A stretch of 64,000 nt of DNA, taken from the NCBI GenBank assembly GCA_913058255.1, contig CAJXQU010000008.1, positions 32,479 through 96,478 of the forward strand. The letters run 5' to 3'. The stretch comes from an uncultured Pseudomonadota bacterium (GTDB lineage Bacteria > Pseudomonadota > Gammaproteobacteria > CAJXQU01). Under the pieces are notes generated by a model. That model did no database searches. It saw only the letters and a program-made list of their open reading frames with translations, and was not told the DNA's origin. Below are positions 1 through 64,000 of this stretch, one piece after another. Numbering within the stretch: position 1 is the stretch's first letter; every line of letters starts with the position of its first letter. The position numbers were made by a program, and so were the translations under genes.

Positions 1-4
1 TAAA

Positions 5-1522
5 TTACAATAACACGACGTCATATTGTTCAGGCACGTACATCGGTTCAGCCTGAAATGTGATCGGTATTTTGATAAAAGCTTCCAATTCTGCAACCTC
101 GTCAGAATCAGTATCGAGTAGGCGATCAACCACATCTTGCGTTGCGACCACTAATAATTTCCGTGCTTCAAACTGCCTTGCTTCACGCAAGATCTCTCGA
201 AAAATCTCATAACAGATCGTTTCAACAGTTTTAATTGAACCACTACCTTTACAAATTGGACATGGTTCACACAATATGTGTTCCAAACTTTCCCGCGTTC
301 TTTTTCGCGTGATCTGAACAAGCCCTAAAGATGTAATCTCACTAATACCAACCTTTGAGTGATCGTGAGATAAGCTTTTTTCTAACGCGCGTAACACTTG
401 TCGTTGGTGATCAACATTACTCATATCGATGAAATCAACAATAATTATTCCACCAAGATTACGTAACCGTAATTGCCGAGAAAGCGCCTGTGAAGCTTCT
501 AAATTAGTCTTAAAGATAGTCTCTTCTAGATTACGATTACCGACAAAAGTTCCCGTATTTACATCGATCGTCGTCATTGCTTCTGTTTGATCGATGACTA
601 AATGTCCTCCCGACTTAAGCGACACCTTACGTTCTAAAGCTTTCTGAATTTCATCCTCAGCAGCATATAAATCCAAGATTGGGTGCTCGCCAAGATAATG
701 TCTCAGTTTGGGGATCAAGCCAGGAATAAATTCTTTGGTAAATGCAACTACATTGTCGTAGGTTTCTTTGGAATCAATACGGATCTTCTCAACACAATTT
801 TCATCCAAAGAACGAAACATTCGTAATAGCATAGGAAGATCTTTATGAATGACACAAGGTGCTTTTGCTTTCTTAGCTTTGGCAGAAATTGAGCGCCATA
901 GATGCTTCAAAAACTTCATGTCAGTCATTAGTTCTTGATCAGAAATACCCTCTCCTGCTGTTCGCAGAATAAACCCATAAGTTTGAGTGCCTTGGTTTTT
1001 CTCTTCAGAAGTAGCAGATTCTTCAATTGACTGCTTACAAGACATAATGAGGTTTTTCAGACGCTCTCTTTCCGCACTATTCTCAATGCGCTGTGAAATG
1101 CCGACAGTATCTTCACCAGGCATCATAACCAAAAATCGAGAGGGTATACTGAGGTGGGTAGTAAGCCGAGCGCCTTTGCTCCCCAAAGGATCTTTAGTTA
1201 CTTGAACTAAAACCTCTTGGCCTTCTTTTAAGAGTTGTTCGATCGTTCTCTCTGTTGGAGCACTTTCATCATCCGTTTTATTGTTTCCATTTTTATTACT
1301 GACAATATCGAAAAGATGCAAAAATGCTGTTCTTTCTATACCTATATCAATAAAGGCTGCCTGCATACCCGGTAATACGCGAGACACGGTGCCAAGATAA
1401 ATGTTTCCAACGAGTCCCCTTTTGGAGGTTCTTTCTACAATAAATTCTTGTAATACGCCATTTTCAACGACTGCAACACGTGTCTCCTGTGGAGTCCTAT
1501 TTACTAGAATTTCTTCGCTCAT
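5..1522 (-). CDS. rng: Ribonuclease G (RNase E/G family)
   Basis: 505-aa ORF. S1-domain region GNIYLGTVSRVLPGMQAAFIDIG, core LKSGGHLVIDQTEAMTTIDVNTG, DFIDM and Zn-link CEPCPICKGSG. Collinear with E. coli RNase G over its whole length. Confidence 0.93.
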   Translation of the reverse strand: MSEEILVNRTPQETRVAVVENGVLQEFIVERTSKRGLVGNIYLGTVSRVLPGMQAAFIDIGIERTAFLHLFDIVSNKNGNNKTDDESAPTERTIEQLLKEGQEVLVQVTKDPLGSKGARLTTHLSIPSRFLVMMPGEDTVGISQRIENSAERERLKNLIMSCKQSIEESATSEEKNQGTQTYGFILRTAGEGISDQELMTDMKFLKHLWRSISAKAKKAKAPCVIHKDLPMLLRMFRSLDENCVEKIRIDSKETYDNVVAFTKEFIPGLIPKLRHYLGEHPILDLYAAEDEIQKALERKVSLKSGGHLVIDQTEAMTTIDVNTGTFVGNRNLEETIFKTNLEASQALSRQLRLRNLGGIIIVDFIDMSNVDHQRQVLRALEKSLSHDHSKVGISEITSLGLVQITRKRTRESLEHILCEPCPICKGSGSIKTVETICYEIFREILREARQFEARKLLVVATQDVVDRLLDTDSDEVAELEAFIKIPITFQAEPMYVPEQYDVVLL

Positions 1523-1802
1523 GAGTATAGTTTCGCCTATCTATAATGAAAGTTCGTAACAACAAAGTGTTTTTGGTTAAACTCAAATCAATAGCTTTAA
1601 TCAAAATCTATGAAGGATTAAATGATCAAACTGACATTCTATATGATAGTTTGACTAAATAAGCTAAATCACTCGATAATTTACGAATTTAAGCAATTCT
1701 TAGTGAGTAAAATTAGATAAATACATCTCATCTGTTGAAATTTCATCCAAACTTGGATTTCAGGTGTATATTATCTGTGCGTAAATCAATTAAAGATAGG
1801 CA

Positions 1803-3272
1803 GTGCATATTATGGATCGCGATAAATATTTTTTTAACGCATGTCGGAAAATTCTGCCCAATCAGGGCTCTGTCATCACCAACGAAGAGTCAATGCGTCC
1901 TTATGAATGTGATGGTCTGTTTGCTGATCGCACACTACCAAAAATCGTTTTACTGCCCGAAAATGCCGATCAAGTGCAAGCTTTGTTACGTGTTTGTTTC
2001 GAGCATAAAGTCCCCGTCGTTGCGCGTGGAGCAGGTACCGGCTTGTCAGGTGGAGCTAGACCTAATGCCGATGCCGCCTTGTTAAGCTTGGCCAAATTTA
2101 CTCGCGTTCTTGGAATCGATCCGATCAATCGCACAGCAAAGGTCCAGTCTGGTGTCAGAAACATCGTTATCTCACAAGAAGCGGCAGAATATGGTTTATT
2201 CTATGCTCCCGATCCATCGTCGCAGATAGCTTGTACCATAGGTGGTAACGTTGCCGAAAATTCAGGTGGCGTGCATTGCCTTAAGTACGGCCTAACAGTA
2301 CACAATATTTTATCGGTCACTATGCTGACGATAGAGGGCGAATATTTAGAAATCGGTAACGAATGTCTGGATTCACCTGGCTTCGATCTCTTGGCGCTGA
2401 CGACCGGTTCTGAAGGCCTTCTAGGTATTATTCTTGATGTCACAGTTAAGCTATTACCGGTTCCAGAGTTCATGCAAGTCATCATGTCATCTTTTGACGA
2501 CATCGAAAATGCGGGTGCTGCTGTCGCAGCAGTTATCGCAAAAGGCATTATTCCAGCGGGCCTAGAAATGATGGATAAACTAACGATCAAAGCCGCTGAA
2601 GACTTCATTCATGCAGGCTATCCTGTCGATGCAGAAGCGACTCTTCTATGCGAGCTAGATGGAACCGCAGAAGAAGTTGCAGCACAGATAGAAAGAGTGA
2701 CAGCGATCATGAACGAAAATGGGGCTATTGAATCACGCGTTGCAAAAGATGATGCTGAGCGCGAAATGTTTTGGGCCGGACGCAAAGCCGCTTTTCCAGC
2801 CGTGGGCCGTTTAGCACCCGATTATTATTGTGTCGATGGCACCATTCCGAGAAAACACTTAGCTTCAGTACTCCAACGAATTAATGAGATAGCGACTGAG
2901 CATGGTTTGATGGTTGCAAATGTTTTCCATGCTGGTGATGGCAACCTACACCCTCTCATTCTCTATGACGCAAACAAACCGGGGGATCTCGAACACGCTG
3001 AAGCCGTTGGTATAGAAATATTAGAACATTGTGTTGAAGTCGGTGGAACCATCACTGGAGAACACGGTGTGGGAACTGAAAAATTAAAACCAATGTGCAT
3101 GCAGTTTACGGCACCCGAACTTAAACAATTTCATGCGATCAAGGCCGCCTTTGATGAGGAGGGCTTGTTGAATCCTGGTAAAGCAGTTCCAACCTTGCAA
3201 CGCTGTGCTGAATTAGGAGCCATGCATGTTCATCATGGTGAGGTTCCTTTCCCCCAGCTGGAAAGGTTTTAA
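1803..3272 (+). CDS. glcD: Glycolate oxidase FAD-binding subunit GlcD (FAD-linked oxidase)
   Basis: 489 aa. Near-collinear with E. coli GlcD, including PYECDGL, RGAGTGLSGGA, APDPSSQIACTIGGNVAENSGGVHCLKYGLTVHN and C-terminal CAELGAMHVHHGEVPFPQLERF. The true start may be the ATG at 1812. Confidence 0.9.
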   Translation: MHIMDRDKYFFNACRKILPNQGSVITNEESMRPYECDGLFADRTLPKIVLLPENADQVQALLRVCFEHKVPVVARGAGTGLSGGARPNADAALLSLAKFTRVLGIDPINRTAKVQSGVRNIVISQEAAEYGLFYAPDPSSQIACTIGGNVAENSGGVHCLKYGLTVHNILSVTMLTIEGEYLEIGNECLDSPGFDLLALTTGSEGLLGIILDVTVKLLPVPEFMQVIMSSFDDIENAGAAVAAVIAKGIIPAGLEMMDKLTIKAAEDFIHAGYPVDAEATLLCELDGTAEEVAAQIERVTAIMNENGAIESRVAKDDAEREMFWAGRKAAFPAVGRLAPDYYCVDGTIPRKHLASVLQRINEIATEHGLMVANVFHAGDGNLHPLILYDANKPGDLEHAEAVGIEILEHCVEVGGTITGEHGVGTEKLKPMCMQFTAPELKQFHAIKAAFDEEGLLNPGKAVPTLQRCAELGAMHVHHGEVPFPQLERF

Positions 3273-3724
3273 TGTCGAGTTCTTTAAATAAGAAAATAAA
3301 AAACATAATTGAGACGGTTGACTCTATTCTCGTTATCGGTGATGAAATTGATCTCCAACAGAATAATAAAAACAGTACTCACCTCCACGTAACTTCAAGT
3401 GAAGCTTTTCATATTGATGGCCAATATGATCTGGTGCTATTCAATAATATTTTGTCTAAAATAAATGACGAAAAAGCAAAACAACTAATCGCGCTAATGC
3501 GTGATCAACACAGCAAACAATTACTCATGCTCCAATCAGAAACATCAAACTGGAAAACCAGTGATTTTGTTCAAATGGGTATGCGTCAAATTGTAAAGTT
3601 TGACTCTGTGACCAAGACGCCAGACATCTGGTACTTTTCTCTACAAACTTATAAACAAGTTCCTGCCTGGTTAAATAATCGTTTTTGGGCTAATCCAGAG
3701 TTATTTGACAAATACCGATGGTGA
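3272..3724 (+). CDS. Hypothetical protein (150 aa), translationally coupled to glcD
   Basis: Its ATG overlaps the glcD stop (TAATG). No motif I recognise. It occupies the position where glcE would normally follow glcD but bears no resemblance to GlcE. Confidence 0.45.
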   Translation: MSSSLNKKIKNIIETVDSILVIGDEIDLQQNNKNSTHLHVTSSEAFHIDGQYDLVLFNNILSKINDEKAKQLIALMRDQHSKQLLMLQSETSNWKTSDFVQMGMRQIVKFDSVTKTPDIWYFSLQTYKQVPAWLNNRFWANPELFDKYRW

Positions 3725-3850
3725 TTTTCACCTACCAAGCTAGTTTCCATTAGAGAGATATCACAACTAGAACAGGCGAACTATTCTTAATCTGTAATTT
3801 TAGTTAGACGGCACTTTACAGTGCTTCAAACTCAAAATTTTTATAAAGGA

Positions 3851-3887
3851 AAATTCCACTTCGAAATGCATCATTAGAATTGGTAGA
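3851..3887. repeat. Terminal inverted repeat (left copy) of an IS30-family element
   Basis: aaattccacttcgaaatgcatcattagaattggtaga is the reverse complement, with 3 mismatches in about 36 nt, of 5918-5953. Confidence 0.65.
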
Positions 3888-4000
3888 CCCACATTTTAAG
3901 TGCAACTTTCAACTTGTATTCACCATGAGCTCAGTTTTAGTAATCTAATCTATTGGAGCTAGAACCCAGAAATTATTTCATGAGGGAAGATAAACATTAA

Positions 4001-4321
4001 TTACATATTTTTCTTCCCCCAGGATTTCATGCTTTCTATAATGGGTAAAATTGATCTACCCTTAGAGGTAATTGAGTACTCAACGCGTGGTGGAATTTCC
4101 GCATAGATTTTTCTATCCAAAATACCGTCTTTTTCAAGTTCACGAAGCTGGGTCGTCAGCATTTGTTTACTAATGCCCTGGATACCTCGTTGGAGTATTC
4201 CAAACCTGTTCACACCGGTTGAAATCAGATAAACAATGACTGTTTTCCATTTACCACCAATGATGCTCATACAATAACTGACGGGGCATTTAACTTGATT
4301 CATAAATTTATAATTTCCCAT
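4001..4321 (-). CDS. HxlR-family winged-helix transcriptional regulator
   Basis: 106 aa. Typical HxlR layout: CPVSYCMSIIGGKWK...ILQRGIQGISKQMLTTQLRELEKDGILDRKIY..PPRVEYSITSKG. Divergent from an oxidoreductase gene, which is the usual pairing. Confidence 0.85.
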   Translation of the reverse strand: MGNYKFMNQVKCPVSYCMSIIGGKWKTVIVYLISTGVNRFGILQRGIQGISKQMLTTQLRELEKDGILDRKIYAEIPPRVEYSITSKGRSILPIIESMKSWGKKNM

Positions 4322-4453
4322 AACTTATTGATTATATTAAAAGGTCTTAAAATTAAGACTATACAACTAAAACATTACTACTTGTTTATTTTAGACTTGA
4401 AAGCGTAATATACACAAGTCAAATTTTTCTATAAAAAATAAGAGGATGTATCA

Positions 4454-5467
4454 ATGCAAGCATATCAAGTTTTTTCCGCAAAAGGTTTTGAGGATATACG
4501 AAAGATAGAAATCCCCCAGCCACAATTAGCTTCAGATGAAATATTAGTTCAGATGAGGGCTTGTTCCCTTAATTATCGAGATTTATTGATACCACAAGGT
4601 GGTTATCTCCGAAATGACAATAGGCCTATTATTCCATTGTCTGACGGTGCAGGGAAGATCGTTAAGGTTGGAGGCTCAGTTAAAAGCTTTAAAATAGGTG
4701 ACCGGGTTGTCGGTAATTTTTTTCAAGATTGGGTAGAAGGCTTAGTCGATGAGAAGGGATTACAGACCGCATTAGGTGGAGGAATAAATGGCACTCTGGC
4801 TGAATGTTTTGTTTTAAAAGCGCAAGGTGCTGTTCGTATTCCAGATCAATTATCTTATGAAGAAGCGGCTACTTTGCCCTGCGCTGCGGTTACAGCATGG
4901 CACGGTTTGGTGCCACTAGGGAACATTCAAAAAGGAGAGACTATTTTAACACAAGGTACGGGAGGGGTTTCAATTTTTGGTTTGCAATTGGCCAAAGCAT
5001 TAGGGGCGAATGTCATAATTACTTCTTCCAGTGATGAAAAGTTACAGTTAGCAAAAAAACTGGGGGCGGATCACACAATTAATTATGTTAAAACGCCTAA
5101 TTGGGATCAGGAGGTGCTTAAAATTACCGATGGTAAAGGAGTTGATCTTTTACTTGAACTAGGTGGTGAAAAAACTTTCGAAAAATCAATCAATGCAACC
5201 AAGGTAAATGGTTCAATATCAATAATCGGAATTCTTTCAGGTTTTGATATTCCTATCAATCTAACGGCTGCTTTAAATGTCCTTCGCCTCAACGGAGTTC
5301 ATGTTGGCAGTGTAGAAATGTTTAATGCCATGAATCAGGTTATTGTAGAGAATAATATTAAACCTGTTATAGATAAAGTTTTTGATTTTAATGACGTACT
5401 CGATGCTTATCGATACCTTGAAGCGGCTGAGCATTTCGGCAAGATCGTTATTAGCAAAGAGCCTTAA
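4454..5467 (+). CDS. Zinc-type alcohol dehydrogenase / NADPH:quinone oxidoreductase family (MDR) protein
   Basis: 337 aa. MDR fold with Rossmann motif ILTQGTGGVSIFGLQLAKALGA and C-terminal GKIVI. Confidence 0.85.
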   Translation: MQAYQVFSAKGFEDIRKIEIPQPQLASDEILVQMRACSLNYRDLLIPQGGYLRNDNRPIIPLSDGAGKIVKVGGSVKSFKIGDRVVGNFFQDWVEGLVDEKGLQTALGGGINGTLAECFVLKAQGAVRIPDQLSYEEAATLPCAAVTAWHGLVPLGNIQKGETILTQGTGGVSIFGLQLAKALGANVIITSSSDEKLQLAKKLGADHTINYVKTPNWDQEVLKITDGKGVDLLLELGGEKTFEKSINATKVNGSISIIGILSGFDIPINLTAALNVLRLNGVHVGSVEMFNAMNQVIVENNIKPVIDKVFDFNDVLDAYRYLEAAEHFGKIVISKEP

Positions 5468-5684
5468 TATAACCGTCTTGCTTTATCACTTGATGTTCCG
5501 ATGTAGTATCGTCGAGTCGTGATTGATGAGTCAGTTGATGACGAGCTTCGAAAAATTAGAGGTAGCTCACAGTGTCTCTATATTGTTCTGTTTTGGAGCT
5601 AGTAGAGGGTGTGATAGCGCGGCTTCGACGGTGAGCAGGACCTCTTCTGTGATTAGTGGGGGCCTCTTTGTGAGTGGGAAAAGG

Positions 5685-5892
5685 TGTTTTTTTGAACCGT
5701 ATAAATCCTATCAAAAAGGAAGTATTGAGAATGGCAATAGGCTAAACTTCAAAAAAAACACAAATAGATAACTATGATCAAAAAGAAATTGACCTTATCG
5801 TCAAAAATATCAATCATAAACCTATGAAGTGTTTGGGTTTTAAATCACCTAACGAGGTGTTCTTCGAAGCCTTTAGTTTCAATCCTATTTAA
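5685..5892 (+). pseudogene. IS30-family transposase, C-terminal remnant (frameshifted)
   Basis: FFEPYKSYQKGSIENGNRL matches the IS30 motif YF..PY.PWQRG.NENTNGL. After a stop and frameshift, YDQKEIDLIVKNINHKPMKCLGFKSPNEVFFEAF matches LN.RPRK.LGF.TP.EVF. It ends 26 nt before the right inverted repeat. Confidence 0.7.
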
Positions 5893-5917
5893 AACTAAGT
5901 TGCAATTTAATATTGAA

Positions 5918-5953
5918 TCTACCAATTCTAATGGTGCACTTCGAAGTGGAATT
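5918..5953. repeat. Terminal inverted repeat (right copy) of the IS30-family element
   Basis: tctaccaattctaatggtgcacttcgaagtggaatt is the reverse complement of 3851-3887. It lies directly after the transposase remnant, as expected for IRR. Confidence 0.65.
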
Positions 5954-5960
5954 CGCCAAA

Positions 5961-6000
5961 CAAAAAAACTCGACTAGCATGCATTAACTTCTAGCCGAGT
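5961..6000 (-). terminator. Rho-independent terminator of aceEF-lpdA
   Basis: The minus strand reads ACTCGGCTAG-(13 nt)-CTAGTCGAGT followed by TTTTTTT, about 30 nt after the lpdA stop. Confidence 0.65.
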
Positions 6001-6031
6001 TTTAATATTTAGTACTTTATTTTTTAAAAAA

Positions 6032-7453
6032 TTACTTTTTCACAAACAGATCAGTAATCGTTCCATCAATCATCTCAGCTGCAAAACCTAATGTTTCTGA
6101 TAACGTCGGATGAGCATGTACCGATAAACCAATATCTTCGGCATCCGCGCCCATTTCTAGGGCTAACACAGCTTCCGCGATCAACTCCCCCGCGTTCGTG
6201 CCCACAATGCCTGCCCCAATTACACGTCCCGTCTTCTTGTCGCAGAGTAATTTCGTCAAGCCTTCATTACGACCAATACTCAGCGAACGGCCACTAGCGG
6301 CCCAAGGAAAAGCACCTTTCTCATACTCGACACCTTCTGCCTTAGCCTCCGTTTCCGTTATCCCCATCCATGCAATTTCCGGATCGGTATAGGCCACCGA
6401 GGGGATCGTCATCGCATCGAACGCGCTCTTCAAACCACTAATAACTTCCGCCGCCACCTTGCCTTCATGCACGGCTTTGTGTGCCAGCATTGGGTTACCA
6501 ACGATGTCGCCTATCGCAAAAATATTCGGAACATTGGTACGTTGTTGTTTATCAACATGAATAAAACCACGCTCATCGACACTAACCCCCGCCGCTTCTG
6601 CGTTGATCAATTTACCGTTTGGTTGACGCCCAACCGCCACTAAGACGCGGTCGAATACCTCGCTATCTGGTGCATCTTTGCCTTCAAATGAAACCTTCAA
6701 ACCTTTCTTCTGAGCGTCTATCGCCGTAACACGCGTCGATACGTAGATATTGTCATACTGCTTCTTGATGCGATTATGTAAAGGTCGAACCAAGTCTTTA
6801 TCACAACCCGGAATTAGTTGATCTTGCAGTTCAACAATACTAATTTTTGAGCCCAGTGCATGATAAACCGTGGCCATTTCAAGACCAATAATTCCGCCTC
6901 CGACCACTAATAATTTTTTAGGAATATCTTCAAGTGCTAATGCACCGGTGGAATCCAACAAGCGTGGATCATCATTTGGAAATACAGGGATTTTAACCGG
7001 TTGAGAGCCCGCCGCGATGACCGCATGATTAAAGTTGATTAACTTTTGTTCATCACCATTCTTCACTTCTAATTGTGTGCTAGAAACAAACTGCCCTGTT
7101 CCTTCAACAATCGTCACTTTGCGTTGTTTAGCCAGACCTGCAAGGCCTTTTGTCAGGTTATTGGTAACACCTGATTTCCAATCGCGCATCGTATCCAAAT
7201 CAAGTTTTGGTTTCCCAAAGCTTACACCATGATCGCTCACCGCTTCAGCTTCGTGGATAATTTGTGCCATGTGTAACAAGGCTTTTGAGGGAATACAACC
7301 AACGTTTAAACACACGCCGCCCAAGACAGGATAGCGTTCGACAAGCGTGACTTTCAACCCTAAATCTGCAGCTCTAAATGCCGCCGTATACCCGCCCGGG
7401 CCACCACCAAGAACCAGCACGTCGGTTTCCATTGTTTCTGTTGCTTTGCTCAT
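6032..7453 (-). CDS. lpdA: Dihydrolipoyl dehydrogenase (E3)
   Basis: 473 aa. FAD motif GGGPGGYTAA, redox disulfide GGVCLNVGCIPSK and C-terminal HAHPTLSE. Last gene of the aceE-aceF-lpdA cluster. Confidence 0.93.
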   Translation of the reverse strand: MSKATETMETDVLVLGGGPGGYTAAFRAADLGLKVTLVERYPVLGGVCLNVGCIPSKALLHMAQIIHEAEAVSDHGVSFGKPKLDLDTMRDWKSGVTNNLTKGLAGLAKQRKVTIVEGTGQFVSSTQLEVKNGDEQKLINFNHAVIAAGSQPVKIPVFPNDDPRLLDSTGALALEDIPKKLLVVGGGIIGLEMATVYHALGSKISIVELQDQLIPGCDKDLVRPLHNRIKKQYDNIYVSTRVTAIDAQKKGLKVSFEGKDAPDSEVFDRVLVAVGRQPNGKLINAEAAGVSVDERGFIHVDKQQRTNVPNIFAIGDIVGNPMLAHKAVHEGKVAAEVISGLKSAFDAMTIPSVAYTDPEIAWMGITETEAKAEGVEYEKGAFPWAASGRSLSIGRNEGLTKLLCDKKTGRVIGAGIVGTNAGELIAEAVLALEMGADAEDIGLSVHAHPTLSETLGFAAEMIDGTITDLFVKK

Positions 7454-7469
7454 TGTCTATGTCCTGTGT

Positions 7470-9092
7470 TCAGAGTAATTGTTGGCGAATATCACTTAAC
7501 AGTGCGATAACTTTACACATGAACCGTGCTCCATCAGCACCATCAATAACCCGATGATCATAGGTCAAGTCCAGTGGCATCATCAAACGAGGAACAAACT
7601 CAGTACCATTCCAAACCGGCTGCATAGATGAACGTGTGACGCCTAAAATAGCTACTTCAGGCGCATTCACAATCGGAGTAAATGCTTTACCTCCAATTCC
7701 GCCTAAACTGGAAATGGTCATACAACCACCCTGCATATCTTTCGGTTTCAACTTACCATCACGCGCCGTGACGCTTATCTCAGCCAGTTCTTTTGACAGT
7801 GTTAATAAACTCTTTTGATCAACATCGCGGATGACAGGAACGACCAATCCATTTGGTGTATCTACCGCAATACCAATATTGAAATATTTTTTCAAATATA
7901 AGGTTTTGCCGTCCGGTGATAACGATGAATTAAATTGTGGGTATGCCTTCAATGCGCCCGCTAATGCTTTTATGATGAACACTAACCCGGTCACTTTCAC
8001 TTCCGTCTGTAATGATTTGCGGAAAGCTTCTAACTCTGTGACATCGGCTTCGTCATGGTGTGTAACCATCGGCAGGTTCAACCAGTTACGGCTGAGAAAT
8101 TCGCCGGTCAACTGTTTAATCTTGTTCAATGATTGCTCTTCGATCTCGCCGAACTTAGAAAAGTCCACCGCAGGAATAACCGGAATACCAGAACCGGAAC
8201 CCATCTCTCCCGATGCCATAGCCTGCATCGTTTGCTTAACAAAGCCCTTAACGTCGTCTTTTAAGATCCGGCCTTTACGACCTTTGCCTGCTGGTAATAA
8301 TGACAGATCAACACCGAGTTCGCGTGCAAGTTTTCGAACAGAGGGGGTCGCGTGTAGCCCGTCTTTTGTTTTACCACTGACGATTGGGCTTGTTGTCGAT
8401 ACAGCGGCAGGCGCTGCTTTGTCACCTGTTTCCGCAGGCGGTGTCGAAACAACAGCAGGCTGACTCTTAGCAACAGGAGCCACTTCTGCTGCTCCGTTAG
8501 CTTCAACCTGAACTTCAGCAATCACGTCACCTTGCGACACTTGGTCACCAACAGAGACTAATATTTTACCGAGCGTCCCCGCGACTTCAGACGGGATTTC
8601 CATACTGGCTTTGTCACTTTCTAATACGACGACTGTTTGATCAATTTCGACCTTATCGCCTGCTTTCATTGAAATTTCGATCAACTCGACGGCATCAAAA
8701 TCACCAATGTCAGGTACCGTGATCAATACAGTTGTTGGCGCACCCGATGGAGCAGCTGCTGCGACTTCATTTTGTACCTCGACAACCACTTCACTAGCTT
8801 GCGGCGCTTCTGGTTCAGCAACAACATCGACTACGACCGCCGTATCCCCTGCGCTGACTTCAAGCTGTATGAACGCAGTCCCTTGCGCTAGTTGATCACC
8901 AACGCTAACCATAATTTGTTTTACGGTGCCCGCCGCTTCGGCAGGAATATCCATACTGGCTTTGTCGCTTTCGAGGACGATCAGTGTTTGATCCAATTCG
9001 ACAACATCACCCACATTGACTGCGATTTCTATCAGCTCAACCGCATCAAAATCGCCAATGTCAGGTACTTTTACTTCGATTATTTGACTCAT
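7470..9092 (-). CDS. aceF: Pyruvate dehydrogenase E2, dihydrolipoamide acetyltransferase (two lipoyl domains)
   Basis: 540 aa. Two tandem lipoyl domains (VPDIGDFDAVELIEI...LESDKASM, present twice), an Ala/Pro linker, an E3-binding segment and catalytic DHRVIDGA. Confidence 0.93.
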   Translation of the reverse strand: MSQIIEVKVPDIGDFDAVELIEIAVNVGDVVELDQTLIVLESDKASMDIPAEAAGTVKQIMVSVGDQLAQGTAFIQLEVSAGDTAVVVDVVAEPEAPQASEVVVEVQNEVAAAAPSGAPTTVLITVPDIGDFDAVELIEISMKAGDKVEIDQTVVVLESDKASMEIPSEVAGTLGKILVSVGDQVSQGDVIAEVQVEANGAAEVAPVAKSQPAVVSTPPAETGDKAAPAAVSTTSPIVSGKTKDGLHATPSVRKLARELGVDLSLLPAGKGRKGRILKDDVKGFVKQTMQAMASGEMGSGSGIPVIPAVDFSKFGEIEEQSLNKIKQLTGEFLSRNWLNLPMVTHHDEADVTELEAFRKSLQTEVKVTGLVFIIKALAGALKAYPQFNSSLSPDGKTLYLKKYFNIGIAVDTPNGLVVPVIRDVDQKSLLTLSKELAEISVTARDGKLKPKDMQGGCMTISSLGGIGGKAFTPIVNAPEVAILGVTRSSMQPVWNGTEFVPRLMMPLDLTYDHRVIDGADGARFMCKVIALLSDIRQQLL

Positions 9093-9104
9093 GTTAGTTC
9101 TCCC

Positions 9105-11771
9105 TTATATCGTCCAAGGCGCGGGTGCTTCGGTATCCAGTTCATATTGTTTAATGGCCTTATCGACTTGCTTCATGTCGATTTCACCAAGGTCAGCTAA
9201 ACTCTTCAAGGCTGCAACCACAACATAATAACGATTCACTTCAAAGAAACGACGCAGGTTTTCTCGGGTATCCGAACGGCCAAAACCATCGGTACCAAGC
9301 ACCGTGCAGGGGCGATCAATATAGGGTCTAATCTGATCCGCAAATAGCCGCATATAATCGGTTGAGACGATCACGGGTCCATCCTGTTTTTCCAAACATT
9401 TTTCAACATGCGATTTCTTCGCAGGCTTGCTGGGATGTAGTCTGTTCCAACGCTCACATTCCTGACCATCACGCGCCAGTTCCGTGAAGCTTGGGCAACT
9501 CCAAAGATCGGATTCAACGCCCCAGTCTTTTTTGAGAAGCTCAGCCGCCGCGAGTACTTCACGGAAGATAACCCCGCTGCCCATCAATTGGACTCTAGGT
9601 TTCTTCGAGCGACCACCTTTCTTGAATAGATACATGCCTTTGAGAATATTTTTCTCAGAGCCTTTTAATAGCTCAGGGTGTGTATAGTTTTCATTCATTA
9701 CGGTGATGTAATAAAAAATATCTTCCTGCTCAACGTACATCCGTTGTAAACCATCTTGAATGATCACTGCCAGCTCACAAGCATATGTCGGATCATAAGA
9801 GATACAGTTTGGAACCATGGCTGACATCAGATGACTATGGCCATCTTCATGTTGTAAACCTTCCCCATTCAGTGTGGTGCGACCCGCCGTGCCACCGAGC
9901 AAGAAACCTCGAGTACGTTGATCAGCAGCTGCCCAGATCAAATCTGCAACCCGTTGGAAACCAAACATAGAATAGAAAATATAGAACGGGACCATGGGGA
10001 CGCCATGCGTAGAGTAAGATGTCCCTGCTGCAATCCAATCACACAGGCCACCAGCTTCGTTGATACCCTCTTGCAAAACCTGACCATTCTTATCTTCTTT
10101 ATAAAACATCAGTTGATCAGAATCTTGTGGAGTATAAAGTTGACCGACCTGTGACCAAATCCCGAGCTGGCGGAACATGCCTTCCATACCGAAGGTTCTC
10201 GATTCATCAGGCACAATCGGCACGATGCGATCACCAATACTTTTGTTCTTCGTTAAAATATTCAACAGTCGTACAAACGCCATAGTGGTCGATATTTCAC
10301 GACCTTCTGCCGTGGCTTCTAACAAGGGTTTGAAGTCACTTAATGGTGGCATTTCTAAAGCATCAGATTTTTCACGACGTACCGGTAAGTAACCTCCTAA
10401 AGATTCGCGATGTTTGGACATGTATTCCAATTCAACACTACCCTCTTCAAAAGTTAAGTAAGGGTAGTTTTCGATCTCGTCATCCTTAACAGGCAGATTG
10501 TAACGATTACGTAAATTACGTAGTGATTCAACGCTCATGTGTTTTTGTTGATGCGAAATATTTTGTGCTTGGCCTGAACGACCCATGCCATAACCCTTGA
10601 TCGTTTTCGCAAGGATAACGGTCGGCTGACCTTTGTGCTCATTCGCCGATTTAAATGCGGTAAAGATCTTCGCAGGATCGTGACCACCACGATTTAAGTC
10701 CCAAATATCTTGATCAGACCAGTCTGCCACCATGGCCGCTAACTCTGGACTGTTAAACAGATGTTCTCTTATATAAGCACCGTCTTTAGCTTTATACGTT
10801 TGGAACTCGCCATCCACGCAGTCCATCAAGCGGGTTAATAAGACCTGATCCTTATCACGAGCAAATAAAGCATCCCAATGTCGGCCCCAAACTAGCTTGA
10901 TCACATTCCAACCGGCTCCACGAAAAACGCTTTCCAACTCTTGAATAATCTTGCCATTACCACGCACAGGTCCATCGAGACGCTGTAGGTTACAGTTAAC
11001 GACGAAGATCAGGTTGTCGAGCTTTTCACGCCCCGCCATGTCGATCGCACCTAATGATTCTGGCTCATCTGTCTCACCATCACCTAAGAATGCCCAGACT
11101 TTGCGACCCGACGTGTCGGCAAAATTTCTATCTCTCAAATACAACATGAAACGCGCTTGGTAAATGGCCATGATCGGCCCAAGCCCCATCGAAACAGTTG
11201 GAAATTGCCAGAAGTCAGGCATCAACCAAGGATGCGGATAGGAACTTAAACCGCCACCATCGATCTCTTGGCGGAAGTTGTCCATTTGCGATTCACTCAA
11301 GCGGCCCAACATAAAGGCTCGTGCATAAATCCCTGGAGAAGAATGGCCTTGGATAAAGACCAAGTCTCCTTCGTGTGTCGCTGAAGGGGAGTTCCAAAAG
11401 TGGTTATAACCCACATCATATAAGGTGGCGGACGAGGCGAAACTGGATATATGGCCACCAACATTGGTGTCTACATTGGCTCGTAAAACCATCATCATGG
11501 CATTCCAGCGTACGTAGGAACGTATCCGCCGTTCGATATCATGATCCCCGGGGAATGCAGCTTGCATCTCAACAGGAATGGTATTCTGATAAGCCGTGTT
11601 GGCGCTGAAAGGAATGTCACTGCCCGATTGACGGGATATATCGAGGAGCTGATCAATTAGATAGTGGGCTCGTTCATGGCCGTCTTTACTAAGGACAGAT
11701 TTTAGGGACTCGACCCATTCTTCTGTCTCTACAGGATCGATATCATTGGGGTTAGGTATTGCTTCTCGCAT
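9105..11771 (-). CDS. aceE: Pyruvate dehydrogenase E1 component (homodimeric type)
   Basis: 888 aa, the length and layout of AceE. ThDP motif region GDGETDEPES...NCNLQRLDG. Lies upstream of aceF. Confidence 0.95.
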   Translation of the reverse strand: MREAIPNPNDIDPVETEEWVESLKSVLSKDGHERAHYLIDQLLDISRQSGSDIPFSANTAYQNTIPVEMQAAFPGDHDIERRIRSYVRWNAMMMVLRANVDTNVGGHISSFASSATLYDVGYNHFWNSPSATHEGDLVFIQGHSSPGIYARAFMLGRLSESQMDNFRQEIDGGGLSSYPHPWLMPDFWQFPTVSMGLGPIMAIYQARFMLYLRDRNFADTSGRKVWAFLGDGETDEPESLGAIDMAGREKLDNLIFVVNCNLQRLDGPVRGNGKIIQELESVFRGAGWNVIKLVWGRHWDALFARDKDQVLLTRLMDCVDGEFQTYKAKDGAYIREHLFNSPELAAMVADWSDQDIWDLNRGGHDPAKIFTAFKSANEHKGQPTVILAKTIKGYGMGRSGQAQNISHQQKHMSVESLRNLRNRYNLPVKDDEIENYPYLTFEEGSVELEYMSKHRESLGGYLPVRREKSDALEMPPLSDFKPLLEATAEGREISTTMAFVRLLNILTKNKSIGDRIVPIVPDESRTFGMEGMFRQLGIWSQVGQLYTPQDSDQLMFYKEDKNGQVLQEGINEAGGLCDWIAAGTSYSTHGVPMVPFYIFYSMFGFQRVADLIWAAADQRTRGFLLGGTAGRTTLNGEGLQHEDGHSHLMSAMVPNCISYDPTYACELAVIIQDGLQRMYVEQEDIFYYITVMNENYTHPELLKGSEKNILKGMYLFKKGGRSKKPRVQLMGSGVIFREVLAAAELLKKDWGVESDLWSCPSFTELARDGQECERWNRLHPSKPAKKSHVEKCLEKQDGPVIVSTDYMRLFADQIRPYIDRPCTVLGTDGFGRSDTRENLRRFFEVNRYYVVVAALKSLADLGEIDMKQVDKAIKQYELDTEAPAPWTI

Positions 11772-12349
11772 CAGTGATTTCCTTTGTAGGCTCGGTTAGG
11801 GAGGTATGAAATATCAAATTCGTGCTAAACAGCTTCGAAGAAAAATAAATATTTTTGTAAATATCTCCATATACACGAAAGGGATATTTTTGTTTAGAGT
11901 TAGATCCATTGTCTTAGCCATCGTAGTTTTTATAATAAACTGATCATATTGAATAGATTTATACCCCAAAGATTTTAAAAATCATTAGGAACTCACTATA
12001 CAGAACCCAATAAAAATAATAAATCTTTAAATCAAGTAGAAATTAAAATATGACAACCTGATGATAAATCAAGGCCAAACCAATCAATAAACTAAGAGAT
12101 GCTTCAAGTATAACGCAACCGTTGTATTCCCTTGAAAAGACAATACCTTCCTGAGATAAATCAGAAAACATCAGAAAATAAGGCTTTAACAGAAGAGCAA
12201 CAAGAATCTAGTTCAACTGAAAAAGCCTTTTACATGAAAACGATGTACTACTTAAGTACTAGCTACATTCTATGTTTTTATAATGAAATAGCACAAACTT
12301 ATCAAAAGATCACCATCGTTAATAACTCGCCGAAGATAAAGTAAAGAAA

Positions 12350-13237
12350 TTACTCTATTTCATATGCCACAAGTTTATTCTCTATCATCAATGGAATTAT
12401 GATCAGTTTCTTTTTCAAAATTACTTCGTGATCAGCCGCTCCAGACGGTAGGTCTACCAATAACTCTGACTCTCCACTAGGCTTTATTAGTAATAAACCA
12501 CCATTAATCCAGTCAGTCACATAATAATTACCATTACCATCTGCTTCTACACCATCAAGGTTACCCACAGGTGTAGCATCGCCGAGAGGTTTAATTGTTT
12601 TGTTGATTAAAGAGACCGTTTTTAAATGTCCGGGCACTTCAGTATTAAATCCATTGGTTGGAAATCCCCAGCTACCAACAATCATATTATTACCTTCAAT
12701 ATGCAAACCATTGGGTGCTTCAAGTGCTGGACTGTTCAGCCACATGGCAAAAAGACCGATACTACTTAAACGATAGATCGAATCGGTCAACGTATCTGCG
12801 GCATAGACCTGACCATTGGCATCGGCTGCAACATCATTCAAATGGATCGCTGCTGGTGCAACATACTTATTTAAGATTTTACCCGTTGTAATATCAATTT
12901 CGACCAAAGAATTAATATCTGTAGCATAAAGTTTGTCATTTGAGATCGTTAACCCCTTCGGAGCATCGAGACCTGTGACCCATTTCATCTCAACTACTTT
13001 TCCTTCAGTTGTGACTCTAGAAATGAAACCATTGCCTAAATGTTTAAAACCATCTTCATTCATATTCGAAACGTAAAGAACATCTCGTTTCTCATCATAT
13101 ATTACCGACTCAGGCAGTTTGTAGATCGCTTCACTTTCCCAGACTTTTTTAAGTGTTGCCTGCTCAGCTTGGGCGGGATTGAGCATAATTGAAAAATAAA
13201 ATATTACTGCACTACTTGTTGATAAAAGCTTGTTCAT
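12350..13237 (-). CDS. Secreted beta-propeller-like protein (SMP-30/gluconolactonase/LRE- or NHL-like repeats)
   Basis: 295 aa. Signal peptide ending AQAEQ. Repeated short blades of the type LYVSN / LYATD / VYAADT / YYVTDW. Family assignment is tentative. Confidence 0.55.
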   Translation of the reverse strand: MNKLLSTSSAVIFYFSIMLNPAQAEQATLKKVWESEAIYKLPESVIYDEKRDVLYVSNMNEDGFKHLGNGFISRVTTEGKVVEMKWVTGLDAPKGLTISNDKLYATDINSLVEIDITTGKILNKYVAPAAIHLNDVAADANGQVYAADTLTDSIYRLSSIGLFAMWLNSPALEAPNGLHIEGNNMIVGSWGFPTNGFNTEVPGHLKTVSLINKTIKPLGDATPVGNLDGVEADGNGNYYVTDWINGGLLLIKPSGESELLVDLPSGAADHEVILKKKLIIIPLMIENKLVAYEIE

Positions 13238-13668
13238 TTTATTACTCCTTTAAGATTACATTTAAATTTTAATTACTAAGTTTATATAATTTCAACCACG
13301 TTTTAACAAAAATGTTTGAATTAAGTAAATACTTTCTATTTTTATTTAACCAACCACTCGACGATCTCAGTATGGTCAGAAAGTCCTTCTTCACAGATCT
13401 CAATATGTTTATTACTCTTTATGATCGGCACCGATCGCCGCCTTTAACAACTGGATCGCGTTCATCAAAACTCTTTCGATATCAAGTCCGAACGCGCTCC
13501 ATTGCTAGAATAAATTGTGCTATATCGTTTGCTGATGATAAATTCGAGAGAATTTCACCCAAAAATGAATCCTTTAATCACCAACCAAATTCAAATTTTC
13601 CTGCCCAATTCAGTTCTATACTAGCTTTTCATCGCTTGCTTCTATAAAGCTTAAATTGCTATTCGTTT

Positions 13669-14223
13669 TTATTTCTCAGACTGGATCAAAATCACATGTA
13701 AATACTTTGCTCCAGGTGCTCCGGTTTCAATCGTGCGTTCAATATCAGTTGTGCGGCTCGGCCCCGTTATCAAGTTTATCGTACGTGGCATTTCACATTG
13801 ACTATTACGTAACACTTGCCAAGTATCTTCCATCGTCTCGACAATGTTTTTGATATCTAATATAACGATATGATGATCCGGTAGAAAGTTCATTCCCGTA
13901 GAACTAATAGGTGAAGATAAAATAACCAACGTACCTGTCTCTTCTATGCCCATATAGGCAAATGTGACACTGGTAGATAATGTCTGTGGTTCATACTCGG
14001 CTGTCACGTCTACATCTTCCCAATCCAAGGAAGTTAGATCTGATTCATCTGTAACAGTAATCGTCCTATTGTCTTGATTTTTAACTGTATAGTTATGAAC
14101 TTCTTTTATGATTTCATTCTTACTCGAAATGATAGAATATGTCACCTTTGCAGCGTCTAACTTTAAAAGAAATTTCTCAGCGTTTGGCACATAATTAACT
14201 TCTCGGCAAGTATCAATCTTCAT
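13669..14223 (-). CDS. lutC: LUD-domain protein (LutC/YkgG family), possibly N-terminally truncated
   Basis: 184 aa. C-terminal half carries GIEETGTLVI...LPDHHIVILD...ITGPSRTTDIE...GAPGAKYLHVILI, typical of LutC. In-frame upstream codons (up to about 14316) read MIMEKIRQAR but are separated from the ORF by three stops. Confidence 0.6.
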   Translation of the reverse strand: MKIDTCREVNYVPNAEKFLLKLDAAKVTYSIISSKNEIIKEVHNYTVKNQDNRTITVTDESDLTSLDWEDVDVTAEYEPQTLSTSVTFAYMGIEETGTLVILSSPISSTGMNFLPDHHIVILDIKNIVETMEDTWQVLRNSQCEMPRTINLITGPSRTTDIERTIETGAPGAKYLHVILIQSEK

Positions 14224-14399
14224 CTTTAATCTTCCAGCTCACTTTACTTTATTACTTTAATTTTAAAAATCATCATTCGACCTTGCTTGGCGAATCTTTT
14301 CCATGATCATGTCACCTGATAATTTTTGTTGACCAGCTATGGTCACTCTTCTTTTAAAACCTTCCATTGTTTTGAACTGCCTTAACTTTGATCAATCGA

Positions 14400-14780
14400 A
14401 AGTCTCGAGTCTTAGCCCAACTATTCACTAAGGGTAAATACTTAATCCTGCTTTTTTAAACCCAGCAGACTTTAAAAATGCACATCTACTCAGAGATGTC
14501 TGATTCATCTTAAAACACACCCAGTGTAATGAATTATTATCATGTCAAGACATGCATCTGACAATGCAACTAAAAAATCATACTGCTCAAATGTTTCGAT
14601 AACTTGTCAAGCAATATTCTTTCAGTTATATCAATATCACCGTTGTTAAAATCTCGTTGTCCACAGCACACCTGCGAATTTGCGACTATCACGTCATAAC
14701 CTGTAGATTTCAATAGCTTTATCGAGGCAAAAACAACATTTTTGGACACATGGCATAACTCTACTGCCCAGCCACTTAAA
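14400..14780 (-). pseudogene. lutA: lutA (CCG-domain Fe-S oxidoreductase) relic
   Basis: Minus-strand translation of about 14748-14570 gives LCHVSKNVVFASIKLLKSTGYDVIVANSQVCCGQRDFNNGD, matching the LutA N-terminus (TCLVD...LLE.LG.EV..P..Q.CCGQP.YNSG). There is no start codon, a premature stop after about 63 aa, and further out-of-frame fragments downstream. Too little sequence remains between it and lutC (about 350 bp) to hold lutB. Confidence 0.6.
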
Positions 14781-15503
14781 AACCACTAGCAAGAGTAGAA
14801 AAGTCACAACTTATGCAGCCATCAATCCTTACCCAGATATAATCTTTATATACATGATTACTTTCAAATCATCAGCCTTTGATAATTTGAAAAATTCCTT
14901 AGGCCCATTTCCACATACTTTAAATAGGATAACGCTACTATTTTTAAACTTTCAACCGACCATATTCAGATAGAGTAAGCCTATGAAAAATATAGCTATT
15001 AAAGCAACAGACAGCTCGAAATTTGTGGCCGTCAGCTTTATAAAAAAGGCCTGCTCACGAGGCCTAAAATGTAAAGAGTGAGGCACTATTGATACCAACC
15101 TCAAGAATCTCTTCGCTACCGAAGAGAAATTTAATCATAAGTTAGTACATTAGGAGAGCATTACAATTGGCATGCCATGTGATTTAACACAACCAATGAC
15201 AAGATATTAATACACCTGAAAACGACCCTAATTATATGATTTATTAGAGCAATATGAAATCTGTTTATTACTTCGTCCACAAAGCTAAAATAAAATTAAT
15301 ACTTCAAAAGTGTTTAATACTTTCTACACCTGTCGCACAAGTTATCCATATCCATAACAAATATATATCGAGTATTAGATTCAAGTAGCTATATCCCTAA
15401 ATAGAGTTAATTTTATTAAAGACAATCATATAAACCATGCTATATTTAGCGTTAAATGTCTCTGTCATAAATAATTGATCAATGTGGTCAATGGAGTTTT
15501 AAT

Positions 15504-16580
15504 TTGAATATGTATACAAAATCAATTTCATTACATAAATTGATGCGTGTTTTCACCGGCCTATTAATACTACTGACATATGTGTCATCCAATGCAGTTG
15601 GCACAGAAAAAATAGTCTGGCAAGGAGGCTATGATTATGTGGCCATCGTTCCTACTGATAAAGCAAATCGCCTACCGAATAATCATCCAGTTCAAATAAG
15701 TCCACGAGATATTTATACCCTATTGAGCAGCATTCGTTTGTCTAAAGATGAAGGTGGTTTTTTTAACACTGATTTTTTTGATTCCAATTCTGACGACGAA
15801 AATTCTGAATATGATTCAGAAACAAGATCGCGACACCCACAGAATAAATTCTTTAGTACGAGTGAATTACGAAAAATTAGTGGTCCTATTTCAAAAGCCT
15901 TAGCAAAACTACAGCCAGGAGAAGATATTACATTTAGTGTTTCAGGACAGCATGAATTATACTTTGGAAAAAATATTCGTTCATCTACCGCGCGTATCTT
16001 CTATCTAGATAATAAATTACACATAATCTTTGGTACTACTTACGCTGACATTAGCAAAAAATATTTCCGGGCAGGCGGAACCACTAATGTAGCTGGACAA
16101 GCTGAAACTAACGACTTAAAACGATTTAGATTAAAAGTTGGATCACGTTCTGATAAGTCGCGTTTAAAAACTAAATTTATGACGGATGATTTTCATCAAC
16201 TATATATACAAAATAATAAGAAAAGGCACGATTGGCTTGTAATAGATACACCTCGTTTTATGGACAGTATAGAAAAAAATAAAATTTCAGAAAAACAAAC
16301 TCCTCGCACTACTGGTGAAGCCCGTGAATTACAATCACAAACCCAAAAAATTGATCAGGAACAACAACTTCTAAATAAAAAAATTGAGCGTTTAGAACGT
16401 GAGATGCAAGCAAGAGAGAAAAACTCCCAAAATGAGAATAGTAATAGCTATTCCAGACGTGTTAAGCCAACAGCGACACTTGAGGAGCGTTTATCGACAC
16501 TCAAAGAGCTTCATAAAAAAGGGATGGTTAGCGATAAAGCTTACAATGAAAAAGTAAGGCTCCTGCTAAAAGAATTATAA
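15504..16580 (+). CDS. Secreted hypothetical protein with coiled-coil and C-terminal SHOCT-like motif
   Basis: 358 aa. N-terminal hydrophobic signal segment (FTGLLILLTYVSSNAVG), a Q/E/K-rich coiled-coil near the C-terminus, and a terminal LSTLKELHKKGMVSDKAYNEKVRLLLKEL resembling SHOCT. Start is TTG 15504 or ATG 15510. Confidence 0.55.
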   Translation: MNMYTKSISLHKLMRVFTGLLILLTYVSSNAVGTEKIVWQGGYDYVAIVPTDKANRLPNNHPVQISPRDIYTLLSSIRLSKDEGGFFNTDFFDSNSDDENSEYDSETRSRHPQNKFFSTSELRKISGPISKALAKLQPGEDITFSVSGQHELYFGKNIRSSTARIFYLDNKLHIIFGTTYADISKKYFRAGGTTNVAGQAETNDLKRFRLKVGSRSDKSRLKTKFMTDDFHQLYIQNNKKRHDWLVIDTPRFMDSIEKNKISEKQTPRTTGEARELQSQTQKIDQEQQLLNKKIERLEREMQAREKNSQNENSNSYSRRVKPTATLEERLSTLKELHKKGMVSDKAYNEKVRLLLKEL

Positions 16581-16633
16581 AAACACTGTATCTATTAAGA
16601 GCATCCATGACAAAGTTGGATCTATATTATTAG

Positions 16634-17927
16634 AGGAGACATTTCGAATAGTCTAATGCTAATCGAGAAACATAGCCTTTAGTGGCTCGCCTTCAAGGTT
16701 TTTCTACATAGCATTAGAACAATGCCCGCATTTACTAGGCAATAGGAGGCGGTTTCTGCGCCATTAACTGTTTTTTTAAATCCTTCCTTATGTGGGATAG
16801 TTAAGACTTTTACGAGATCGTTGATCAATTAATGTAACGACGCTATTTATCTGTTGTCGTAGCACGACACGGACGGAAGTCGGTGCCTTTAAGAAAGTAA
16901 CTTCGTAATAGCTATTAGTTTTTTCACTCCTATCCTTCCCAAGGTGAGATCGGATGGGAAAATAAGAGACTCACATTTGTTTACCTTGTGCGATATCACG
17001 ATGTCGTACATTTTCACAGCCATTGTCTTGGATCAGTGTTCTACACAACTTCTCAAAGAATTGATTTAAAAAATTTTATAACCATAGTTAAGGCCTCTCT
17101 CCACCCTTCCATTCACTTCTCTGCGATTAAAAACGACTTTTACATTCCACATGAGTGGCTATCCCATCACCACACCACCTTTGTAACCTTTAACTGTCCC
17201 ACCTTTTAGCAACTGCATGGATGCAAGCGATAGCTCACCTACGAAACAGTAGCAAGTCACCAAGTCGGCTACATTTGTTCACTCCCGTTACACCGGCTCA
17301 ACAAATACCAATCCGATCTTGAATGTGACTACATCAGCCTTCTAGGCTCAGTGCCTTAGGTTTTTTATGTTGCATAACTCAAGCAAATAGCCCACCCTAG
17401 GTCTATAGATCACAATAGAACCTCTGATAAATGCTCGTCATGCTCGGTTGCAAAAGACTGGTTAAGGTATAGCGATGCTTCAAATAACCACGAATATCGC
17501 GTTAGGTGGCCAATGATATTCAACTTCTCAAGCGCAAACAGATAGAGGCGTTGATTGTCATACTTACAGAAATGACGACTCGCTTAGCATTTGTGCTACT
17601 GGTCTAATCTCAGCATAGCGACTTGATAGTGAGCCTTCATCGACTGAAGGTCGTGTGATGGCAGTTTAAGCCCCACCCAATTTCTCTCTAGCTGAGACCA
17701 AAGGGTAATAAAACCATTAAGGTATCACGTTCTTTTGCGCTAATATCGCTTATATGTCGATAGGGCATACATTCCTTTCCGATGAAATACGATCTTGACA
17801 ACCTCATTCTAGCGGTTAAGAAAGTCCAATTCTCTTAAAATCGTCAGTAAAACACTATGATCGGGTACCCACCAGCCGGTCATCAAACTAGATTAAAGAT
17901 TTTAACCTCGAAATCACTCACCTCCTC
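16634..17927 (-). mobile_element. Degenerate IS30-family insertion sequence (about 1.3 kb, transposase pseudogene)
   Basis: Minus-strand reading from 17772 gives MYALSTYKRYISAKERDTLMVLLPFGLS*REIGWGLNCHHTTFSR, the IS30 N-terminal HTH pattern (YKHLT..ER..I..L...G.S.R.IA..LGRS.STISRE). A C-terminal trace ...FLKGTDF... lies near 16850. Imperfect terminal repeats GAGGAGACATTTCGAA (16632-) and TCGAAATCACTCACCTCCTC (-17927). Many stops and frameshifts. Confidence 0.6.
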
Positions 17928-17986
17928 TTAAAACGGTTGAATAAACCAGAAAAGGCTCACAAAAGAGAATGTATGTATTTTACAAC

Positions 17987-18038
17987 ACTGTAGCACTTGA
18001 CACACTTATGTCACCGCAACTGTATCAAGTGCTACAGT
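17987..18038. repeat. Perfect 14-bp inverted repeat (ACTGTAGCACTTGA-N24-TCAAGTGCTACAGT)
   Basis: Read directly from the sequence. It lies between the IS30 relic and the porin-like gene, about 265 nt upstream of its start. Confidence 0.5.
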
Positions 18039-18303
18039 TACTACAATAATCATCACCTTCATCACCCAATTAATGAAAATCACGTTTACTTTTCATTAAT
18101 ATAAATTCAATATATTTCTTATATTTATCATAAGGATACGGGGTATAATGCCAACCAAAATCAAACCAAACCTTACAGCCCCAATCATATCTGTATTTCT
18201 GGCAAAGATATTGCTTAATGCCTTAATACGTTATTAATAACGTGACCTAATTACAACTGTAATGTTGTTTTTTTGATACATAAAACCAAAGGGGTGTATA
18301 GAA

Positions 18304-19569
18304 ATGAAACATAAACTAAATATGATGGCGGCAGCATTACCATTATTGCTGGGTGCAAACATTGCACATGCTGACGTCGATTTATTTGGCGGCAAAGTAA
18401 AGGCAGGCGGCTACCTAGCACAACATTGGCAATCTGCAATTGAAGTTAGTGGCGCTAATAGACAAAATGCAGCCGATGCAAGGCAAAACTCTGGCTTTCA
18501 ACGGTTGCGTGTTGGCTTATGGTTTTCTGCACAAATTAGCGATCGAGTTGGTGCGTTTATAGAAATTGCGGACGAGCCTAATGATTATGGAGCAGGTGAA
18601 CAGTTCAGCTTTGCTATGAATCAGGATCTGGCATGGATCGATTTAAAACTGACGGATAATGATATTCTCCGTGTTGGTAATGTTGTGGAAACAACCATGA
18701 ACTTTCTTCGCTATTCAGATGGCGCGTCCGTTCAAGGCAACCCTAACATTGGTAATGGTTTAGCTGATATGATTACTGCAACACACGGGATCTGGTTAAC
18801 TGGTGCCCATGATGCTTCATTTGGTAAATGGGATTATAACCTAACTCTAACCATCCCTTCTTTCGCCGACGCATTCTATGACGAAAGTGGTTATAACTAT
18901 GGTGCAAGAACTTCGATGACCACCAATAGTGGTTTTGGTATCGGCGCGGGTGTATTCATATTTGATGGCGATGTGGTCGGTTGTGCAACACCAACAACCT
19001 GTAAATTGGGTAACGGTGCAGCACAGCGTTCTTTAATGACTGTAGGTGATGGCGACAACTACCGAGTGGGCCAAAATGGACAAGGTACCCGCGCACAGGT
19101 AGCTGGTATCTTACCTGGGATTGATGGGCATGTTTGGCAGATTGATCTGATGTGGTCTGGTGATGCTGTTGGTGTACCATTAACGGTTCAAGCTTTCTAT
19201 GGTGAAGGTGAAGATGAATATAGCCATAGCACAGGATCTATGGCATCAAATGGTGGTGGTGACTTCAGCACAGTGGATGCGGAGCAAAGTTTCTGGGGAA
19301 TCTTTGGGAAGTATGCTATCAATGATAAGTTCTACGTATCTTCACGCTATCAGGTATCAACTAATGATACAGCTGGTGTCGGCGGTGAGAATGAAGTTGA
19401 TCGTCTTCAACTTACGGGTGGTTTCTGGATAAGTGACTCAACCTTGCTTAAGGCTGAATACGTCAAGCAGAATGAAGATGCTCAATCAGGTGGTGGTATG
19501 TGTAACCCTGCTGGTGCTAGCAGTTGTGACTGGGATGGCTTTGTCATGGAACTTTCTGTTTCGTTCTAA
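18304..19569 (+). CDS. Outer-membrane beta-barrel porin-like protein
   Basis: 421 aa. Signal peptide ...LLGANIAHA/DV, alternating Gly/aromatic-rich strands and a C-terminal aromatic signature ELSVSF. Confidence 0.7.
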   Translation: MKHKLNMMAAALPLLLGANIAHADVDLFGGKVKAGGYLAQHWQSAIEVSGANRQNAADARQNSGFQRLRVGLWFSAQISDRVGAFIEIADEPNDYGAGEQFSFAMNQDLAWIDLKLTDNDILRVGNVVETTMNFLRYSDGASVQGNPNIGNGLADMITATHGIWLTGAHDASFGKWDYNLTLTIPSFADAFYDESGYNYGARTSMTTNSGFGIGAGVFIFDGDVVGCATPTTCKLGNGAAQRSLMTVGDGDNYRVGQNGQGTRAQVAGILPGIDGHVWQIDLMWSGDAVGVPLTVQAFYGEGEDEYSHSTGSMASNGGGDFSTVDAEQSFWGIFGKYAINDKFYVSSRYQVSTNDTAGVGGENEVDRLQLTGGFWISDSTLLKAEYVKQNEDAQSGGGMCNPAGASSCDWDGFVMELSVSF

Positions 19570-19598
19570 AGCTCTTTATTGAAATTTCAATAAATAAA

Positions 19599-19627
19599 CC
19601 CTCACATCAATGTATGTGAGGGTTTTC
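19599..19627 (+). terminator. Rho-independent terminator
   Basis: CCCTCACAT-caatgt-ATGTGAGGG followed by TTTT, 30 nt after the porin stop. Confidence 0.7.
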
Positions 19628-19665
19628 CTGATCTGCTCCTGCTAATCCTATATCCTATCCTGTTC

Positions 19666-20200
19666 TGACCAAGTCCAACCGGACACATCTCTAAACTTAT
19701 TTTCAAGCTCAACTGGCAAACAATCACCATTAGTAGCTGTATGCAGTCTTTTAAGATTGTAATATTTCATATTGGCGGCCACATCAAGCTTTCATTTCAC
19801 TTCGTGTCGGCTGGACAACCTTATATAACCAATCATGCTTAATACTGCCGAAAAAGCGCTCACCCCCCAACAAGCACCGACATAGCACATACTGGCTCGA
19901 ATACCATAAGCAGTTATTCATTTACGATATGGCTTATTGATACACTGTTCCCCTCTTTCACTATAAAAAACGAGTCCCTTCGGTGATTGTCTAAGGTACA
20001 AACCTTCATCATCGCTTTGCTAATTAAACCCGTCGTCATACTTTATCCACATACCAACCAACGATACGCTGAGAATATAAGTCCATAACAACGGCTAAAG
20101 ACAACCAGCCATCATTGGTTTTTAAATAACTCACATCATCTGCCCAGACTTGATTCGAGCGACCTTTCCCCATCATTAGTACCAGCGCATTGTTCAGATT
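19666..20200 (-). mobile_element. IS3-family element 'X', 3' part (OrfB pseudogene plus right terminal repeat)
   Basis: Minus-strand fragments NALVLMMGKGRSNQVWADDVSYLKTNDGWLSLAVVMDLYSQRIVGW (DDE N-region) and MKYYNLKRLHTATNGDCLPVELENKF (OrfB C-terminus). The terminal sequence TGACCAAGTCCAACCGGACAC at 19666-19686 matches TGGTCTACTACAACAGGACAC (reverse complement of 22691-22711) at 14 of 21 positions. Confidence 0.6.
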
Positions 20201-21219
20201 CATAACACTTTATGCTGCTCTTTTTGTAAATCCAACCCGTGGTATATAGCCGAGTAAACTGTGAGCTCTGACATTGTTGTAATACTCGCGCCATTGGCCG
20301 ATTTCAACCCTAGCTTCTTCCAATGTTCTAAACCAATGTTGATGTCAGACATTCATTTCTAAACTTTCCATTAAGACTTTCAACAAACGCGTTCTGTGTC
20401 GGCTTTCCTGGCTGAATAAACCCAAGTTTTACTTATCGTTCTTTGCTCCAAAAGAACATCGCTTTGCTGGTGTATTCTGCGCCGTTGTCACACGTGATCG
20501 TATGAGGTGATTGTCGTTGTTCACTAATCGGCTCAAGGAGTCGAGCGACTTGCAGTCCTGTGATCGAAACAAAAACTAGTTTCCCCATCATTTCTTTGGT
20601 ATAAACATCGACAATATTCAGCACACGAAAACGCCTGCTGTACTAAGCTGATCGGAGACAAGTCCATCCACCAGCGTTCATTATCAGACGTTGGCAGAGC
20701 CATCGTTTGTCTGGGACGTTGCAAGTTTCTTTCGCTTTTTTGCACGCACTTGAAGCCCTACATCGGTATAAAATCGACAAGCTCGTTTCTTGTTGATGAC
20801 TAAACCTTCAATAATCCGTGTAATATCAAGTAACCGTAATGTGAATAATTAACGACTAGGACTTTCAGGCACGCTCTGAGCACCTGTTCATCTTTACCTT
20901 TCACTTTGTAACGATAATCTCAGCTAACCAACAGGCCATGCGCTCACTTGATATGATAATGTTCTATCAAGTGATGCACGATCGGCTTTACCTTATTTTT
21001 GAAAGCGCATCCTTCATGCCTTCGACTTCCAATAACTTGTCAGGCAACAATCTTTTCAGTTTATTGTTCTCAGGCTCCAATTCACGCAGACGCTTAGCTT
21101 CGTTCGCTTCCAGCCCTGCATATTTACTACGCCCAGTTATAAAAAGTACCTATATAAATACCCTGTTCACGACAGATGTCCTCGACCTTTATCCCTGATT
21201 TATTTTGCTTGATCTTTAA
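20200..21219 (-). mobile_element. IS3-family (IS407/IS2-like) element 'A', degenerate, inserted in X
   Basis: Minus strand shows an OrfA trace GIKVEDICREQGIYIGTFYNWA..AERLRELEPENNKLKRLL. OrfB traces are PTSDNERWWMDL, RFRVLNIVDVYTKEMMGKL...ITCDNGAEYTSKAMFFW, FIQPGKPTQNAFVES.NGKFRNECL and WREYYNNVRAHSLLGY. Multiple stops and frameshifts. The 5' end is cut by element C. Confidence 0.65.
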
Positions 21220-22467
<1,248 letters not shown>

Positions 22468-22711
22468 CTACAAATGTCGTTCCTAACTGCTCTGACTCTA
22501 CTTTGGCTTTACCAGCTATAGAATAAGTTTATCCGCCATACCTCATGATTTAAATGCTTTTAAGGCGGTATAGCCTTGCCCTAATATTAAGGCGACAGCC
22601 TCTTCTTTAAATGACGTACTGTACTTTTTTGGTTCACTTTTGGCTCGTTATGACACCTCTTGCTTTGAAACCTATTATCTCAAATTAAAAGTGTCCTGTT
22701 GTAGTAGACCA
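22468..22711 (-). mobile_element. IS3-family element 'X', 5' part (left terminal repeat plus OrfA N-terminal fragment)
   Basis: The minus strand starts with TGGTCTACTACAACAGGACAC and then reads KKYSTSFKEEAVALILGQGYTALKAFKS*GMADKLIL*LVKPK, the IS3 OrfA HTH pattern, interrupted by stops. Confidence 0.5.
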
Positions 22712-23165
22712 GATCACGTACCTTGAGTGTACAAAAATAGAATTTTATCATCCATAGAACTAAAACGATGTTAGTATTTTTTGACCTACCGAGGCTCAAA
22801 ACTACCTGCTCGGTCATGTGAAGTCTTAAGTTCAAACTAGCCTTCTTCGATTTGTAAGCTCTTCCGGCTGGCGGGTGGTGCCGTTACAGTTATTCTTTTT
22901 ATAATCAGGTTATTCATGCTTGGAAAAAGCAAGGTGGCCTTCCCGTTCAGCGTTTAGTGCTGCTTCAACGGTGATCTTCTCAGTATCTGTCGAAGCACAC
23001 TCAGCTCTACTTCAAAGTTTATGTTTTTAGCCACAGTTTCTGCAATAGCTTGCAGCTCATCTACTACCTACTCTCTCCTTTATTCAAGGGTCATGATAGA
23101 CAGTTTCACAATTTTATTTACGGCCTCTACTAGCACTGCTTCGGGAGAAGCCAGTTTAACCTGCT
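22712..23165 (-). pseudogene. IS256-family transposase, N-terminal fragment
   Basis: Minus strand reads ...ITVEAALNAEREGHLAFSKHE.PDYKKNNCNGTT... and MDDKILFLYTQGT, matching the IS256-family pattern LEAEL..HLGYEKHE....GN.RNG...PRDR.G.FEP...FDDKILSLYARGM. Several stops. Truncated at 22712 by element X. Confidence 0.6.
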
Positions 23166-23464
23166 TAATTTCTTAAAAGCCTTATTTGATATAATCATAT
23201 TATGTGAAATTTTCACTCCACATAATATGATTTCAACATGATTCTACTTCCATACTTATAGTATTAAAATCTATATTATCTCTATGAATGTCATTCTGCC
23301 TACAATCTGCCTTATTTGCTTTAAGAAGATTTTTCATAAGATCTATACCAACATCTTAAGAAGAATATGCCATCATCGAGGTAAATAAGAATGACTTAAT
23401 CCAATTAATCAATGAGCATTTGAATGCCAATATTAACTTTTTTACTCAGCTTCAAATATAAAGC

Positions 23465-24160
23465 TCACGATTGAAAAGGTAATATTTTCAAACTTATAAT
23501 TACTAAAGATGATGAGTTAGTAATTCCTTTCTCTATAGGGTCGTCTGAAGATCGGTAAAATTTTGATTTAACGATAATCCTTTTATCATCAATTGTTTTG
23601 CTACAAACCTGATCTATATAAACAGGACCAATTGCCTTATGCTTTCCCTGATCTGCTTCTGTTTCGTCTATACATTCCCACTGCGAACTACCATAACGTT
23701 TTTTTATGTTAGCTGACAAAAGATAGGCTTGTCTTTTGCTAAACGGAGAAGCATTTGGATCTGTATAAGCTTGCAGCCCTTGTATCACTCCCTCGTTATC
23801 TATCAAAACAGATAAATTAACTGGGTGTCCAGAAATTTTAGTACCGCTAAAACGTTCCCCTACCTCTGACCACTGATTATCTGAATGGTCATATTTTAAC
23901 CAAACCTGATAGATATTATGAGCATCAATAGAACACTCTAAAAACTCGCTTAGACTCTTAAGTTTCTTAGGAACCTTAGCAGGGCCTCCACAAGTAAAGT
24001 CTTTATAACGTTTTGCTGGCAATTCACTAACATGCATACCCAAGGATATATCACGAAGCTCTTTTGTTCTCTCAACAACAACTGCATCAGTAATATCTTT
24101 AGCGTAACTTCCTATTGAGAATGATAGAAGAACTGAAAGAAGAGGAATAATTAATTTCAT
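23465..24160 (-). CDS. Secreted hypothetical protein (231 aa), last gene of the PQQ-dehydrogenase operon
   Basis: Signal peptide MKLIIPLLSVLLSFSIGSYA/KD and five Cys residues. No motif I recognise. The 13-nt gap to the upstream cytochrome gene suggests co-transcription. Confidence 0.6.
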   Translation of the reverse strand: MKLIIPLLSVLLSFSIGSYAKDITDAVVVERTKELRDISLGMHVSELPAKRYKDFTCGGPAKVPKKLKSLSEFLECSIDAHNIYQVWLKYDHSDNQWSEVGERFSGTKISGHPVNLSVLIDNEGVIQGLQAYTDPNASPFSKRQAYLLSANIKKRYGSSQWECIDETEADQGKHKAIGPVYIDQVCSKTIDDKRIIVKSKFYRSSDDPIEKGITNSSSLVIISLKILPFQS

Positions 24161-24173
24161 TTTACAAGTCTCC

Positions 24174-25001
24174 TCACTCTCTTAAACTGTCACATTGACG
24201 TGATTTTTCGCCCCAATAAGCAGTGCACTGCTCCAAGCTAGGTTCTCCAGATCCTTTAATAACATTCACTACATAGTCAACAACAGCATCTAACTGTCTC
24301 TCACTAAGTAGTTTTCTAGCCCTAGGCGGTTTATCTTCACCAAACTCTTCTCCTGTTGTTTCGTAACAACTTACATCATCACCTTTGTAAACACTTCGTC
24401 CATGGAAAGGCATACCACTTGAAGGTCTACCACAACGAACAACTAGTTTAATTAATTCTGCATTCAAGACAGTTGTTCGCAATGACAAGGCTGCACCACC
24501 ATAACCACCGCCACCATCTCCATGCCATTTATGACATCCGACACAATTCGCTTGTTTATAAACTTTTTTACCTGCTGAGGTGAGTGCAGATTCTGTCTTC
24601 TTTTTTTCAACAATAACTCTAGCAAGAACATCTATCTTAAAAGAGGAGTCAGCACCTGTTACATCAGTAATCACTATAGACTCGTCATTGAAGATAGAAG
24701 GCATCACCTCCATGCCATCCTTTAGATTTTTTGCAATGATCTCATCGCCTTGTTTTAGAGAAAATCTTATTTTACTTTTATCTTCTGATTTCACATCCCA
24801 AACAAGTCTTATAGTTTCTTTGGGGTAAGTTATTGTAAATTTTTCACTACTTAATTGAGTTGATTCATTAACATCAACACTGATGATAAGTTTGTTTTCA
24901 AATTCAGGATTATTATGTGCGTGAAGTAAGGAAGGTATTAGTAACAAGGATATCGTTATTAACCTTATTACTGAAAAAGTATTAACAGTTATCTGTGACA
25001 T
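24174..25001 (-). CDS. Periplasmic c-type cytochrome with about 130-aa N-terminal beta-rich extension
   Basis: 275 aa. Signal peptide, single heme motif CVGCH followed by GDGGGGYGGAALSLR and GRPSSGMPFH, plus additional conserved-looking Cys residues downstream. It occupies the position of the dedicated electron acceptor (XoxG/cytochrome cL-like) after the dehydrogenase. Confidence 0.75.
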   Translation of the reverse strand: MSQITVNTFSVIRLITISLLLIPSLLHAHNNPEFENKLIISVDVNESTQLSSEKFTITYPKETIRLVWDVKSEDKSKIRFSLKQGDEIIAKNLKDGMEVMPSIFNDESIVITDVTGADSSFKIDVLARVIVEKKKTESALTSAGKKVYKQANCVGCHKWHGDGGGGYGGAALSLRTTVLNAELIKLVVRCGRPSSGMPFHGRSVYKGDDVSCYETTGEEFGEDKPPRARKLLSERQLDAVVDYVVNVIKGSGEPSLEQCTAYWGEKSRQCDSLRE

Positions 25002-25153
25002 ATTGTATTTTCCGTTTTTTCGTTGTTCTTATTTCTTTTACAAATTCAATATAATCATATTTATATGTATGAACAAAGTTAGAGCATGTTGAATTTTTTA
25101 TTACGTTATCTTAAGAAAGGAATCAGTTTTTTTCAAAAACCACCTTATAAAGA

Positions 25154-25183
25154 AATGCATAACCCTTTTCAAGGTTATGCATT
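25154..25183 (-). terminator. Intra-operon hairpin (attenuator or partial terminator) after the dehydrogenase gene
   Basis: 11-bp perfect stem AATGCATAACC-(8 nt)-GGTTATGCATT, 24 nt downstream of the stop at 25207. On the minus strand it is followed by TCTTTAT...GGTTTTTG. Confidence 0.45.
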
Positions 25184-25206
25184 CTATTATACTGCTAACT
25201 TACTAC

Positions 25207-26958
25207 TTATAGAGCAAAAACATATAGCGAAGAACCTGGCTCAAGTTTTTCCAGTCCTTTTGTGCTATCAACAAACCATTTAGGCCAAGCTCCGCCCAAA
25301 CCTACAAGGACAGCAACATATTGCTTGCCATCAACACTAAACGTCATTGGTGGTGCATTCAAACCGCCACCGACATTAAAGGTCCATAGCTCTTGTAATG
25401 TCTTACCATCCAATGCTGCTATAACGCCTTCTGGACGACTTGTAAAGACTAAATCACCACCTGTTGCAAGTGTTCCACCAAGGTTTGGATATTGCATAGC
25501 ATATTTTGCAACAACTTTACCTGTATCTGGATCGACAGCCTTAACACTACCAACAATTGGCTCATGCTGGCTAGGACCACCACCTGTCCACCATTCTCTA
25601 TGTTTATGAGTACCTTCGACCGTATCTTTAGCTGTCATTGTATTACAGCTTTCGATAACAGGGATATACCATAAGTGCAATTCAGGGTTATATGAAGTTG
25701 GTGGCCAGTTTTTACCACCCATATTACCTGGGCAAGAGATCCCTACCTTAGTCGCACGATTAGGTGCTGTGCCTTTTGCATAGAGTTGTACATCCGATTT
25801 AGGATCATAAGCTAAAGGTCGACCTGTTTTTGGATCAAGACCTGGAGTCCAAGTCATTTTATCAACGAAGGCTTCGCCCCAAACAAATTCACCTGTTGCG
25901 CGGTCAAGTGCATATGCATAACCATTTCGATCAGCATGCAACATAACCTTACGCTTTTTACCTTTGTACATGATATCTACAAGCGTATTTTCGTTTACAC
26001 CATCATAGTCGTACGGATCATTTGGAGTGTACTGATGGAACCACTTCAATTTACCAGTATCTGCATTCACAGCGACTGTACTGTTAGTGTAAAGATTGTC
26101 ACCTGGTCGATATTCAGGATCCCAATCAGGTCCAGGATTACCAACGCCCCAAAGGATCAAGTTAGTATCAGGATCATAAGAACCTACAACCCAAGTTGAA
26201 CCACCACCATTCTCCCATGCGTTATGGTCATCTTTCCAAGTTTCATGACCTTTTACACCTGGCTCGGCAATAGTTTTGAATCGCCAAACTTCTTTTTGAG
26301 TAGTCAGATCTGTTGCTGCCAACCAACCTCGAATACCATACTCAGCACCAGAAACACCTGTTATAGCCATATTTTTAACAATCAGTGGTGCTGCTGTAAT
26401 AGTTTCAGACACAGCTGGATCAGCTACTTGTCTTTCCCATACCTTCTCACCAGTTGTTTTGTTAGTAGCTATCAAACGTCCATCAAGAGTATGGGAAATG
26501 ACCTGGTCACCCCATAAAGCAATACCACGGTTATTAACACCGCAACAAGCTGTTGCTCCAGCCCAGTCTTTATCAACTTCTGGATCCATTTTCCACAATA
26601 AATCACCACCAGTCGGTGTAACTTTCAGAGCGTAGACTGCTCCCCAACCATCAGTAACATACATCATTCCATCTTCAACGATTGGAGTACCTTGTAGGCC
26701 ACCATGAGGCCAAATACCACCACCTTCGACGCCACCTAGTTGAAATGTCCAAGCAACATTAAGGTCTTTAACATTTTTCTTATTGATATTAGTCAATGGA
26801 GAAAATCTTTGTCCATCCAATGTTCTGTGATGAGACAACCAGTTTTGCGATTCACTATTTTTAAGCACTCTTTCCATAGTTACTTCAGCAGCTTGGCTTC
26901 CCGCACTTAACACCAATGCTGTAACAACAGTACAAGTTATTCTTTTTACATTAGACAT
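25207..26958 (-). CDS. xoxF: PQQ-dependent alcohol (methanol/ethanol family) dehydrogenase, lanthanide-type (XoxF/PedH-like) signature
   Basis: 583 aa. Signal peptide ...SAGSQA/AE. Vicinal disulfide ACCGVNNRG (Cys138-139). Eight-bladed propeller W-motifs. Active-site stretch NDPYDYDGVNE has Asp two residues after the catalytic Asp (D317-Y-D319, nt 26002-26010), the Ln-coordinating position that is Ala in MxaF. Confidence 0.88.
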   Translation of the reverse strand: MSNVKRITCTVVTALVLSAGSQAAEVTMERVLKNSESQNWLSHHRTLDGQRFSPLTNINKKNVKDLNVAWTFQLGGVEGGGIWPHGGLQGTPIVEDGMMYVTDGWGAVYALKVTPTGGDLLWKMDPEVDKDWAGATACCGVNNRGIALWGDQVISHTLDGRLIATNKTTGEKVWERQVADPAVSETITAAPLIVKNMAITGVSGAEYGIRGWLAATDLTTQKEVWRFKTIAEPGVKGHETWKDDHNAWENGGGSTWVVGSYDPDTNLILWGVGNPGPDWDPEYRPGDNLYTNSTVAVNADTGKLKWFHQYTPNDPYDYDGVNENTLVDIMYKGKKRKVMLHADRNGYAYALDRATGEFVWGEAFVDKMTWTPGLDPKTGRPLAYDPKSDVQLYAKGTAPNRATKVGISCPGNMGGKNWPPTSYNPELHLWYIPVIESCNTMTAKDTVEGTHKHREWWTGGGPSQHEPIVGSVKAVDPDTGKVVAKYAMQYPNLGGTLATGGDLVFTSRPEGVIAALDGKTLQELWTFNVGGGLNAPPMTFSVDGKQYVAVLVGLGGAWPKWFVDSTKGLEKLEPGSSLYVFAL

Positions 26959-27068
26959 TTTTTATGCCCCCTTGATTCGGGTTAATTAATTTATTATTTT
27001 GCATTGAATTTTTAATCACTAAAATTATTAAAGTCATATTTTATTAATTTAAAACTCCATAAACATTG

Positions 27069-27086
27069 TGCAATTAATACGCCAAA
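27069..27086 (-). promoter_or_regulatory. Sigma-54 (-24/-12) promoter of the PQQ-dehydrogenase operon
   Basis: The minus strand reads TTTGGCGTATTAATTGCA. This is TGGCGT-A-TTAA-TTGCA with exact GG-N10-GC spacing, about 100 nt upstream of the ATG at 26958. Confidence 0.6.
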
Positions 27087-27273
27087 CATAATTAAGATAC
27101 TTACATACCCTATAACCATTCATTAACCCACCATTCATTAATGCAAACAACCTTTTGTTTTAATAGCTATTAATAGACCGGATACAGCCTCTATATTAAT
27201 GATAAACAAAACACCTAGTTCATTAAACTATGAGTTAAAGGGAATTAAATAATGTATAGATTAAACAAACATG

Positions 27274-27300
27274 TGTCGCATTGATTTATCTTCTGCGACA
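27274..27300. promoter_or_regulatory. Candidate enhancer (UAS) palindrome TGTCGCA-N13-TGCGACA
   Basis: Perfect 7+7 inverted repeat about 200 bp upstream of the -24/-12 element, the typical distance for bEBP binding sites. Confidence 0.4.
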
Positions 27301-27611
27301 AATGAATTAATAGAGTATGTTAATTTACTATTAATCATAAGTTATCGTTATTTTGGGAAACAATAGAACTCGTTATGTAATGGGTAGGTGAGCACCAACA
27401 TTTGCTATTCACACTACCTTTTGCTTAAAGGAAAGGATTGTATGAAAAAACAACATGCATTCTATAAATTTGTATAATTATATAAATTTAAATAGCAGTC
27501 TAGAAATAAAATATTAATGATGATTTTTGAGCATATTATATTCTAAGAATAAGCGTTACATTTACAAAGTAATTATAGATACCAGAGTGAGTGACTTACA
27601 GGTTGTTGCCA

Positions 27612-29375
27612 CTAACAGCAATTACAGTATCTTTGATGCTTAGTTGTTTTTCCAATACCAGGGTTAAAAGTATTTGTAGGATCTAACTTTTGGTAAAAAT
27701 CTTTAAGCTCATTGGCAGCTTCATAAATATGCCCAACATTATGCTCGGCAGGATATTTAGCACCCTTATCATCAAACAGCTCCAACAATTGTTGTTTAAC
27801 TTCTTGCACACTCTCACCTTTTTTAACGAGATAATCCTGATGAAAAACATGACAGAAAAAATGTCCGTAATAAATAGGGCTAAATATCTTTGCCCGCAAG
27901 CTTTCGGGCAACTCTTCAACCCAATTAGTTTCATTCCTTTTTAGAGCAACATCTAGCGCCAGTATATCTTCAACTTTATCTTCATGCATTTGGTAATAAC
28001 GGATCGCTGCGCCAGCAACAGCAAAACGGTGCAACATAGCTTTTTCTTCTTCTTCTTTAGTACAGACAATATAGTGTCCAGAATTATTTTGGATGTCCTC
28101 GTTTGCATAAAACTTAGTTAAATACTGTGTTAATTCTTCGATACCATCATCACTCATTTTTATGATTAAGTGGTGAGCATACAATTTTTCCATCTCTAAT
28201 ATTCGTTGAGGCAAATGCTCTGGGAAAAGCGAACTAAGCCATTGCATGACTTTATCTGGAAAATCTTTAGGCATAAATGGCAGACGATTAAGTAATGTAT
28301 TTAAACGACCCCTAATCGCAAATAACTGCGGCATTCTGCGTGTACCCATAATGTTAATCGCTAAAAAAGTATCTTTACCATAAACTCGGGCTAAATTAAA
28401 AGCATCCCGATGAATGTACTCGCCTAAAACGGGCAAGTTTTTAAAGTTCTTAAGAACATGTCGTCTTATTTGGTTTAATTGGTTGGAGTCTTTTGTCCCT
28501 ATATAAAAAGTTTTACTTTTTTCAACACTTTTGAAAGTATCCAATCTAACAGCAAATACCGCCAACTTCCCTGCACAACCACTGCTCTCGAATAAACGCC
28601 TCGGATCTGCATTAAAACGTGCAGGAGAATCAGCATCAACATCTTTAACTCGTTTTTTATATTCAATGTCAGAAGCCATTGCATTATCATTCCAAACAAC
28701 ATCTGATAATGAAAAATTCTCATCCTGTAAATTGCTTAATATCTCTTCAGGCGTGTCTCCTAAAGAAATCCCCAAGTGATTAATTAGCTCTAAGTGGCCA
28801 TGTTCATTAACTTGAGCATATAAAGCTAACTCAGTATATGCAGGACCACGTTGAATAAGTGCACCCCCTGAATTATTAGCAACCCCTCCTATAACCGAGG
28901 CACCAATACACGACGAACCGATGACAGAATGAGGCTCACGTTGTAATGGTTTTAAAGCATTCTCGATTTGATATAACGTTGTGCCTGGAAAACTAATAAG
29001 TTGACGACCTTTCTTTTTTTCCTCAATTGTTTCTGTTTCCGCACCCAGTAATATCATCTGATCCATTTTACGAGTATTGATAACTATGACAGGTCGCTCA
29101 TAATCATAACCACTAGGGGTGGATCCTTCCGTTAGCCCTGTGTTAGCGGCTTGCATGATAATGATCGTTCGAGCTTCAACACAAACTTGTAATACACGCC
29201 AAAATTTCAGCAAATCATCAGGAAAAACAACCGCCGCAGCATCACCCTCTCCAGATCTAAACCCTGTTCTATAATGCTTTGTTTGTTCTAATGAAATAAG
29301 GATATTCCTTTTTCCAACAATATCCTCGAGAGTTAAAATAAATCCTGTATTTTCCATTTTTAAATTTTCAACCAA
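27612..29375 (-). CDS. dld: Quinone-dependent D-lactate dehydrogenase (FAD, membrane-associated)
   Basis: 587 aa. Collinear with E. coli Dld: YRTGFRSGEGDAAAVVFP, MQAANTGLTEGSTP, REPHSVIGSSCIGASVIGGVANNSGGALIQRGPAYTE. Confidence 0.9.
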   Translation of the reverse strand: MVENLKMENTGFILTLEDIVGKRNILISLEQTKHYRTGFRSGEGDAAAVVFPDDLLKFWRVLQVCVEARTIIIMQAANTGLTEGSTPSGYDYERPVIVINTRKMDQMILLGAETETIEEKKKGRQLISFPGTTLYQIENALKPLQREPHSVIGSSCIGASVIGGVANNSGGALIQRGPAYTELALYAQVNEHGHLELINHLGISLGDTPEEILSNLQDENFSLSDVVWNDNAMASDIEYKKRVKDVDADSPARFNADPRRLFESSGCAGKLAVFAVRLDTFKSVEKSKTFYIGTKDSNQLNQIRRHVLKNFKNLPVLGEYIHRDAFNLARVYGKDTFLAINIMGTRRMPQLFAIRGRLNTLLNRLPFMPKDFPDKVMQWLSSLFPEHLPQRILEMEKLYAHHLIIKMSDDGIEELTQYLTKFYANEDIQNNSGHYIVCTKEEEEKAMLHRFAVAGAAIRYYQMHEDKVEDILALDVALKRNETNWVEELPESLRAKIFSPIYYGHFFCHVFHQDYLVKKGESVQEVKQQLLELFDDKGAKYPAEHNVGHIYEAANELKDFYQKLDPTNTFNPGIGKTTKHQRYCNCC

Positions 29376-29866
29376 TTATTTTCTATAAAACAACTCATGA
29401 ACATTATATTCGCATAAAATACAAAACATGCATACAGATCATTCATAAACACATTGATTTTTTATAGTTAAAGCTAACCTGCCACGCTTTACCATGATTT
29501 TTAAAAAAACCTTACAAAACCATTACGATAAAATTTATAGATTTTTAAACACACTATTTGCATAAACTCAAAAGTTAACAATATGATTTTCATGGAGACT
29601 TTATTAAAACGGCTTATCATGTGAGCGCTAACAATTCATTGAAATCATTAAATTGGCGAATTCTCATTTATGCGACATTTTCATGAAACATTTGCACCTA
29701 TAACGACACAGAAATTAAAGCTACAAATTATTTATATTTTTACCAATAGCTAAACATTTCTAGATCTAAATACAATATTAATAATAACAAGCTCAACAAG
29801 TTATTTACTTAAGTAAATGTAATTAAACATTAATATATTTGTATCTCAAATAACGTTCTGAATTCC

Positions 29867-29883
29867 TTGGCATATTATTTGCT
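29867..29883 (+). promoter_or_regulatory. Sigma-54 (-24/-12) promoter of the aldehyde dehydrogenase / SoxYZ-like operon
   Basis: TTGGCATATTATTTGCT is TGGCAT-A-TTAT-TTGCT with exact GG-N10-GC spacing, about 80 nt upstream of the ATG at 29962 (RBS AGGAG at about 29947). It is nearly identical to the element at 27069-27086. Confidence 0.65.
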
Positions 29884-29961
29884 CCATTTGGGTTTAATAA
29901 TGCACAAGCTATAATAATTAAACATACTAATAAAAACATATCTCAAAGGAGTAGCTAAATT

Positions 29962-31470
29962 ATGAATGCAAACCTAAAAGAATCTATAAGCGAAAATGCT
30001 GTTACACAGTTTCTTGGTCAAGAAACTGTACCTATGTTTATCGGAGGCCAATTCGTATCCCCTGAAGGATGTAAGACGATCGATGTGGTTAACCCTTCAA
30101 ATGCAGAAAAACTTACTCAAATCTTCGCCGGAAATGCAACACAAGTCGATCAAGCATGCAAAGCAGCAGATAAGGCTTTTAAAACTTCTAACTGGGCGAC
30201 AATGCCCGTAGAACAAAGATCTGCTCTGCTCATGAAACTTGCCGATCTAATTGAGGAGAATGCAGAAACACTTGGGGCACTAGAATCTCTCGATGTAGGA
30301 AAACCTTTAGCTGGCGCTATTGAAGGGGAAATTCCTTTCTCAGCAGGTGCGTTTCGTTATTTTGCACAAGTAGCTCTTGATTACGATAAGTATAGTGATC
30401 CTTTGGATGTTGATGGCATGGATTCACATTATGTTCGTGTTCCCTACGGTGTATGTGGGTTTATCTTTCCATGGAACTTTCCATTTTTATTATTAGCGTG
30501 GGGTACTTCCGCTGCGTTAGCTGCTGGAAATACCGTCGTGGTGAAACCAGCCGAACTAACCTCTTTAAGTACTTTATATCTTTGTAAGCTGGTTAAAGAA
30601 GCAGGTATCCCTGACGGTGTATTTAACGTGGTCACTGGATATGGCGTTGACAGCGGTATGCCTATTGCTGAACATCCATTGGTTCGAAAAATGGCTTTCA
30701 CTGGCTCCCCAGAAGTTGGGCGTATGATTGCTGAGACCTGTGGTCGAAACTTACTCCCTCTTAAATTAGAATTAGGTGGTAAAGGCGCTGCGGTCATTTT
30801 TGATGATGTCGATGTTAAAGAAACAGCTAAAAGTCTTGCAGAAATAATTACATCAAATACAGGTCAAGTTTGTTGTACTGCTAGTCGGTGGCTAGTTCAT
30901 GAAAACATTTATGAAGAGTTCTCGTCCGAAGTGAGCAAAGCTCTGGGTAAAACAGTAATCGGCAACAGTCATGGCGATAGTACTCAGATGGGGCCTGTTG
31001 TAAGTGAAGTTCAACGTCAACGTATCTTAGGTTATCAACAGAAAGGGCTGGACCAAAATGCCGAACTAGTTGTAGAAGGAAAAGCTCTTTCTCCAGAAGG
31101 TTCTGAAGATGGATTTTATCTAACTCCATCACTACTCAAAGGTGATTCTGATAATATCTGCTTCAAGGAAGAAATTTTTGGTCCATCCGCATTCCTCGTA
31201 TCATTTAATGATGAAGATTCTGCGATAGATATAGTGAACAGCTCTAGCTACGGTTTAGCCAATAGCGTATGGACTAAGGATTTAGATCGTGCGAAAAGAG
31301 TTGCTGAGAAAATGGTTGTAGGTAATGCTTGGATAAATGCCCACAATGTTTTTGCATACGGCTTGCCTTATGGTGGTGTTAACCTCAGCGGAATGGGTGG
31401 AGGAGTGAATAGTCTTGAGACTTTTGAAGATTACCTCCGTGGGCAAACAGTCGCACGCCCTTTAACTTAA
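29962..31470 (+). CDS. NAD(P)+-dependent aldehyde dehydrogenase
   Basis: 502 aa. ALDH motifs FPWNFP, ELGGKG and catalytic Cys in GQVCCTASR. Similar in size and layout to AcoD/ExaC-type acetaldehyde dehydrogenases. Confidence 0.9.
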   Translation: MNANLKESISENAVTQFLGQETVPMFIGGQFVSPEGCKTIDVVNPSNAEKLTQIFAGNATQVDQACKAADKAFKTSNWATMPVEQRSALLMKLADLIEENAETLGALESLDVGKPLAGAIEGEIPFSAGAFRYFAQVALDYDKYSDPLDVDGMDSHYVRVPYGVCGFIFPWNFPFLLLAWGTSAALAAGNTVVVKPAELTSLSTLYLCKLVKEAGIPDGVFNVVTGYGVDSGMPIAEHPLVRKMAFTGSPEVGRMIAETCGRNLLPLKLELGGKGAAVIFDDVDVKETAKSLAEIITSNTGQVCCTASRWLVHENIYEEFSSEVSKALGKTVIGNSHGDSTQMGPVVSEVQRQRILGYQQKGLDQNAELVVEGKALSPEGSEDGFYLTPSLLKGDSDNICFKEEIFGPSAFLVSFNDEDSAIDIVNSSSYGLANSVWTKDLDRAKRVAEKMVVGNAWINAHNVFAYGLPYGGVNLSGMGGGVNSLETFEDYLRGQTVARPLT

Positions 31471-31497
31471 GATCATTACTGACATTTCGTAACGTGT

Positions 31498-31530
31498 ATT
31501 GCGGCTACTGTTTATTAAAGTAGCCGCAAT
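31498..31530 (+). terminator. Hairpin after the aldehyde dehydrogenase gene (12-bp perfect stem, no clear T-tract)
   Basis: ATTGCGGCTACT-gtttattaa-AGTAGCCGCAAT. A second short hairpin, GTAGAG-tagctag-CTCTAC, follows. It may attenuate rather than terminate. Confidence 0.45.
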
Positions 31531-31656
31531 ATAAGTAGAGTAGCTAGCTCTACTACTAAGTTAAAATTTACTCCTAATGGTTCGACTCAGCATAAAGCTC
31601 TTAATTCATTTCCAATTATTTTGGACATCTTCTTACTTAACTTATAGAGTGTATAA

Positions 31657-32526
31657 ATGAACTATTTAAAATTATTTCTCACATTTTACTTCTCAGTATT
31701 CACTCTAGTCTGCCATGGTGAAATTGCTTCAGATACTTCACAACAGAGTCCTTTGGAAGAGAACTCTTTAGAAGATTATTGGGAGAATAATATAAAGAAT
31801 ATTTATTTTTCTGGAAAAGATATTATTGTTGATTCAAATCAGGACATAATAAAGTTAGAAGCTCCATATAGAGCAGAAGATCCTGCCATAGTACCAATTT
31901 CAATCCAAACCATGGTAGCCACCAATGAAAGTTTTGACATCATTAAAATTCATGTTTTTATTGACAAAAACCCTTCTCCATTAGTCGGTGTTTTTAAATT
32001 TTCAGAACTCAAAAGTAAAGCAGACCTTTCAATGAGAGTTAGGGTGAATGAGTTTACCTATATTCGTGCTATCGCAGAAACAAGTGATGGGAAGTTCTAT
32101 ATGACGAAGAAATTTGTAAAGGCAAGTGGAGGTTGTTCCGCCCCTCCCCCTCCTTCTGCCGCCAATGCTAAGTTATTAGGTAAAATGCGGACTAGAATTA
32201 TGGGAAGACTTGCATTGTCAAAACCAAATTTAGTTCAATTCAAAATCAAACATCCAAACTATTCAGGTTTAGAAATGGTCGCCCCAGGAAGTGAAAAAAC
32301 AAAACAAAATTTCATAAAGAATATAAAAGTTAGCCTAAACGATAAAACTGTCTTAGATGCAGATTTGACATTCTCTATAAGCACAGACCCAAGTTTTAGA
32401 TTTTATATAACTCCTGAAAAAGAAGGAACTCTAGAAATTGAGGCTACGGACACAGCTAACAATATCTTCACTCATAGCCATGTTGTTGATCATAATAATG
32501 TTTCTATAGCCATTCCATTAAATTAA
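31657..32526 (+). CDS. Periplasmic SoxY/SoxZ-fusion-like thiol carrier (quinoprotein-dehydrogenase-associated type)
   Basis: 289 aa. Signal peptide. The N-terminal half ends in KASGGCSAPPPP (Cys160, nt 32134-32136), resembling the SoxY GGC swinging-arm motif but placed internally. It is followed by a Pro linker and a SoxZ-like beta-sandwich half. Paralog of 61565-62374. Confidence 0.65.
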   Translation: MNYLKLFLTFYFSVFTLVCHGEIASDTSQQSPLEENSLEDYWENNIKNIYFSGKDIIVDSNQDIIKLEAPYRAEDPAIVPISIQTMVATNESFDIIKIHVFIDKNPSPLVGVFKFSELKSKADLSMRVRVNEFTYIRAIAETSDGKFYMTKKFVKASGGCSAPPPPSAANAKLLGKMRTRIMGRLALSKPNLVQFKIKHPNYSGLEMVAPGSEKTKQNFIKNIKVSLNDKTVLDADLTFSISTDPSFRFYITPEKEGTLEIEATDTANNIFTHSHVVDHNNVSIAIPLN

Positions 32527-33367
32527 GTTCTTACCTTGAACTTTGATTACGTTATTTACGCGTATTTGCTTAAAAATACCGTAACCTACTATTGTGTAGC
32601 GGAATGTCAGTAAAGATTCAATATCCTTCTAGTACTAGTAAGGTATTGTACCTATAATAGTTCGACCCCTACCCTCATACTGCATGAATATTGCGACAAT
32701 TGTTTACTAGCAACTGTCTAATACACACACATTGTCTTAAAACCTTTAGTTTCACCTCAACGCATACTGATATATTTTTATTAAATACATATATTTTTCA
32801 AAAGCTTAGTCAATTTACCCTTTCTTGGTAAGTAACTTTAACAAACTTGTCATATTCATATTCTCTGGCAAAAACATTACTAACCATGTTAGTTTCTAGT
32901 TATATTAACTACTAAAAGGCTATAAAGTATGCCCTTGAACCATAATAATACTCTGATTTGATGTTGCATAAATTAGCTATTATCGACTTATCTGCTAATA
33001 TCTAACCTTAATATACTTGGATCTACACTAGCTCTCGGCGATAGAAAAATAGAAAGTTCAGTCATAGCTCAACATTTTCGGTATTAGCAAAAACAACATG
33101 CATATCTTATATTACATTAGAGAAAAGGATTATAAGCTACCTATTTTAGTTATTAGTTTAGGTAAAAGTAACTTCTACTTAACTCTGAAAACAATAACTT
33201 TATTGTCCAACAGAGTTACTATAAAAAAACTAATCAACACTCTTACCTTTTCACATTTAGGTATGACAAAACAATTTTCTTAATCGTTTGATAAAATAAT
33301 TATCAATAATTTAGATATACAATGAAGTAAACAAACATATATCCAATAAATATACTGTTTTAATAAA

Positions 33368-35305
33368 ATGACATATACGACAAAAAAAAATCTACATGTT
33401 GATAAAATCCATAGTACGGTTTCATGCATGGTTGATGCATCAAACATAGAGTCCATGGTTGAGCGTTCATGGCACCGATGCATTGACGACTATGGACTTT
33501 CACCATCTAGTACCCCCTTACCTCATGTACTTGAAAAAATTGAACTCCGTGAATGTGAAGAACATTTTTCTAAGGCAAGAGAAATCTCTCAAAACAGTGT
33601 AAATAAGCTTTATGAGTTTATCGCAGATATAGGCTACACCATATTACTCACTGATAATAATGGCATAACACTCGACTGCCGTTATAACCTTGATCACGAA
33701 AACACATTAAAAAAACTTGGCCTATATCACGGCACAAATTGGTCTGAAAATATCTCAGGAACAAATGGTATCGGAACTTGTTTGGTTGAAAAATCTCCTG
33801 TTTTAATTCGTACTGGAGAACATTTCTTTCATGAGATGTTCAATGCTACATGTACAGTTTCCCCAATTTTTGACAGTAAAGGAAAAATAATGGCGGCTCT
33901 TAATGCCACAACCCTTCTGCCAGAAACAGCCAATCAAAATAAACTTATTTCACGTCTTGTTGAACAACATGCGATGCAAATCGAAATTTTGAATTTCATC
34001 CAAGATTTCAGCGATCATTGGATATTAAAATTTTCTACCGGTAATGATCTTACGAATATTATAAAAACAGGTATTCTGGCTGTTAATCAAGATGGCGTTA
34101 TCGTGGCCGGCAATAGAAACTCCTACAACCTTCTCTATAAAAAGAACAGAGCCGACTTAAATAATAAGTATGTCCATGATATATTTAAATCGAACTTTTC
34201 AGCAATGATTGATAACCACAATAAAAACATACCACTAAGGCATCAACTTACTACATTAGAGCACCAAGATACCTTTTTCTTTGAGCTTAGAGCACCTTCT
34301 CTTTCTCAAAAAAATAGCTCCTCACCTTCAAAGCAAAAAAGCAATTCAAAAGTAAAACAACCTCATTGTAAAGAACACCCGCATTTATCTGATTTAGCTG
34401 GAAATGATATTCACATGCAAATCATAGGAGAGAAGATAAAGAAAGTTATTAACTTAGATTTAAATATTTTACTTATTGGTGAGACAGGATCTGGCAAAGA
34501 AGCACTCGCTAAAGCAATACATCATGCAAGTGAGCGGCAAGATCAACCCTTCATTGCTATTAATTGTGCAGCAATACCTGAATCATTAATAGAAAGTGAA
34601 TTGTTTGGTTATTCTAGCGGTACTTTTACAGGTGGTCTCAAAAATGGTATGAAGGGCAAGGTTCTTCAAGCTAATGGTGGAACCCTATTTTTGGATGAAA
34701 TTGGCGATATGCCATTACACCTACAAACACGTCTCTTACGTGTACTCTCTGAAATGGAAGTCATCCCACTTGGTGAAACAACGCCAACTTATTTAGATAT
34801 ACAGCTTATTTCAGCAACCAACAAAAGTATCACCGAAATGGTTAAAAATAATACTTTCCGTAAAGATCTATACTATCGACTTAACGGTATCACCTTAGAG
34901 ATACCATCATTAAGAAATCGAACAGACAAACGAGAGTTAATTGTAAATATATTTAATGAATATTCATCATTAAAATCGACCTTATTATCGGAAAGCTCGC
35001 TAGACATATTAGAACATTATCAATGGCCTGGAAATATTAGACAATTAATTAACGTTGCAAAGTACTCTGCTGCAATGTGCACATCAGGTGAAATACAAGA
35101 TGAGCATCTTCCTAAAGAAATACGCTCTAACAAATCAAAAAATATTAAAGAAAACTTACAACATTCAGAGTATGAAATTCTTATAAACTGTCTGAAAATC
35201 AATAAGTGGAATATTACAAAAGTATCCAAACAACTGGGGATCTGCAGAGCGACTGTGTATAGAAAAATTAATAAATATAAAATAATTTTTCCAAATGATG
35301 AATAG
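33368..35305 (+). CDS. acoR: Sigma-54-dependent transcriptional activator, AcoR-like (GAF-type sensor plus AAA+ plus Fis HTH)
   Basis: 645 aa. N-terminal ERSWHRCIDDYGLSP as in AcoR. Walker A GETGSGKE, sigma-54 contact loop ESELFGYSSGTFTGG (GAFTGA variant), DEIGDMP and C-terminal HTH ITKVSKQLGICRATVYRKINKY. The true start is probably an internal Met (aa 21 or 30). Confidence 0.88.
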   Translation: MTYTTKKNLHVDKIHSTVSCMVDASNIESMVERSWHRCIDDYGLSPSSTPLPHVLEKIELRECEEHFSKAREISQNSVNKLYEFIADIGYTILLTDNNGITLDCRYNLDHENTLKKLGLYHGTNWSENISGTNGIGTCLVEKSPVLIRTGEHFFHEMFNATCTVSPIFDSKGKIMAALNATTLLPETANQNKLISRLVEQHAMQIEILNFIQDFSDHWILKFSTGNDLTNIIKTGILAVNQDGVIVAGNRNSYNLLYKKNRADLNNKYVHDIFKSNFSAMIDNHNKNIPLRHQLTTLEHQDTFFFELRAPSLSQKNSSSPSKQKSNSKVKQPHCKEHPHLSDLAGNDIHMQIIGEKIKKVINLDLNILLIGETGSGKEALAKAIHHASERQDQPFIAINCAAIPESLIESELFGYSSGTFTGGLKNGMKGKVLQANGGTLFLDEIGDMPLHLQTRLLRVLSEMEVIPLGETTPTYLDIQLISATNKSITEMVKNNTFRKDLYYRLNGITLEIPSLRNRTDKRELIVNIFNEYSSLKSTLLSESSLDILEHYQWPGNIRQLINVAKYSAAMCTSGEIQDEHLPKEIRSNKSKNIKENLQHSEYEILINCLKINKWNITKVSKQLGICRATVYRKINKYKIIFPNDE

Positions 35306-35434
35306 AGGAAATAACACTTGAACGTAGGGTTTCTGGGATTTAAATAGAAGTTAAAAACAGGCATGAAAGAACTTGAGAACCTTCTTCTTTTTTTATTTCC
35401 AGCCAAGATTTTTTCGTTTTTTTTATCTAAAAAA

Positions 35435-35700
35435 TTACTTTTTCAAAAATAAACCAGTAGTCGTTTCATCAATCATCTTAGCCGCAATACTTGATTTTTC
35501 TGGTAAAATCGGGGCAGCATGTACCAACAAAACCAATACATTCAACATCCGCACCTTAACACAACTCCCGTAATCAACTCTCTCTCATTTGTACCCATAA
35601 TACCTACCCCATGCCGCAGAGTAATTTCGTCAATCCTCCACACCACTGACCTTTCTCCACTTTTAGTGCCCAGAAGTTTATCTGTTTGAAGCGTATACTG
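35435..35700 (-). pseudogene. Dihydrolipoyl dehydrogenase 3' fragment (degraded duplicate of the lpdA end)
   Basis: About 70-75% nucleotide identity with 6024-6300, including the stop context AAAAAATTACTTTTTCA. Translation GADVECIGFVGTCCPDFTRKIKYCG*DD* aligns with LpdA GADAEDIGLSVHAHPTLSETLGFAAEMID. There are in-frame stops and deletions, and the catalytic His-Pro is lost. Confidence 0.75.
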
Positions 35701-35911
35701 AAAATAAACAATTCCCCTACGTTAATGGGAGTAAACTATGATAGTTCTACAAATAAAAGCCTAGATAAACGATAAGCTTAATTTATCTCTGTGTATTACT
35801 AAGGGCTAATTTAAATAAAATTTTCATGATGAAAACTTGAAGTCTTTATTAAACAATCGATGAGGTCTTATTCGCTATTTAGCAATCGTTAACTAAAGGA
35901 ATATTTTAAAG

Positions 35912-35976
35912 AATTAAAAAGGATCGGCCTTATAAATATTGAGAATAATATCAAAAAGATAATACAAAGGCCGATC
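35912..35976 (-). terminator. Possible terminator of the cpxP/spy-like gene
   Basis: GATCGGCCTT-(35 nt)-AAGGCCGATC, followed on the minus strand by CTTTTT. The loop is unusually long. Confidence 0.35.
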
Positions 35977-36033
35977 AATAGGGATATTTTTTAAATAAAT
36001 ATCAGTAAAATATTAATCATTTCAATTTCCAGA

Positions 36034-36348
36034 TCACTTATTATCCATACATCGTTCACCTTTTCTTGTGCGCATATTTTCATGCATCGCACGCATTTCT
36101 TTCATTTTTTCCATTTGCTCTTTTGTCAGAACTGCCTGTAACTTAATTTGAGTATCCTCATGTAAGGCACGTCGTTTTGTATGTTGTTCTTCCATAATGG
36201 TTGTAACCTGCTCTACTTGAGTGGAGTTCAACTGTAATTTTTCTGTCATCCGTTCAATCATATTTCCAATATGGCCACGTTGTGCAAAAGTCACGGCTGA
36301 AGTTGTAATCAATGCCGCGCTACCTAGAACTATAAATAATTTACGCAT
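36034..36348 (-). CDS. Periplasmic CpxP/Spy-family (LTXXQ) stress protein
   Basis: 104 aa. Signal peptide and two LTXXQ-type motifs (LNSTQVEQV, LTKEQMEKM). Divergent from a two-component system. Confidence 0.75.
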   Translation of the reverse strand: MRKLFIVLGSAALITTSAVTFAQRGHIGNMIERMTEKLQLNSTQVEQVTTIMEEQHTKRRALHEDTQIKLQAVLTKEQMEKMKEMRAMHENMRTRKGERCMDNK

Positions 36349-36513
36349 TTTAATTCTCCTAATCTAATTGACTGTTGTTGTAGCTGTTAGTTAATGTTTA
36401 CGCTAGACAGTTTGCAACTAACTTATGTAGAGAGTTTCAAGAGAATGTGAAGAAACTATGAATATTATGTTCCGTTACTCAGTATATATTGAGAGCATGT
36501 TATAAAGTAGACT

Positions 36514-37941
36514 ATGAAAATTCGCATCTGGCATAAACTCGCGCTTGTTTTACTGTTAACCACCACTTTAGTCATATCGATCGCTTTTGTTCTTGCACAG
36601 TTGAGCTTTCGACAGGACTTTAGTGGCTATATAAAAGGGCAACAAGAAAGACAAGTACAACTTCTGAGCGAACGGCTGGTCGAAAATTACGAACAAGCAG
36701 GCAGCTGGAGTTTTTTACGTAAAAATCCACGCCTGTTTCGATTAATCATTCGAGAATCATTTAGAAATGAACAGGCTACTTTTACAGCACCCCCAGTAAG
36801 ACATGAAAAACCTGTTCCTCCTTTTGATCCACCACCGCGGTTTCGACCACGCCATGCTTCACGGATGGCGATATTAGATCAAGATAAAAACAATGTATTA
36901 GGCTCTTTAGAATCTGGCCCATCAATTGAAGACTTTCCTATCAAATCTATGAGTAAAACGATTGGCTATATACGGATACGCTCCATTTCGAACTTAACCA
37001 ATAAACTCGATGAACGTTTTATAAAAAGTCAATTTCATTCATATCTAGGAATTGGTGTTATTGCCTTTTTCTTATCACTAATCGCAGCCTGGCTACTTTC
37101 AAACTACTTCCGTCGACGTTTTGTTGAATTAACTAAGATTGCAAATGATCTAACGGCCGGCCAGTTTGAACAAAGAATTAATATAACGCATAACGATGAA
37201 CTAGCAGACTTGGGGCGTAACTTTAATGTGCTTGCCGATACGCTTGAGAAAAATCGTTATTCTCAGAAACAATGGATTGCCGATATTTCACATGAGCTTC
37301 GTACTCCTTTGGCTATCCTATGTGGTGAAATTGAAGCATTACAAGATGGTATTCGTCCTCTTGATAAAGCCGCAATTAAATCACTCTCAGGTGAAGCATC
37401 CCATTTGAACTATCTTGTCAATGATCTCTACCAACTCTCTCTATCAGATTTAGGCAAGTTAGGTTATAAAAAATCTGTTATCGATCTAACTGAAATTCTA
37501 GATCGTGTGATTGCTCAGTATCATTCCAGGCTATTAGAGCATGATTTAAACCTTGAGAATCGGATAGAACAATTTAAACCCATATCTATTTTCGGTGATG
37601 AACAACGCTTTATGCAATTGTTTTCTAACTTGATAGACAATGCGATTAAATATACCAATCAAGGTGGCTTAATTATTATCGATTTAGAACAAACAGATCA
37701 CAATATTCTTCTCACTTTTGAAGACTCTACCCCAGGCCTCTCCACTGAAAACTTATCCAAGATGTTTAATCGTCTCTATCGAGCAGAACCATCTCGCAAT
37801 CGAAACACTGGAGGTGCTGGACTTGGCCTAGCTATAGCATCTGCCATTATCGAGGCTCACGGTGGAAAGATTAGCGCCTCAGACTCGATGCTAGGAGGTA
37901 TCAAGCTTTCTATACAACTGCCTCTCTATACTCATCCCTAA
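36514..37941 (+). CDS. Sensor histidine kinase (BaeS/CpxA-like; TM-periplasmic-TM-HAMP-HisKA-HATPase)
   Basis: 475 aa. Two TM segments, H-box ISHELRTPLA, N-box DNAIKYT and G-box GGAGLGLAI. Confidence 0.88.
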   Translation: MKIRIWHKLALVLLLTTTLVISIAFVLAQLSFRQDFSGYIKGQQERQVQLLSERLVENYEQAGSWSFLRKNPRLFRLIIRESFRNEQATFTAPPVRHEKPVPPFDPPPRFRPRHASRMAILDQDKNNVLGSLESGPSIEDFPIKSMSKTIGYIRIRSISNLTNKLDERFIKSQFHSYLGIGVIAFFLSLIAAWLLSNYFRRRFVELTKIANDLTAGQFEQRINITHNDELADLGRNFNVLADTLEKNRYSQKQWIADISHELRTPLAILCGEIEALQDGIRPLDKAAIKSLSGEASHLNYLVNDLYQLSLSDLGKLGYKKSVIDLTEILDRVIAQYHSRLLEHDLNLENRIEQFKPISIFGDEQRFMQLFSNLIDNAIKYTNQGGLIIIDLEQTDHNILLTFEDSTPGLSTENLSKMFNRLYRAEPSRNRNTGGAGLGLAIASAIIEAHGGKISASDSMLGGIKLSIQLPLYTHP

Positions 37942-37959
37942 CAACGAGAAGAGGACATA

Positions 37960-38652
37960 ATGACAACTAAACAACACGCTCTCATCATTGAAGATGAACC
38001 AAAAATAGCGCATATTTTGATCGACTATTTACAAGCTAATCATTATAAAACGACATGGCTTAATAATGGTTTGGACGTTATAAAATGGTTAGACGAAAAC
38101 TCAACAGATATTATCTTGCTAGATCTCATGCTGCCGGGTAAGGATGGCATAGAAATCTGCCAAGAAGTACGAGAGTTTTCCCAAGTTCCTATCATGATGA
38201 TAACCGCAAGGGTTGAAGAAATTGATCGCATTCTTGGTATGGAAATTGGTGCTGATGATTATATGTGTAAACCATTCAGCCCACGAGAAGTCATCACGCG
38301 TGTAAAAGCACTACTTCGCCGAGCGAATTTTTCCGCACAAACATCCTCACTTCAATCAAAATTAAGCTTAAATACTGAAAAGTTTGAGGCAAAGTTTCAT
38401 GATCAACTGCTCGAACTAACTCCCGTAGAATTTCGCCTGCTCGATGTTCTATCAGCAAAGCCCGGCTTTGTCTTTTCTCGTCAAAGGTTGATGGATCATG
38501 TCTATGATGACCACCGTGTGGTCAGTGATCGAACCATGGATACACATATAAAAAATCTTCGCAAAAAACTCCAGAGTGTCAGAGGAGATGCAGAAATGAT
38601 ACGTTCAATATATGGCATCGGTTATAAATTTGATGACAGCAACTTAATCTAA
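37960..38652 (+). CDS. OmpR-family response regulator (BaeR/CpxR-like)
   Basis: 230 aa. Receiver domain (DEP...LLDLMLPGKDG...KPF) and winged-helix output (LTPVEFRLL...IYGIGYKF). Confidence 0.9.
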   Translation: MTTKQHALIIEDEPKIAHILIDYLQANHYKTTWLNNGLDVIKWLDENSTDIILLDLMLPGKDGIEICQEVREFSQVPIMMITARVEEIDRILGMEIGADDYMCKPFSPREVITRVKALLRRANFSAQTSSLQSKLSLNTEKFEAKFHDQLLELTPVEFRLLDVLSAKPGFVFSRQRLMDHVYDDHRVVSDRTMDTHIKNLRKKLQSVRGDAEMIRSIYGIGYKFDDSNLI

Positions 38653-38885
38653 TCTCATAAAACTATCACTTTTTTACTTCAAAAATCCACACAAACAACT
38701 CTCAGTACGCTATAGATTAAGGCAAAGATGCCTTTGACTAAAGTAATTATAATCTTTACCGACATATACTCTGTCAACGTAACAATTTTATGTCTATAGG
38801 CGGACCTATAAGAATAGATTAACTGTGACCACTAAAATTTATATGTGTATTTTAACGAACTTACCTTTGGGAGGGTGAGTGCTAT

Positions 38886-40931
38886 TTGGAAAAAACTATG
38901 AGCTTTTTTAATCAGAAAAAAAGGAAATCTAGTGCAGTATGCACCATTAGTACAAATTCTAGTCTATTACAGACAGATCTTGGTAATGTAAGTATCAATC
39001 CATCTTTCGTAGTGGCATTCACTTCACCCCATGTAGATTTGGATACCGTTGCAAACCAAATTAAATCTCGATTTACAAATATTCCCATGTTGATATGTAC
39101 AACAGCCGGTGAACTTTGTTCAGAAGATAAAAATTCATCTATGTACAAAACAACACCACTCGGTTGGGATAATATTGTTTTGCAATGTTTTGATGAATCG
39201 TTAATAGCAAAAGCGAGCATTGTTTCAGTACCTCTTGATTGTGAAGACTTACGTAGTGGAGACAATATCAAGCCCCTAGAATCACGTATCAGTGGATTAT
39301 CAAAAAGAATAAAACAAATTAATCCCGGGCTAGAAATCGATCATAAAGATACACTCGCTTATATATTAATGGATGGTCTATCTAGTTCAGAGTCATTCTT
39401 TATGGAAGCTCTCTATGACTCAGGAGCACTACCTTGCTTGTTTGTTGGAGGCTCTTCTGGTGGGTTATTCGATTTTCAATTTAGCTATATCCATGATGGA
39501 AATAAACGTTTAGAAAACCATGCTGTTATCGCATTCTTAAAAATGGCAAAAGATACGCGGTTTGGTATTTTCAAAACCCAAAATTTCATCCCTACAGACA
39601 CACATTTCAAAATTTCAAGTGCCTCTGTAGAAAAACGACAAATAAATCAAGTCATAGACAAACATGGGAACGTAACTTCATTTATAGGAGCGTTATGTGA
39701 ATATTTTAAATGTGCTCCAAATGACTTGGATCAAAGTTTAGCAGATTACTCATTTGCAATTTGGGTAAAAGATCAACTTTATGTACGTTCAATTGCAAGT
39801 ATCGATATAAAATCTGATCTCATTAATTTTTCTTGTGATATCGGCTCAGGTGAAGAACTTGTTTTAGTTAAACGTACCGGTTTAGTCGAAACTACACAAA
39901 ATGATTTCCGTAAATTCTCACTAGGAAAACCTAGCGAGCCCATTGCAGGTATTCTTAACGATTGTGTATTAAGACGGTTATGCAATGATTCAGAACTACC
40001 TAAAATGGATGGTATCTTTGGTGATACCCCCTTGATTGGCTTCTCAACCTTTGGAGAAATTCTCGGTTTAAACCTTAACCAAACTCTCAGTGCTATCTTT
40101 TTCTACAAGGTAGAAAAAGGTCAACAATTTAGTGATGAATATGTCGATAACTTTGTAGCACATTATGGTGAGTTCAAAGCGTTCTTTTTGCGACGACAAA
40201 CTGCAAAACTAACGGGCCTATCAAATGTCATTATTAAACAAATTGGAGATTATCGCTCAGGAATTTATCAAAATAAACTAGAAGTCAGTTACCAAGATCC
40301 AAGCATGCTCAAGCTTGTTGAGGATTTAAATCAACTCGGAGATGTCCTACAAGAGTCTCAAAATCTACGTGACTCAACTTCACAACACTTACAGTCAGCA
40401 TCTAGTGACCTATATGCATCGATGGAACAGCTAACAGATCAGTTATCTTCGCAAGGCAGCGTAATCAACGATGCAGGTGAAACCGTAAGCTACTTAGCTG
40501 ACCAAGCACAGAAAACAGCGACAGGTGCTTCAACGCTTGCCCAGACAGGTAACCAGATCCAAAACGTTGTTGAGGTTATTCAACAAATAGCGGATCAAAC
40601 TAACCTGCTGGCACTAAATGCGGCTATCGAAGCTGCGCGCGCAGGTGAAGCAGGTCGAGGCTTCTCTGTAGTTGCTGATGAAGTTAGAACTCTCGCAGAA
40701 AAATCACGTGATAGCGCAGGAACAATTGGTTCTGAAATATCATCACTCGCTGGTGAGATTATTCAATTCTCAAAACAAATCGAGCAACAATCGTCTGAAG
40801 TTTCAAATTTAAGTTCAATCCTTGATAACATCACTGATTATATGAATAAAACTGCAGATACTGCAAAAAATACAACACAGATTGCAGATCAACTAAGTAA
40901 TATTGTTGAAGAAAGTAAAAAAACTGGTTAG
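38886..40931 (+). CDS. Soluble methyl-accepting chemotaxis protein with FIST-type N-terminal sensor
   Basis: 681 aa with no hydrophobic TM segment. The N-terminal ~400 aa resemble FIST_N/FIST_C (..[18 protein letters not shown].., ..GFSTFGEI..). C-terminal MCP signalling hairpin [41 protein letters not shown]. Start is TTG 38886 (RBS GGGAGG) or ATG 38898. Confidence 0.85.
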
Positions 40932-41102
40932 CAACATCGACTAGCTACTTCTCTGCTGAAGACTGCTTAGAATTAGAAGGAATTAGGGTCGCGCTCTGAG
41001 CGAGCCTTATGGTAAGGCAAACATTTTGTTTGTCAAAAAAATGGAGATTGAAAAATGATATGGAGAATGACACAGCTTAGGAGCGTAGGTGACGAGACAA
41101 CG

Positions 41103-41255
41103 ATGTCAGGTCATATAGAAGAAACACAAGAGAAGATAGAAGGTAATTCAAACACTTCTAATTTCATGAATAAAATCGCAGATCCTGCACAAAACACGCC
41201 ACAGATTGTAGAGCAACTAAACAGTGTTTTTGAAGAAAGTACAGAACCTGCTTGA
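41103..41255 (+). pseudogene. Duplicated 3'-end fragment of an MCP gene
   Basis: ...NFMNKIADPAQNTPQIVEQLNSVFEESTEPA* aligns with the end of the intact MCP, ...[31 protein letters not shown]. Nucleotide identity is about 78% and continues past the stop (AACATCGAC...ACTTCT). Confidence 0.7.
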
Positions 41256-41268
41256 TAACATCGACAAC

Positions 41269-41304
41269 CGACTTCTACGTTCCAAAGCGTAGAAGTCGTT
41301 CTTT
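41269..41304 (+). terminator. Rho-independent terminator
   Basis: CGACTTCTACG-(8 nt)-CGTAGAAGTCG followed by TTCTTT. Confidence 0.75.
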
Positions 41305-41496
41305 ACCCCACTGAGGATTTATTATTTCAGGTGATATAAGTACTTATATTTTTCTCAAATACTCTTCACTTCAAATACTTGTTCAGATCTATAAATCAAG
41401 CTTATTCTACTGCACTAAAAAAGGCTTCGACGCCTATAACTTAAATAATGAGGAACAGGATACGCAAAATACAAGGTCAGATACTGTCTTACAAGA

Positions 41497-41922
41497 TCAA
41501 GCAAAATTCTCATCAAATGATATTCCGTTTTTCAATACGCCATAAATAATATGTACCAGTTTTCTCGTCGCTACATCCACAATTGTCATCTTGGATTTTC
41601 CCACTGCCGTTAATCGTTTCTTCAGTTCAATGATTAACGGGTTGTATCGTAGTCCAACCAATGCAGGCATAAAAAAGGCTTTTCTCAATGAGGAACGTCT
41701 CATTTTTGACATCGTCGCACGGAATCGTAATGAGGTGCCAGTGGCTTCTATACAAACATGAGCGGTCGTTGCATCATGATGTTCCAACCACTCAAACAGA
41801 GCGGTAAATCCTTTTTTTGGATTGTTGATAAACTTTTTATGCTTGAGTTTTGTGTCTTTCAGTAAGGCTACGTCATATTTTAGTTTGGAGATGTCGATCC
41901 CCAGTGTGAGTTGGTCAATCAT
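41497..41922 (-). pseudogene. IS110-family transposase with large internal deletion
   Basis: 141 aa. The N-terminal ~62 aa (LGIDISKLKYDVAL...HVCIEATGT, DEDD/RuvC-like) are fused directly to the C-terminal ~60 aa (LRKAFFMPALVGLRYNP...GKSKMTIVDVATRKLVHIIYGVLK). About 200 central residues of a normal ~340-aa IS110 transposase are missing. Confidence 0.75.
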
Positions 41923-41985
41923 ATTTACTTTCGCTTAGCTCGTGATGCAGGTTCTCCTTAACAAGGACCTGAAATACCGTTCAGC

Positions 41986-42201
41986 GTGTTAAACAAAATC
42001 GGGGGGGATAACTACCCAGACTGGCAAAGTAGCTTTAGGTGGAAGTTATCTAAAGCCGTCGTAGCTGTGCTAATTCAGCGTGGAATAGTGACGACACTCC
42101 CAGTTGAATATATTGACATAGGCCTCGTCTATCCAAAAACACCAAATACTTCTGATGAAGGTATGGCACTGAATCGTCTTGTTGAGTTGGTTTTACAGTA
42201 A
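41986..42201 (+). pseudogene. OmpA/Pal-like C-terminal domain fragment
   Basis: LSKAVVAVLIQRGIV...PKTPNTSDEGMALNRLVELVLQ resembles LS..RA.AV...L...G....P.A.N.T.EGRA.NRRVE. Only the last ~70 aa are present, abutting the IS110 relic. Confidence 0.4.
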
Positions 42202-42345
42202 ACGAAAGCTATCTATTACTTAGAGCTTCTAGAAACATAGAAGTAACATACCTATGCTAAAGATTAGCCTGCTCTTATGTATAAACTTCATTCTAATGTT
42301 TCAGTGAAGAATCATATTTAGAAGCATACTTTTAGGCTCCTGTGT

Positions 42346-43527
42346 CTACTCTTCACGCCACATTTCTAATTTTATATCATCATAAGAAACCTCTCCTTCG
42401 TAGAAATTAATATGAGGATCACCAAAAAAGAAATAATCTGGCCAAATTTTATCACCTGATTCAGAATCAATCTTGCAGTTTGGGTTTTTATGATCAAATG
42501 CTCGGTTATAGTGCCAGACACATTGCTGATTAAGGTCAATCTCAGCAGTGTATTTTTTCTCTCCTCCATACTTAAAGTGACCACTGATCTGAACCGTCAC
42601 CTGGTTCTTATTTCGTTCAATCACAAGCTCGTACCATTGATCGGTTAAATAAGAATCTACCGCTTTTATCTGCCCTGAACGCTGCCATTGCGAATGGCTA
42701 AAACTAATAAATGGCTTACCATTTAGAGGATCCGTCTCCCCATTTCCATTTAAAGCGAATAACATGATCGGGTGTTTGCCGCTATCGATAAATTCAGTCC
42801 CATTCCAAACCTGAGACCAGGCCGGAAAGTGGTTATCAGAATCAATTACGATCTTTCGATGATGATGTAACCAAATATTATTATGCGGTCGTGGCACCGT
42901 GTCGGTTATAGCCAACCAGTAGAATCCATTTTCACTGGTTGAACTCTGATCTAGCCACGGATTTGCTCTTTCATCGCCATCGTAACCATTAAGTTTTTCT
43001 CCACTACCAAAATTCGGAAAACCAACTTTTAAACTAACCCGATATCGTCCTTGCAGCTGTTCACTCGATCGAATTAGAGTCGCATCGGTATGGTTTGGTG
43101 AGCTCAGTTTTAATACTTTATTATTCTTATTCACAGGATCGAGCTGTATGGAAAGCAAAGCACTTTGATCAGTGTTTCTATTTAGCGTATATGACTCTGC
43201 AGTCAGCCAACCGGTATGACTTAAACTCGTTTGACCGAAATGTGTAGTTAAGCGATAAGCTTGGGGTGGCTTAATCAACCTTTCAGAAAAGTAACGTCCA
43301 TTCTCAGAAAATTTATCATCATCAGGAAAATCATCTTTTTGCCATTTTTCGGTATGAATAACTTTGATATTTTCAAAGTCTTCTTGATAAATTAATTTCC
43401 AATCTGCAGATGAAGTCTGGTTATGGAAAATAAAAATGAAGGATAAAAGAAAAGATTTTTTCTTTACTTTAAAATAGAGCATTCGTTGCTTTGAATGCAA
43501 AACTGCCTTGAGTTCAGTCAGCCACAA
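42346..43527 (-). CDS. Hypothetical secreted protein (possibly lectin/glucanase-like beta-sandwich)
   Basis: 393-aa ORF starting 19 nt after the nuoN stop. The likely real start is Met16 (MLYFKVKKKSFLLSFIFIFHNQTSSA/DW signal). No catalytic motif recognised. Confidence 0.5.
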   Translation of the reverse strand: MWLTELKAVLHSKQRMLYFKVKKKSFLLSFIFIFHNQTSSADWKLIYQEDFENIKVIHTEKWQKDDFPDDDKFSENGRYFSERLIKPPQAYRLTTHFGQTSLSHTGWLTAESYTLNRNTDQSALLSIQLDPVNKNNKVLKLSSPNHTDATLIRSSEQLQGRYRVSLKVGFPNFGSGEKLNGYDGDERANPWLDQSSTSENGFYWLAITDTVPRPHNNIWLHHHRKIVIDSDNHFPAWSQVWNGTEFIDSGKHPIMLFALNGNGETDPLNGKPFISFSHSQWQRSGQIKAVDSYLTDQWYELVIERNKNQVTVQISGHFKYGGEKKYTAEIDLNQQCVWHYNRAFDHKNPNCKIDSESGDKIWPDYFFFGDPHINFYEGEVSYDDIKLEMWREE

Positions 43528-43546
43528 AAGAGATTAGTCGCAACCG

Positions 43547-44998
43547 TTATGTAAATACTGCGAAACAAATGCCAAGCAATGCACTTGGCATTATACCGAG
43601 TAGTAAAACAGTAATACCGTTTAGACTCAATGTAAATTTCAAGTCAGCTGAAGCAGTCACAGTGACCGACTCATCAACAGAATCGAAATACATTAAACGG
43701 ATTATGCGTAAATAATAAAAAGCACCAATAATCGCAAAGAACACCGCCACCGCAGCAAGCCATACATGCCCTACAGCAACAACTTCTTTCAAGACAAACC
43801 ACTTACTCCAGAATCCTACAAATGGAGGAACACCTGCCATAGAGAACATTAGAATCAACATGATTAGCGCAAACCAAGGGCTTCGTTGACTTAGTCCTTT
43901 CAGATCATCAAGCTGATCGGCTTCGTGACCGTTTCTACTATTTAAGATCACAATTCCAAAAGCACCAGCAGTCATAATAGTGTAGGTAATTGTATAAAAT
44001 AGCGACGCTGCATAACCACTGCTTGTTCCTGCGATCAAGCCTAATAGCATGTAACCCATATGCGCGATTGTGGAGTACGCCAACATACGTTTTATATTGG
44101 TTTGAGAGAGAGCAATAACATTACCGACAGCGATGGATAACACGGCAAGAATAGTCAGCATTTGCTGCCAATCCATACCCAAGCCACCAAGTCCATCGAC
44201 TAGCAATCGATATGCCAGCGCGAATCCCGCTAACTTTGGAGCCGTCCCTAAGAACATCGTGATAGCGGTTGGAGCTCCTTGATATACATCTGGTGCCCAC
44301 ATATGAAACGGTGCCACACCAAGTTTGAAAGCAATACCCGCGACAATAAAAACTAAACCAAATGTTAGCAACATCTTATCGTTTTGCGCACTCGCAACCG
44401 CCGCGCTAATTTCGGTAAGATTGAGACTTCCCGTTGCGCCATAAATCATCGACATACCGTACAACAGCATTCCTGATGCGATCGCACCTAAAACAAAGTA
44501 CTTCATTGCTGCTTCAGATGCTTCTCGCGATTCTCTATGCATCGCGACCAGCGCGTACATGGCTAAAGATAACAACTCTAAACCAAGATACATCGGTAAG
44601 AAGTTAGCCGCTGAAACCATGATCATCATGCCCAGCACGGCAAATAAAATCAGTACAAAATACTCACCTTTAAAGAGGCTTCTTTCTTCTAAATATTCAC
44701 GTGAATAGATAATAACGGTAAAGCTAATCCCATAAATAAAATATTTAAGAACATCGCTTAATCCATCACTAACATATAAACCATTGAATGCATTTTGTGA
44801 TGAAGCTGGGGATACCTTCCAAGTGAGTATAAATGTAAAAACTAAAGTGGCTAGAGATAACCAGTAAGCTAGTTTGCGATAGACAACCTTCTCACCCTGC
44901 CCTAAATAAACATCCGCTAATAAAACGATGCATGCCATACTGAGCATAAAAATTTCAGGAGTAGCGATAATGTAATTCATGAGATTAGCCGTGCTCAA
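43547..44998 (-). CDS. nuoN: NADH-quinone oxidoreductase subunit N
   Basis: 483-aa polytopic antiporter-like subunit in the last position of the nuo operon. Confidence 0.9.
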   Translation of the reverse strand: MSTANLMNYIIATPEIFMLSMACIVLLADVYLGQGEKVVYRKLAYWLSLATLVFTFILTWKVSPASSQNAFNGLYVSDGLSDVLKYFIYGISFTVIIYSREYLEERSLFKGEYFVLILFAVLGMMIMVSAANFLPMYLGLELLSLAMYALVAMHRESREASEAAMKYFVLGAIASGMLLYGMSMIYGATGSLNLTEISAAVASAQNDKMLLTFGLVFIVAGIAFKLGVAPFHMWAPDVYQGAPTAITMFLGTAPKLAGFALAYRLLVDGLGGLGMDWQQMLTILAVLSIAVGNVIALSQTNIKRMLAYSTIAHMGYMLLGLIAGTSSGYAASLFYTITYTIMTAGAFGIVILNSRNGHEADQLDDLKGLSQRSPWFALIMLILMFSMAGVPPFVGFWSKWFVLKEVVAVGHVWLAAVAVFFAIIGAFYYLRIIRLMYFDSVDESVTVTASADLKFTLSLNGITVLLLGIMPSALLGICFAVFT

Positions 44999-46521
44999 TT
45001 TAACTTACTCTGTGTAATATGTTGGATCAAGTTTTCAATGGTTGGATGCATCACTTCAAAAATTGGAGCGGGCCACAAACCAAATAACAAAACAAAAAAT
45101 GCTAGGCTAGCAAGAATAAGTTTTTCGCGCCCATTGATGTCTTGAAGTTTTGCCACTTCATCATTAGTCACTTCACCGAAAACCACGCGCTTGTACATCC
45201 ACAAAGTATAGGCGGCGCCCAAAATCAAAGTCATCGCTGCGAAGAAAGCAATCCAAAAACTCGCCTTAAATGCTGTCAATATAATTAAAAATTCGCCCAC
45301 AAAACCTGAAGTTCCAGGCAAGCCTGCATTGGCCATCGCAAATAACATCATAAAGGCTGCAAATGCGGGCATCGTATTGACTACACCACCGTAATCTTTG
45401 ATCTGTCGACTGTGCATTCGGTCATAAAGTACACCAACACAAAGGAACATGCCGCCAGAAATAAAGCCGTGAGAAATCATCTGCACCATGCTGCCTTCCA
45501 TCGCCATAACAGCACCATCTGTTGAACTAGTATTCGCGATGATTTTATAAATCATGAACATGCCTAGCGTAACGAAGCCCATATGCGAGATCGATGAATA
45601 TGCGATTAGCTTCTTCATATCACCTTGAGCCAGTGCGACAAAACCAATGTAAACGATCGCGATCAATGAAAGTACGATCATGATACTTGCAAATTCTTGA
45701 CTCGCATCTGGAGTGATAGGCATCGAAAAACGAAGGAAACCGTACCCTCCCATTTTTAACATGATAGCGGCTAAAATAACCGAGCCACCTGTCGGTGCTT
45801 CAACATGGGCATCAGGCAGCCAAGTATGAACTGGAAACATTGGAATTTTCACAGCAAAGGCGAGGAAGAACGCAACAAATATCCATTTTTGCGCGGCCAT
45901 TGATAGTGGCATGTCATGGAGTGTTTGAATATCAAAACTGCCGCCTTTGCTGTAAAGATACAGAAAAGCCACCAACATAAATACGGAGCCCAAGAAGGTG
46001 TATAGGAAGAACTTCACCGTTGCATAAATCCGGTTTGGTCCACCCCATATGCCGATTATCATAAACATCGGAATCAACATCGCTTCCCAAAATACATAAA
46101 AAAGCATCGCATCTTGAGCACTAAAGACGGCAACCATTAGGCCATTTAAGATCAGAAATGCACCGAGATATTGAGACTGACGATCAGTAATCGAATCCCA
46201 TGCAGCCAATACCACCAACACTGTTGTGAAGGTTGTTAAAAGAATTAACGGCATGGCAATTCCATCAATGCCGAGATGATAGTTAATATTAAAAACTTCT
46301 ATCCAAGGAATATTTTCAACGAACTGCATGGCGTGCGTGCTGTTATCAAAATCAAAATAGAGCGGAACCGATAGCGCAAATGTCAGTAATGAAGCGACCA
46401 ATGCGATCAACTTTGATGTACTGCTTTTTAAATGTGTATCAGCAAAAACTAACGCAAGCCCAACCAACACGGGCATCCAAATAATCAAACTCAACAATGG
46501 GAAATTAGAAACCATGGACAA
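44995..46521 (-). CDS. nuoM: NADH-quinone oxidoreductase subunit M
   Basis: 508-aa antiporter-like subunit. Overlaps the nuoN start by 4 nt. Confidence 0.9.
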   Translation of the reverse strand: MSMVSNFPLLSLIIWMPVLVGLALVFADTHLKSSTSKLIALVASLLTFALSVPLYFDFDNSTHAMQFVENIPWIEVFNINYHLGIDGIAMPLILLTTFTTVLVVLAAWDSITDRQSQYLGAFLILNGLMVAVFSAQDAMLFYVFWEAMLIPMFMIIGIWGGPNRIYATVKFFLYTFLGSVFMLVAFLYLYSKGGSFDIQTLHDMPLSMAAQKWIFVAFFLAFAVKIPMFPVHTWLPDAHVEAPTGGSVILAAIMLKMGGYGFLRFSMPITPDASQEFASIMIVLSLIAIVYIGFVALAQGDMKKLIAYSSISHMGFVTLGMFMIYKIIANTSSTDGAVMAMEGSMVQMISHGFISGGMFLCVGVLYDRMHSRQIKDYGGVVNTMPAFAAFMMLFAMANAGLPGTSGFVGEFLIILTAFKASFWIAFFAAMTLILGAAYTLWMYKRVVFGEVTNDEVAKLQDINGREKLILASLAFFVLLFGLWPAPIFEVMHPTIENLIQHITQSKLN

Positions 46522-48460
46522 AAATCCCTAGTAAGGCCAGCAATCCGAGAATCATGGCGAATGCATAATGATAAAGATAACCCGATTGGATATGTCTAAT
46601 TACACCGGAGATAAATCCAACAAATTTAGCTGAGCCATTAACCATCATTCCATCGATCATGAGACGATCACCAATATTGGAAAACAAACTTCCTAGCGCC
46701 CTTGCACCACCAGCAAAAAATATTTGGTTGAATTGATCGAAGCCATATTTTTTGGTTAACACCCAATGAATCGGTCGTAAAATCGACGCTAAATTCCCCG
46801 GCGCTTTAGGAAAACCAATGTAGCCTACCCAAGCAACGACAACACCAAGCATAGCTAAAATAAAGGGTAGTTGTGTTACACCATGTTTGATCATTTCAAA
46901 CCAACCATGAAAATGTTCGCCCATTTCTTTTAGTGAGTTATTCTCAGGAAAAACTAAAATACTACTGCCGAAATAATCACTAAATAACATTGGTTCTATA
47001 AATATCGCGCCAACCAAAACAGAAGGGATCGCCAATAAAATAAGTGGCATCGTCACCACCGAAGGTGATTCTTTCAAATGCGCACGGGTATGCTCATCCA
47101 TTCTTTCTTTACCGTGGAAGACCATAAAGATCAAACGGAAGGAGTACAGTGCGGTAATGAAAACGCCAGAGAGCACAGCCCAATAGGCAATGTCCGCACC
47201 GTAACGATCGGAATGATGTACCGCTTCTATAATGGCATCTTTAGAAAAGAAGCCAGCTAACCCCGGAAACCCGATCAATGCTAACGAGCCTATCAAGCTC
47301 GTTATCCAGGTGATCGGCATATACTTTCTTAATCCGCCCATCTTGCGCATATCTTGTTCGTGATGCATGCCGATAATCACCGAGCCGGCCGCAAGAAATA
47401 ATAATGCTTTAAAGAAAGCGTGTGTACCTAAATGGAAAATTGCCGCTGAATATGCAGATACGCCGAGCGCAACTGTCATATAGCCTAGTTGAGATAATGT
47501 TGAATAAGCCACAACTCGTTTGATATCCGTTTGAACAAGTCCTAGTAAGCCCATAAAGAAGGCTGTAAAGGCACCGATCAATAAAACAAAACTTAATGCG
47601 GTTTCAGATAACTCAAACAAAGGTGACATTCGTGCCACCATGAAGATCCCTGCAGTAACCATAGTCGCAGCATGAATCAAAGCTGAAATAGGCGTTGGGC
47701 CTTCCATCGAATCCGGTAGCCAAACATGTAAAGGGGCTTGCGCAGATTTACCCATTGCACCAATAAATAACAATATGCAAATAACCGTCATCAAAGACCA
47801 CTGCTTATCTGCCCAAATATTGATCGTTCTATCTGCCATGGCTGGAGCTTGTTGAAACACCTCGGCGTAATCCATTGAGTTGAAATACATCAACACTGCC
47901 GCTATGCCTAATAAGAAACCAAAGTCACCCACACGATTAACTAAGAATGCTTTTAAATTTGCAAAAATTGCTGTGTCTTTTTTAAACCAAAATCCGATCA
48001 ACAAATAAGAGACGAGTCCAACCGCTTCCCAGCCAAAAAAGAGCTGCATAAAGTTATTCGACATAACCAACATGAGCATGCTGAATGTAAAGAGCGAAAT
48101 GTAACTAAAGAAGCGTTGATAACCAGGGTCATCTTGCATATAACCGATGGTATAAATATGAACCATTAGCGAGACAAAGGTGACGATAACCATCATCGTA
48201 GTACTCAATTCATCGAGTAAAAAGCCGACATGAAAATTGATCCCACCACTGCTTAACCAGGTATAAAGATTAGTATTAAGCGGCTCTTCATCGCCCCAAA
48301 CTATCCCCATATAGACCAACAAAGACAGTGCAAAACTGATCGCAACACCTAATACTGTGATCCAGTGCGAACCTGTTCGTCCAATCTTCTTGCCAAATAG
48401 ACCGGCCATAATTGCAGCGACCAATGGGGCGAGGACGATAATGTAAGCATAATTAATCAT
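46505..48460 (-). CDS. nuoL: NADH-quinone oxidoreductase subunit L
   Basis: 651-aa antiporter-like subunit with a long C-terminal extension (lateral helix). Confidence 0.9.
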   Translation of the reverse strand: MINYAYIIVLAPLVAAIMAGLFGKKIGRTGSHWITVLGVAISFALSLLVYMGIVWGDEEPLNTNLYTWLSSGGINFHVGFLLDELSTTMMVIVTFVSLMVHIYTIGYMQDDPGYQRFFSYISLFTFSMLMLVMSNNFMQLFFGWEAVGLVSYLLIGFWFKKDTAIFANLKAFLVNRVGDFGFLLGIAAVLMYFNSMDYAEVFQQAPAMADRTINIWADKQWSLMTVICILLFIGAMGKSAQAPLHVWLPDSMEGPTPISALIHAATMVTAGIFMVARMSPLFELSETALSFVLLIGAFTAFFMGLLGLVQTDIKRVVAYSTLSQLGYMTVALGVSAYSAAIFHLGTHAFFKALLFLAAGSVIIGMHHEQDMRKMGGLRKYMPITWITSLIGSLALIGFPGLAGFFSKDAIIEAVHHSDRYGADIAYWAVLSGVFITALYSFRLIFMVFHGKERMDEHTRAHLKESPSVVTMPLILLAIPSVLVGAIFIEPMLFSDYFGSSILVFPENNSLKEMGEHFHGWFEMIKHGVTQLPFILAMLGVVVAWVGYIGFPKAPGNLASILRPIHWVLTKKYGFDQFNQIFFAGGARALGSLFSNIGDRLMIDGMMVNGSAKFVGFISGVIRHIQSGYLYHYAFAMILGLLALLGIFVHGF

Positions 48461-48466
48461 CAGTCA

Positions 48467-48775
48467 TCATCCTTTGAGGTCATCAAGTTCAGCAACATTA
48501 ATTGTGCCACGGTTGCGGAATAATACGACCAGAATAGCAAGGCCTATCGCAGCTTCTGCGGCTGCAACGGTAAGAATAAAAAACACGAATACTTGTCCGG
48601 CAATGTCACCTGCGAAGTGAGAAAAAGCGAGAAAATTCATATTTACTGACAACAACATCAATTCGATACACATAAGAATGATGATTAGATTTTTTCGGTT
48701 TAGAAAAATACCAGTGACGCTCAAGGTAAAAAGGATCGCACCGAGAATCAGAAAATGAGATAAGCTCAAACTCAT
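48467..48775 (-). CDS. nuoK: NADH-quinone oxidoreductase subunit K
   Basis: 102 aa with three TM helices. Assigned by operon position. Confidence 0.88.
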
Positions 48776-49398
48776 GATCTCTCCCCTTTATCCGTCACCG
48801 CATCCATTTTTACAATGCGTAATCGATCTTCTTTTTTAACGGATACTTGTTTAGATATATTCGGTGTTTTTGCACTACGTGATTTACGTAGACTCAGCAT
48901 AATCGCAGCAATAATTGCAACTAAAAGAATCACTGCAGCAATCTCGAACGCATAAACATAATCGGTGTATAAAACACGACCAAGCTCTTCAGTATTACTA
49001 TAATCTGCTGCATGACGTGCAGGTGGTGTTATTTGATCGGCTCCGAACTTATCCGGTCCAACGACACTAATCATCAAGCCCAACATGGAGACCGCGATGA
49101 CACCCCCAATCAATAGAAACTTAACGAACCCCTCTTTCAACACGGCTAAATCTATATCCAGCATCATCACCACAAACAAGAATAGCACCATGACCGCACC
49201 TACATAAACGAGAATTAAGGTGATAGCTAAAAACTCGGCTTCCAGCAACATCCAAATCGCAGAACTCGCGAAGAAGGACAGCACTAAAAATAAAGCAGCA
49301 TGGACAGGGTTTCGGACAAAGATAACCATGCTTGCAGCAACCACTAAAATGCTCGCAAATAGGTAAAAAACAATTAGATCATACGGCAATCCCATCAT
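48772..49398 (-). CDS. nuoJ: NADH-quinone oxidoreductase subunit J
   Basis: 208-aa membrane subunit. Assigned by operon position. Confidence 0.85.
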
Positions 49399-49880
49399 CG
49401 GTATTTCACCTCCACTTCTCGATCAGCAGCAATCTCGTCTTCAAGCAGCACAGCATTCGCTAAAAGTTTTTCTTTGGTCATGAGCAAGTCACTACGTTCT
49501 TCACCATGATATTCAAAGTGTCGTGATTCGACGATTGAATCTACTGGACAAGACTCTTCACAAAAACCGCAATAGATACATTTAGTCAGATCAATTTCAT
49601 ATTTTGTCGTTCGTCGTGAACCATCTTCGCGTTGCTCCGATTCAATAGTGATCGCTGCAGCCGGACAAACAGCTTCACATAACTTACAAGCAATACAACG
49701 CTCTTCACCATTAGGATAGCGTCGCAACGCATGCAGTCCTCTAAAACGAGGAGACTGAGGTGTTTTTTCGTCAGGATATTGAACCGTGATCTTACGTTCA
49801 ATTAGATGACTTCCCGTCTGTTTCAGACCTTTCAATAATTCCCAAAGGAATAAACTTTTTATCGTTTTCCAAATCTTCAT
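49395..49880 (-). CDS. nuoI: NADH-quinone oxidoreductase subunit I (2x[4Fe-4S])
   Basis: 161 aa with two ferredoxin motifs, [12 protein letters not shown] and [12 protein letters not shown]. Confidence 0.92.
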
Positions 49881-50956
49881 GCGTCAAACCAAGGTGGTAC
49901 TTCAAACACAACCATGCCTCCAACAACCAATATCCAAATAATCGTTAGCGGTATAAAAATTTTCCAACCCAAACGCATGATTTGGTCGTATCGATAGCGT
50001 GGGAATGTTGCACGGAACCAAAGAAATAAAAATAGGAAAAAACTAGTTTTTAGCAGTAACCATAAAATCCCAGGAATCCAGTTTGTATATTCTTCAACGA
50101 CACCTAAGCCGATGGCATCGAGACCTTGAAATGGTGAGAGCCAACCACCTAAAAACATAATCGCAGATAACACTGATATTAAGATCATGTTGGCATATTC
50201 GGCCAAGAAGAAAAGTGCAAATGACATGCCCGAATACTCAACGTGAAAGCCTGCAACAATTTCAGACTCACCTTCTGCCACATCAAACGGCGCTCGGTTT
50301 GTTTCTGCAACACCAGAGATAAAATAAATAATAAACAGCGGAAACAATGGCAACCAGAACCAGTTAAGCAAGCTACCTTGCTGAGCCAATACAATCTCGC
50401 TTAGGTTCAAACTCCCTGCGGCAATCAAAACACCTACCAAAGCAAAGCCCATCGCAATTTCATAGGACACGATTTGTGCTGAGGCGCGCATACAGCTTAA
50501 AAATGCATACTTAGAATTTGATGACCAACCCGCGATCAATACGCCATAAACGGCCAGAGAGGTCAGAGCCAGAATGTAAAGCAAGCCAGCATTGATATCA
50601 GCTAGCACCACCAAGTTATCAAAGGGAATAACCGCCCATGCAGCCAAAGCTGGAGCAAGCGTTATAATCGGTCCGAGAAAATATAAAGCCTTATTTGCTT
50701 TAGTCGGCAGAATAATTTCTTTCGATAAGAGTTTCAATGCATCCGCAATCGGTTGCAACCAACCTCGTGGCCCAACACGGTTTGGCCCTATCCGCATTTG
50801 CATATAACCAATGATTTTTCGTTCGGCAAACGTCAAGTAAGCAACACAACCCATGATAGGTAATACGATCGCAACTATCTTGAGTAAGATAATCAAGATC
50901 ATCGGCAGCGGTTCGGGCAACCAAAGCCCAAGCCATGATTGCCATGTAGCTATCAT
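49877..50956 (-). CDS. nuoH: NADH-quinone oxidoreductase subunit H
   Basis: 359-aa polytopic subunit with conserved [12 protein letters not shown]. Confidence 0.92.
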
Positions 50957-53316
50957 TTGACCTTCTCCAATACAAATTGGCCTGGCTTAATTCCAAAGTC
51001 AGGTTCCGGCTTGTAACCACGTCGCCACAGTGCACATGTCTTGGGAAGTGAGTCATCGATAACGCTTTTTAATACAACCGATTGACTACCCTGTTTAATA
51101 TTGATCTGTCCACCAGCTTTTATATCAAGTTGAGTCGCTAATGAAGAATGTATGTGTAAAACACTCTCTTCGAGATTCTCCATTTTCTGCAAAGCCGCCG
51201 CTCGACGAACTAAAGGATCCGTGAAATAGACTGGCGTATCGAAAACTAACTCAATTCCACGCTCTTCGGCTTTGATCTCTTTGGGGAAAACCCACTTGCC
51301 TTTGTTATCGAGAACAATATCTTTGTTCAGCTGTTTAACTTCAGTAAGAATTTCTTCAGAAGAATCATAATCAAATCCTTCTAGATCAAATAAGTTACCC
51401 AGAACTCGTAAGATCTTCCACCCAGGCCGTGCCTCACCGTGAGGTTTAACCGCTCCCGAAAAACTTTGCCAAGTTCCTTCCGCATTGACGAAAGTTCCTG
51501 ATGTTTCAGCAAACAAACCCATTGGTAAGATCACGTCAGCATACAGCATCATTTTTTCTGAACGGAAACCGAACATTGATACGACAAATTCTGCCGATCG
51601 TAACGCCCTATCTGCAGCAACTGAAGTCAGGCTATCAAGTTCAGGCTCTGTACCGAGCAATACATACGCCCGCATACGTTCTTCAAACATGGCTCGTGCA
51701 TTTTCACCAGAATATTTCGTTGGTTTACCACCGGCTTCTCGGTGAGGCAGTACGCCTGCAAGCCAAGCGCCACAAGTATTTGCTGCTTCAGGAAAATAAC
51801 CTAAGCTCGATCCACTTAGCTCTGCAATCATGCCTGCCAAAGCTCGAATCTTACTAGCATTCGGATAGGCTGATGCGATATGCCCAAGAAGAATGGTTGA
51901 CTGTTCTCCGTCACGTAGGCTTTCAGCAATAATTTTTTGTTCACGTGTTGCCTCGACATTATGCAACAACGCTTCAACTTCGGGAGTTGAACCTTCTTCT
52001 GATAGCGCCTTGACGATCCCAGCAAGTACTGATTCTGTCGCAGAAGGTGATTGAATTAATCGCCCTACAGCTTCCCAGTTGAAATCAAAATCCGCTGGGT
52101 TAACCACAAAAATTTCAGCACCATGATCAGCTGCTTTGTGGATTCTATAATTGATCAAAGGTAACTCTTGTCGAACATTACTGCCGATAATCAAAGCTGA
52201 ATCTAATTCCTCAAGATCTGCAATCCTCTGACCTAACCATGGAAAATCTGGTAACTCATTCTGATCCGTGAAATCAGCCTGCATAAGCCGATGATCAATA
52301 TTGTGACAGCCTATGCCACGTAATAATTTCTGAAACAAGTACAACTCTTCTAAAGTACAGGTTGGCGAGGCTAACGCACCAATACGGGAACTAATAACTT
52401 TTTTTAGCCCGTCGACAGCAAATTTTAATGCGGTTTCCCAATCAGTTTCCTGCCACACACCATTAGCCTTGATCATCGGCTTGCTTAATCGATCGGGACT
52501 ATTTAACCCTTCGTAACTGAAGCGATCACGATCAGAAATCCAAACTTCATTAATCGCTTCGTTTTCTTTAGGAACCACACGTTTGACGATATTTCCTTTG
52601 ACATGAATATGAACATTCGAACCAATCGCATCATGTGGAGCAATACTGTCATGCTGGCGTAATTCCCAAGCTCTTGCAGAATATCGATACGGTTTTGATG
52701 TCAGTGCACCAACTGGACAAAGATCAATGATGTTGCCAGAAAGCTCTGAGTTCACCGCTTTTTCAATGTAGGTGCCGATCTGCATATCTTCGCCACGACC
52801 AGTCGCCCCAATTTCACGCATACCCGCAACTTCGTCGCCAAAACGGACACAACGTGTGCAATGAATACATCGTGTGAAATCTGTTTGAATTAACGGGCCA
52901 ATATCTTGATCTTTCGCGATCCTTTTTTGCTCAGAATAACGAGAAACATCATCCCCATAACCCATCGCGACATCTTGTAGCTCGCACTCACCACCTTGAT
53001 CACATATTGGGCAATCTAGCGGATGATTGATCAATAAGAATTCCATCGTCGATTTTTGACCTTCTTTGGCCAACTTCGACTGGGTAAAAACCTTCATACC
53101 TTCCATAACGGGTGTCGCACAAGCGGGCACCGGCTTGGGAGCTTTTTCTACTTCAACCAAACACATTCTACAATTTGCAGCGACAGATAATTTCTTGTGG
53201 TAACAAAAGCGAGGAACACTAACTCCGGCCTCATCAGTCGCTTGGATCAGCATAGAACCTTTACGAACATGGACTTCTTTACCATCCACTTCAATCGTGA
53301 CAAGTTGATCAGGCAT
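50953..53316 (-). CDS. nuoG: NADH-quinone oxidoreductase subunit G
   Basis: 787 aa. N-terminal 2Fe-2S and 4Fe-4S Cys clusters ([36 protein letters not shown]) and a molybdopterin-oxidoreductase-like C-terminal part. Confidence 0.92.
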
Positions 53317-54640
53317 TGGTCATTTTCTCCCCAGATTGTTCCGGATTGCCTGTCACCATGCTGTAACCATGTTTGATGTAGTGCTCAAATTCAGGCATAA
53401 AATGTTTTAGCATACCTTGTACGGGCATAGCAGCCGCATCACCTAACGCACAAATTGTTCGACCCGCAATTTTACCAGCAATATCTTCCAGCTTATCCAG
53501 ATCACCCATTTGACCTTTACCTTCAACGATCCGCGTTAACATCCGATATAACCAACCAGTACCTTCACGGCAAGGCGTACATTGCCCACAGGACTCTGCA
53601 TAATAAAATCGTGATAAACGCTGTAAGACCTTAACCATATCTGTGCTGTCATCCATGACGATCACAGCTCCAGATCCCAGCATAGAACCGATCTTAGAGA
53701 TCGAATCATAATCCATGGTCACGCCCATTATTGTCTCTGCAGGAACAACAGGTACTGATGAGCCTCCAGGGATAACTGCCTTAAGAGTACTTCCTTCTCT
53801 CATCCCTCCAGCCAGCTTCAACAAATCTTTAAATGATGTTCCCATCGGGATCTCAAAATTACCCGGATTCGCTACATGACCACTAACTGAAAAGATTTTT
53901 GTACCGCCATTGTTTGATATCCCGACACCAGAAAACCAATCAGACCCTTTACGTAAAATAGTTGGAACAGATGCTAGAGATTCGGTGTTATTAACGGTGG
54001 TTGGTCTACCATAAAGACCATGACTAGCAGGAAATGGTGGTTTAAATCGAGGCTGACCTTTTTTGCCTTCAAGTGATTCTAAAAGTGCGGTTTCTTCACC
54101 ACAAATATATGCGCCTGCGCCAAGCGTTGGATATAGATCAAAGTCGATCCTACTATCCTTGATATTTTTACCTAATAAACCATATTGGTAAGCTTCGCGT
54201 ACCGCATGCTCAAAACGTTTAAAAGGCTCATCCATAAATTCACCACGCATGTAGTTATAAGCAACACTTGCCCCGATCGCATAACTAGCGATTGCCATGC
54301 CTTCAACTAATGCGTGAGGGTTAAACCTTAAAATATCTCGATCTTTACATGTACCTGGCTCGCTTTCGTCCGAGTTACAAACGAGATAATTTTGCATCCC
54401 AATGCGTGGCATAAAGCTCCACTTCACACCTGTAGGAAAGCCCGCGCCACCACGTCCACGTAATCCAGACTCTTTGATATTTTCAATAATTTCTTCTGGT
54501 GGAATTTTTTCTTCTATAATTTTATTCCACGCTTCATAACCGCCAATCGAAATATAATTCTTCATCAACCATGGCTCGTCGAACTGCAACGTTTCATAAC
54601 AAGTCTGGTTTAAAATTATATCCTTCACGTCGTTACTCAT
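53309..54640 (-). CDS. nuoF: NADH-quinone oxidoreductase subunit F (NADH/FMN binding)
   Basis: 443 aa with [26 protein letters not shown] and [12 protein letters not shown]. Confidence 0.94.
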
Positions 54641-55134
54641 TCCAACTTATCCAGAATTTCGTCAATCTGTTTCGTGGTTAGCTTTTCATAAAAAACATGA
54701 TCAACCATCATCATCGGTGCACCACAACATGCAGCCAAACATTCTTCTTCCCGCTTTAGATAAATGCGGTCATCTTTTGTACTTTCACCCGTTTTAATAC
54801 CCAGTTTATTTTCGACATGCTCAACTAACTCATCAGCCCCATTTAACATGCAAGAAATGTTGTTGCATATGGAAACACTATGCCGGCCAACAGGCTCCGT
54901 TTCTAACATAGAGTAAAAACTAGCAACCTCATAAACAGCGATCTTGCTTAAACCCAAGTATTCAGCAACGGCATCCATCAACTCTACTGTTAAGAATCCT
55001 CGGTTTTCATGCTGTACTTCTTGCAAAGAGCCTATTACTGCAGACTGCCTCTGGTCAGCAGGAAACTTTGCTAACAATTTCTCAATCACTTCAACCGCAT
55101 GTTCGGATAAAATTGAAGCGGTTCTTTCCATCAT
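54637..55134 (-). CDS. nuoE: NADH-quinone oxidoreductase subunit E (2Fe-2S)
   Basis: 165 aa with thioredoxin-like 2Fe-2S Cys pattern (CNNISC...CLAACCGAP). Confidence 0.9.
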
Positions 55135-56390
55135 CGATCAATCTCCCCGAATACAATATCTTGCGTCCCGATCACAGCCACAACATCAGCTAACATATGT
55201 CCTTTTACCATCTCATTAATTGCCGCAATATGGGCAAAACCAGCTGCGCGAATTTTCACTCGGTAAGGCTTATTAGCACCATCTGAGATTAGGTAAATTC
55301 CAAACTCACCTTTAGGATGTTCGATAGCTGAATAAACCTCGCCTTCTGGTACACAATATCCTTCTGTAAAAAGTTTAAAGTGATGAATTAATGATTCCAT
55401 CCCCTCTTTCATATCTTCACGCTTTGGAGGCGTTAATTTGTGATCATCCAAAATAACCGAGCCCGGATTCTCACGCAGCCAATCAACACACTGCTTTATA
55501 ATACGATTTGACTGACGCATTTCTTCGATACGTACTAGGTAGCGATCATAGCAATCACCATTGGTTCCAACGGCAATATCAAAGTCCATCTGATCGTAGA
55601 CTTCATAAGGTTGTTTTTTACGCAGATCCCATTCGATACCAGAACCTCTAAGCATGGGCCCAGAAAAGCCCATTTGCTTCGCACGTTCTGGACTGACAAT
55701 ACCGATATCAACGGTACGTTGTTTCCAGATACGGTTATCCGTCAAAAGGGTTTCATATTCATCAACACAGGCTGGAAAGCGCTTCACAAAATCATCAATA
55801 AAATCTAGCAAACTACCCTGTCGGTTTTCATTGAGCTTTTTAATTCGACGCTTACCTTTCCATTTTGACTCTTCATATTGAGCCATGGAATCAGGCAAAT
55901 CACGATAAACACCACCGGGACGATAATAGGTAGCATGCATCCGGGTGCCTGAGACAGCCTCGTAACAATCCATCAGATCTTCACGTTCGCGGAAACAATA
56001 AAGAAACATGGTCATTGCGCCAACGTCGAGCGCATGTGTTCCTAACCACATAAGGTGATTTAAAATGCGCGTAATTTCATCAAACATCACACGTATATAT
56101 TGAGCACGAATGGGAGCCTCAATATTAAGTAGCTTTTCGATTGCGTTAACGTAAGCGTGTTCATTACACATCATCGATACATAGTCGAGCCGATCCATAT
56201 AACCGATACTTTGGTTGTATGGCTTACTTTCTGCAAGTTTTTCAGTACCTCGGTGTAACAGGCCGACATGTGGATCAGCTCGTTCAATCACCTCACCATC
56301 CATTTCGAGGATCAGGCGTAAAACACCATGAGCGGCAGGATGCTGCGGCCCAAAGTTGAGCGTCATATTTTTAATTTCAGGCATCGTCAT
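55131..56390 (-). CDS. nuoD: NADH-quinone oxidoreductase subunit D (separate from NuoC)
   Basis: 419 aa with [15 protein letters not shown] and C-terminal DIVFGEIDR. Confidence 0.94.
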
Positions 56391-57075
56391 TCTCCTCAGA
56401 TGCCTTCACTCCAAAATGATTATCAACTCTGATAACCCGTGGAACTAGAACTCGACTTTCAATCGTGACAGGTTGATAAACCACACGACCTTTTTCTTCG
56501 TCGTAACGAACCTCTACATTACCTTCCAAAGGAAAATCCTTTCTAAATGGGTGCCCAATAAAGCCATAATCGGTTAGTAAACGACGTAAATCTGGATGAC
56601 CATCAAATAGAATACCGAAGAGATCAAAAGCTTCTCTTTCATACCAATCCGCCGAATTCCATATGGAAACAACTGAGGGAACAATGGGTGGCTCACCTGA
56701 GGTAAAGACTCGTAAACGCAGACGTTGGTTGTGATTTAAAGACAATAGTTGGTAGACAACAGCGAACCTTCTTTCATCATCCACTTTCTCTGCTTCATCA
56801 ACCGAAACACCTCGGCTAAAACCTGAGCTTGTTGCGCCCTGTGTTTGCCAATCAGTTTCACCATAAGTAGAAAAATCGACACCACAAAGATCCATTAATT
56901 GATCAAAGGCAAATGACGTTTCATCTCGCAGTGCTGTTGCGACTTCTAATATTGCAGCAACGGGAACGTCCATAATAACTTGCTCGACACAGCTATCACA
57001 GATCACCGAGAACTCAGAGAATCGTTGCTCTAATTGGTCAGACAATTTTTTTATGCTGGCTTCAGTGGCTGGCAT
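56377..57075 (-). CDS. nuoC: NADH-quinone oxidoreductase subunit C
   Basis: 232 aa with [22 protein letters not shown]. Confidence 0.9.
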
Positions 57076-57086
57076 GGTTGAGTAAT

Positions 57087-57575
57087 TTATCCTTGTGCAG
57101 GACGGGCAATGGTATTTGTCCGTTTAATTTTTTTCTGTAATTGTATAATTCCATAAAGCAAAGCTTCTGCTGTTGGAGGACAACCGGGTACATATACATC
57201 AACGGGGACAATTCGATCACAGCCCCTTACAACGGAATAAGAATAGTGATAATAGCCACCACCATTCGCGCATGAGCCCATTGAGATAACCCAACGTGGC
57301 TCTGCCATTTGGTCGTAAACTTTTCGTAAAGCAGGAGCCATTTTATTAACCAACGTTCCAGCAACGATCATGACATCAGACTGACGAGGACTGGGCCGAA
57401 AGACAACCCCAAAACGATCCATATCGTAACGAGAGGCTCCAGCCTGCATCATCTCAACAGCACAACAAGCCAAACCAAATGTCATCGGCCATAAAGAGCC
57501 TGTACGTGCCCAATTAACAACACTATCGACCGATGTCGTGACATATCCCTTTTCCAGTACGCCTTCTATTCCCAT
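57087..57575 (-). CDS. nuoB: NADH-quinone oxidoreductase subunit B (N2 cluster)
   Basis: 162 aa with [18 protein letters not shown] and CPP. Confidence 0.94.
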
Positions 57576-57922
57576 TCAAGAGCCCCTTTTTTCCACTCAT
57601 AAATAAAGCCGATTACTAAAATCCCTAGAAAGATTATCATGGCGATAAATCCAAACATGCCTAGTTCATCGAGCACGGTCGCCCACGGAAATAAAAATGC
57701 GATTTCTAAGTCAAAAATAATAAAAAGAATAGCGACCAGATAATAACGAACGTCAAACTTCATTCGTGCATCTTCAAATGCTTCAAAGCCACATTCATAA
57801 GGAGAGTTTTTTTCGGTGTTGGGTTTTGTCGGGCTGATAAAATGCCCAAGAGTTAGAGATACAATACCGATGGCTGTAGAAACACCAAGAAAGATTAGAA
57901 CCGGTATGTATTGTTCAAGCAT
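57566..57922 (-). CDS. nuoA: NADH-quinone oxidoreductase subunit A
   Basis: 118 aa with three TM helices and YECGF. Confidence 0.9.
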
Positions 57923-58026
57923 TATAGTTACCTATTTATGACTCAGAACTCTAGAACTTCATGTTAATAAGCATCATTTTTTATAACAATATCACATAAG
58001 GAAACAGTGATATTCTTTTAAAGAAA

Positions 58027-58111
58027 TGGTGCCGATGGCCGGAGTCGAACCGGCACGGCTTTCGCCACTACCCCCTCAAGATAGCGTGTCTACCAATTCC
58101 ACCACATCGGC
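58027..58111 (-). tRNA. leuU: tRNA-Leu (anticodon GAG)
   Basis: The minus strand reads GCCGATGTGGTGGAATTGGTAGACACGCTATCTTGAGGGGGTAGTGGCGAAAGCCGTGCCGGTTCGACTCCGGCCATCGGCACCA. It has a 7-bp acceptor stem, anticodon loop CTTGAGG, a long variable arm, a T-loop GGTTCGA and an encoded CCA. Position downstream of secG matches E. coli secG-leuU. Confidence 0.92.
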
Positions 58112-58147
58112 AATTCTAATTTCAATCTTAGCTTATTGTTTTTTCTA

Positions 58148-58546
58148 TTACTGAGGGACTACCGGCATATCTAACTGTTCCGCTTGTTCTACAGAAACAG
58201 GAAGATCGTCTATAGCTGCTTGAGGCAAATCGGCTTCTATCACCTCAGGATTTATCATATTTGGATTGACAGCATCTATCATTTCAACTTTTTCCATTAA
58301 GCTTTCTTTTTCCACACCAGTTGTTGACAGGTATGACAGAAAAAAACTATTGGAAAAAAATACAAATGCCAAAATTCCCGTCGCTCGGGTCAGAAATGAA
58401 GTTGACCCTGATGAACCAAAAACAGTCGATGAAGCCCCGCTTCCAAAAGCGGCCCCAGCATCCGCACCTTTACCATGCTGAATCAAGATCAACCCGATCA
58501 AGGTAAGTGCCATTAATATATGAACTATCAATAAAATCGACTGCAT
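58148..58546 (-). CDS. secG: Preprotein translocase subunit SecG
   Basis: 132 aa. Two TM helices flanking the Gly-rich loop QHGKGADAGAAFGSGASSTVFGSSG. Lies in a tpiA-secG-tRNA-Leu context. Confidence 0.87.
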   Translation of the reverse strand: MQSILLIVHILMALTLIGLILIQHGKGADAGAAFGSGASSTVFGSSGSTSFLTRATGILAFVFFSNSFFLSYLSTTGVEKESLMEKVEMIDAVNPNMINPEVIEADLPQAAIDDLPVSVEQAEQLDMPVVPQ

Positions 58547-58571
58547 TACTTACTCCGTTATGACGCGCTAA

Positions 58572-59330
58572 TTAATTAGCTGCGCGACAAATTTCTAGAA
58601 AATCTTCTGACTTGAGAGCTGCACCACCGATCAGGCCACCATCAATATCATTCATCGCAAAAATTTCTTTAGCGTTGTCAGGCTTTACGCTACCACCGTA
58701 TAAAATACGAACCTGCTCCGCGACTACTCGTTCTTGCTCATATTCAGCAACAATATCCCGAATAAAGCGATGCACCTCTTGTGCCTGCTCTGGGCTAGCG
58801 GTCAATCCTGTTCCTATGGCCCATACTGGCTCATAAGCAATAACAGCATTTTCAAAACCTATCGCACCAACTTTTTCTAAGACGGTCCTTAATTGTTCTT
58901 CTATCACAGCTTCTGTTCTATCGTTCTCACGATCTTCCAGCTGCTCTCCAACGCACAAAATTGGTGCTAAACCTTGTTTTTGGCTCTGGATAAATTTATC
59001 CGTAACTAACTCACTCGTTTCTCCATACAAACTACGTCGTTCAGAATGTCCTAGAATAACAAAGTCGCAAGCAAAATCATTAAGCATTTTGCAAGATATT
59101 TCACCCGTGAAAGCACCCGCTTCTTCACTTGAAACATTTTGACCGCCTAATAATATCGATGTGCCCTTTACGAGCTCTGACACATTCGCAATATATATAG
59201 CAGGTGGACAGACAGAAACTTCAACATTCTCTATTCCTGCTAACCCTTGTTTAATTCCTTCAACAAGTGGTTTGATACTCTCCAGAGTACCATTCATTTT
59301 CCAATTTCCTGCAACTAACGGTTTACGCAA
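58572..59330 (-). CDS. tpiA: Triosephosphate isomerase
   Basis: 252 aa with VAGNWKMNG, ILGHSERR and AYEPVWAIGTG. Confidence 0.94.
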   Translation of the reverse strand: MRKPLVAGNWKMNGTLESIKPLVEGIKQGLAGIENVEVSVCPPAIYIANVSELVKGTSILLGGQNVSSEEAGAFTGEISCKMLNDFACDFVILGHSERRSLYGETSELVTDKFIQSQKQGLAPILCVGEQLEDRENDRTEAVIEEQLRTVLEKVGAIGFENAVIAYEPVWAIGTGLTASPEQAQEVHRFIRDIVAEYEQERVVAEQVRILYGGSVKPDNAKEIFAMNDIDGGLIGGAALKSEDFLEICRAAN

Positions 59331-59507
59331 TTTATTCTCACCTCATGTGGAAAAGATAGCGGCAGGAAGCATACAGCGAGCGAGGCTGGAAATCAATTCT
59401 CTAGACTTTTATTTTCCTTTAAACTTTCAGTTTATATGAAAAAACAATACCGCAAGAAGAAGCCTTAAGAAGGCTATCAATTAACGTTCCTGTCTACTCG
59501 CTAGTTT

Positions 59508-60209
59508 TTACTTTGGAACAAGGCTTTTTATCTTAGAAGGAAGCTCTTTTGCGCTCTCGATCCAAGCGACGACTGTTTCAGTATCGGGCACTGATTGTAG
59601 TGTATGCTCTTCTGTATTAACTCTCGCCATGATAGCGGTTAGCGTCGCTCCTTTTTGACGAGCCATTTCGCCGACAGAAGCGATTCCTGAAGCCTCTAAT
59701 AATTCAGCATATCGTCCACGAACTCCTGGAATACGCATCAAGTCAGACATACTGACCCATTTTCCAACAACAAATGGTTCCACCTTCACATGTTTCGCTG
59801 TTTCTGTTTGCCGTGATGATTCACAACACTGGTTGAGTAACTGTTCGGTATTTTCGATTCGAGCAGCGCGTAGTCTATTGCCATAGGTAGTACCGACACC
59901 TTCAATCTCTTCAACGGGGTAAGGCCAAAGTGATCGCAAGCCACCTGTATCCAGCTTAACGGCAGCATAACCAGATGTAGCCCCATTTACTTCCGTTTCA
60001 TTTTCTAACGAGCTGCTATTTTGATCATTGTATTTAGACTTATAACTATCCCTATCAGCTTGAAGGTGTCCAAGTGCTACTCTATGACTGTTTTCCGTTG
60101 CAGCAAGGTTTCTATCGCTTGATACTTTCTTGATCCACCACCCAACAAATACTCCGACTATCGCCGCCAATAGGAGGTAAATTAACATTTCATTGATCAG
60201 ATACAACAT
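59508..60209 (-). CDS. Membrane-anchored DUF4332-like protein (tandem helix-hairpin-helix-type repeats)
   Basis: 233 aa. N-terminal TM helix. Repeats VEEIEGVGTTYGNRLRAARIENTEQLL and LMRIPGVRGRYAELLEASGIASVGEMA. Confidence 0.55.
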   Translation of the reverse strand: MLYLINEMLIYLLLAAIVGVFVGWWIKKVSSDRNLAATENSHRVALGHLQADRDSYKSKYNDQNSSSLENETEVNGATSGYAAVKLDTGGLRSLWPYPVEEIEGVGTTYGNRLRAARIENTEQLLNQCCESSRQTETAKHVKVEPFVVGKWVSMSDLMRIPGVRGRYAELLEASGIASVGEMARQKGATLTAIMARVNTEEHTLQSVPDTETVVAWIESAKELPSKIKSLVPK

Positions 60210-60212
60210 CCG

Positions 60213-61415
60213 CTATTTTCCTTCCACTTTAAATTCTATACGCCGATTTCTAGCCATACCTTTAACAGTATTATTATCAGCGATCGGCATAAGTTCTCCA
60301 TAACCTTTTGCACTAAGTTTATTTGCATTGATACCATGTTTTTTTAGATAAGCAACAACAGCCTTCGCACGTGATTCGCTCAACCTCTGGTTGTATGCCC
60401 TGAGACCTCGGCTATCAGTATGTCCACCAACCTCAACACTAAACTCCGCGCATCCCTTCGCTATGGTAACAAGCTGATCAAGCAGACCGTGACTTCTGAG
60501 CTTGATAGCAGCTTTATTCGTATCAAACAAAATCCGTTTGCCGGCCAAAGCTTCATTAAACTGCCTCTGACAAGGAACCTTCAACTCTGATGTTTTTGTT
60601 ACTACAGGAGCAGCCTGCGGTTCTGCGACGATAGGTTCTAGTACTGATTCGCTTATTTTTATATCAAACCGAGCAATATACGTTTGCCCAATACCCTCAG
60701 CCACATCAGCCTTAACCCTTTCCACTAGCTCTTCTGACGCCGTTGTGCCTGAAAGAGTCAAGGTATTATCGACCATCGAAGCTTGCCCTTTACTAAACAT
60801 AACTAAATTTGCCAGTGCCGTTTCTACGGTGTTATGCCAGCCTTGTGGAGCACCATAAGAAACACGAAGTTGATCTTCAACATTATCTTCACCAAAGGTT
60901 TCTTTGGCCTTATTTAACAGCCACAAATGAGATACTTCGTCAGCCACAACTCCTGTTAGTGTGATTGCTCCACTCTTATAAGAAAAATCCGTACGGTACG
61001 GGCTTTCCGCTACAGGAAATAAAATAGCTGGTTGAGGCTCTTCAGCCATGTAGGCCTCGATTGGTTCGGCTTCAACAACCTCAGCATTTTCCTCAACATC
61101 AGGTACTTGAGCTTCAAACTCATCTTCTTTTATCTTATCTAAATCAAGCTGGTTAACGACACTACGTACACCAAAAACTTTACCTGCAATATCAGCGGCC
61201 AAGTTCTTTTCTCTAACGTTTGGAGCTATTCCTGAGAGATAAATATCACGGCCATCAACACCAACTAGAGCAAAACTCTTGCCACTATTGGTCAGTGCTT
61301 GTTGAGTACGCGTTGCTATGTCATCCTCAATACGAGGTGTGTTTGTATATATGCAAAAGCGGGCAAGAATTGACAATGCAACCAAGCCGAGCAATATAAT
61401 AAGGAACCTGCTCAT
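60213..61415 (-). CDS. OmpA-family peptidoglycan-binding protein with BON-like domains
   Basis: 400 aa. N-terminal anchor, BON-like segments (...GRDIYLSGIAPNVREKNLAADIAGKVFGVRSVVNQL...) and a C-terminal OmpA domain GGHTDSRGLRAYNQRLSESRAKAV...ARNRRIEF. Confidence 0.8.
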   Translation of the reverse strand: MSRFLIILLGLVALSILARFCIYTNTPRIEDDIATRTQQALTNSGKSFALVGVDGRDIYLSGIAPNVREKNLAADIAGKVFGVRSVVNQLDLDKIKEDEFEAQVPDVEENAEVVEAEPIEAYMAEEPQPAILFPVAESPYRTDFSYKSGAITLTGVVADEVSHLWLLNKAKETFGEDNVEDQLRVSYGAPQGWHNTVETALANLVMFSKGQASMVDNTLTLSGTTASEELVERVKADVAEGIGQTYIARFDIKISESVLEPIVAEPQAAPVVTKTSELKVPCQRQFNEALAGKRILFDTNKAAIKLRSHGLLDQLVTIAKGCAEFSVEVGGHTDSRGLRAYNQRLSESRAKAVVAYLKKHGINANKLSAKGYGELMPIADNNTVKGMARNRRIEFKVEGK

Positions 61416-61564
61416 TACTTCCCCCTTCAGGATCTATAAACGGTTATTATTCTTAGTCTGATATCCAGAATTAGCGTGGGAATAAATTGTGTCATTTCAT
61501 CACAACATACAGTCATATTGCCTTTTTTTCAAAGGCTGATCAAGCAGTTCCCCTAGGACGGGAA

Positions 61565-62374
61565 TTAATTATTTACCGTAAAGACCTTCTCAAACTTCCG
61601 ACCTTTAGAATCTTCCATTTCAGCTTTTAACTCCCCTCCTTGCCCGGGGTTAAAGAAAAATCTAAAACTTGGATCTTGACTAATAGAAATATCAGTTTCA
61701 GCAGTCATAATGTGTTTTTCATTAAAACTAATCATAACTTTGGTAACGTAATCCGCAGGGATAATCGCTCGCGTTCTTTGATCAAGCTGTAGTCCATTCA
61801 CATTCGGATGCCTGATACGAAGCTGCCCTAACAGCCCATCGTTATTTTCAGAATCTACGGATCGGAAATTCATCTCACCAATATGTTCCTTCGCCGCCTG
61901 AAGCTCTAAAAAAGGTGGCGGCAAAGAGCACCCTCCACTCGCGCGAACAAATTTAGCATCCATAAACAGCTCACCATTATTCAGCTCTGCAACAGCACGT
62001 ACATTGGTGTATTGATCAATCCTAATCCGCATAGCAAGATCAGCACGTCCCATGGCAGGGGTAAGATGAAATGTGCCTGCTAAAGGCACCGGATTATTAT
62101 CAGCGAATAAATACAATGTCTTAATATAACGTTCAGCCGTTTGTGGTATTTGGGCATTAATACTAACAGGTACAACACTGGCATCTTCCGCTCGATACGG
62201 AACCGTTAGTTTGACGATGGACTCACTTATCGTAATAAGTCTCTCTTGAAAGTGTTTCTGACGGATGAAAGTGGTCCAGACATCTAGTTCAGATCGCTCC
62301 TCAGCTATACTTAAAAGTGGAAAAGTACTTGATACTGCCAGTAAACCCAGCAAATAGATCCGTAACCACTTCAT
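61565..62374 (-). CDS. Periplasmic SoxY/SoxZ-fusion-like thiol carrier, paralog 2
   Basis: 269 aa. Signal peptide. PYRAEDASVVPVSI, RASGGCSLPPP (Cys149) and C-terminal DPSFRFFFNP all align with the paralog at 31657-32526. Confidence 0.65.
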   Translation of the reverse strand: MKWLRIYLLGLLAVSSTFPLLSIAEERSELDVWTTFIRQKHFQERLITISESIVKLTVPYRAEDASVVPVSINAQIPQTAERYIKTLYLFADNNPVPLAGTFHLTPAMGRADLAMRIRIDQYTNVRAVAELNNGELFMDAKFVRASGGCSLPPPFLELQAAKEHIGEMNFRSVDSENNDGLLGQLRIRHPNVNGLQLDQRTRAIIPADYVTKVMISFNEKHIMTAETDISISQDPSFRFFFNPGQGGELKAEMEDSKGRKFEKVFTVNN

Positions 62375-62519
62375 GTCTGACCTCCGTATATCTTATTCGG
62401 TAAAAATTATTACACTTAATAATTATGGCCTATGTTTTGACTAGAATAAATATATCAAAAGGCCTATCCCTTTCAGCTTGTCTTCTAGAGTTATATGTCT
62501 ACAAATAATGAGTAACTTT

Positions 62520-62533
62520 CTGATCTAGATCAG
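62520..62533. promoter_or_regulatory. Perfect 14-bp palindrome CTGATCTAGATCAG (FNR/CRP-family-like TGAT-N4-ATCA core)
   Basis: Lies in the divergent spacer between the SoxYZ-like paralog and moaA, centred about 72 nt upstream of the moaA ATG. Confidence 0.35.
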
Positions 62534-62598
62534 TATAGAAAGGGGTAATATAAGTATATCTTATTCAAAACCTTAGCCTTTAAGGTATACTCTTTTAC

Positions 62599-63603
62599 AT
62601 GAACACTCACTCTGATGGCCCATTGATTGATTCGTTTGGACGAACCGTCTCCTATGTCAGATTATCTGTAACAGATCGCTGTGACTTCCGCTGCGTCTAT
62701 TGTATGAGCGAAGATATGACCTTTGTCCCCCGGGCACAGGTACTAACCCTCGAAGAATTAGGTCAAATCGCACGCGCCTTTGCAGAGCTTCAAATCAAAA
62801 AAATCCGTATTACCGGTGGTGAGCCTCTGGTCAAAAATAATGTCCTGAAACTCTTCGACGAGATTGGTGCTATGCCAGGCATTAATGAGCTCACTCTCAC
62901 AACAAATGGTTCACAATTGACTCGCATGGCAGCAGATCTAAAAGCTTCCGGAGTTAGTCGCATCAATATCAGCCTCGACACACTCAAAGCTGATAAATTT
63001 AAAGAACTCACTAGAACGGGAGATATTAGCAAAGTACTTGCCGGTATTGATGCAGCGATCAAGGCCAAGTTTGAAAAAATTAAGATCAATGCTGTTATCC
63101 TCAAAAATAGGAATCACGACGAAGTTACTGATTTAGTCAACTTTGCTATCGAGCGCGAACTGGATATCACCTTCATCGAGGAGATGCCTCTTGGCAAAGT
63201 CTCTGATAGAAGTCGTGAAGAAGCGTATTATTCCAGTGATCGTATTAAAGAAGATCTTGCTCAGTCCTTTGAACTTATTGAGACGACAGAATCAACTGGT
63301 GGGCCTGCGCGCTACATCAAAATTCCAAACACAAAAACTAAAGTAGGCTTCATTTCGCCCCACAGCCATAACTTCTGCTCAACCTGTAATAGAGTCCGTG
63401 TCACTGCTGAAGGCTTACTTTTACTCTGCTTAGGACAAGAACACTCTGTCGACTTGAAAAGAGTAATACGGGCAAATCCTGGTGACATAGAAAAGTTGAA
63501 AAAAACGATACGTGATGCCATGAGTATCAAGCCAGAAGGTCATGATTTTGATATTACTGCGAAGCCCATTATATTCAGACACATGAATAGCACTGGTGGA
63601 TAA
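62599..63603 (+). CDS. moaA: GTP 3',8-cyclase (molybdenum cofactor biosynthesis protein A)
   Basis: 334 aa. Radical-SAM CDFRCVYC, GGEPL, a second cluster CSTCNRVRVTAEG and a C-terminal GG. Confidence 0.93.
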   Translation: MNTHSDGPLIDSFGRTVSYVRLSVTDRCDFRCVYCMSEDMTFVPRAQVLTLEELGQIARAFAELQIKKIRITGGEPLVKNNVLKLFDEIGAMPGINELTLTTNGSQLTRMAADLKASGVSRINISLDTLKADKFKELTRTGDISKVLAGIDAAIKAKFEKIKINAVILKNRNHDEVTDLVNFAIERELDITFIEEMPLGKVSDRSREEAYYSSDRIKEDLAQSFELIETTESTGGPARYIKIPNTKTKVGFISPHSHNFCSTCNRVRVTAEGLLLLCLGQEHSVDLKRVIRANPGDIEKLKKTIRDAMSIKPEGHDFDITAKPIIFRHMNSTGG

Positions 63604-64000
63604 AAAAAAATCCTTCTACCGCCCCGAACTAACACAATCGGGTCTAGCCCCAACCTGCACTGTTATTGCTTATGATGAATACGGCAAGCAACGTGAAACT
63701 CAAATTGCAGGGGAATTACCACTAACTATCTATCTTGATCGAAAAGAAATCGTCACTCTTATGACCCTAGGTGGACATCCTGAAGCACTGGTTTTAGGCT
63801 TCCTCAAAAATCAACGACTGATCAATAGAATAGAAGACATCAAATCCATTCAGGTCGACTGGGAAACTAATGCTGTTGCCGTAACGACCAACAATCCGAT
63901 TGAAAATATTGAACAACGTTTGGAGAAGAGAACTGTCACAACTGGCTGCGGTCAGGGCACGGTATTTGGTGACATTATGGCAGGGCTAGATGAAATCAAG
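63596..64000 (+). CDS. fdhD: FdhD/FdsC-family formate dehydrogenase accessory sulfurtransferase (partial, runs off window)
   Basis: Open frame from GTG 63596, overlapping the moaA stop, with 135 codons and no stop. ELPLTIYLDRKEIVTLMTLGGHPEALVLGFLKNQRLI and TTGCGQGT align with E. coli FdhD EVPVALVYNG...PKDLEYFALGFSLSEGII and RTGCGVCG. Confidence 0.72.
   Translation, partial: MDKKKSFYRPELTQSGLAPTCTVIAYDEYGKQRETQIAGELPLTIYLDRKEIVTLMTLGGHPEALVLGFLKNQRLINRIEDIKSIQVDWETNAVAVTTNNPIENIEQRLEKRTVTTGCGQGTVFGDIMAGLDEIK

Follow-up and report, generated by a model that had tools for sequence, protein, structure and literature searches.

Gene organisation of the locus

The stretch of DNA that we analysed, a window of 64,000 nt, carries on its minus strand three genes that form a conserved periplasmic alcohol-oxidation module. 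A gene for a PQQ-dependent alcohol dehydrogenase (25207..26958; 583 aa, signal peptide at residues ~1-23) is followed by a cytochrome c gene (24174-25001; 275 aa) and by a gene for a secreted accessory protein (23465..24160; 231 aa), termed third protein in the following. The three open reading frames of the original prediction were thus found at their positions and on the expected strand. Within the cytochrome, three parts can be distinguished, i.e. a signal peptide (24918..25001, residues 1-28) whose cleavage is predicted from the sequence, an N-terminal beta-sandwich that we call the HNNP domain (24597..24917, residues 29-135), and a mono-heme class I cytochrome c domain (24174..24581, residues 141-275; PF13442, PF00034). 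Whereas the third gene starts only 13 nt past the stop codon of the cytochrome gene, a spacer of 205 nt separates the dehydrogenase and cytochrome genes. This spacer harbours an inverted repeat (25146..25191, minus strand) with 19-nt arms that are 84% complementary. A terminator scan made no call on this repeat, which may serve as an intra-operon attenuator or as an mRNA-stabilising hairpin. A PQQ-dependent alcohol dehydrogenase with a cytochrome is a well-known kind of system; what is new here is the uncharacterised accessory parts that have been added to it. The host genome is that of a XoxF-bearing, probable methylotroph and contains pqqC for supply of the PQQ cofactor. It also encodes two XoxF5-like proteins with the D-Y-D motif, and therefore the organism probably already uses lanthanides.

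The dehydrogenase and its active site

Over its full length the dehydrogenase matches TIGR03075 (PQQ-dependent dehydrogenase, methanol/ethanol family) with 548 bits (cut-off 480), and it scores 233 bits against PF01011. An alignment with PedH (PDB 6zcv) revealed the equivalents of the vicinal cysteine ring (C138-C139), E206, N274, the catalytic D317 (nt 26008-26010) and R344. The D-Y-D motif of the enzyme is aligned to the D-F-D motif of PedH, with D319 (nt 26002-26004) at the position of the second, lanthanide-type Asp. The cysteine ring had been predicted, as had the D-Y-D motif at exactly these positions (nt 26002-26010), and the reading of the second Asp as a lanthanide-type residue agrees with the alignment. 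None of these residues (cysteine pair, Glu, Asn, D-Y-D, Arg) varies among the 13 sampled members of the clade described below, so that the lanthanide-type Asp is retained throughout (13/13). It is important to note that enzymes cannot use lanthanides without this extra Asp, that the residue is not proven to suffice, and that in some PQQ-ADH types the metal used differs between members (PMC11996626). From these residues we infer that the enzyme would be lanthanide-dependent.

Phylogenetic placement of the dehydrogenase

The dehydrogenase belongs, as judged from sequence comparisons, to a separate clade that is neither XoxF nor PedH/ExaF. Members of this clade share 63-86% identity across Alpha- and Gammaproteobacteria, but ~40% or less with all other sequences. 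In the tree the 13 members form a branch with a support of 96/99, and the wider dehydrogenase group around them is supported by 100/100. Both reference enzymes, a PedH-type dehydrogenase (L024) and a genuine XoxF5 (L028), which stem from genomes of the same genus, lie apart from this branch. L024 clusters, well away from the clade, with a PedE-like paralogue that has D-F-S, and the XoxF5 group, the only XoxF type among the references, is located across the root. The comparison with solved structures points in the same direction. PedH is the best match of the dehydrogenase in the PDB (365 bits), followed by type II ADH (325), ExaA (304), XoxF (296) and MxaF (266), whereas L024 reaches 866 bits with PedH (6zcv) and L028 reaches 919 bits with XoxF (6dam). 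Membership in XoxF (XoxF1-5) was therefore rejected on the basis of 296 against 919 bits and the separation from the XoxF5 anchors, and membership in PedH/ExaF (PQQ-ADH type 2b) on the basis of 365 against 866 bits and the separate clades. A search of 338 plasmid records with PQQ-ADH genes yielded a single enzyme with 64.6% identity, and the runner-up had 40.6%.

The XoxF framing of the original prediction is not supported by this placement, given the distance from both the XoxF5 and the PedH-type anchors. Its remark that 583 aa is short for XoxF is beside the point, since the enzyme scores far below true XoxF and PedH orthologues (919 and 866 bits). The observation that XoxJ is missing, on the other hand, was correct. 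The window contains no XoxJ/MoxJ-like gene, and the sole weak MoxJ-like match in the genome (TIGR03870, 90.5 bits, below cut-off) lies on another contig (C5). The usual xox gene order is xoxF-xoxG-xoxJ; the order xoxF-xoxJ-xoxG, which had been given as canonical, is corrected here.

The cytochrome and its HNNP domain

According to its C153-x-x-C-H157 motif, its conserved M197 and its Pfam matches, the second gene encodes a mono-heme class I cytochrome c. The heme-binding motif CVGCH (residues 153-157) is accompanied by the motifs GDGGGGYGG and GRPSSGMPFH, and M197, which is invariant in the alignment, is likely the axial heme ligand. Moreover, the heme domain has a GGGGYGG loop and four further invariant cysteines (C190, C212, C259 and C270). 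The matches to Cytochrome_CBB3 (PF13442, 33.8 bits, cut-off 27) and Cytochrom_C (PF00034, 33.4 bits, cut-off 21.3) are confined to residues 141-246, and residues 1-140 have no Pfam match. When compared with PDB sequences, the best hit was NorC (E 0.047), and neither XoxG nor cL nor a c550 (ExaB, PedF) was retrieved. No solved XoxG, cL or c550 protein is detectably related to the cytochrome in sequence, and its pairing with the dehydrogenase rests on synteny.

The common form of this type of cytochrome is short (160-190 aa). The extension noted in the original prediction is indeed present and folds, according to the model, into a beta-sandwich; it has no family assignment, and its size is ~105-110 aa (residues 29-135) rather than ~130 aa. 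An AlphaFold model of the domain has pLDDT values of 82-95 over residues 34-130, and a search of the PDB with this model gave generic jelly-roll matches only, with no specific fold match. The sole strictly conserved element is His-Asn-Asn-Pro at the N-terminus; the pattern A/S|HNNP is invariant in 23/23 aligned sequences. Cleavage at the predicted site (..LHA|HNNP) would place His29 at the mature N-terminus. A second conserved metal ligand is not visible in this alignment of 23 sequences.

The HNNP domain is fused to the cytochrome in four loci and encoded by a free-standing gene in two (L015, L023). A PCuAC-like protein occurs in six other loci, and no locus has both. We considered PCuAC (PF04314) as an identity for the HNNP domain, but an hhalign probability of 0.4% argues against homology with the PCuAC-like proteins, as does the lack of a Pfam match in residues 1-140. 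Other lineages either encode the HNNP domain on its own or have a non-homologous PCuAC-like protein instead. The fused domain is an optional fourth module, probably a small metal- or partner-binding unit that acts via its N-terminal His.

The third protein

The third protein has a signal peptide and no match in Pfam, NCBIfam or PDB sequences, in agreement with the earlier statement that it has no recognisable family. Contrary to that prediction, it contains four cysteines (C57, C76, C163 and C186) instead of five, all of them invariant in the family, and it is not really Cys-rich. The family comprises 332 representatives at E<=1e-3, including proteins of several Methylobacterium species and of Bradyrhizobium, and members from Alpha- and Gammaproteobacteria are only 24-35% identical to each other. 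A structure model (pLDDT 86.7, pTM 0.80) predicts a mostly beta fold, for which no match was found among PDB folds (best E 0.13, TM below 0.3). Neither a conserved acidic cluster nor a CxxC motif nor any other recognisable cofactor site was detected in the family, and therefore its role is assigned by guilt by association only.

Two known types of accessory proteins were tried as identities and rejected. The third protein is not a XoxJ/MxaJ protein, since it matches no Pfam or NCBIfam model, including the MoxJ and solute-binding models, and has a mainly beta predicted fold with no match in the PDB. Neither is it a pentapeptide-repeat protein of the PedD type; PF00805 repeats are absent and occur only in longer relatives of ~500 aa, which carry them at the C-terminus. 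In one such case (L017) the third domain is fused to pentapeptide repeats and directly follows four PQQ-dehydrogenase genes, and in another locus (L018) it is fused to a PCuAC-like domain. The third protein occupies the operon slot of XoxJ/MxaJ in methanol dehydrogenase operons and is unrelated to both. It is a clade-specific accessory and most likely partners the dehydrogenase and the cytochrome in a structural role or in their maturation.

Conserved linkage of the three genes

In a survey of 401 Pseudomonadota genomes, four were found to carry the ADH clade, and these four also carry the family of the third protein; neither was found in the other 397, with few candidates scored per genome so that divergent copies may be missed. 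The third gene adjoins a PQQ dehydrogenase gene in 15 of the 16 loci examined and is usually coupled to the cytochrome gene. Where these two genes are on the same strand, the gene tables of the loci show that they overlap or are at most 15 nt apart. The complete triad was found in L001, in Methylophaga NORP93, Neptuniibacter pectenicola, Methylobacterium and Bradyrhizobium (L019, L020) and others, and further on the Skermanella plasmid pTT6-1 and in a Geminicoccaceae MAG. At L016 the cytochrome gene and the third gene are found side by side with no dehydrogenase gene within 6 kb, and in L017 the third domain follows the dehydrogenases in the absence of a cytochrome; it is therefore ambiguous which of the two is the direct partner of the third protein.

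The linkage of the two downstream genes with the enzyme is clearly conserved across two proteobacterial classes. A lack of such linkage had been named in the original prediction as a finding that would refute it, and the data show the opposite. The cytochrome and the third protein are the regular partners of this dehydrogenase clade, and what had been described as non-canonical partners is its standard set. In genomes of the same genus both the dehydrogenase orthologue and the third protein are missing, and IS debris is found on the flanks of the cassette. The operon was probably acquired horizontally.

Neighbourhood, regulation and proposed pathway

A sigma-54 type -24/-12 element (TGGCGTATTAATTGC; 27070..27084, minus strand) lies 112 nt upstream of the start codon of the dehydrogenase gene. 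The pattern search gave 10 matches in comparison with 1.75 expected. Three of these matches precede, in the proper orientation, the dehydrogenase gene, an aldehyde dehydrogenase gene and a porin-like ORF. The NAD(P)-dependent aldehyde dehydrogenase (29962..31470, plus strand; PF00171, 483 bits) has its own element at 29868-29882. None of its scores with the models for ExaC, StyD and BADH reaches the respective cut-off; it likely catalyses the second step of the pathway. On the same strand follow a quinoprotein-associated SoxYZ-like carrier (31657..32526; TIGR04557, 226.9 bits, cut-off 140) and an AcoR/DhaR-like sigma-54-dependent activator (33368..35305), for which PrdR and DhaR were the best NCBIfam models, below the equivalog cut-offs. 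An analogous activator adjoins the Neptuniibacter cassette. The activator of the window probably controls all three sigma-54 promoters. Taken together, aldehyde dehydrogenase, SoxYZ-like carrier and sigma-54 activator make up a neighbourhood that is ped/exa-like and not xox-like.

The locus is probably explained as an operon of three genes that serves the oxidation of an alcohol in the periplasm. The dehydrogenase would convert an alcohol into the aldehyde in the periplasm and, as known from the family, the electrons would be passed via the dedicated mono-heme cytochrome c to the respiratory chain. The neighbouring aldehyde dehydrogenase would oxidise the aldehyde. Motifs and synteny are consistent with expression from the sigma-54 promoter under the nearby AcoR-type activator. 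A further, rather speculative possibility, suggested by an aldehyde dehydrogenase, a D-lactate dehydrogenase and lutABC (intact in NORP93) as neighbours, is that the gammaproteobacterial cassette feeds a route from 1,2-propanediol via lactaldehyde and lactate to pyruvate.

A more far-reaching and likewise speculative idea is that the third protein and the HNNP/PCuAC-like module constitute an unrecognised accessory system that serves only a single group of PQQ dehydrogenases of the lanthanide type. If so, the third protein would have a new fold and two disulfides and act as a maturation or docking factor in place of XoxJ/MxaJ, and the N-terminal His of the HNNP domain would form a metal site resembling a mono-histidine brace. 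The cytochrome would then be a two-centre electron carrier (heme and metal), or would have a metallochaperone tethered to it.

Alternative explanations

The original framing, a lanthanide methanol dehydrogenase system of the XoxF type that lost XoxJ and recruited unusual partners, draws on the D-Y-D motif and cysteine ring, on the XoxF-bearing probable methylotroph as host, and on the cytochrome c gene that comes next, as xoxG does in xox operons. We consider it very improbable, because the enzyme falls so far short of the same-genus XoxF5 in its score with 6dam, the XoxF5 group lies on the other side of the root, the neighbours are ped-like and the genome already has two XoxF5-like genes. Hardly more credible is the reading of the enzyme as a PedH/ExaF orthologue (Keltjens type 2b) whose cytochrome c550 resembles ExaB/PedF, a system already characterised in kind. 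The ped-like genes nearby and the rank of PedH as best PDB match would fit, but a real PedH-type enzyme scores more than twice as high and groups with its PedE-like paralogue, no solved cytochrome gives a significant match with that of the locus, and the third protein is unreported from PedH loci. There is also little to recommend the third gene as a passenger that encodes a secreted protein with no functional tie to alcohol oxidation. Such a role would be compatible with the lack of a recognisable catalytic or cofactor motif and with the IS debris around the cassette. Against it stand the perfect co-occurrence with the ADH clade, a position that is kept in both classes, almost overlapping the cytochrome gene, in spite of the low identity, the tracking of the fully supported wider dehydrogenase group, and the fusions of the third domain to other periplasmic modules within such loci.

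A different weight must be given to the possibility that the clade is a named but biochemically uncharacterised PQQ-ADH type of Keltjens et al. 2014, e.g. candidate 6a or 6b, for which we see a nearly even chance. Types 6a and 6b are reported in clade C Methylobacterium. The Methylobacterium and Bradyrhizobium members of the third-protein family, with triads in both genera, speak for this assignment, as do reports that Methylobacterium enzymes of types 6a and 6b putatively depend on Ln (PMC8561711, PMC7356819). Of the two, 6a is uncharacterised. On the other hand, no close homologue was found on PLSDB Methylobacterium plasmids, though strain 22A has its Adh4 and Adh6 on plasmids. If the assignment is true, the novelty would be limited to the accessory genes, and in the case of type 6b, ExaF of M. 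aquaticum 22A, which is La-responsive and supports growth on ethanol, would be a characterised relative. This alternative is compatible with the three-gene alcohol-oxidation operon and bears on naming and novelty only.

Comparison with known systems

PedH (P. putida KT2440, PDB 6zcv/6zcw) and ExaF, PQQ ethanol dehydrogenases of type I that depend on lanthanides, have a cytochrome c550 as partner. Like PedH, the enzyme described here is a soluble, periplasmic, eight-bladed PQQ propeller of ~580 aa. Both have the cysteine ring, matching Glu, Asn and Asp residues as ligands of the metal, and a further Asp that is placed two positions past the catalytic one. The gene of the enzyme is followed by that of a c-type cytochrome. 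The enzyme differs from PedH in its identity of ~40% (365 bits) and its separate clade, and its cytochrome is unrelated in sequence to solved cytochromes. To our knowledge, neither the third protein nor the HNNP domain has been described for ped or exa clusters. The nearby aldehyde dehydrogenase and SoxYZ-like carrier are shared with the ped cluster (PMC12997753).

As in XoxF-XoxG-XoxJ, the operon runs from a dehydrogenase with the lanthanide-type Asp through its dedicated cytochrome c to an accessory protein of the periplasm. In contrast to that system, the enzyme lies outside the XoxF group, the third protein is predicted to be mostly beta and has no MoxJ match, and the window holds no MoxJ-like gene. 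With the uncharacterised pentapeptide-repeat protein PedD (PP_2673 / PA1981, ped/exa) the third protein shares its place as a secreted accessory beside a PQQ-ADH. It is itself free of pentapeptide repeats, which are carried by its ~500-aa relatives, one of them directly after four PQQ-dehydrogenase genes. Its family profile found nothing outside genomes with the ADH clade among about 400 Pseudomonadota genomes.

Proteins with an N-terminal histidine metal site include CopC, YcnI and those with an LPMO-type histidine brace. Like the periplasmic copper chaperone PCuAC (PF04314) and such N-terminal-His proteins, the HNNP domain is a small secreted beta-sandwich; its mature form would start with an invariant His. 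It is set apart from PCuAC by the hhalign result, by the lack of a specific PDB fold match and by the absence of a second visible conserved metal ligand. The PCuAC-like proteins of these loci, which keep just part of the canonical Cu(I) motif, take the equivalent place of the HNNP domain in alphaproteobacterial cassettes.

A separate clade of lanthanide-type dehydrogenases

The three open reading frames of the original prediction were recovered with exactly the coordinates proposed, all on the minus strand: a PQQ alcohol dehydrogenase (ADH; P0001, 25207-26958), a cytochrome c (P0002, 24174-25001) and a third protein (P0003, 23465-24160). The dehydrogenase, with 583 aa, matches PF01011 (Pfam) as well as TIGR03075, the methanol/ethanol PQQ-dehydrogenase family, the latter with 548 bits at a curated cut-off of 480. 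It possesses C138-C139, E206, N274, D317, D319 and R344. The proposed D-Y-D site was borne out, with D317 at nt 26008-26010 and D319, the lanthanide-type Asp, at nt 26002-26004, and an HMMER alignment places it on the D-F-D of PedH (PDB 6zcv).

The enzyme had initially been regarded as XoxF/PedH-like. When compared with solved structures in the PDB, P0001 scores 365 bits against PedH, 325 against the type II quinohemoprotein ADH, 304 against ExaA, 296 against XoxF and about 266 against MxaF. By comparison, the PedH-type enzyme of a same-genus genome reaches 866 bits with PedH, and the XoxF5 of a same-genus genome 919 bits with XoxF (6dam). We constructed a maximum-likelihood tree from labelled PedH-type and XoxF5 anchors, other same-genus paralogues and the dehydrogenases of all related loci. 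P0001 is located within a 13-member clade (support 96/99), the sister of which, at 100/100, consists of more divergent PQQ dehydrogenases without the Cys-Cys (CC) ring. The PedH-type, quinohemoprotein and XoxF5 groups branch elsewhere in the tree. On the basis of the PDB scores and the tree, both the identity of P0001 as XoxF (296 versus 919 bits) and its orthology to PedH/ExaF (365 versus 866 bits) were rejected, and the XoxF/PedH-like framing had to be given up.

Members of the clade, which spans Gamma- and Alphaproteobacteria, are 63-86% identical to P0001, and all 13 have kept the CC ring, Glu, Asn, D-Y-D and Arg. Since the D-Y-D and the other active-site residues are thus uniformly preserved, P0001 is, by the accepted sequence criterion, a lanthanide-type enzyme that is neither XoxF nor PedH/ExaF. 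Some of the Keltjens types have been named but not characterised, and the enzyme may belong to one of these; type 6a/6b PQQ-ADHs in Methylobacterium offer a lead for naming it (PMC8561711, PMC7356819). Plasmid searches for P0001 homologues gave no Methylobacterium match that would anchor type 6a. Of the 338 plasmid records that contain a PQQ-ADH, that of Skermanella pTT6-1 encodes an enzyme 64.6% identical to P0001, and the next best reaches 40.6%.

A third protein strictly linked to the enzyme group

P0003 (231 aa) has a signal peptide and no match in Pfam, NCBIfam or the PDB sequences, in agreement with its description as a secreted protein of no recognisable family; of the five cysteines ascribed to it we counted four. 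A word-based homologue search retrieved one relative only, and an exhaustive profile search yielded 332 cluster representatives at E<=1e-3, none of which has a Pfam domain of its own. An alignment of 51 members revealed that G41, C57, C76, T107, C163 and C186 are invariant. Because the four cysteines are among these positions, the sequences suggest two disulfides in a periplasmic protein. The AlphaFold model, based on a 41-sequence alignment, is confident (pLDDT 86.7, pTM 0.80) and mostly beta with a few helices. Foldseek found no relative of it in the PDB (best E 0.13, TM < 0.3), and in BFVD nothing beyond weak similarity to a phage lipoprotein, itself uncharacterised (TM 0.42-0.51). A homologue of XoxJ/MxaJ had to be considered, but no Pfam or NCBIfam model matches and the predicted fold is different. 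The absence of XoxJ was likewise corroborated: the window holds no MoxJ/XoxJ-like gene, and the sole weak match of the genome lies on another contig.

A narrow alignment search of genome contigs for related loci found the Methylophaga NORP93 locus only. Across the loci compared, the order dehydrogenase, cytochrome c, third protein recurs in a Logan contig (L001), Methylophaga sp. NORP93 (L003), Neptuniibacter pectenicola (L004), three alphaproteobacterial-like genomes (L012-L014), L015, L022, Methylobacterium (L019), Bradyrhizobium (L020), a Geminicoccaceae MAG (L018) and the Skermanella plasmid pTT6-1 (L023). L021 has the same arrangement with a more divergent dehydrogenase. Wherever the cytochrome and third genes are on the same strand they overlap or are at most 15 nt apart; the gap in the window is 13 nt. 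In an even set of 401 Pseudomonadota genomes, the ADH clade (called at E<=1e-150) and the third-protein profile were found in the same four genomes and in none of the other 397. Taken naively, the probability of this by chance is about 1e-9, the four genomes representing only three genera. The gene contexts of the loci bear out a conserved linkage of the three genes. A further variant, L016 (5203-6492), has divergent, adjacent cytochrome c and third genes and no PQQ dehydrogenase within 6 kb, a hint that the partner served by the third protein may be the cytochrome rather than the enzyme.

Two types of fusion were detected. Proteins of about 500 aa consist of the third-protein domain followed by pentapeptide repeats, and a 335-aa protein, encoded in one operon with a dehydrogenase and a cytochrome, unites the third domain with a PCuAC-like domain; the 90%-identity cluster of the latter has 15 members, most of that length. 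In L017 (1-8443; Bauldia sp. MAG, GCA_026126025.1), four tandem, divergent PQQ-dehydrogenase genes directly precede a 480-aa pentapeptide fusion, with no cytochrome gene in between. These four enzymes have no Cys-Cys ring, and H-E-H/K-D replaces D-Y-D. Taken together, P0003 represents an undescribed family with strict linkage to one enzyme group and, as judged from the model, an apparently new fold.

Interchangeable periplasmic modules

In the cytochrome P0002 (275 aa) we confirmed the CVGCH motif at residues 153-157 and the reported extension, as cytochrome c models match residues 141-246 only. The long form is rare, occurring in only about 25 of 935 relatives, the norm being 160-190 aa with a signal peptide and heme domain only. 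Residues 29-135 form a beta-sandwich predicted with confidence (pLDDT 82-95), which we refer to as the HNNP domain. Foldseek against the PDB returned generic jelly-roll matches only, the best being the C-domain of STIV A223 (E 1e-3). Given these generic matches and a negative hhalign comparison with PCuAC-like proteins, CopC, PCuAC and cupredoxin were rejected as identities. The single strictly conserved feature is His-Asn-Asn-Pro right after a signal-peptidase-like A/S site (23/23 sequences). As the motif immediately follows this cleavage-like site, the mature cytochrome would start with His, and a putative metal site built on this N-terminal His is an attractive idea.

L015 and Skermanella encode the HNNP domain as a gene of its own. 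Its place is taken in six other loci by a PCuAC-like (PF04314) protein, which is either encoded ahead of the dehydrogenase or joined to the third protein, and no locus has both. By hhalign the two modules are unrelated (probability 0.4%); their mutual exclusion suggests analogous roles. The PCuAC-like proteins of the cassettes have kept the canonical copper motif only in part, and their metal site is, from these residues, probably non-canonical. The set encoded upstream of the ADH (L012-L014, L019, L020) and the L018 fusion (7001-8008) each contain a second Cys besides an invariant R-C-P. H-x-M is all that is left of the canonical Cu(I) motif, and in the L018 fusion the Met is missing as well.

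Genomic context and regulation

A sigma-54 type -24/-12 element, TGGCGTATTAATTGC (27070-27084, minus strand), lies 112 nt ahead of the start codon of the dehydrogenase. Another precedes the aldehyde dehydrogenase gene (29868-29882), and a TGGC-N7-TTGC element of this type (18200-18214) lies before a porin-like ORF; altogether, the window has 10 matches to the pattern versus 1.75 expected. The ORF (18304-19569, plus strand, 421 aa) has a signal peptide, a C-terminal Phe and no Pfam or NCBIfam match, and looks like an outer-membrane porin. The window also encodes a SoxYZ-like carrier. The Neptuniibacter locus features the same kind of sigma-54 activator as the window, and an aldehyde dehydrogenase. 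Just past the sigma-54 activator of the window is a BaeS/BaeR-like envelope-stress two-component pair (36514-38652, plus strand). The dehydrogenase and cytochrome genes are separated by 205 nt, within which lies an inverted repeat. A membrane-type D-lactate dehydrogenase gene (Dld, NF008387, 899 bits; 27612-29375, minus strand) adjoins the cassette, and in Methylophaga NORP93 (L002/L003, 1-4196) the same cassette adjoins lutABC and a lactate permease. These neighbours may reflect shared ancestry or hint at a 1,2-propanediol/lactaldehyde/lactate route. None of the public sequencing runs searched for expression evidence contains this stretch.

The six other species of the genus have neither the third protein nor a P0001 orthologue (best match to the enzyme 43%). 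Directly downstream of the cassette, 19600-23200 has few intact ORFs and IS3-family transposase fragments on both strands, including an rve core (21910-22191) and an OrfA-like HTH (21251-21475). Owing to this distribution and the IS3-family debris, the cassette has the look of an accessory module gained by horizontal transfer. A transposase fragment likewise follows the same cassette in L001.

The host genome has pqqC. Two XoxF5-like genes (HDEWDYDGINE) are each split over contig ends (C5:3-947, C10:3-947, C17:10-501, C21:33989-34477), presumably because two near-identical copies broke the assembly. In view of pqqC and the two D-Y-D genes, PQQ supply and lanthanide use in this organism are plausible.

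A probable periplasmic alcohol-oxidation module

What was observed directly comprises the identities of the genes, their conserved residues, the separation of the clade, the co-occurrence and the fusions. The reading with the best support is that of a periplasmic module for alcohol oxidation under sigma-54 control. Its lanthanide-type PQQ dehydrogenase, with a presumed metal dependence and substrate, would oxidise alcohols in the periplasm, the dedicated cytochrome c would hand the electrons on to the respiratory chain, and the product would be taken by an aldehyde dehydrogenase in the cytoplasm. Two clade-specific accessory modules with putative functions accompany them.

To our knowledge, most clades of lanthanide-dependent PQQ dehydrogenases, XoxF and PedH/ExaF aside, are unstudied, and we know of little on their maturation and wiring to the respiratory chain. 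Three things are defined by the module: a clade that is well separated and uniformly of lanthanide type; a protein family that strictly co-occurs with it and has neither a Pfam model nor a solved structural relative; and two small modules of the periplasm that are interchangeable, namely the HNNP domain and the PCuAC-like protein. The family and the two small modules are concrete candidates, open to testing, for new partners in maturation, metal handling or electron transfer. Knock-outs are feasible in culturable carriers, namely Neptuniibacter pectenicola, Methylobacterium, Bradyrhizobium and Skermanella. PQQ dehydrogenases that depend on lanthanides are reportedly abundant in the ocean and strongly transcribed there (PMC11996626).

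The third-domain pentapeptide fusions recall PedD, an uncharacterised pentapeptide protein adjoining pedE/exaA, the truncation of which impairs growth on alcohols (PMC12997753). The design of enzyme plus cytochrome is classical, whereas the accessory proteins are undescribed.

Follow-up and report, generated by a model that had tools for sequence, protein, structure and literature searches.

A lanthanide-type PQQ alcohol dehydrogenase locus with conserved, putative sigma-54 promoters and an adjacent AcoR-like enhancer-binding protein

AcoR, MimR, EatR, and AcxR are sigma-54 activators of the AcoR (COG3284) type for the catabolism of small alcohols, ketones, and aldehydes, and the ethylene glycol route of Pseudomonas putida runs through GlcDEF. 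These activators consist of GAF(-PAS), AAA+, and HTH_8 domains and adjoin catabolic operons with -24/-12 promoters and an enhancer, an organization that the locus described here appears to share, its enhancer being predicted; on the other hand, no acoABC, acetone, or ethanolamine genes are located near its enhancer-binding protein (EBP), generic AcoR-like proteins have about 40% or less identity to this EBP, and the putative targets are a periplasmic PQQ-dependent alcohol dehydrogenase (PQQ-ADH), an aldehyde dehydrogenase (ALDH), and a porin. The ped cluster of P. putida (PedE/PedH, PedI, and PedF) resembles the locus in its periplasmic PQQ-ADHs (including a lanthanide-type enzyme), cytochrome c, ALDH, and link to glycolate oxidase, but its regulators are of the LuxR and two-component types (PedR1/AgmR and PedS2/PedR2); a review of this cluster attaches sigma-54 only to CbrB and mentions neither RpoN nor an enhancer. 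In Azospirillum brasilense, the quinoprotein alcohol dehydrogenase gene exaA is under a sigma-54-dependent promoter (Singh et al. 2017, as cited in PMC6115532), similar to the arrangement proposed here, whereas its partner in that account is the LuxR-type response regulator EraR, not a classical AAA+ EBP. In Methylobacillus flagellatus, a sigma-54-dependent regulator (Mfla_0343) is next to xoxF, i.e. beside a lanthanide-dependent PQQ dehydrogenase (lanthanide-type by signature in our locus), and a sigma-54 promoter was also predicted there (PMC9988556); however, the enzyme is the XoxF methanol dehydrogenase, in a setting of methylotrophy and the lanthanide switch. The locus neatly exemplifies a regulatory design that is already known, rather than constituting a new type of system, and the gain is incremental because the design principle is textbook knowledge. 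Nevertheless, the regulation of lanthanide-type PQQ dehydrogenases has so far been described almost entirely as two-component/LuxR-type, and the locus offers a clean alternative that can be tested, in which a one-component sigma-54 activator would act on three target promoters through a defined, predicted enhancer motif.

The DNA analyzed (64,000 nucleotides; referred to as the window) is from an organism known from a metagenome scaffold. Two -24/-12 motifs noted in a preliminary description were re-read in the sequence at the same positions, with exactly 10 nt from GG to GC (the sigma-54 spacing; consensus, TGGCAC-N5-TTGCW) and good ribosome-binding sites (RBS) at both start codons. The motif of the PQQ-ADH operon, TTTGGCGTATTAATTGCA, is read directly on the minus strand (27086->27069); its core TTGGCGTATTAATTGCA (27069-27085; GG at 27083/27082 and GC at 27071/27070) has the form TGGCGT-N5-TTGCA, and the predicted start site (~27058) is 100 nt upstream of the ATG at 26958 (RBS, AGGGGG). 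The motif of the ALDH gene, TTGGCATATTATTTGCT (29867-29883, plus strand; GC at 29882), has the form TGGCAT-N5-TTGCT, with a predicted start site (~29894) 68 nt upstream of the ATG at 29962 (RBS, AAGGAG). A third sigma-54-type promoter, CTGGCAAAGATATTGCT (18199-18215, plus strand), was found 89 nt upstream of the ATG of the porin gene at 18304-19569, which is a predicted third sigma-54 target missed in the preliminary description. When the window was scored with a sigma-54 PWM of our own approximation, and its 14,164 intergenic bases were ranked, the ALDH site (16.0 bits) was the best intergenic match and third in the whole window, and the porin site (15.0 bits) was second and fourth, respectively. 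The expectation that both original motifs would be top hits was only partly borne out at the scale of the window, since the PQQ-ADH site (12.9 bits) ranked fourth among intergenic positions and tenth overall.

The window contained 10 matches to the pattern TGGC-N7-TTGC, with 1.75 expected (10 or more in 0 of 100 shuffles); this count alone is little proof because 6 of the 10 matches were in coding sequence, where some scored no lower than the reported sites. What decides the matter is conservation: the fixed positions are those contacted by sigma-54, and the intervening bases vary. TGG..TATTAATTGC was invariant upstream of PQQ-ADH in four loci (the window and three loci with an ADH 83-84% identical; mean identity of the alignment, 58%), although at -23 the orthologous sites have T where the site of the window has C; TGGCA.A....TTGC was invariant across five ALDH upstream regions (mean identity, 57%), and TGGCAA-N5-TTGCT at the porin promoter in five loci. 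In the alignments of the three promoters (57-58% identity), the -24/-12 block and a block further upstream were the only long invariant stretches. In five related loci (L001, L003, L004, L086, and L087), the single best PWM match was just upstream of the ADH operon, ALDH, porin, or pyruvate dehydrogenase (PDH) E1 gene, and in L085 the two best matches were upstream of a Rieske-PQQ-ADH operon; a weaker match preceded lctP in L004, and glcD was preceded by a sigma-54-type site in L090 and L092 (none reached the threshold in L091). Both original motifs are, therefore, very likely to be real sigma-54 promoters, as judged from their conservation.

The upstream blocks are predicted enhancers (UAS): an inverted repeat TGTCGCA-N13-TGCGACA for the PQQ-ADH promoter (27274-27300; about -242 to -216), ATGCGACA ... 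TGAAACA ... CGACAC for the ALDH promoter (29670-29709; about -224 to -185), and TGTAGCA ... TGTCACCGCAACTGTA ... TGCTACA for the porin promoter (17989-18036). TGTCGCA...GCGACA was likewise invariant in the four-locus PQQ-ADH alignment, and the three half-site blocks of the ALDH UAS and the porin blocks TGTAACAnTTG/TGTCGCA were each kept in five loci. In an unbiased 7-mer enrichment of the region from -260 to -170 of 17 promoters (1077 tests), CAACTGT (7 of 17; p = 7e-10), TGTCGCA (7 of 17; p = 2e-9), and TGTAACA (6 of 17; p = 1e-8) were detected. A degenerate UAS motif gave 26 matches in this region against 1.3 expected (0-3 in each neighboring 90-nt bin), and 21 against 1.05 when the window's own promoters were excluded; the degenerate pattern was defined after the data had been seen, which the 7-mer and window-excluded tests offset in part. 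These results support a common enhancer-like motif family at a fixed position upstream of the three promoters, and the layout is that of a sigma-54 promoter with a putative enhancer, a TGTCGCA/TGTAACA-type block 190-240 bp further upstream. No IHF consensus (WATCAR-N4-TTR) was found in any of the three spacers. Consensus scans of the window for terminators (7 sites against 5.2 expected) and sigma-70 promoters were uninformative, an Rfam scan of the window revealed one tRNA and nothing else, and rpoN was not found within the 64,000 nucleotides.

The PQQ-ADH (25207-26958, minus strand) belongs to the methanol/ethanol family (TIGR03075, 548 bits; cut-off, 480) and carries a vicinal Cys138-Cys139 pair. 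The D-x-D motif marks lanthanide enzymes, and the preliminary description of the dehydrogenase as lanthanide-type agrees with a D-Y-D signature in NDPYDYDGVNE, in which the extra Asp is two residues past the catalytic Asp; by this signature, the enzyme is of the lanthanide type. The segment aligned to WDFDG of the best PDB matches, 6zcv/6zcw (entries titled "quinoprotein ethanol dehydrogenase", presumably P. putida PedH), vs WDFSG in the Ca-type ExaA (1flg). Assignment as XoxF was rejected: 365 bits to 6zcv/6zcw vs 296 and 275 to XoxF 6dam and 6oc5, respectively. The operon continues on the same strand with a c-type cytochrome (24174-25001; Pfam Cytochrom_C/CBB3), which probably accepts electrons from the ADH and is 60% identical to the one after ADH in L090, and a conserved 231-aa protein (23465-24160) without a match in Pfam or NCBIfam; the L004 protein at the corresponding position (217 aa) is 46% identical to the latter, and this position is likewise filled in L088, L090, and L092.

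The NAD(P)-dependent ALDH (502 aa; 29962-31470, plus strand; Pfam Aldedh, 483 bits) is 75% identical to that of L091, and scored below every NCBIfam equivalog cut-off. The ALDH of the Rieske-type loci passed that of NF007497 (773 vs 500), a family with the library name of only "aldehyde dehydrogenase", which we take to be E. coli AldA (lactaldehyde/glycolaldehyde dehydrogenase). A quinoprotein-dehydrogenase-associated SoxYZ-like carrier (31657-32526, plus strand; TIGR04557, 226.9 bits; cut-off, 140) had previously been placed in one operon with ALDH. This assignment was not upheld: the 186-nt gap past the ALDH stop contains two adjacent strong hairpins without a U-tract (31495-31554, plus strand; -33.5 kcal/mol, z = -4.65; an equal fold in 0 of 200 shuffles), possibly a transcript end or processing site, and SoxYZ in the relatives is the last gene of the PQQ-ADH operon. 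SoxYZ is, therefore, probably outside the ALDH operon, its membership of the ALDH transcript being uncertain. The outer-membrane porin-like protein (421 aa; 18304-19569, plus strand) has a signal peptide and a C-terminal Phe, is 65 and 56% identical to products of genes directly upstream of the EBP gene in L003 and L001, respectively, and is a predicted substrate entry channel; Pfam Porin_4 was found on its orthologue in L086.

The D-lactate dehydrogenase gene dld (27612-29357, minus strand; ATG at 29357; NF008387, 899 bits; cut-off, 391) is located between the PQQ-ADH and ALDH promoters, and no PWM match of 3 bits or more was found upstream of it. Although it had been treated as a neutral spacer from which the two promoters face outward, its place in the closest relatives is filled by glcDEF (GlcE and GlcF passed their equivalog cut-offs), with the sigma-54-type sites before glcD in L090 and L092 mentioned above, and lutABC/lctP are in the same neighborhood. 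On these grounds, 2-hydroxy-acid oxidation is a part of the module, and Dld/LutABC/GlcDEF-type enzymes always accompany the system. The PWM gave nothing useful upstream of dld, SoxYZ, or the PDH operon of the window; a weak match of 8.8 bits upstream of the EBP gene was the best among these four regions. That dld, SoxYZ, and the EBP gene have no sigma-54 site counts against the regulon proposed below.

The EBP (33368-35305, plus strand) consists of GAF (residues 72-190; 31.4 bits; cut-off, 22.4), weak PAS (235-285), AAA+ (PF00158, 213 bits; cut-off, 20.2), and C-terminal Fis-type HTH_8 domains (PF02954, 36.4 bits; cut-off, 22), and the precomputed Pfam assignment is MimR_N; a literature search on MimR yielded nothing useful. 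The AAA+ domain contains Walker A (GETGSGKE), Walker B (DE), and a GAFTGA-like variant loop (GTFTGG). A tblastn search with the AAA+ domain agreed with the earlier view that this is the sole EBP of the window. Assignment as DhaR was rejected (NF008485, 297.6 bits; cut-off, 551; no dha genes), as was AcoR sensu stricto, since no aco genes were found in the window or in ten related loci. Of the earlier label "AcoR-type", the GAF(-PAS)/AAA+/HTH_8 organization stands and the link to aco genes does not: the EBP is AcoR-like in architecture only, although its homologues are named "transcriptional regulator of acetoin/glycerol metabolism" in their source.

Orthologues of the EBP were 49-64% identical and formed a distinct clade, from which the next matches fell to ~40%. 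In all ten related loci, the EBP gene adjoined ALDH, porin, or 2-hydroxy-acid genes (lutABC, lctP, and glcDEF), and PQQ-ADH was also present in all except L001/L002; gene order and even enzyme subfamily varied among them. This synteny with the target genes supports a single activator and points to the adjacent EBP as the leading candidate activator of the three promoters. A contig scan with the EBP alignment, using the generic AAA+ peptides IESELFGY and LFLDEIGD, detected distant EBPs only (at most 39% identity), with no orthologue among them; these loci were reused as a background sample of 80 unrelated AcoR-like loci. PQQ-ADH was found in 8 of the 80, with a sigma-54-type site within ~250 nt upstream of ADH or an ALDH-ADH pair in seven of these eight, and similar arrangements were present in Azoarcus, Paraburkholderia, Janthinobacterium, and Stutzerimonas genomes. 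The wiring had initially been regarded as unusual; this background and the precedents from M. flagellatus and, as far as its source describes it, A. brasilense speak against that view.

We consider it fairly likely that both motifs function as sigma-54 promoters in a small conserved regulon activated by the EBP at 33368-35305. The proposal that alcohol and aldehyde oxidation form one RpoN regulon gains from the conserved promoters and EBP synteny, but had overlooked the porin and included SoxYZ, which is doubtful. The EBP would bind two or three clustered half-sites of the TGTCGCA/TGTAACA type ~190-240 bp upstream of each -24/-12 element, and its N-terminal GAF(-PAS) region may sense an effector, candidates for which are a short alcohol/diol, its aldehyde, or a 2-hydroxy acid. 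The AAA+ ring would then reach the sigma-54 holoenzyme via DNA looping and use ATP for promoter opening, switching on the PQQ-ADH-cytochrome c-231-aa operon, ALDH, and porin. Binding to the UAS, the rpoN requirement, and the identities of effector and substrate are presumed in this scheme.

The promoters may instead be genuine and their activator encoded elsewhere, with the TGTCGCA block binding that activator or an accessory regulator and the neighboring EBP controlling something else. EBPs do work in trans and often number many per genome, an OmpR-type two-component system is just downstream (36514-38652), published control of PQQ-ADH is by LuxR-type and two-component regulators, and the LuxR-type protein of A. 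brasilense works with sigma-54 according to the source cited above; we nevertheless regard this arrangement as unlikely, given that synteny between the EBP clade and the targets holds in 10 of 10 related loci despite shuffled gene order and replaced subfamilies, that the window has no second EBP, that the two-component system is not kept in the related loci, and that the UAS geometry is typical of bacterial EBPs. It is very improbable that the -24/-12-like strings reflect chance or other conservation, such as the operator of a sigma-70 regulator, with sigma-70 promoters driving transcription: the element recurs before non-homologous genes (ADH, ALDH, porin, lctP, glcD, and PDH), the strings are not palindromic, and exactly GG, TTGC, and their spacing are conserved while the bases between vary. 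Such an origin would fit the matches in coding sequence described above and the AT-rich region, in which sigma-70-like hexamers are everywhere, but there was no excess of sigma-70 promoter-like sites in the window (38 against 39.5 expected).

A different question is whether the sigma-54 regulon primarily serves lactate/2-hydroxy acids, with lactate as the effector, PQQ-ADH and ALDH as accessories, and no alcohol/diol pathway. lctP and/or lutABC were found in 9 of the 10 related loci, with glcDEF instead in L001/L002, which contain EBP, porin, glcDEF, and ALDH with no PQQ-ADH within 10 kb, and the strongest site of L004 precedes PDH E1. However, lactate use needs no porin, ADH, or ALDH; lutABC is degraded in the window, whereas the promoters of ADH and ALDH are intact there; and ADH, AldA, and lutABC are head-to-tail behind one promoter pair in L085-L087, so that we judge a primarily lactate-directed role to be rather unlikely.

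With Dld/LutABC/GlcDEF-type enzymes, the module activated by the EBP would convert a periplasmic alcohol to an aldehyde, a 2-hydroxy acid (lactate/glycolate), and pyruvate/glyoxylate; a C2-C3 vicinal diol, e.g. 1,2-propanediol or ethylene glycol, is the most plausible alcohol, a choice made from enzyme co-occurrence only. We tentatively, and with more doubt than conviction, suggest that the EBP clade represents an undescribed lanthanide-linked pathway for such diols organized as one sigma-54 regulon. The diol may enter via the dedicated porin, be oxidized by the lanthanide-type PQQ-ADH in the periplasm, and pass through lactaldehyde/glycolaldehyde and lactate/glycolate to pyruvate/glyoxylate. 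ADH, its electron acceptor, ALDH, and the hydroxy-acid oxidase may have been swapped non-orthologously around constant promoters, enhancer, and activator, a Rieske-type acceptor may replace cytochrome c in some lineages, and a short sigma-54-dependent RNA may be ahead of the operon in one lineage. A literature search for a PQQ/propanediol/lactaldehyde pathway returned nothing relevant. The locus links the oxidation of alcohols in the periplasm with that of lactate/glycolate and with a specific porin, which suggests candidate substrates, and the EBP and promoter could be turned into a biosensor or an expression switch under tight regulation. The module is kept in uncultured marine or lake Gammaproteobacteria; of the named relatives, a Methylophaga MAG is the closest.

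In our judgment, the window quite likely holds three sigma-54 promoters with predicted TGTCGCA-type enhancers, all of them activated by the adjacent AcoR-like enhancer-binding protein (EBP). The two -24/-12 elements of the preliminary description were found where it had placed them, both with GG-N10-GC spacing: TTTGGCGTATTAATTGCA (27086->27069, minus strand; GC at 27071/27070) for the lanthanide-type PQQ alcohol dehydrogenase (PQQ-ADH), and TTGGCATATTATTTGCT (29867-29883, plus strand; GC at 29881/29882) for the aldehyde dehydrogenase (ALDH). From the GC positions, start sites are expected at ~27058, 100 nt 5' of the ATG at 26958, and at ~29894, 68 nt 5' of the ATG at 29962; each of these start codons is preceded by a good ribosome-binding site. 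Every window position was scored with a position weight matrix (PWM), our own approximation of the published consensus, and intergenic ranks were taken over the 14,164 intergenic bases. The ALDH site (16.0 bits) ranked third of all positions and first among intergenic ones, and the PQQ-ADH site (12.9 bits) 10th and fourth, respectively. The second intergenic rank fell to 18199-18215 (+; 15.0 bits; start expected at ~18226), the predicted promoter of a porin ORF (18304-19569; 65% identity to the L003 gene and 56% to the L001 gene directly 5' of the EBP), which is a third target in addition to the two described previously.

Predicted enhancers (UAS) were located at 27274-27300 (TGTCGCA-N13-TGCGACA) for the PQQ-ADH promoter, 29670-29709 for ALDH, and 17989-18036 for the porin. 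An unbiased 7-mer enrichment over positions -260 to -170 of 17 predicted promoters (1077 tests) yielded CAACTGT (7/17 promoters, p = 7e-10), TGTCGCA (7/17, p = 2e-9), and TGTAACA (6/17, p = 1e-8). The degenerate TGT[ACT][AG]CA had 26 matches in this interval vs 1.3 expected and 0-3 in each neighbouring 90-nt bin; when the window's own promoters were left out, 21 matches were found vs 1.05 expected. Such a fixed geometry 5' of non-homologous genes has the look of an enhancer of a bacterial enhancer-binding protein (bEBP). The promoter spacers contained no IHF consensus.

The PQQ-ADH (25207-26958, -) belongs to the methanol/ethanol family (TIGR03075; 548 bits, cut-off 480). Its signature NDPYDYDGVNE aligned with WDFDG of 6zcv and 6zcw, the two best PDB matches, and with WDFSG in Ca-dependent ExaA; therefore, the D-x-D lanthanide signature is present. 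Both PDB entries bear no more specific title than "quinoprotein ethanol dehydrogenase", and we take them to be P. putida PedH. Assignment as XoxF (296 bits) was rejected, since ethanol-type enzymes scored higher (365 bits). Behind the gene come a c-type cytochrome (24174-25001) and then a conserved 231-aa protein without a family match. On the other side of D-lactate dehydrogenase Dld (27612-29357, -; 899 bits, cut-off 391) lie ALDH (29962-31470, +) and a quinoprotein-dehydrogenase-associated SoxYZ-like carrier (31657-32526, +; TIGR04557). A second SoxYZ-like paralogue was observed at 61565-62374 (-), 37% identical to the SoxYZ-like protein of L090 (another stretch of the L004 contig).

In the EBP (33368-35305, +), the AAA+ domain (PF00158, 213 bits) carries both Walker motifs, A and B, and has GTFTGG as its loop. 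It is preceded by a GAF domain (31.4 bits against a cut-off of 22.4) and a weak PAS, and a C-terminal HTH_8 match follows; the N-terminus is MimR_N by precomputed Pfam name. DhaR was rejected, matching at full length but with only 298 bits, below the cut-off of 551, and AcoR in the strict sense was rejected because aco genes are absent. The SoxYZ-EBP spacer contains an enhancer-like pair (TGCGACA ... CAACTGT; 32689-32716, +) and, ~175 nt 3' of it, a weak -24/-12-like string, CTGGCAAAAACATTACT (32865-32881, +; 8.8 bits; AC replaces GC), ~490 nt 5' of the EBP start codon. The pair and the string may point to autoregulation of the EBP gene.

Ten related loci were read (L001-L004, L085-L088, L091, and L092; L091 and L092, like L090, were found via ADH). 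They show a recurring gene set: PQQ-ADH (in all but L001/L002), ALDH, a porin of 410-421 aa, SoxYZ, a cytochrome c or Rieske-type protein, and, for 2-hydroxy acids, lctP, lutABC and/or glcDEF. Gene order and enzyme subfamilies vary, and two ADH subfamilies are in use with a mutual identity of only 40%, both with D-x-D. The ALDH of the Rieske-type loci exceeded the equivalog cut-off of NF007497 (773 vs 500), a family named only "aldehyde dehydrogenase" and presumably E. coli AldA, lactaldehyde/glycolaldehyde dehydrogenase. GlcE and GlcF passed their equivalog cut-offs.

In the proposed mechanism, the TGTCGCA-type enhancer would stand ~200 bp 5' of each of the three sigma-54 promoters, and the adjacent GAF-AAA+-HTH protein, responding to a small molecule, would activate all of them, thereby turning on the porin, ALDH, and the lanthanide-type ADH together with its cytochrome. 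Are the elements instead due to chance, or not sigma-54 sites at all? TGGC-N7-TTGC occurred 10 times in the window vs 1.75 expected, and 0/100 shuffles reached 10; since 6/10 matches lay within coding sequence, this count by itself is little proof. High-scoring sigma-54-like strings within coding sequence (14.3-16.4 bits) at 44202-44218 (-), 61269-61285 (-), and 51757-51773 (-) account for most of the excess and are probably due to chance or codon usage. The upstream alignments are the clearest result of the comparative evidence. Between the window and three loci with an 83-84% identical ADH, PQQ-ADH upstream regions had 58% overall identity, with TGG..TATTAATTGC invariant, as was a TGTCGCA...GCGACA block about 215-240 bp farther upstream. 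Five ALDH upstream regions (57% overall identity) kept TGGCA.A....TTGC and three half-site blocks (ATGCGAC, TGTAACA, and GCGACAC type), and five porin upstream regions TGGCAA-N5-TTGCT plus the blocks TGTAACAnTTG and TGTCGCA. The single best PWM match in L001, L003, L004, L086, and L087 was directly 5' of the ADH operon, ALDH, porin, or PDH E1, and the two best in L085 were 5' of the Rieske-PQQ-ADH operon. Chance or non-sigma-54 elements are, in our estimate, highly improbable.

Another activator, acting in trans, might drive the promoters. The adjacent EBP is the only bEBP in the window, as claimed previously; its orthologues form a distinct clade (49-64% identity, then a drop to about 40%), and it is present in, or on the contig of, 10/10 related loci beside the recurring gene set. 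We regard an activator in trans as unlikely. A regulon centred on lactate rather than an alcohol is slightly less unlikely; this reading is about physiology and does not conflict with the proposed regulation. As the substrate, a C2-C3 alcohol or diol is most plausible, judged from enzyme co-occurrence only, since the enzymes found alongside are specific for lactaldehyde/glycolaldehyde, lactate, and glycolate. Activation by the adjacent EBP is the best explanation for the ADH and ALDH promoters, as previously proposed; that proposal missed the porin promoter, and its inclusion of SoxYZ is doubtful. SoxYZ membership of the ALDH operon is questioned because two strong hairpins without a U-tract lie 3' of the ALDH stop codon (-33.5 kcal/mol, z = -4.65), no sigma-54 site was detected by PWM upstream of SoxYZ, and SoxYZ is the end of the ADH operon in relatives.

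The preliminary description left dld between the promoters. The PWM detected no sigma-54 site upstream of it, and it is probably transcribed independently; on the other hand, 2-hydroxy-acid oxidation is part of the module. In the nearest relatives, glcDEF fills the ALDH-ADH space, with PWM matches 5' of glcD, divergent from ADH, in L090 and L092, and none above threshold in L091; L004 has a weaker match 5' of lctP. The window reads as a rearranged version of this ALDH-glcDEF-ADH layout, its signs being IS fragments, degraded lutABC, a lone glcD-like gene, and the dld without a sigma-54 site. The IS3- and IS110-type transposase fragments (20900-22200 and 41497-41922) probably explain the gene order relative to L090-L092 (porin apart from the EBP, dld for glcDEF, SoxYZ behind ALDH). 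Remnants of the L-lactate utilisation operon lutABC (13684-14749, -) comprise lutC and a lutA fragment matching ~75/253 residues, with lutB missing; an SGL-family gene beside them is 74% identical to one adjoining the EBP in L085. The lone glcD-like FAD oxidase (1803-3724, +; 61% identical to L090 GlcD) is just under the equivalog cut-off and is followed by a DUF6231 gene, not glcE and glcF.

The wiring had been considered unusual, a view that precedents contradict. A. brasilense exaA depends on sigma-54 jointly with a LuxR-type regulator, as cited in PMC6115532, whereas the window has a GAF-AAA+-HTH EBP. In M. flagellatus, a lanthanide-induced sigma-54 regulator adjoins xoxF, with a predicted sigma-54 promoter, and the authors stated that such regulators were previously undescribed in the lanthanome (PMC9988556). 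Of 80 unrelated loci from GTDB genomes with an AcoR-like or generic EBP, eight have a PQQ-ADH <=10 kb away (L005, L007, L008, L011, L021, L023, L026, and L035; EBPs 29-39% identical); they come from Azoarcus, Ectothiorhodospiraceae, Pollutimonas, Janthinobacterium, Pseudoduganella, Paraburkholderia, and Stutzerimonas stutzeri. In seven of these, a sigma-54-type site lies within ~250 nt 5' of ADH or an ALDH-ADH pair; the exception, L011, had a PWM match 2 kb upstream. Among the sigma-54/bEBP-controlled catabolic regulons already known as a class, the locus is a new, well-delineated case and holds no mechanistic surprise; its interest lies in the tie to lanthanide-type PQQ enzymes, in a regulon apparently conserved even though non-orthologous enzymes have replaced one another, and in how clearly it can be put to experimental test.

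Several further observations were made. The coding-sequence strings at 44202-44218 and 51757-51773 lie within a long minus-strand gene array (42-58 kb), which we take to be nuo because two products have a Proton_antipo_M domain. A palindromic TTGGCATGCCAA core (15162-15183), between the lutA remnant and a 358-aa conserved unknown gene (15504-16580), resembles a sigma-54 site on either strand, at ~10.7 bits. Immediately behind the EBP gene of L004, 36 nt 5' of pyruvate dehydrogenase E1, is the strongest sigma-54 site of that locus (12191-12207, +; 18.1 bits); the PWM found no such site at the window's PDH operon (9105-11771, -). Tandem sigma-54 promoters, without a counterpart seen in the window, occur in L003 (6290-6730, -), L087 (6525-6910, -), and L085 (2285-2730, +): ~95-110 nt beyond a distal promoter of 13.7-17.9 bits stands a conserved GC hairpin with its T-run, and behind this lie an enhancer and the proximal promoter of a Rieske-PQQ-ADH-AldA-lutABC operon. 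The arrangement suggests a short RNA or leader that depends on sigma-54. In the same loci, a Rieske-type protein of 213-221 aa (L003 5630-6295, L085 2724-3380, L087 5890-6531) replaces cytochrome c directly 5' of the second PQQ-ADH subfamily (D-W-D, lanthanide-type; 40% identity to the window enzyme), and is possibly a PQQ-ADH electron acceptor that has not been described before.

Follow-up and report, generated by a model that had tools for sequence, protein, structure and literature searches.

The gene under study encodes a predicted exported member of the family TIGR04557, in which an N-terminal SoxY domain and a C-terminal SoxZ domain are joined by a flexible Pro/Ala linker. It belongs to a sigma-54-controlled alcohol-oxidation module together with a lanthanide-type PQQ-dependent alcohol dehydrogenase (PQQ-ADH), a 275-aa cytochrome c, a 231-aa protein and a cytoplasmic aldehyde dehydrogenase. 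Judged by alignment, Cys160 is the single family-invariant cysteine and corresponds in position to the cysteine on which SoxY carries sulfur. The best explanation, with a probability of about one in two, is that the carrier holds sulfur species on Cys160 as an accessory to the periplasmic PQQ enzyme, its gene having stayed in the sigma-54 module after an inversion.

Lanthanide-dependent PQQ dehydrogenases have a central role in how methanol and other alcohols are turned over in soils and oceans, and the conserved accessory genes around them include the SoxYZ-like carrier. The locus in the window (the whole stretch of 64,000 nucleotides analyzed, from an uncultured Pseudomonadota bacterium) is a stripped-down system of carrier, enzyme, cytochrome and one small protein, with no metallo-β-lactamase (MBL) or rhodanese, and thus narrows the carrier's minimal requirements. 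The features are given in table 1.

Table 1. Features of the carrier gene and of its surroundings in the window
Feature	Position	Strand	Evidence
SoxYZ-like carrier gene, family TIGR04557	31657..32526	+	ORF, ATG start, 289 aa; Pfam SoxY and SoxZ; TIGR04557
Predicted Sec signal peptide, residues 1-21 (MNYLKLFLTFYFSVFTLVCHG)	31657..31719	+	Sequence reading; modelled helix 3-21
SoxY-like domain, residues 60-160, carrier cysteine at its end	31834..32136	+	Pfam PF13501, E 3e-32
Cys160 codon TGT, motif A-x-G-x-C-S-A-P	32134..32136	+	Sequence
Pro/Ala-rich flexible linker, residues 161-176, between SoxY and SoxZ halves	32137..32184	+	AF2 model
SoxZ-like domain, residues 191-274	32227..32478	+	Pfam PF08770, E 1e-19
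Two adjacent strong RNA hairpins, spacer between aldehyde dehydrogenase and carrier gene	31495..31554	+	Folding
NAD(P)-type aldehyde dehydrogenase, 502 aa	29962..31470	+	NCBIfam aldehyde dehydrogenase families, e.g., ExaC-like 366 bits
Sigma-54 type -24/-12 promoter (TGGCATATTATTTGCT) 5′ of aldehyde dehydrogenase	29868..29883	+	Pattern match
Sigma-54 type -24/-12 promoter (TGGCGTATTAATTGCA) 5′ of PQQ-ADH	27069..27084	-	Pattern match
PQQ-ADH, lanthanide type, 583 aa	25207..26958	-	TIGR03075, 548 bits
Periplasmic c-type cytochrome, 275 aa, CVGCH	24174..25001	-	Pfam Cytochrom_C / Cytochrome_CBB3 at residues 141-246
Exported protein, 231 aa, four invariant Cys	23465..24160	-	Alignment
Sigma-54-dependent activator (MimR_N / AAA+ / HTH_8)	33368..35305	+	Family matches
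Second TIGR04557 member	61565..62374	-	252.9 bits vs TIGR04557

The Fused Carrier and Its Conserved Cysteine

[quoted passage not shown] Both statements hold, as Pfam recognizes the two halves and NCBIfam TIGR04557 (fuse_rel_SoxYZ) scores 226.9 bits (cutoff 140), with profile positions 1-226 of 226 covered. The protein is a newly identified member of an already named and annotated family and otherwise an ordinary one, with about 40-49% identity to the main clade and at most 60% to any database protein. Its N-terminus (MNYLKLFLTFYFSVFTLVCHG/EIA) shows the n/h/c pattern typical of a Sec signal peptide, and all homologues aligned carry an equivalent hydrophobic N-terminus. A lipoprotein reading of the signal-peptide cysteine (TLVC) was rejected, because a lipobox is absent and this cysteine varies among the homologues.

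The motif KASGGCSAPPPP is found in the carrier, with Cys160 internal, in GGCSAPPPP, as the initial reading of a GGCS motif had it. The cysteine is invariant in three homologue sets (120/120, 30/30, and 83/83), so that its presumed conservation is borne out, and the A-x-G-x-C-S-A-P motif is likewise invariant in these sets of 120, 30, and 83 sequences. When aligned to the SoxY proteins of Thermus (4UWQ_B) and Chlorobium (2NNC), Cys160 falls on their carrier cysteine.

The AF2 model (pLDDT 82.9) reproduces the SoxY/SoxZ fold that had been expected. In detail, Foldseek matched the SoxY half best to 2NNC/4UWQ (TM 0.81) and the SoxZ half best to 2OXH_A, 2OXG_C, and 1V8H (TM 0.82, about 0.8). The linker has a mean pLDDT of 54 (residues 161-170) versus 79-96 in the flanking blocks, and no regular strand is modelled between strands E147-155 and E177-182. 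The two Ig-like folds are common to the carrier and to SoxYZ (Paracoccus pantotrophus 2OX5/2OXG and Thermus 4UWQ), and so are the homologous placement of the carrier cysteine after the last SoxY strand and the DKNP loop motif. However, in SoxYZ the two subunits are separate and the GGCGG arm is a free C-terminus, whereas in the carrier both halves share one chain and the G-G-C-S-A-P-P loop is internal. The carrier also scores below the cutoffs of true SoxY (TIGR04488, 77.1 vs. 125 bits) and SoxZ (TIGR04490, 53.1 vs. 76).

The Alcohol-Oxidation Module

The PQQ-ADH gene lies 4.7 kb from the carrier gene and is encoded on the other strand; a D-lactate dehydrogenase gene separates the two. The best PDB match of the enzyme is PedH (6ZCV/6ZCW); its signature D-Y-D matches the D-F-D of PedH, in contrast to D-F-S in ExaA and D-F-T in 1KV9, and the vicinal Cys-Cys is present (TACCGVNNRG). 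The 275-aa cytochrome c gene comes next after PQQ-ADH in all relatives, and its product is presumed to be the electron acceptor of the enzyme. A near-identical sigma-54 site, TGGTATATTAATTGC[AT], precedes PQQ-ADH in all four relatives (5/5 loci with the window), and an equivalent site precedes the orthologous aldehyde dehydrogenase in three of them (4/5 clade loci including the window). The adjacent MimR_N sigma-54 activator, which has an orthologue next to the module in L003 and L004, is the presumed regulator.

The 231-aa protein matches neither Pfam nor NCBIfam families. It is the stand-alone form of a Pfam-less domain found in 287 representative clusters, and in its long relatives the domain is fused to pentapeptide repeats, the respective genes being located directly after PQQ dehydrogenase genes. 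A relation to the 269-aa protein of the large-clade PQQ dehydrogenase operons was rejected (BLAST E 0.012, hhalign 2% probability). The predicted structure, from a two-sequence alignment, has a pLDDT of 44, too low for a fold search.

The carrier gene had been placed "right after" the aldehyde dehydrogenase. This stands for the window, where 187 bp separate the end of that ORF (31470) from the carrier gene on the same strand, but the four closest relatives do not share this adjacency. The spacer contains the two hairpins (MFE -39.2 kcal/mol, z = -4.92, with 0/200 shuffles folding as well), so that co-transcription of the two genes is not assured and the hairpins may terminate transcription ahead of the carrier gene. 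They are not followed by a U-tract, and no further copy of the stem, as a repeated (REP/MITE-like) element, occurs in the window. Directly 5′ of the carrier gene, the pattern search found no sigma-54 promoter in the window or in the relatives, and the sole sigma-70-like match (31622-31650), which implies a leader of 6 nt, does not exceed chance expectation. With Rfam, the window gave a single tRNA and nothing else.

Gene Order in Relatives

In the four closest relatives (L002-L004 and L009), the carrier gene is the last of an operon with the order PQQ-ADH, cytochrome c, 231-aa protein, (GFA/AmiS), SoxYZ-like. GFA-family genes are located just 5′ of the carrier in three of the four and overlap its start codon in L004/L005, and an AmiS/UreI small-solute channel gene is 5′ of the carrier in three relatives. 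Around the carrier gene of the window, tblastn detected no remnants of GFA or AmiS/UreI below E = 0.8.

The place of the carrier behind the aldehyde dehydrogenase is window-specific and derived, and it fits an inversion with insertion sequence debris at one end (IS3-type debris lies at 19.6-22.5 kb). From the compared gene orders, the carrier gene would have closed the PQQ-ADH operon in the ancestor of the clade, and the inversion would then have moved it behind the aldehyde dehydrogenase, where a promoter of the same regulon still precedes it. The possibility of a decaying relic of the rearrangement was rejected because the ORF is intact and every family-invariant residue is kept.

The position behind the aldehyde dehydrogenase had inspired the proposal that Cys160 takes up the aldehyde released by PQQ-ADH as a thiohemiacetal, for buffering or shuttling. 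In an extended form, oxidation of the tethered thiohemiacetal by the PQQ enzyme would yield a thioester, to be cleaved by an MBL-type hydrolase. The GFA-family genes (thiol-formaldehyde chemistry) and the small-solute channel gene 5′ of the carrier in relatives speak for this proposal, as does the weak GloB match of the MBL partners found elsewhere, which makes them distant relatives of the glyoxalase II thioesterases. However, the adjacency itself is derived, and the aldehyde dehydrogenase lacks a signal peptide and is thus cytoplasmic, as is the GFA of the relatives, whereas the carrier is predicted to be exported. No hydrolase partner accompanies the carrier in the window or within 10 kb of it in the relatives, and a catabolic aldehyde flux is beyond the buffering of a stoichiometric protein thiol. 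Moreover, paralogues of the carrier adjoin sulfite dehydrogenases or sit in housekeeping contexts, and the xoxF of Rhodobacter is accompanied by GFA and SoxH without such a carrier (PMC5934484). The trap is left without specific support by these data, though not refuted by them, and seems distinctly unlikely.

Even less probable is a periplasmic, tethered analogue of glutathione-dependent aldehyde oxidation, or its variant in which the arm would carry PQQ as a covalent adduct for cofactor delivery. In the former, Cys160 would add to the aldehyde from the lanthanide PQQ-ADH, the same enzyme would oxidize the thiohemiacetal to a thioester, and hydrolysis (by SoxH-like MBLs where present) would free the acid; if true, toxic aldehydes would never leave the enzyme-carrier pair. 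The likeness to glutathione/mycothiol aldehyde handling (Gfa, GSH-FDH, S-formylglutathione hydrolase) is only by analogy, that is, a thiol adding to an aldehyde. That system is cytoplasmic and uses a small-molecule thiol with a dedicated dehydrogenase and thioesterase, none of which is encoded here for a protein-bound thiol.

Genomic Associations across the Family

A link of such carriers to PQQ dehydrogenases across genomes had been anticipated and was recovered. A PQQ dehydrogenase gene lies within 5 kb of the carrier in 39 of the 53 fully flanked relatives, in at least two different gene orders, although such counts are not phylogenetically independent, since the set consists mostly of a few gammaproteobacterial MAG lineages. 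In the larger clade, the carrier is transcribed divergently from a PQQ dehydrogenase / pseudoazurin / MoxJ_2 operon. The accompanying dehydrogenases carry the D-x-D lanthanide signature in 51/52 cases and the vicinal Cys-Cys in 50/52.

A second association was found in 12 of 83 relatives, with the order ArsR/BigR-like regulator, SoxYZ-like, SoxC-type sulfite dehydrogenase (TIGR04555, 587 bits), cytochrome c, and a gene for a TlpA-like thiol-disulfide oxidoreductase close by. One MAG has a pair of 89%-identical carriers, one copy adjoining SoxC and the other PQQ dehydrogenase; in another MAG, a 71%-identical pair shows the same split. Many family members are orphans, some of them in housekeeping contexts, and 8/53 fully flanked genes have neither PQQ dehydrogenase nor SoxC nearby. 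The window itself includes an orphan copy in a housekeeping context, 33% identical to the first carrier.

The near-identical paralogues beside SoxC, along with the many orphans, favor a sulfur or thiol-redox cargo, which would serve or protect the PQQ enzyme, over an aldehyde thiohemiacetal. The paralogue pairs also offer a concrete testable lead, namely a sulfur adduct on the arm. Cys160, on a mobile inter-domain loop, would carry covalent sulfur as a persulfide, S-sulfonate or mixed disulfide, as in SoxYZ. The carrier would act in the periplasm as an accessory of the PQQ enzyme, not carrying the carbon substrate. By intercepting or passing on sulfur nucleophiles or redox equivalents, it would keep them from attacking the Ln-activated PQQ carbonyl or the strained disulfide of the vicinal Cys-Cys. 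Against this explanation counts an RB-TnSeq study of the Pseudomonas putida homologue PP_2677, with minimal phenotypes on alcohols, performed without lanthanides (PMC12997753). Given the many orphan members, the carrier may have a general periplasmic function that is not specific to the ADH.

The clade of the window differs in its partners. Reported elsewhere with such carriers are a SoxH-like MBL, rhodanese, and YeeE-like proteins (PMC12997753, PMC11582611, PMC11237559); in our set, a TIGR04559 MBL adjoins the carrier only in the copies L065 and L074, from Methylomonas MAGs. The absence of MBL-type partners from the window, as initially stated, was confirmed: no ORF of at least 90 aa carries HxHxDH, no ORF has the rhodanese-like CXXCW motif, and no Pfam/NCBIfam match to MBL (Lactamase_B) or rhodanese was obtained with most window ORFs of at least 110 aa outside the nuo operon. 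MBL and rhodanese partners are also missing at the L002-L005 loci, no MBL, rhodanese or MoxJ-type binding protein is encoded within 10 kb of the carrier in the four closest relatives, and no SoxC within 10 kb in the clade of the window. The sulfur assignment is therefore borrowed from other clades. Among the scanned ORFs of the window (most of those of at least 110 aa), soxXA, soxB, and soxCD were not found. The initial statement that no sox genes are in view is thus true only for soxXAB/CD, as the second TIGR04557 paralogue is present.

A rival reading is a maturation or maintenance factor without sulfur cargo. Cys160 would exchange disulfides with the Cys-Cys of PQQ-ADH, forming or repairing the strained disulfide through transient mixed disulfides, or would bind PQQ as a C5 thiol adduct and hand it to the apo-enzyme. 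This agrees with an association specific to PQQ dehydrogenases having both Cys-Cys and D-x-D, with the operon shared with accessory proteins (the cytochrome and the 231-aa Cys-rich protein, elsewhere a MoxJ_2 binding protein), and with the DsbC and TlpA-like genes of some neighborhoods. Disulfide formation or cofactor stabilization has also been proposed in a review (PMC12997753). Yet Ca-type PQQ-ADHs share the Cys-Cys and mature without the carrier, which is absent from P. aeruginosa (PMC12997753), the copies beside SoxC and the orphans have no PQQ enzyme to mature, and the DsbC gene is 5-6 kb away from the carrier, in one syntenic lineage only. We consider this role rather unlikely.

The orphans, the SoxC-type neighbors and the 8/53 genes mentioned above would also agree with a stand-alone periplasmic carrier for sulfur oxidation or detoxification, with no functional tie to alcohol oxidation. 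Nearness to PQQ-ADH genes would then reflect the shared periplasmic location, horizontal transfer or chance. Counted for this reading is also the H. denitrificans cluster, which Dahl's group judged to be irrelevant to oxidative sulfur metabolism, but which is not induced by thiosulfate either (PMC11582611). In opposition, the association with PQQ dehydrogenases recurs across lineages, as a same-strand operon in the clade studied here and divergently in the large clade, and the ped, xox, and Thiodiazotropha clusters of the literature show it as well (PMC12997753; PMC11237559). After the inversion, moreover, the carrier gene still has a promoter of the shared sigma-54 regulon upstream of it. Full independence from alcohol oxidation is improbable.

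Comparison with Known Carrier Clusters

The quinoprotein dehydrogenase-associated SoxYZ-like carriers resemble the window protein in being fused SoxY-SoxZ chains with an internal conserved cysteine and in being encoded with lanthanide-type PQQ alcohol/methanol dehydrogenases (PMC12997753); they are exported, as the window protein probably is. Their canonical clusters add a SoxH-like zinc metallohydrolase (TIGR04558/9), a MoxJ-type binding protein and a rhodanese-like protein with CXXCW. None of the three is encoded in the window, where the partners are the 275-aa cytochrome c and the 231-aa Pfam-less Cys-rich protein.

Divergent SoxY-SoxZ fusions are also known from lucinid symbionts, where SoxYZ-S2 occurs with PQQ-ADH plus soxH and SoxYZ-S4 with xoxF plus formate dehydrogenase (PMC11237559). 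The large clade of our set, located near PQQ dehydrogenase and formate dehydrogenase genes, fits the description of S4 (PMC11237559). In contrast to S2 and S4, the window protein groups with L002-L004 and L009 in a small, separate clade, which has another operon layout and lactate/glycolate-oxidation genes as neighbors.

The SoxYZ-Like Carrier Protein

The carrier is a SoxY–SoxZ fusion, predicted to be exported, with an invariant cysteine at the SoxY carrier position, set in a mobile interdomain loop. Its ORF is real, the translation is the protein described by the initial annotation, and the assignment to the SoxYZ-like carrier family (TIGR04557) was correct. In detail, Pfam SoxY covers residues 60–160 (E 3e-32) and SoxZ residues 191–274 (E 1e-19), and the protein scores below the cutoffs of the true SoxY (77 vs. 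125) and true SoxZ (53 vs. 76) models. Judged by its sequence, the N-terminus (MNYLKLFLTFYFSVFTLVCHG/EIA) is a putative Sec signal peptide, and an equivalent segment is found in all homologs.

The AlphaFold2 model, built from an alignment of 30 homologs (mean pLDDT 82.9, pTM 0.79), consists of two beta-sandwich halves with a linker of low confidence (residues 161–170, pLDDT 54). The fold proposed earlier was recovered, as the top PDB matches are SoxY (2NNC and 4UWQ) and, on the SoxZ side, 2OXH, 2OXG, and 1V8H, all with target TM-scores of ~0.8. Cys160 (codon 32134–32136), within KASGGCSAPPPP, falls on the carrier cysteine of solved SoxY proteins in the sequence alignment. The expected conservation of this residue was confirmed: together with the A-x-G-x-C-S-A-P motif it is invariant in 120/120 database homologs, across a diverse 30-sequence alignment, and in all 83 genes from species-representative genomes (best 80 of 248 loci).

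The window is a piece of a metagenomic scaffold, and the nearest relatives share just 57–60% identity with the carrier. Its gene is a divergent new member of a known, functionally uncharacterized family, and the genes around it form an unusually minimal set. Annotation pipelines give the family a name and several papers refer to it, none with an experiment on it.

Gene Order and Regulation

The carrier gene is part of a sigma-54 regulon whose task is to oxidize alcohols in the periplasm with a PQQ enzyme of lanthanide type (table). The PQQ-dependent alcohol dehydrogenase (PQQ-ADH) is predicted from its residues to be a lanthanide enzyme, because its nearest solved structure is the lanthanide-dependent PedH, the vicinal Cys-Cys pair is present, and its D-Y-D aligns with D-F-D of PedH, unlike the calcium enzymes ExaA (D-F-S), ADH-IIB (D-F-T), and membrane ADH (D-Y-T). 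With ~130 N-terminal residues that match no family ahead of the heme domain, its cytochrome c partner is well above the size of the cytochrome c550-type PQQ-ADH partner named in Pseudomonas clusters. MBL-fold and rhodanese-like genes are absent from the window, as already stated for the former.

Features of the window and of related loci from other genomes (L numbers; L004/L005 counted as one)
Feature	Locus	Position	Strand	Remarks
ORF-poor stretch, ~3–3.9 kb	window	19570–23460	both	fragmented IS3-type transposase, rve and HTH_Tnp_1 pieces
Exported protein, 231 aa	window	23465–24160	-	no family match
c-type cytochrome, 275 aa	window	24174–25001	-	
PQQ-dependent alcohol dehydrogenase	window	25207–26958	-	TIGR03075, 548 bits
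Sigma-54 -24/-12 element of PQQ-ADH	window	27069–27084	-	equivalents in L002–L004, L009
D-lactate dehydrogenase	window	27612–29375	-	
Sigma-54 -24/-12 element of aldehyde dehydrogenase	window	29868–29883	+	equivalent sites in relatives
Aldehyde dehydrogenase, cytoplasmic	window	29962–31470	+	no signal peptide; upstream of carrier gene
Two adjacent stable hairpins	window	31495–31554	+	15-bp and 8-bp stems; z = -4.9
SoxYZ-like carrier gene	window	31657–32526	+	translated ORF, 289 aa
Sigma-54 activator with MimR_N sensor domain	window	33368–35305		downstream of carrier gene
Second SoxYZ-like paralog, 269 aa	window	61565–62374	-	TIGR04557, 252.9 bits; GGCSLPPP; 33% identical to first copy
Mo-cofactor/fdh maturation genes by SoxYZ-like genes	window	62599–63603	+	
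	L065	9733–10212		
	L093	4170–6009		
GFA (PF04828) and/or AmiS/UreI-family channel gene	L002	8789–9989		directly 5′ of carrier
	L003	9467–9976		directly 5′ of carrier
	L004/L005	9651–10004		directly 5′ of carrier
	L009	8797–9986		directly 5′ of carrier
Long relatives of the 231-aa protein	L089	6001–7542		
	L090	6001–7443		
SoxC-linked loci	L021, L028, L040, L044, L046, L059, L063, L070, L073, L076, L077, L080	~10000 or match		

In all four closest loci (L002, L003, L004/L005, and L009), the carrier gene closes a single operon in the order PQQ-ADH, 275-aa cytochrome c, 231-aa homolog, GFA and/or AmiS/UreI, SoxYZ-like. The aldehyde dehydrogenase is divergently transcribed several kb away, and glycolate-oxidase-like, LutABC, and lactate-permease genes surround the operon. 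In L004/L005 the stop of the GFA-family gene, which has no signal peptide, overlaps the carrier start; the window has neither a GFA-family nor an AmiS/UreI-family gene. The sigma-54 activator seen in the window is also next to the module in L003 and L004/L005. A near-identical -24/-12 element, TGGTATATTAATTGC[AT], precedes PQQ-ADH in 5/5 loci, and the aldehyde dehydrogenase has a similar element in front of it in 4/5. The PQQ-ADH promoter element is almost unchanged over five loci whose proteins are just 40–60% identical.

The window reads 231-aa gene (-), cytochrome c (-), PQQ-ADH (-), aldehyde dehydrogenase (+), SoxYZ-like (+), an order that a single inversion of the block from the aldehyde dehydrogenase through PQQ-ADH and cytochrome c to the 231-aa gene would give. 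The fit of this inversion and the gene order of the relatives indicate that the adjacency of aldehyde dehydrogenase and carrier is probably derived, the conserved linkage being with the PQQ-ADH operon and its regulon. The ORF-poor stretch (no ORF >93 aa) adjoins the PQQ-ADH operon on its 3′ side, at the left end of the putatively inverted block, and its IS3-type debris would mark one inversion end relative to related loci. A truncated IS110-family transposase fragment of 141 aa (41497–41922, -) is a further sign of regional mobile-element activity. The hairpin pair, located in the 187-bp spacer between aldehyde dehydrogenase and carrier, has no U-tract; it may terminate transcription, serve as a processing site, or be a rearrangement scar.

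The adjacency had led to the proposal that Cys160 traps aldehyde as a thiohemiacetal. This mechanism found no support and retains a small probability: the adjacency behind it is probably secondary, both the aldehyde dehydrogenase and the GFA proteins belong to the cytoplasm, the carrier's clade has no thioesterase, and a stoichiometric thiol could not buffer a catabolic flux.

The Wider Family

Species-representative genomes were scanned, ORFs of the best 80 of 248 loci were clustered, and recurrent families were annotated. Neighborhoods were counted for the 53 SoxYZ-like genes of this set flanked on both sides by 5 kb or more. A PQQ dehydrogenase lies within 5 kb in 39/53, upholding the linkage suggested initially, in 6/53 (12/83 overall) the next genes encode a SoxC-type sulfite dehydrogenase (TIGR04555, 587 bits vs. 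cutoff 420) and a cytochrome c, and 8/53 have neither nearby. The counts stem from a few lineages rich in MAGs and do not represent independent events, yet the association with PQQ enzymes is seen in two or more unrelated gene orders in the present data and in additional ones described in the literature. The neighboring PQQ enzymes carry the D-x-D signature in 51/52 cases and the Cys-Cys pair in 50/52.

Most PQQ-linked copies show a divergent layout with pseudoazurin, a MoxJ_2-type binding protein (TIGR03871), and a 269-aa unknown protein. The MBL partner (TIGR04559, 404 bits) adjoins only the Methylomonas copies among these 80 loci. SoxC-linked copies have an ArsR/BigR-like regulator ahead and a TlpA-like oxidoreductase nearby, and they are nested in the tree among PQQ-linked copies. 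Two MAGs hold one copy of each kind, with identities of 89% (L040 on the SoxC side, L048 on the PQQ side) and 71%, respectively.

The initial statement that no sox genes are in view holds only in part, as a second SoxYZ-like paralog of the window had been missed. It is flanked by moaA and a BON-OmpA/DUF4332/tpiA/secG/nuo block. Its relatives are far closer (82% for L093, with the same order moaA, SoxYZ-like, BON-OmpA, DUF4332, tpiA, secG, nuo), and another is an orphan amid unrelated genes. No quinoprotein gene was found near this paralog or in its conserved neighborhood. The Mo-cofactor/formate-dehydrogenase maturation genes moaA, moaC, and fdhD adjoin SoxYZ-like genes in three settings, which could reflect shared synteny or hint at function.

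Proposed Cargo of the Carrier

The Cys160 arm would bear a covalent adduct. Our first-ranked candidate is a cargo of the sulfur or thiol-redox kind, because the homologous SoxYZ arm does sulfur chemistry and near-identical paralogs serve SoxC-type sulfite dehydrogenases. Moreover, the reported partner families (SoxH, rhodanese, YeeE-like, TlpA/thioredoxin-like, and ArsR/BigR-like) all belong to sulfur/thiol trafficking, and orphan copies favor a generic periplasmic activity over one tied to a carbon substrate. Plausibly, the carrier protects two sites, the Ln-activated PQQ carbonyl and the strained vicinal disulfide, from sulfite, sulfide, or thiosulfate, or serves in the repair of these sites.

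The main rival to a sulfur or thiol-redox cargo is a pure maturation role, through a mixed disulfide with the ADH or hand-off of PQQ. For the Pseudomonas ped cluster, a 2026 review puts forward disulfide formation, cofactor stabilization, or shielding of PQQ from sulfur nucleophiles as hypotheses (PMC12997753). In that review, PP_2677 (the carrier family), PP_2678 (a SoxH-like MBL), and PP_2666 (a rhodanese) are described as conserved with lanthanide PQQ-ADHs and cotranscribed near xoxFGJ in M. extorquens, with minimal RB-TnSeq phenotypes when lanthanides are absent (PMC12997753). In lucinid symbionts, fusion clades lie beside PQQ-ADH/soxH and xoxF/fdh (PMC11237559), and Rhodobacter xoxF5 clusters hold soxH and gfa without a SoxYZ-like carrier (PMC5934484). 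The present locus offers a cleaner test case and a lead through the sulfite-dehydrogenase paralogs, rather than a new kind of system.

The 231-aa Partner and a Downstream Sensor

Four cysteines are invariant in the 231-aa protein, which also has a signal peptide and matches no Pfam or NCBIfam family. Its domain family comprises 287 clusters, as found by a complete HMMER search against 1.84 billion representatives. Relatives of 480–514 aa combine this type of domain with subsequent pentapeptide repeats and are encoded directly 3′ of PQQ dehydrogenase genes in 2/2 inspectable cases. PedD of the Pseudomonas ped clusters is a conserved, uncharacterized pentapeptide-repeat protein (PMC12997753), and PedD-like proteins may carry the 231-aa domain at their N-terminus.

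A fusion of a FIST/NosP-like sensor domain and a methyl-accepting chemotaxis signaling domain is encoded 6 kb downstream (38886–40931, +); the Pseudomonas ped cluster is likewise flanked by a NosP-type gene (PMC12997753).
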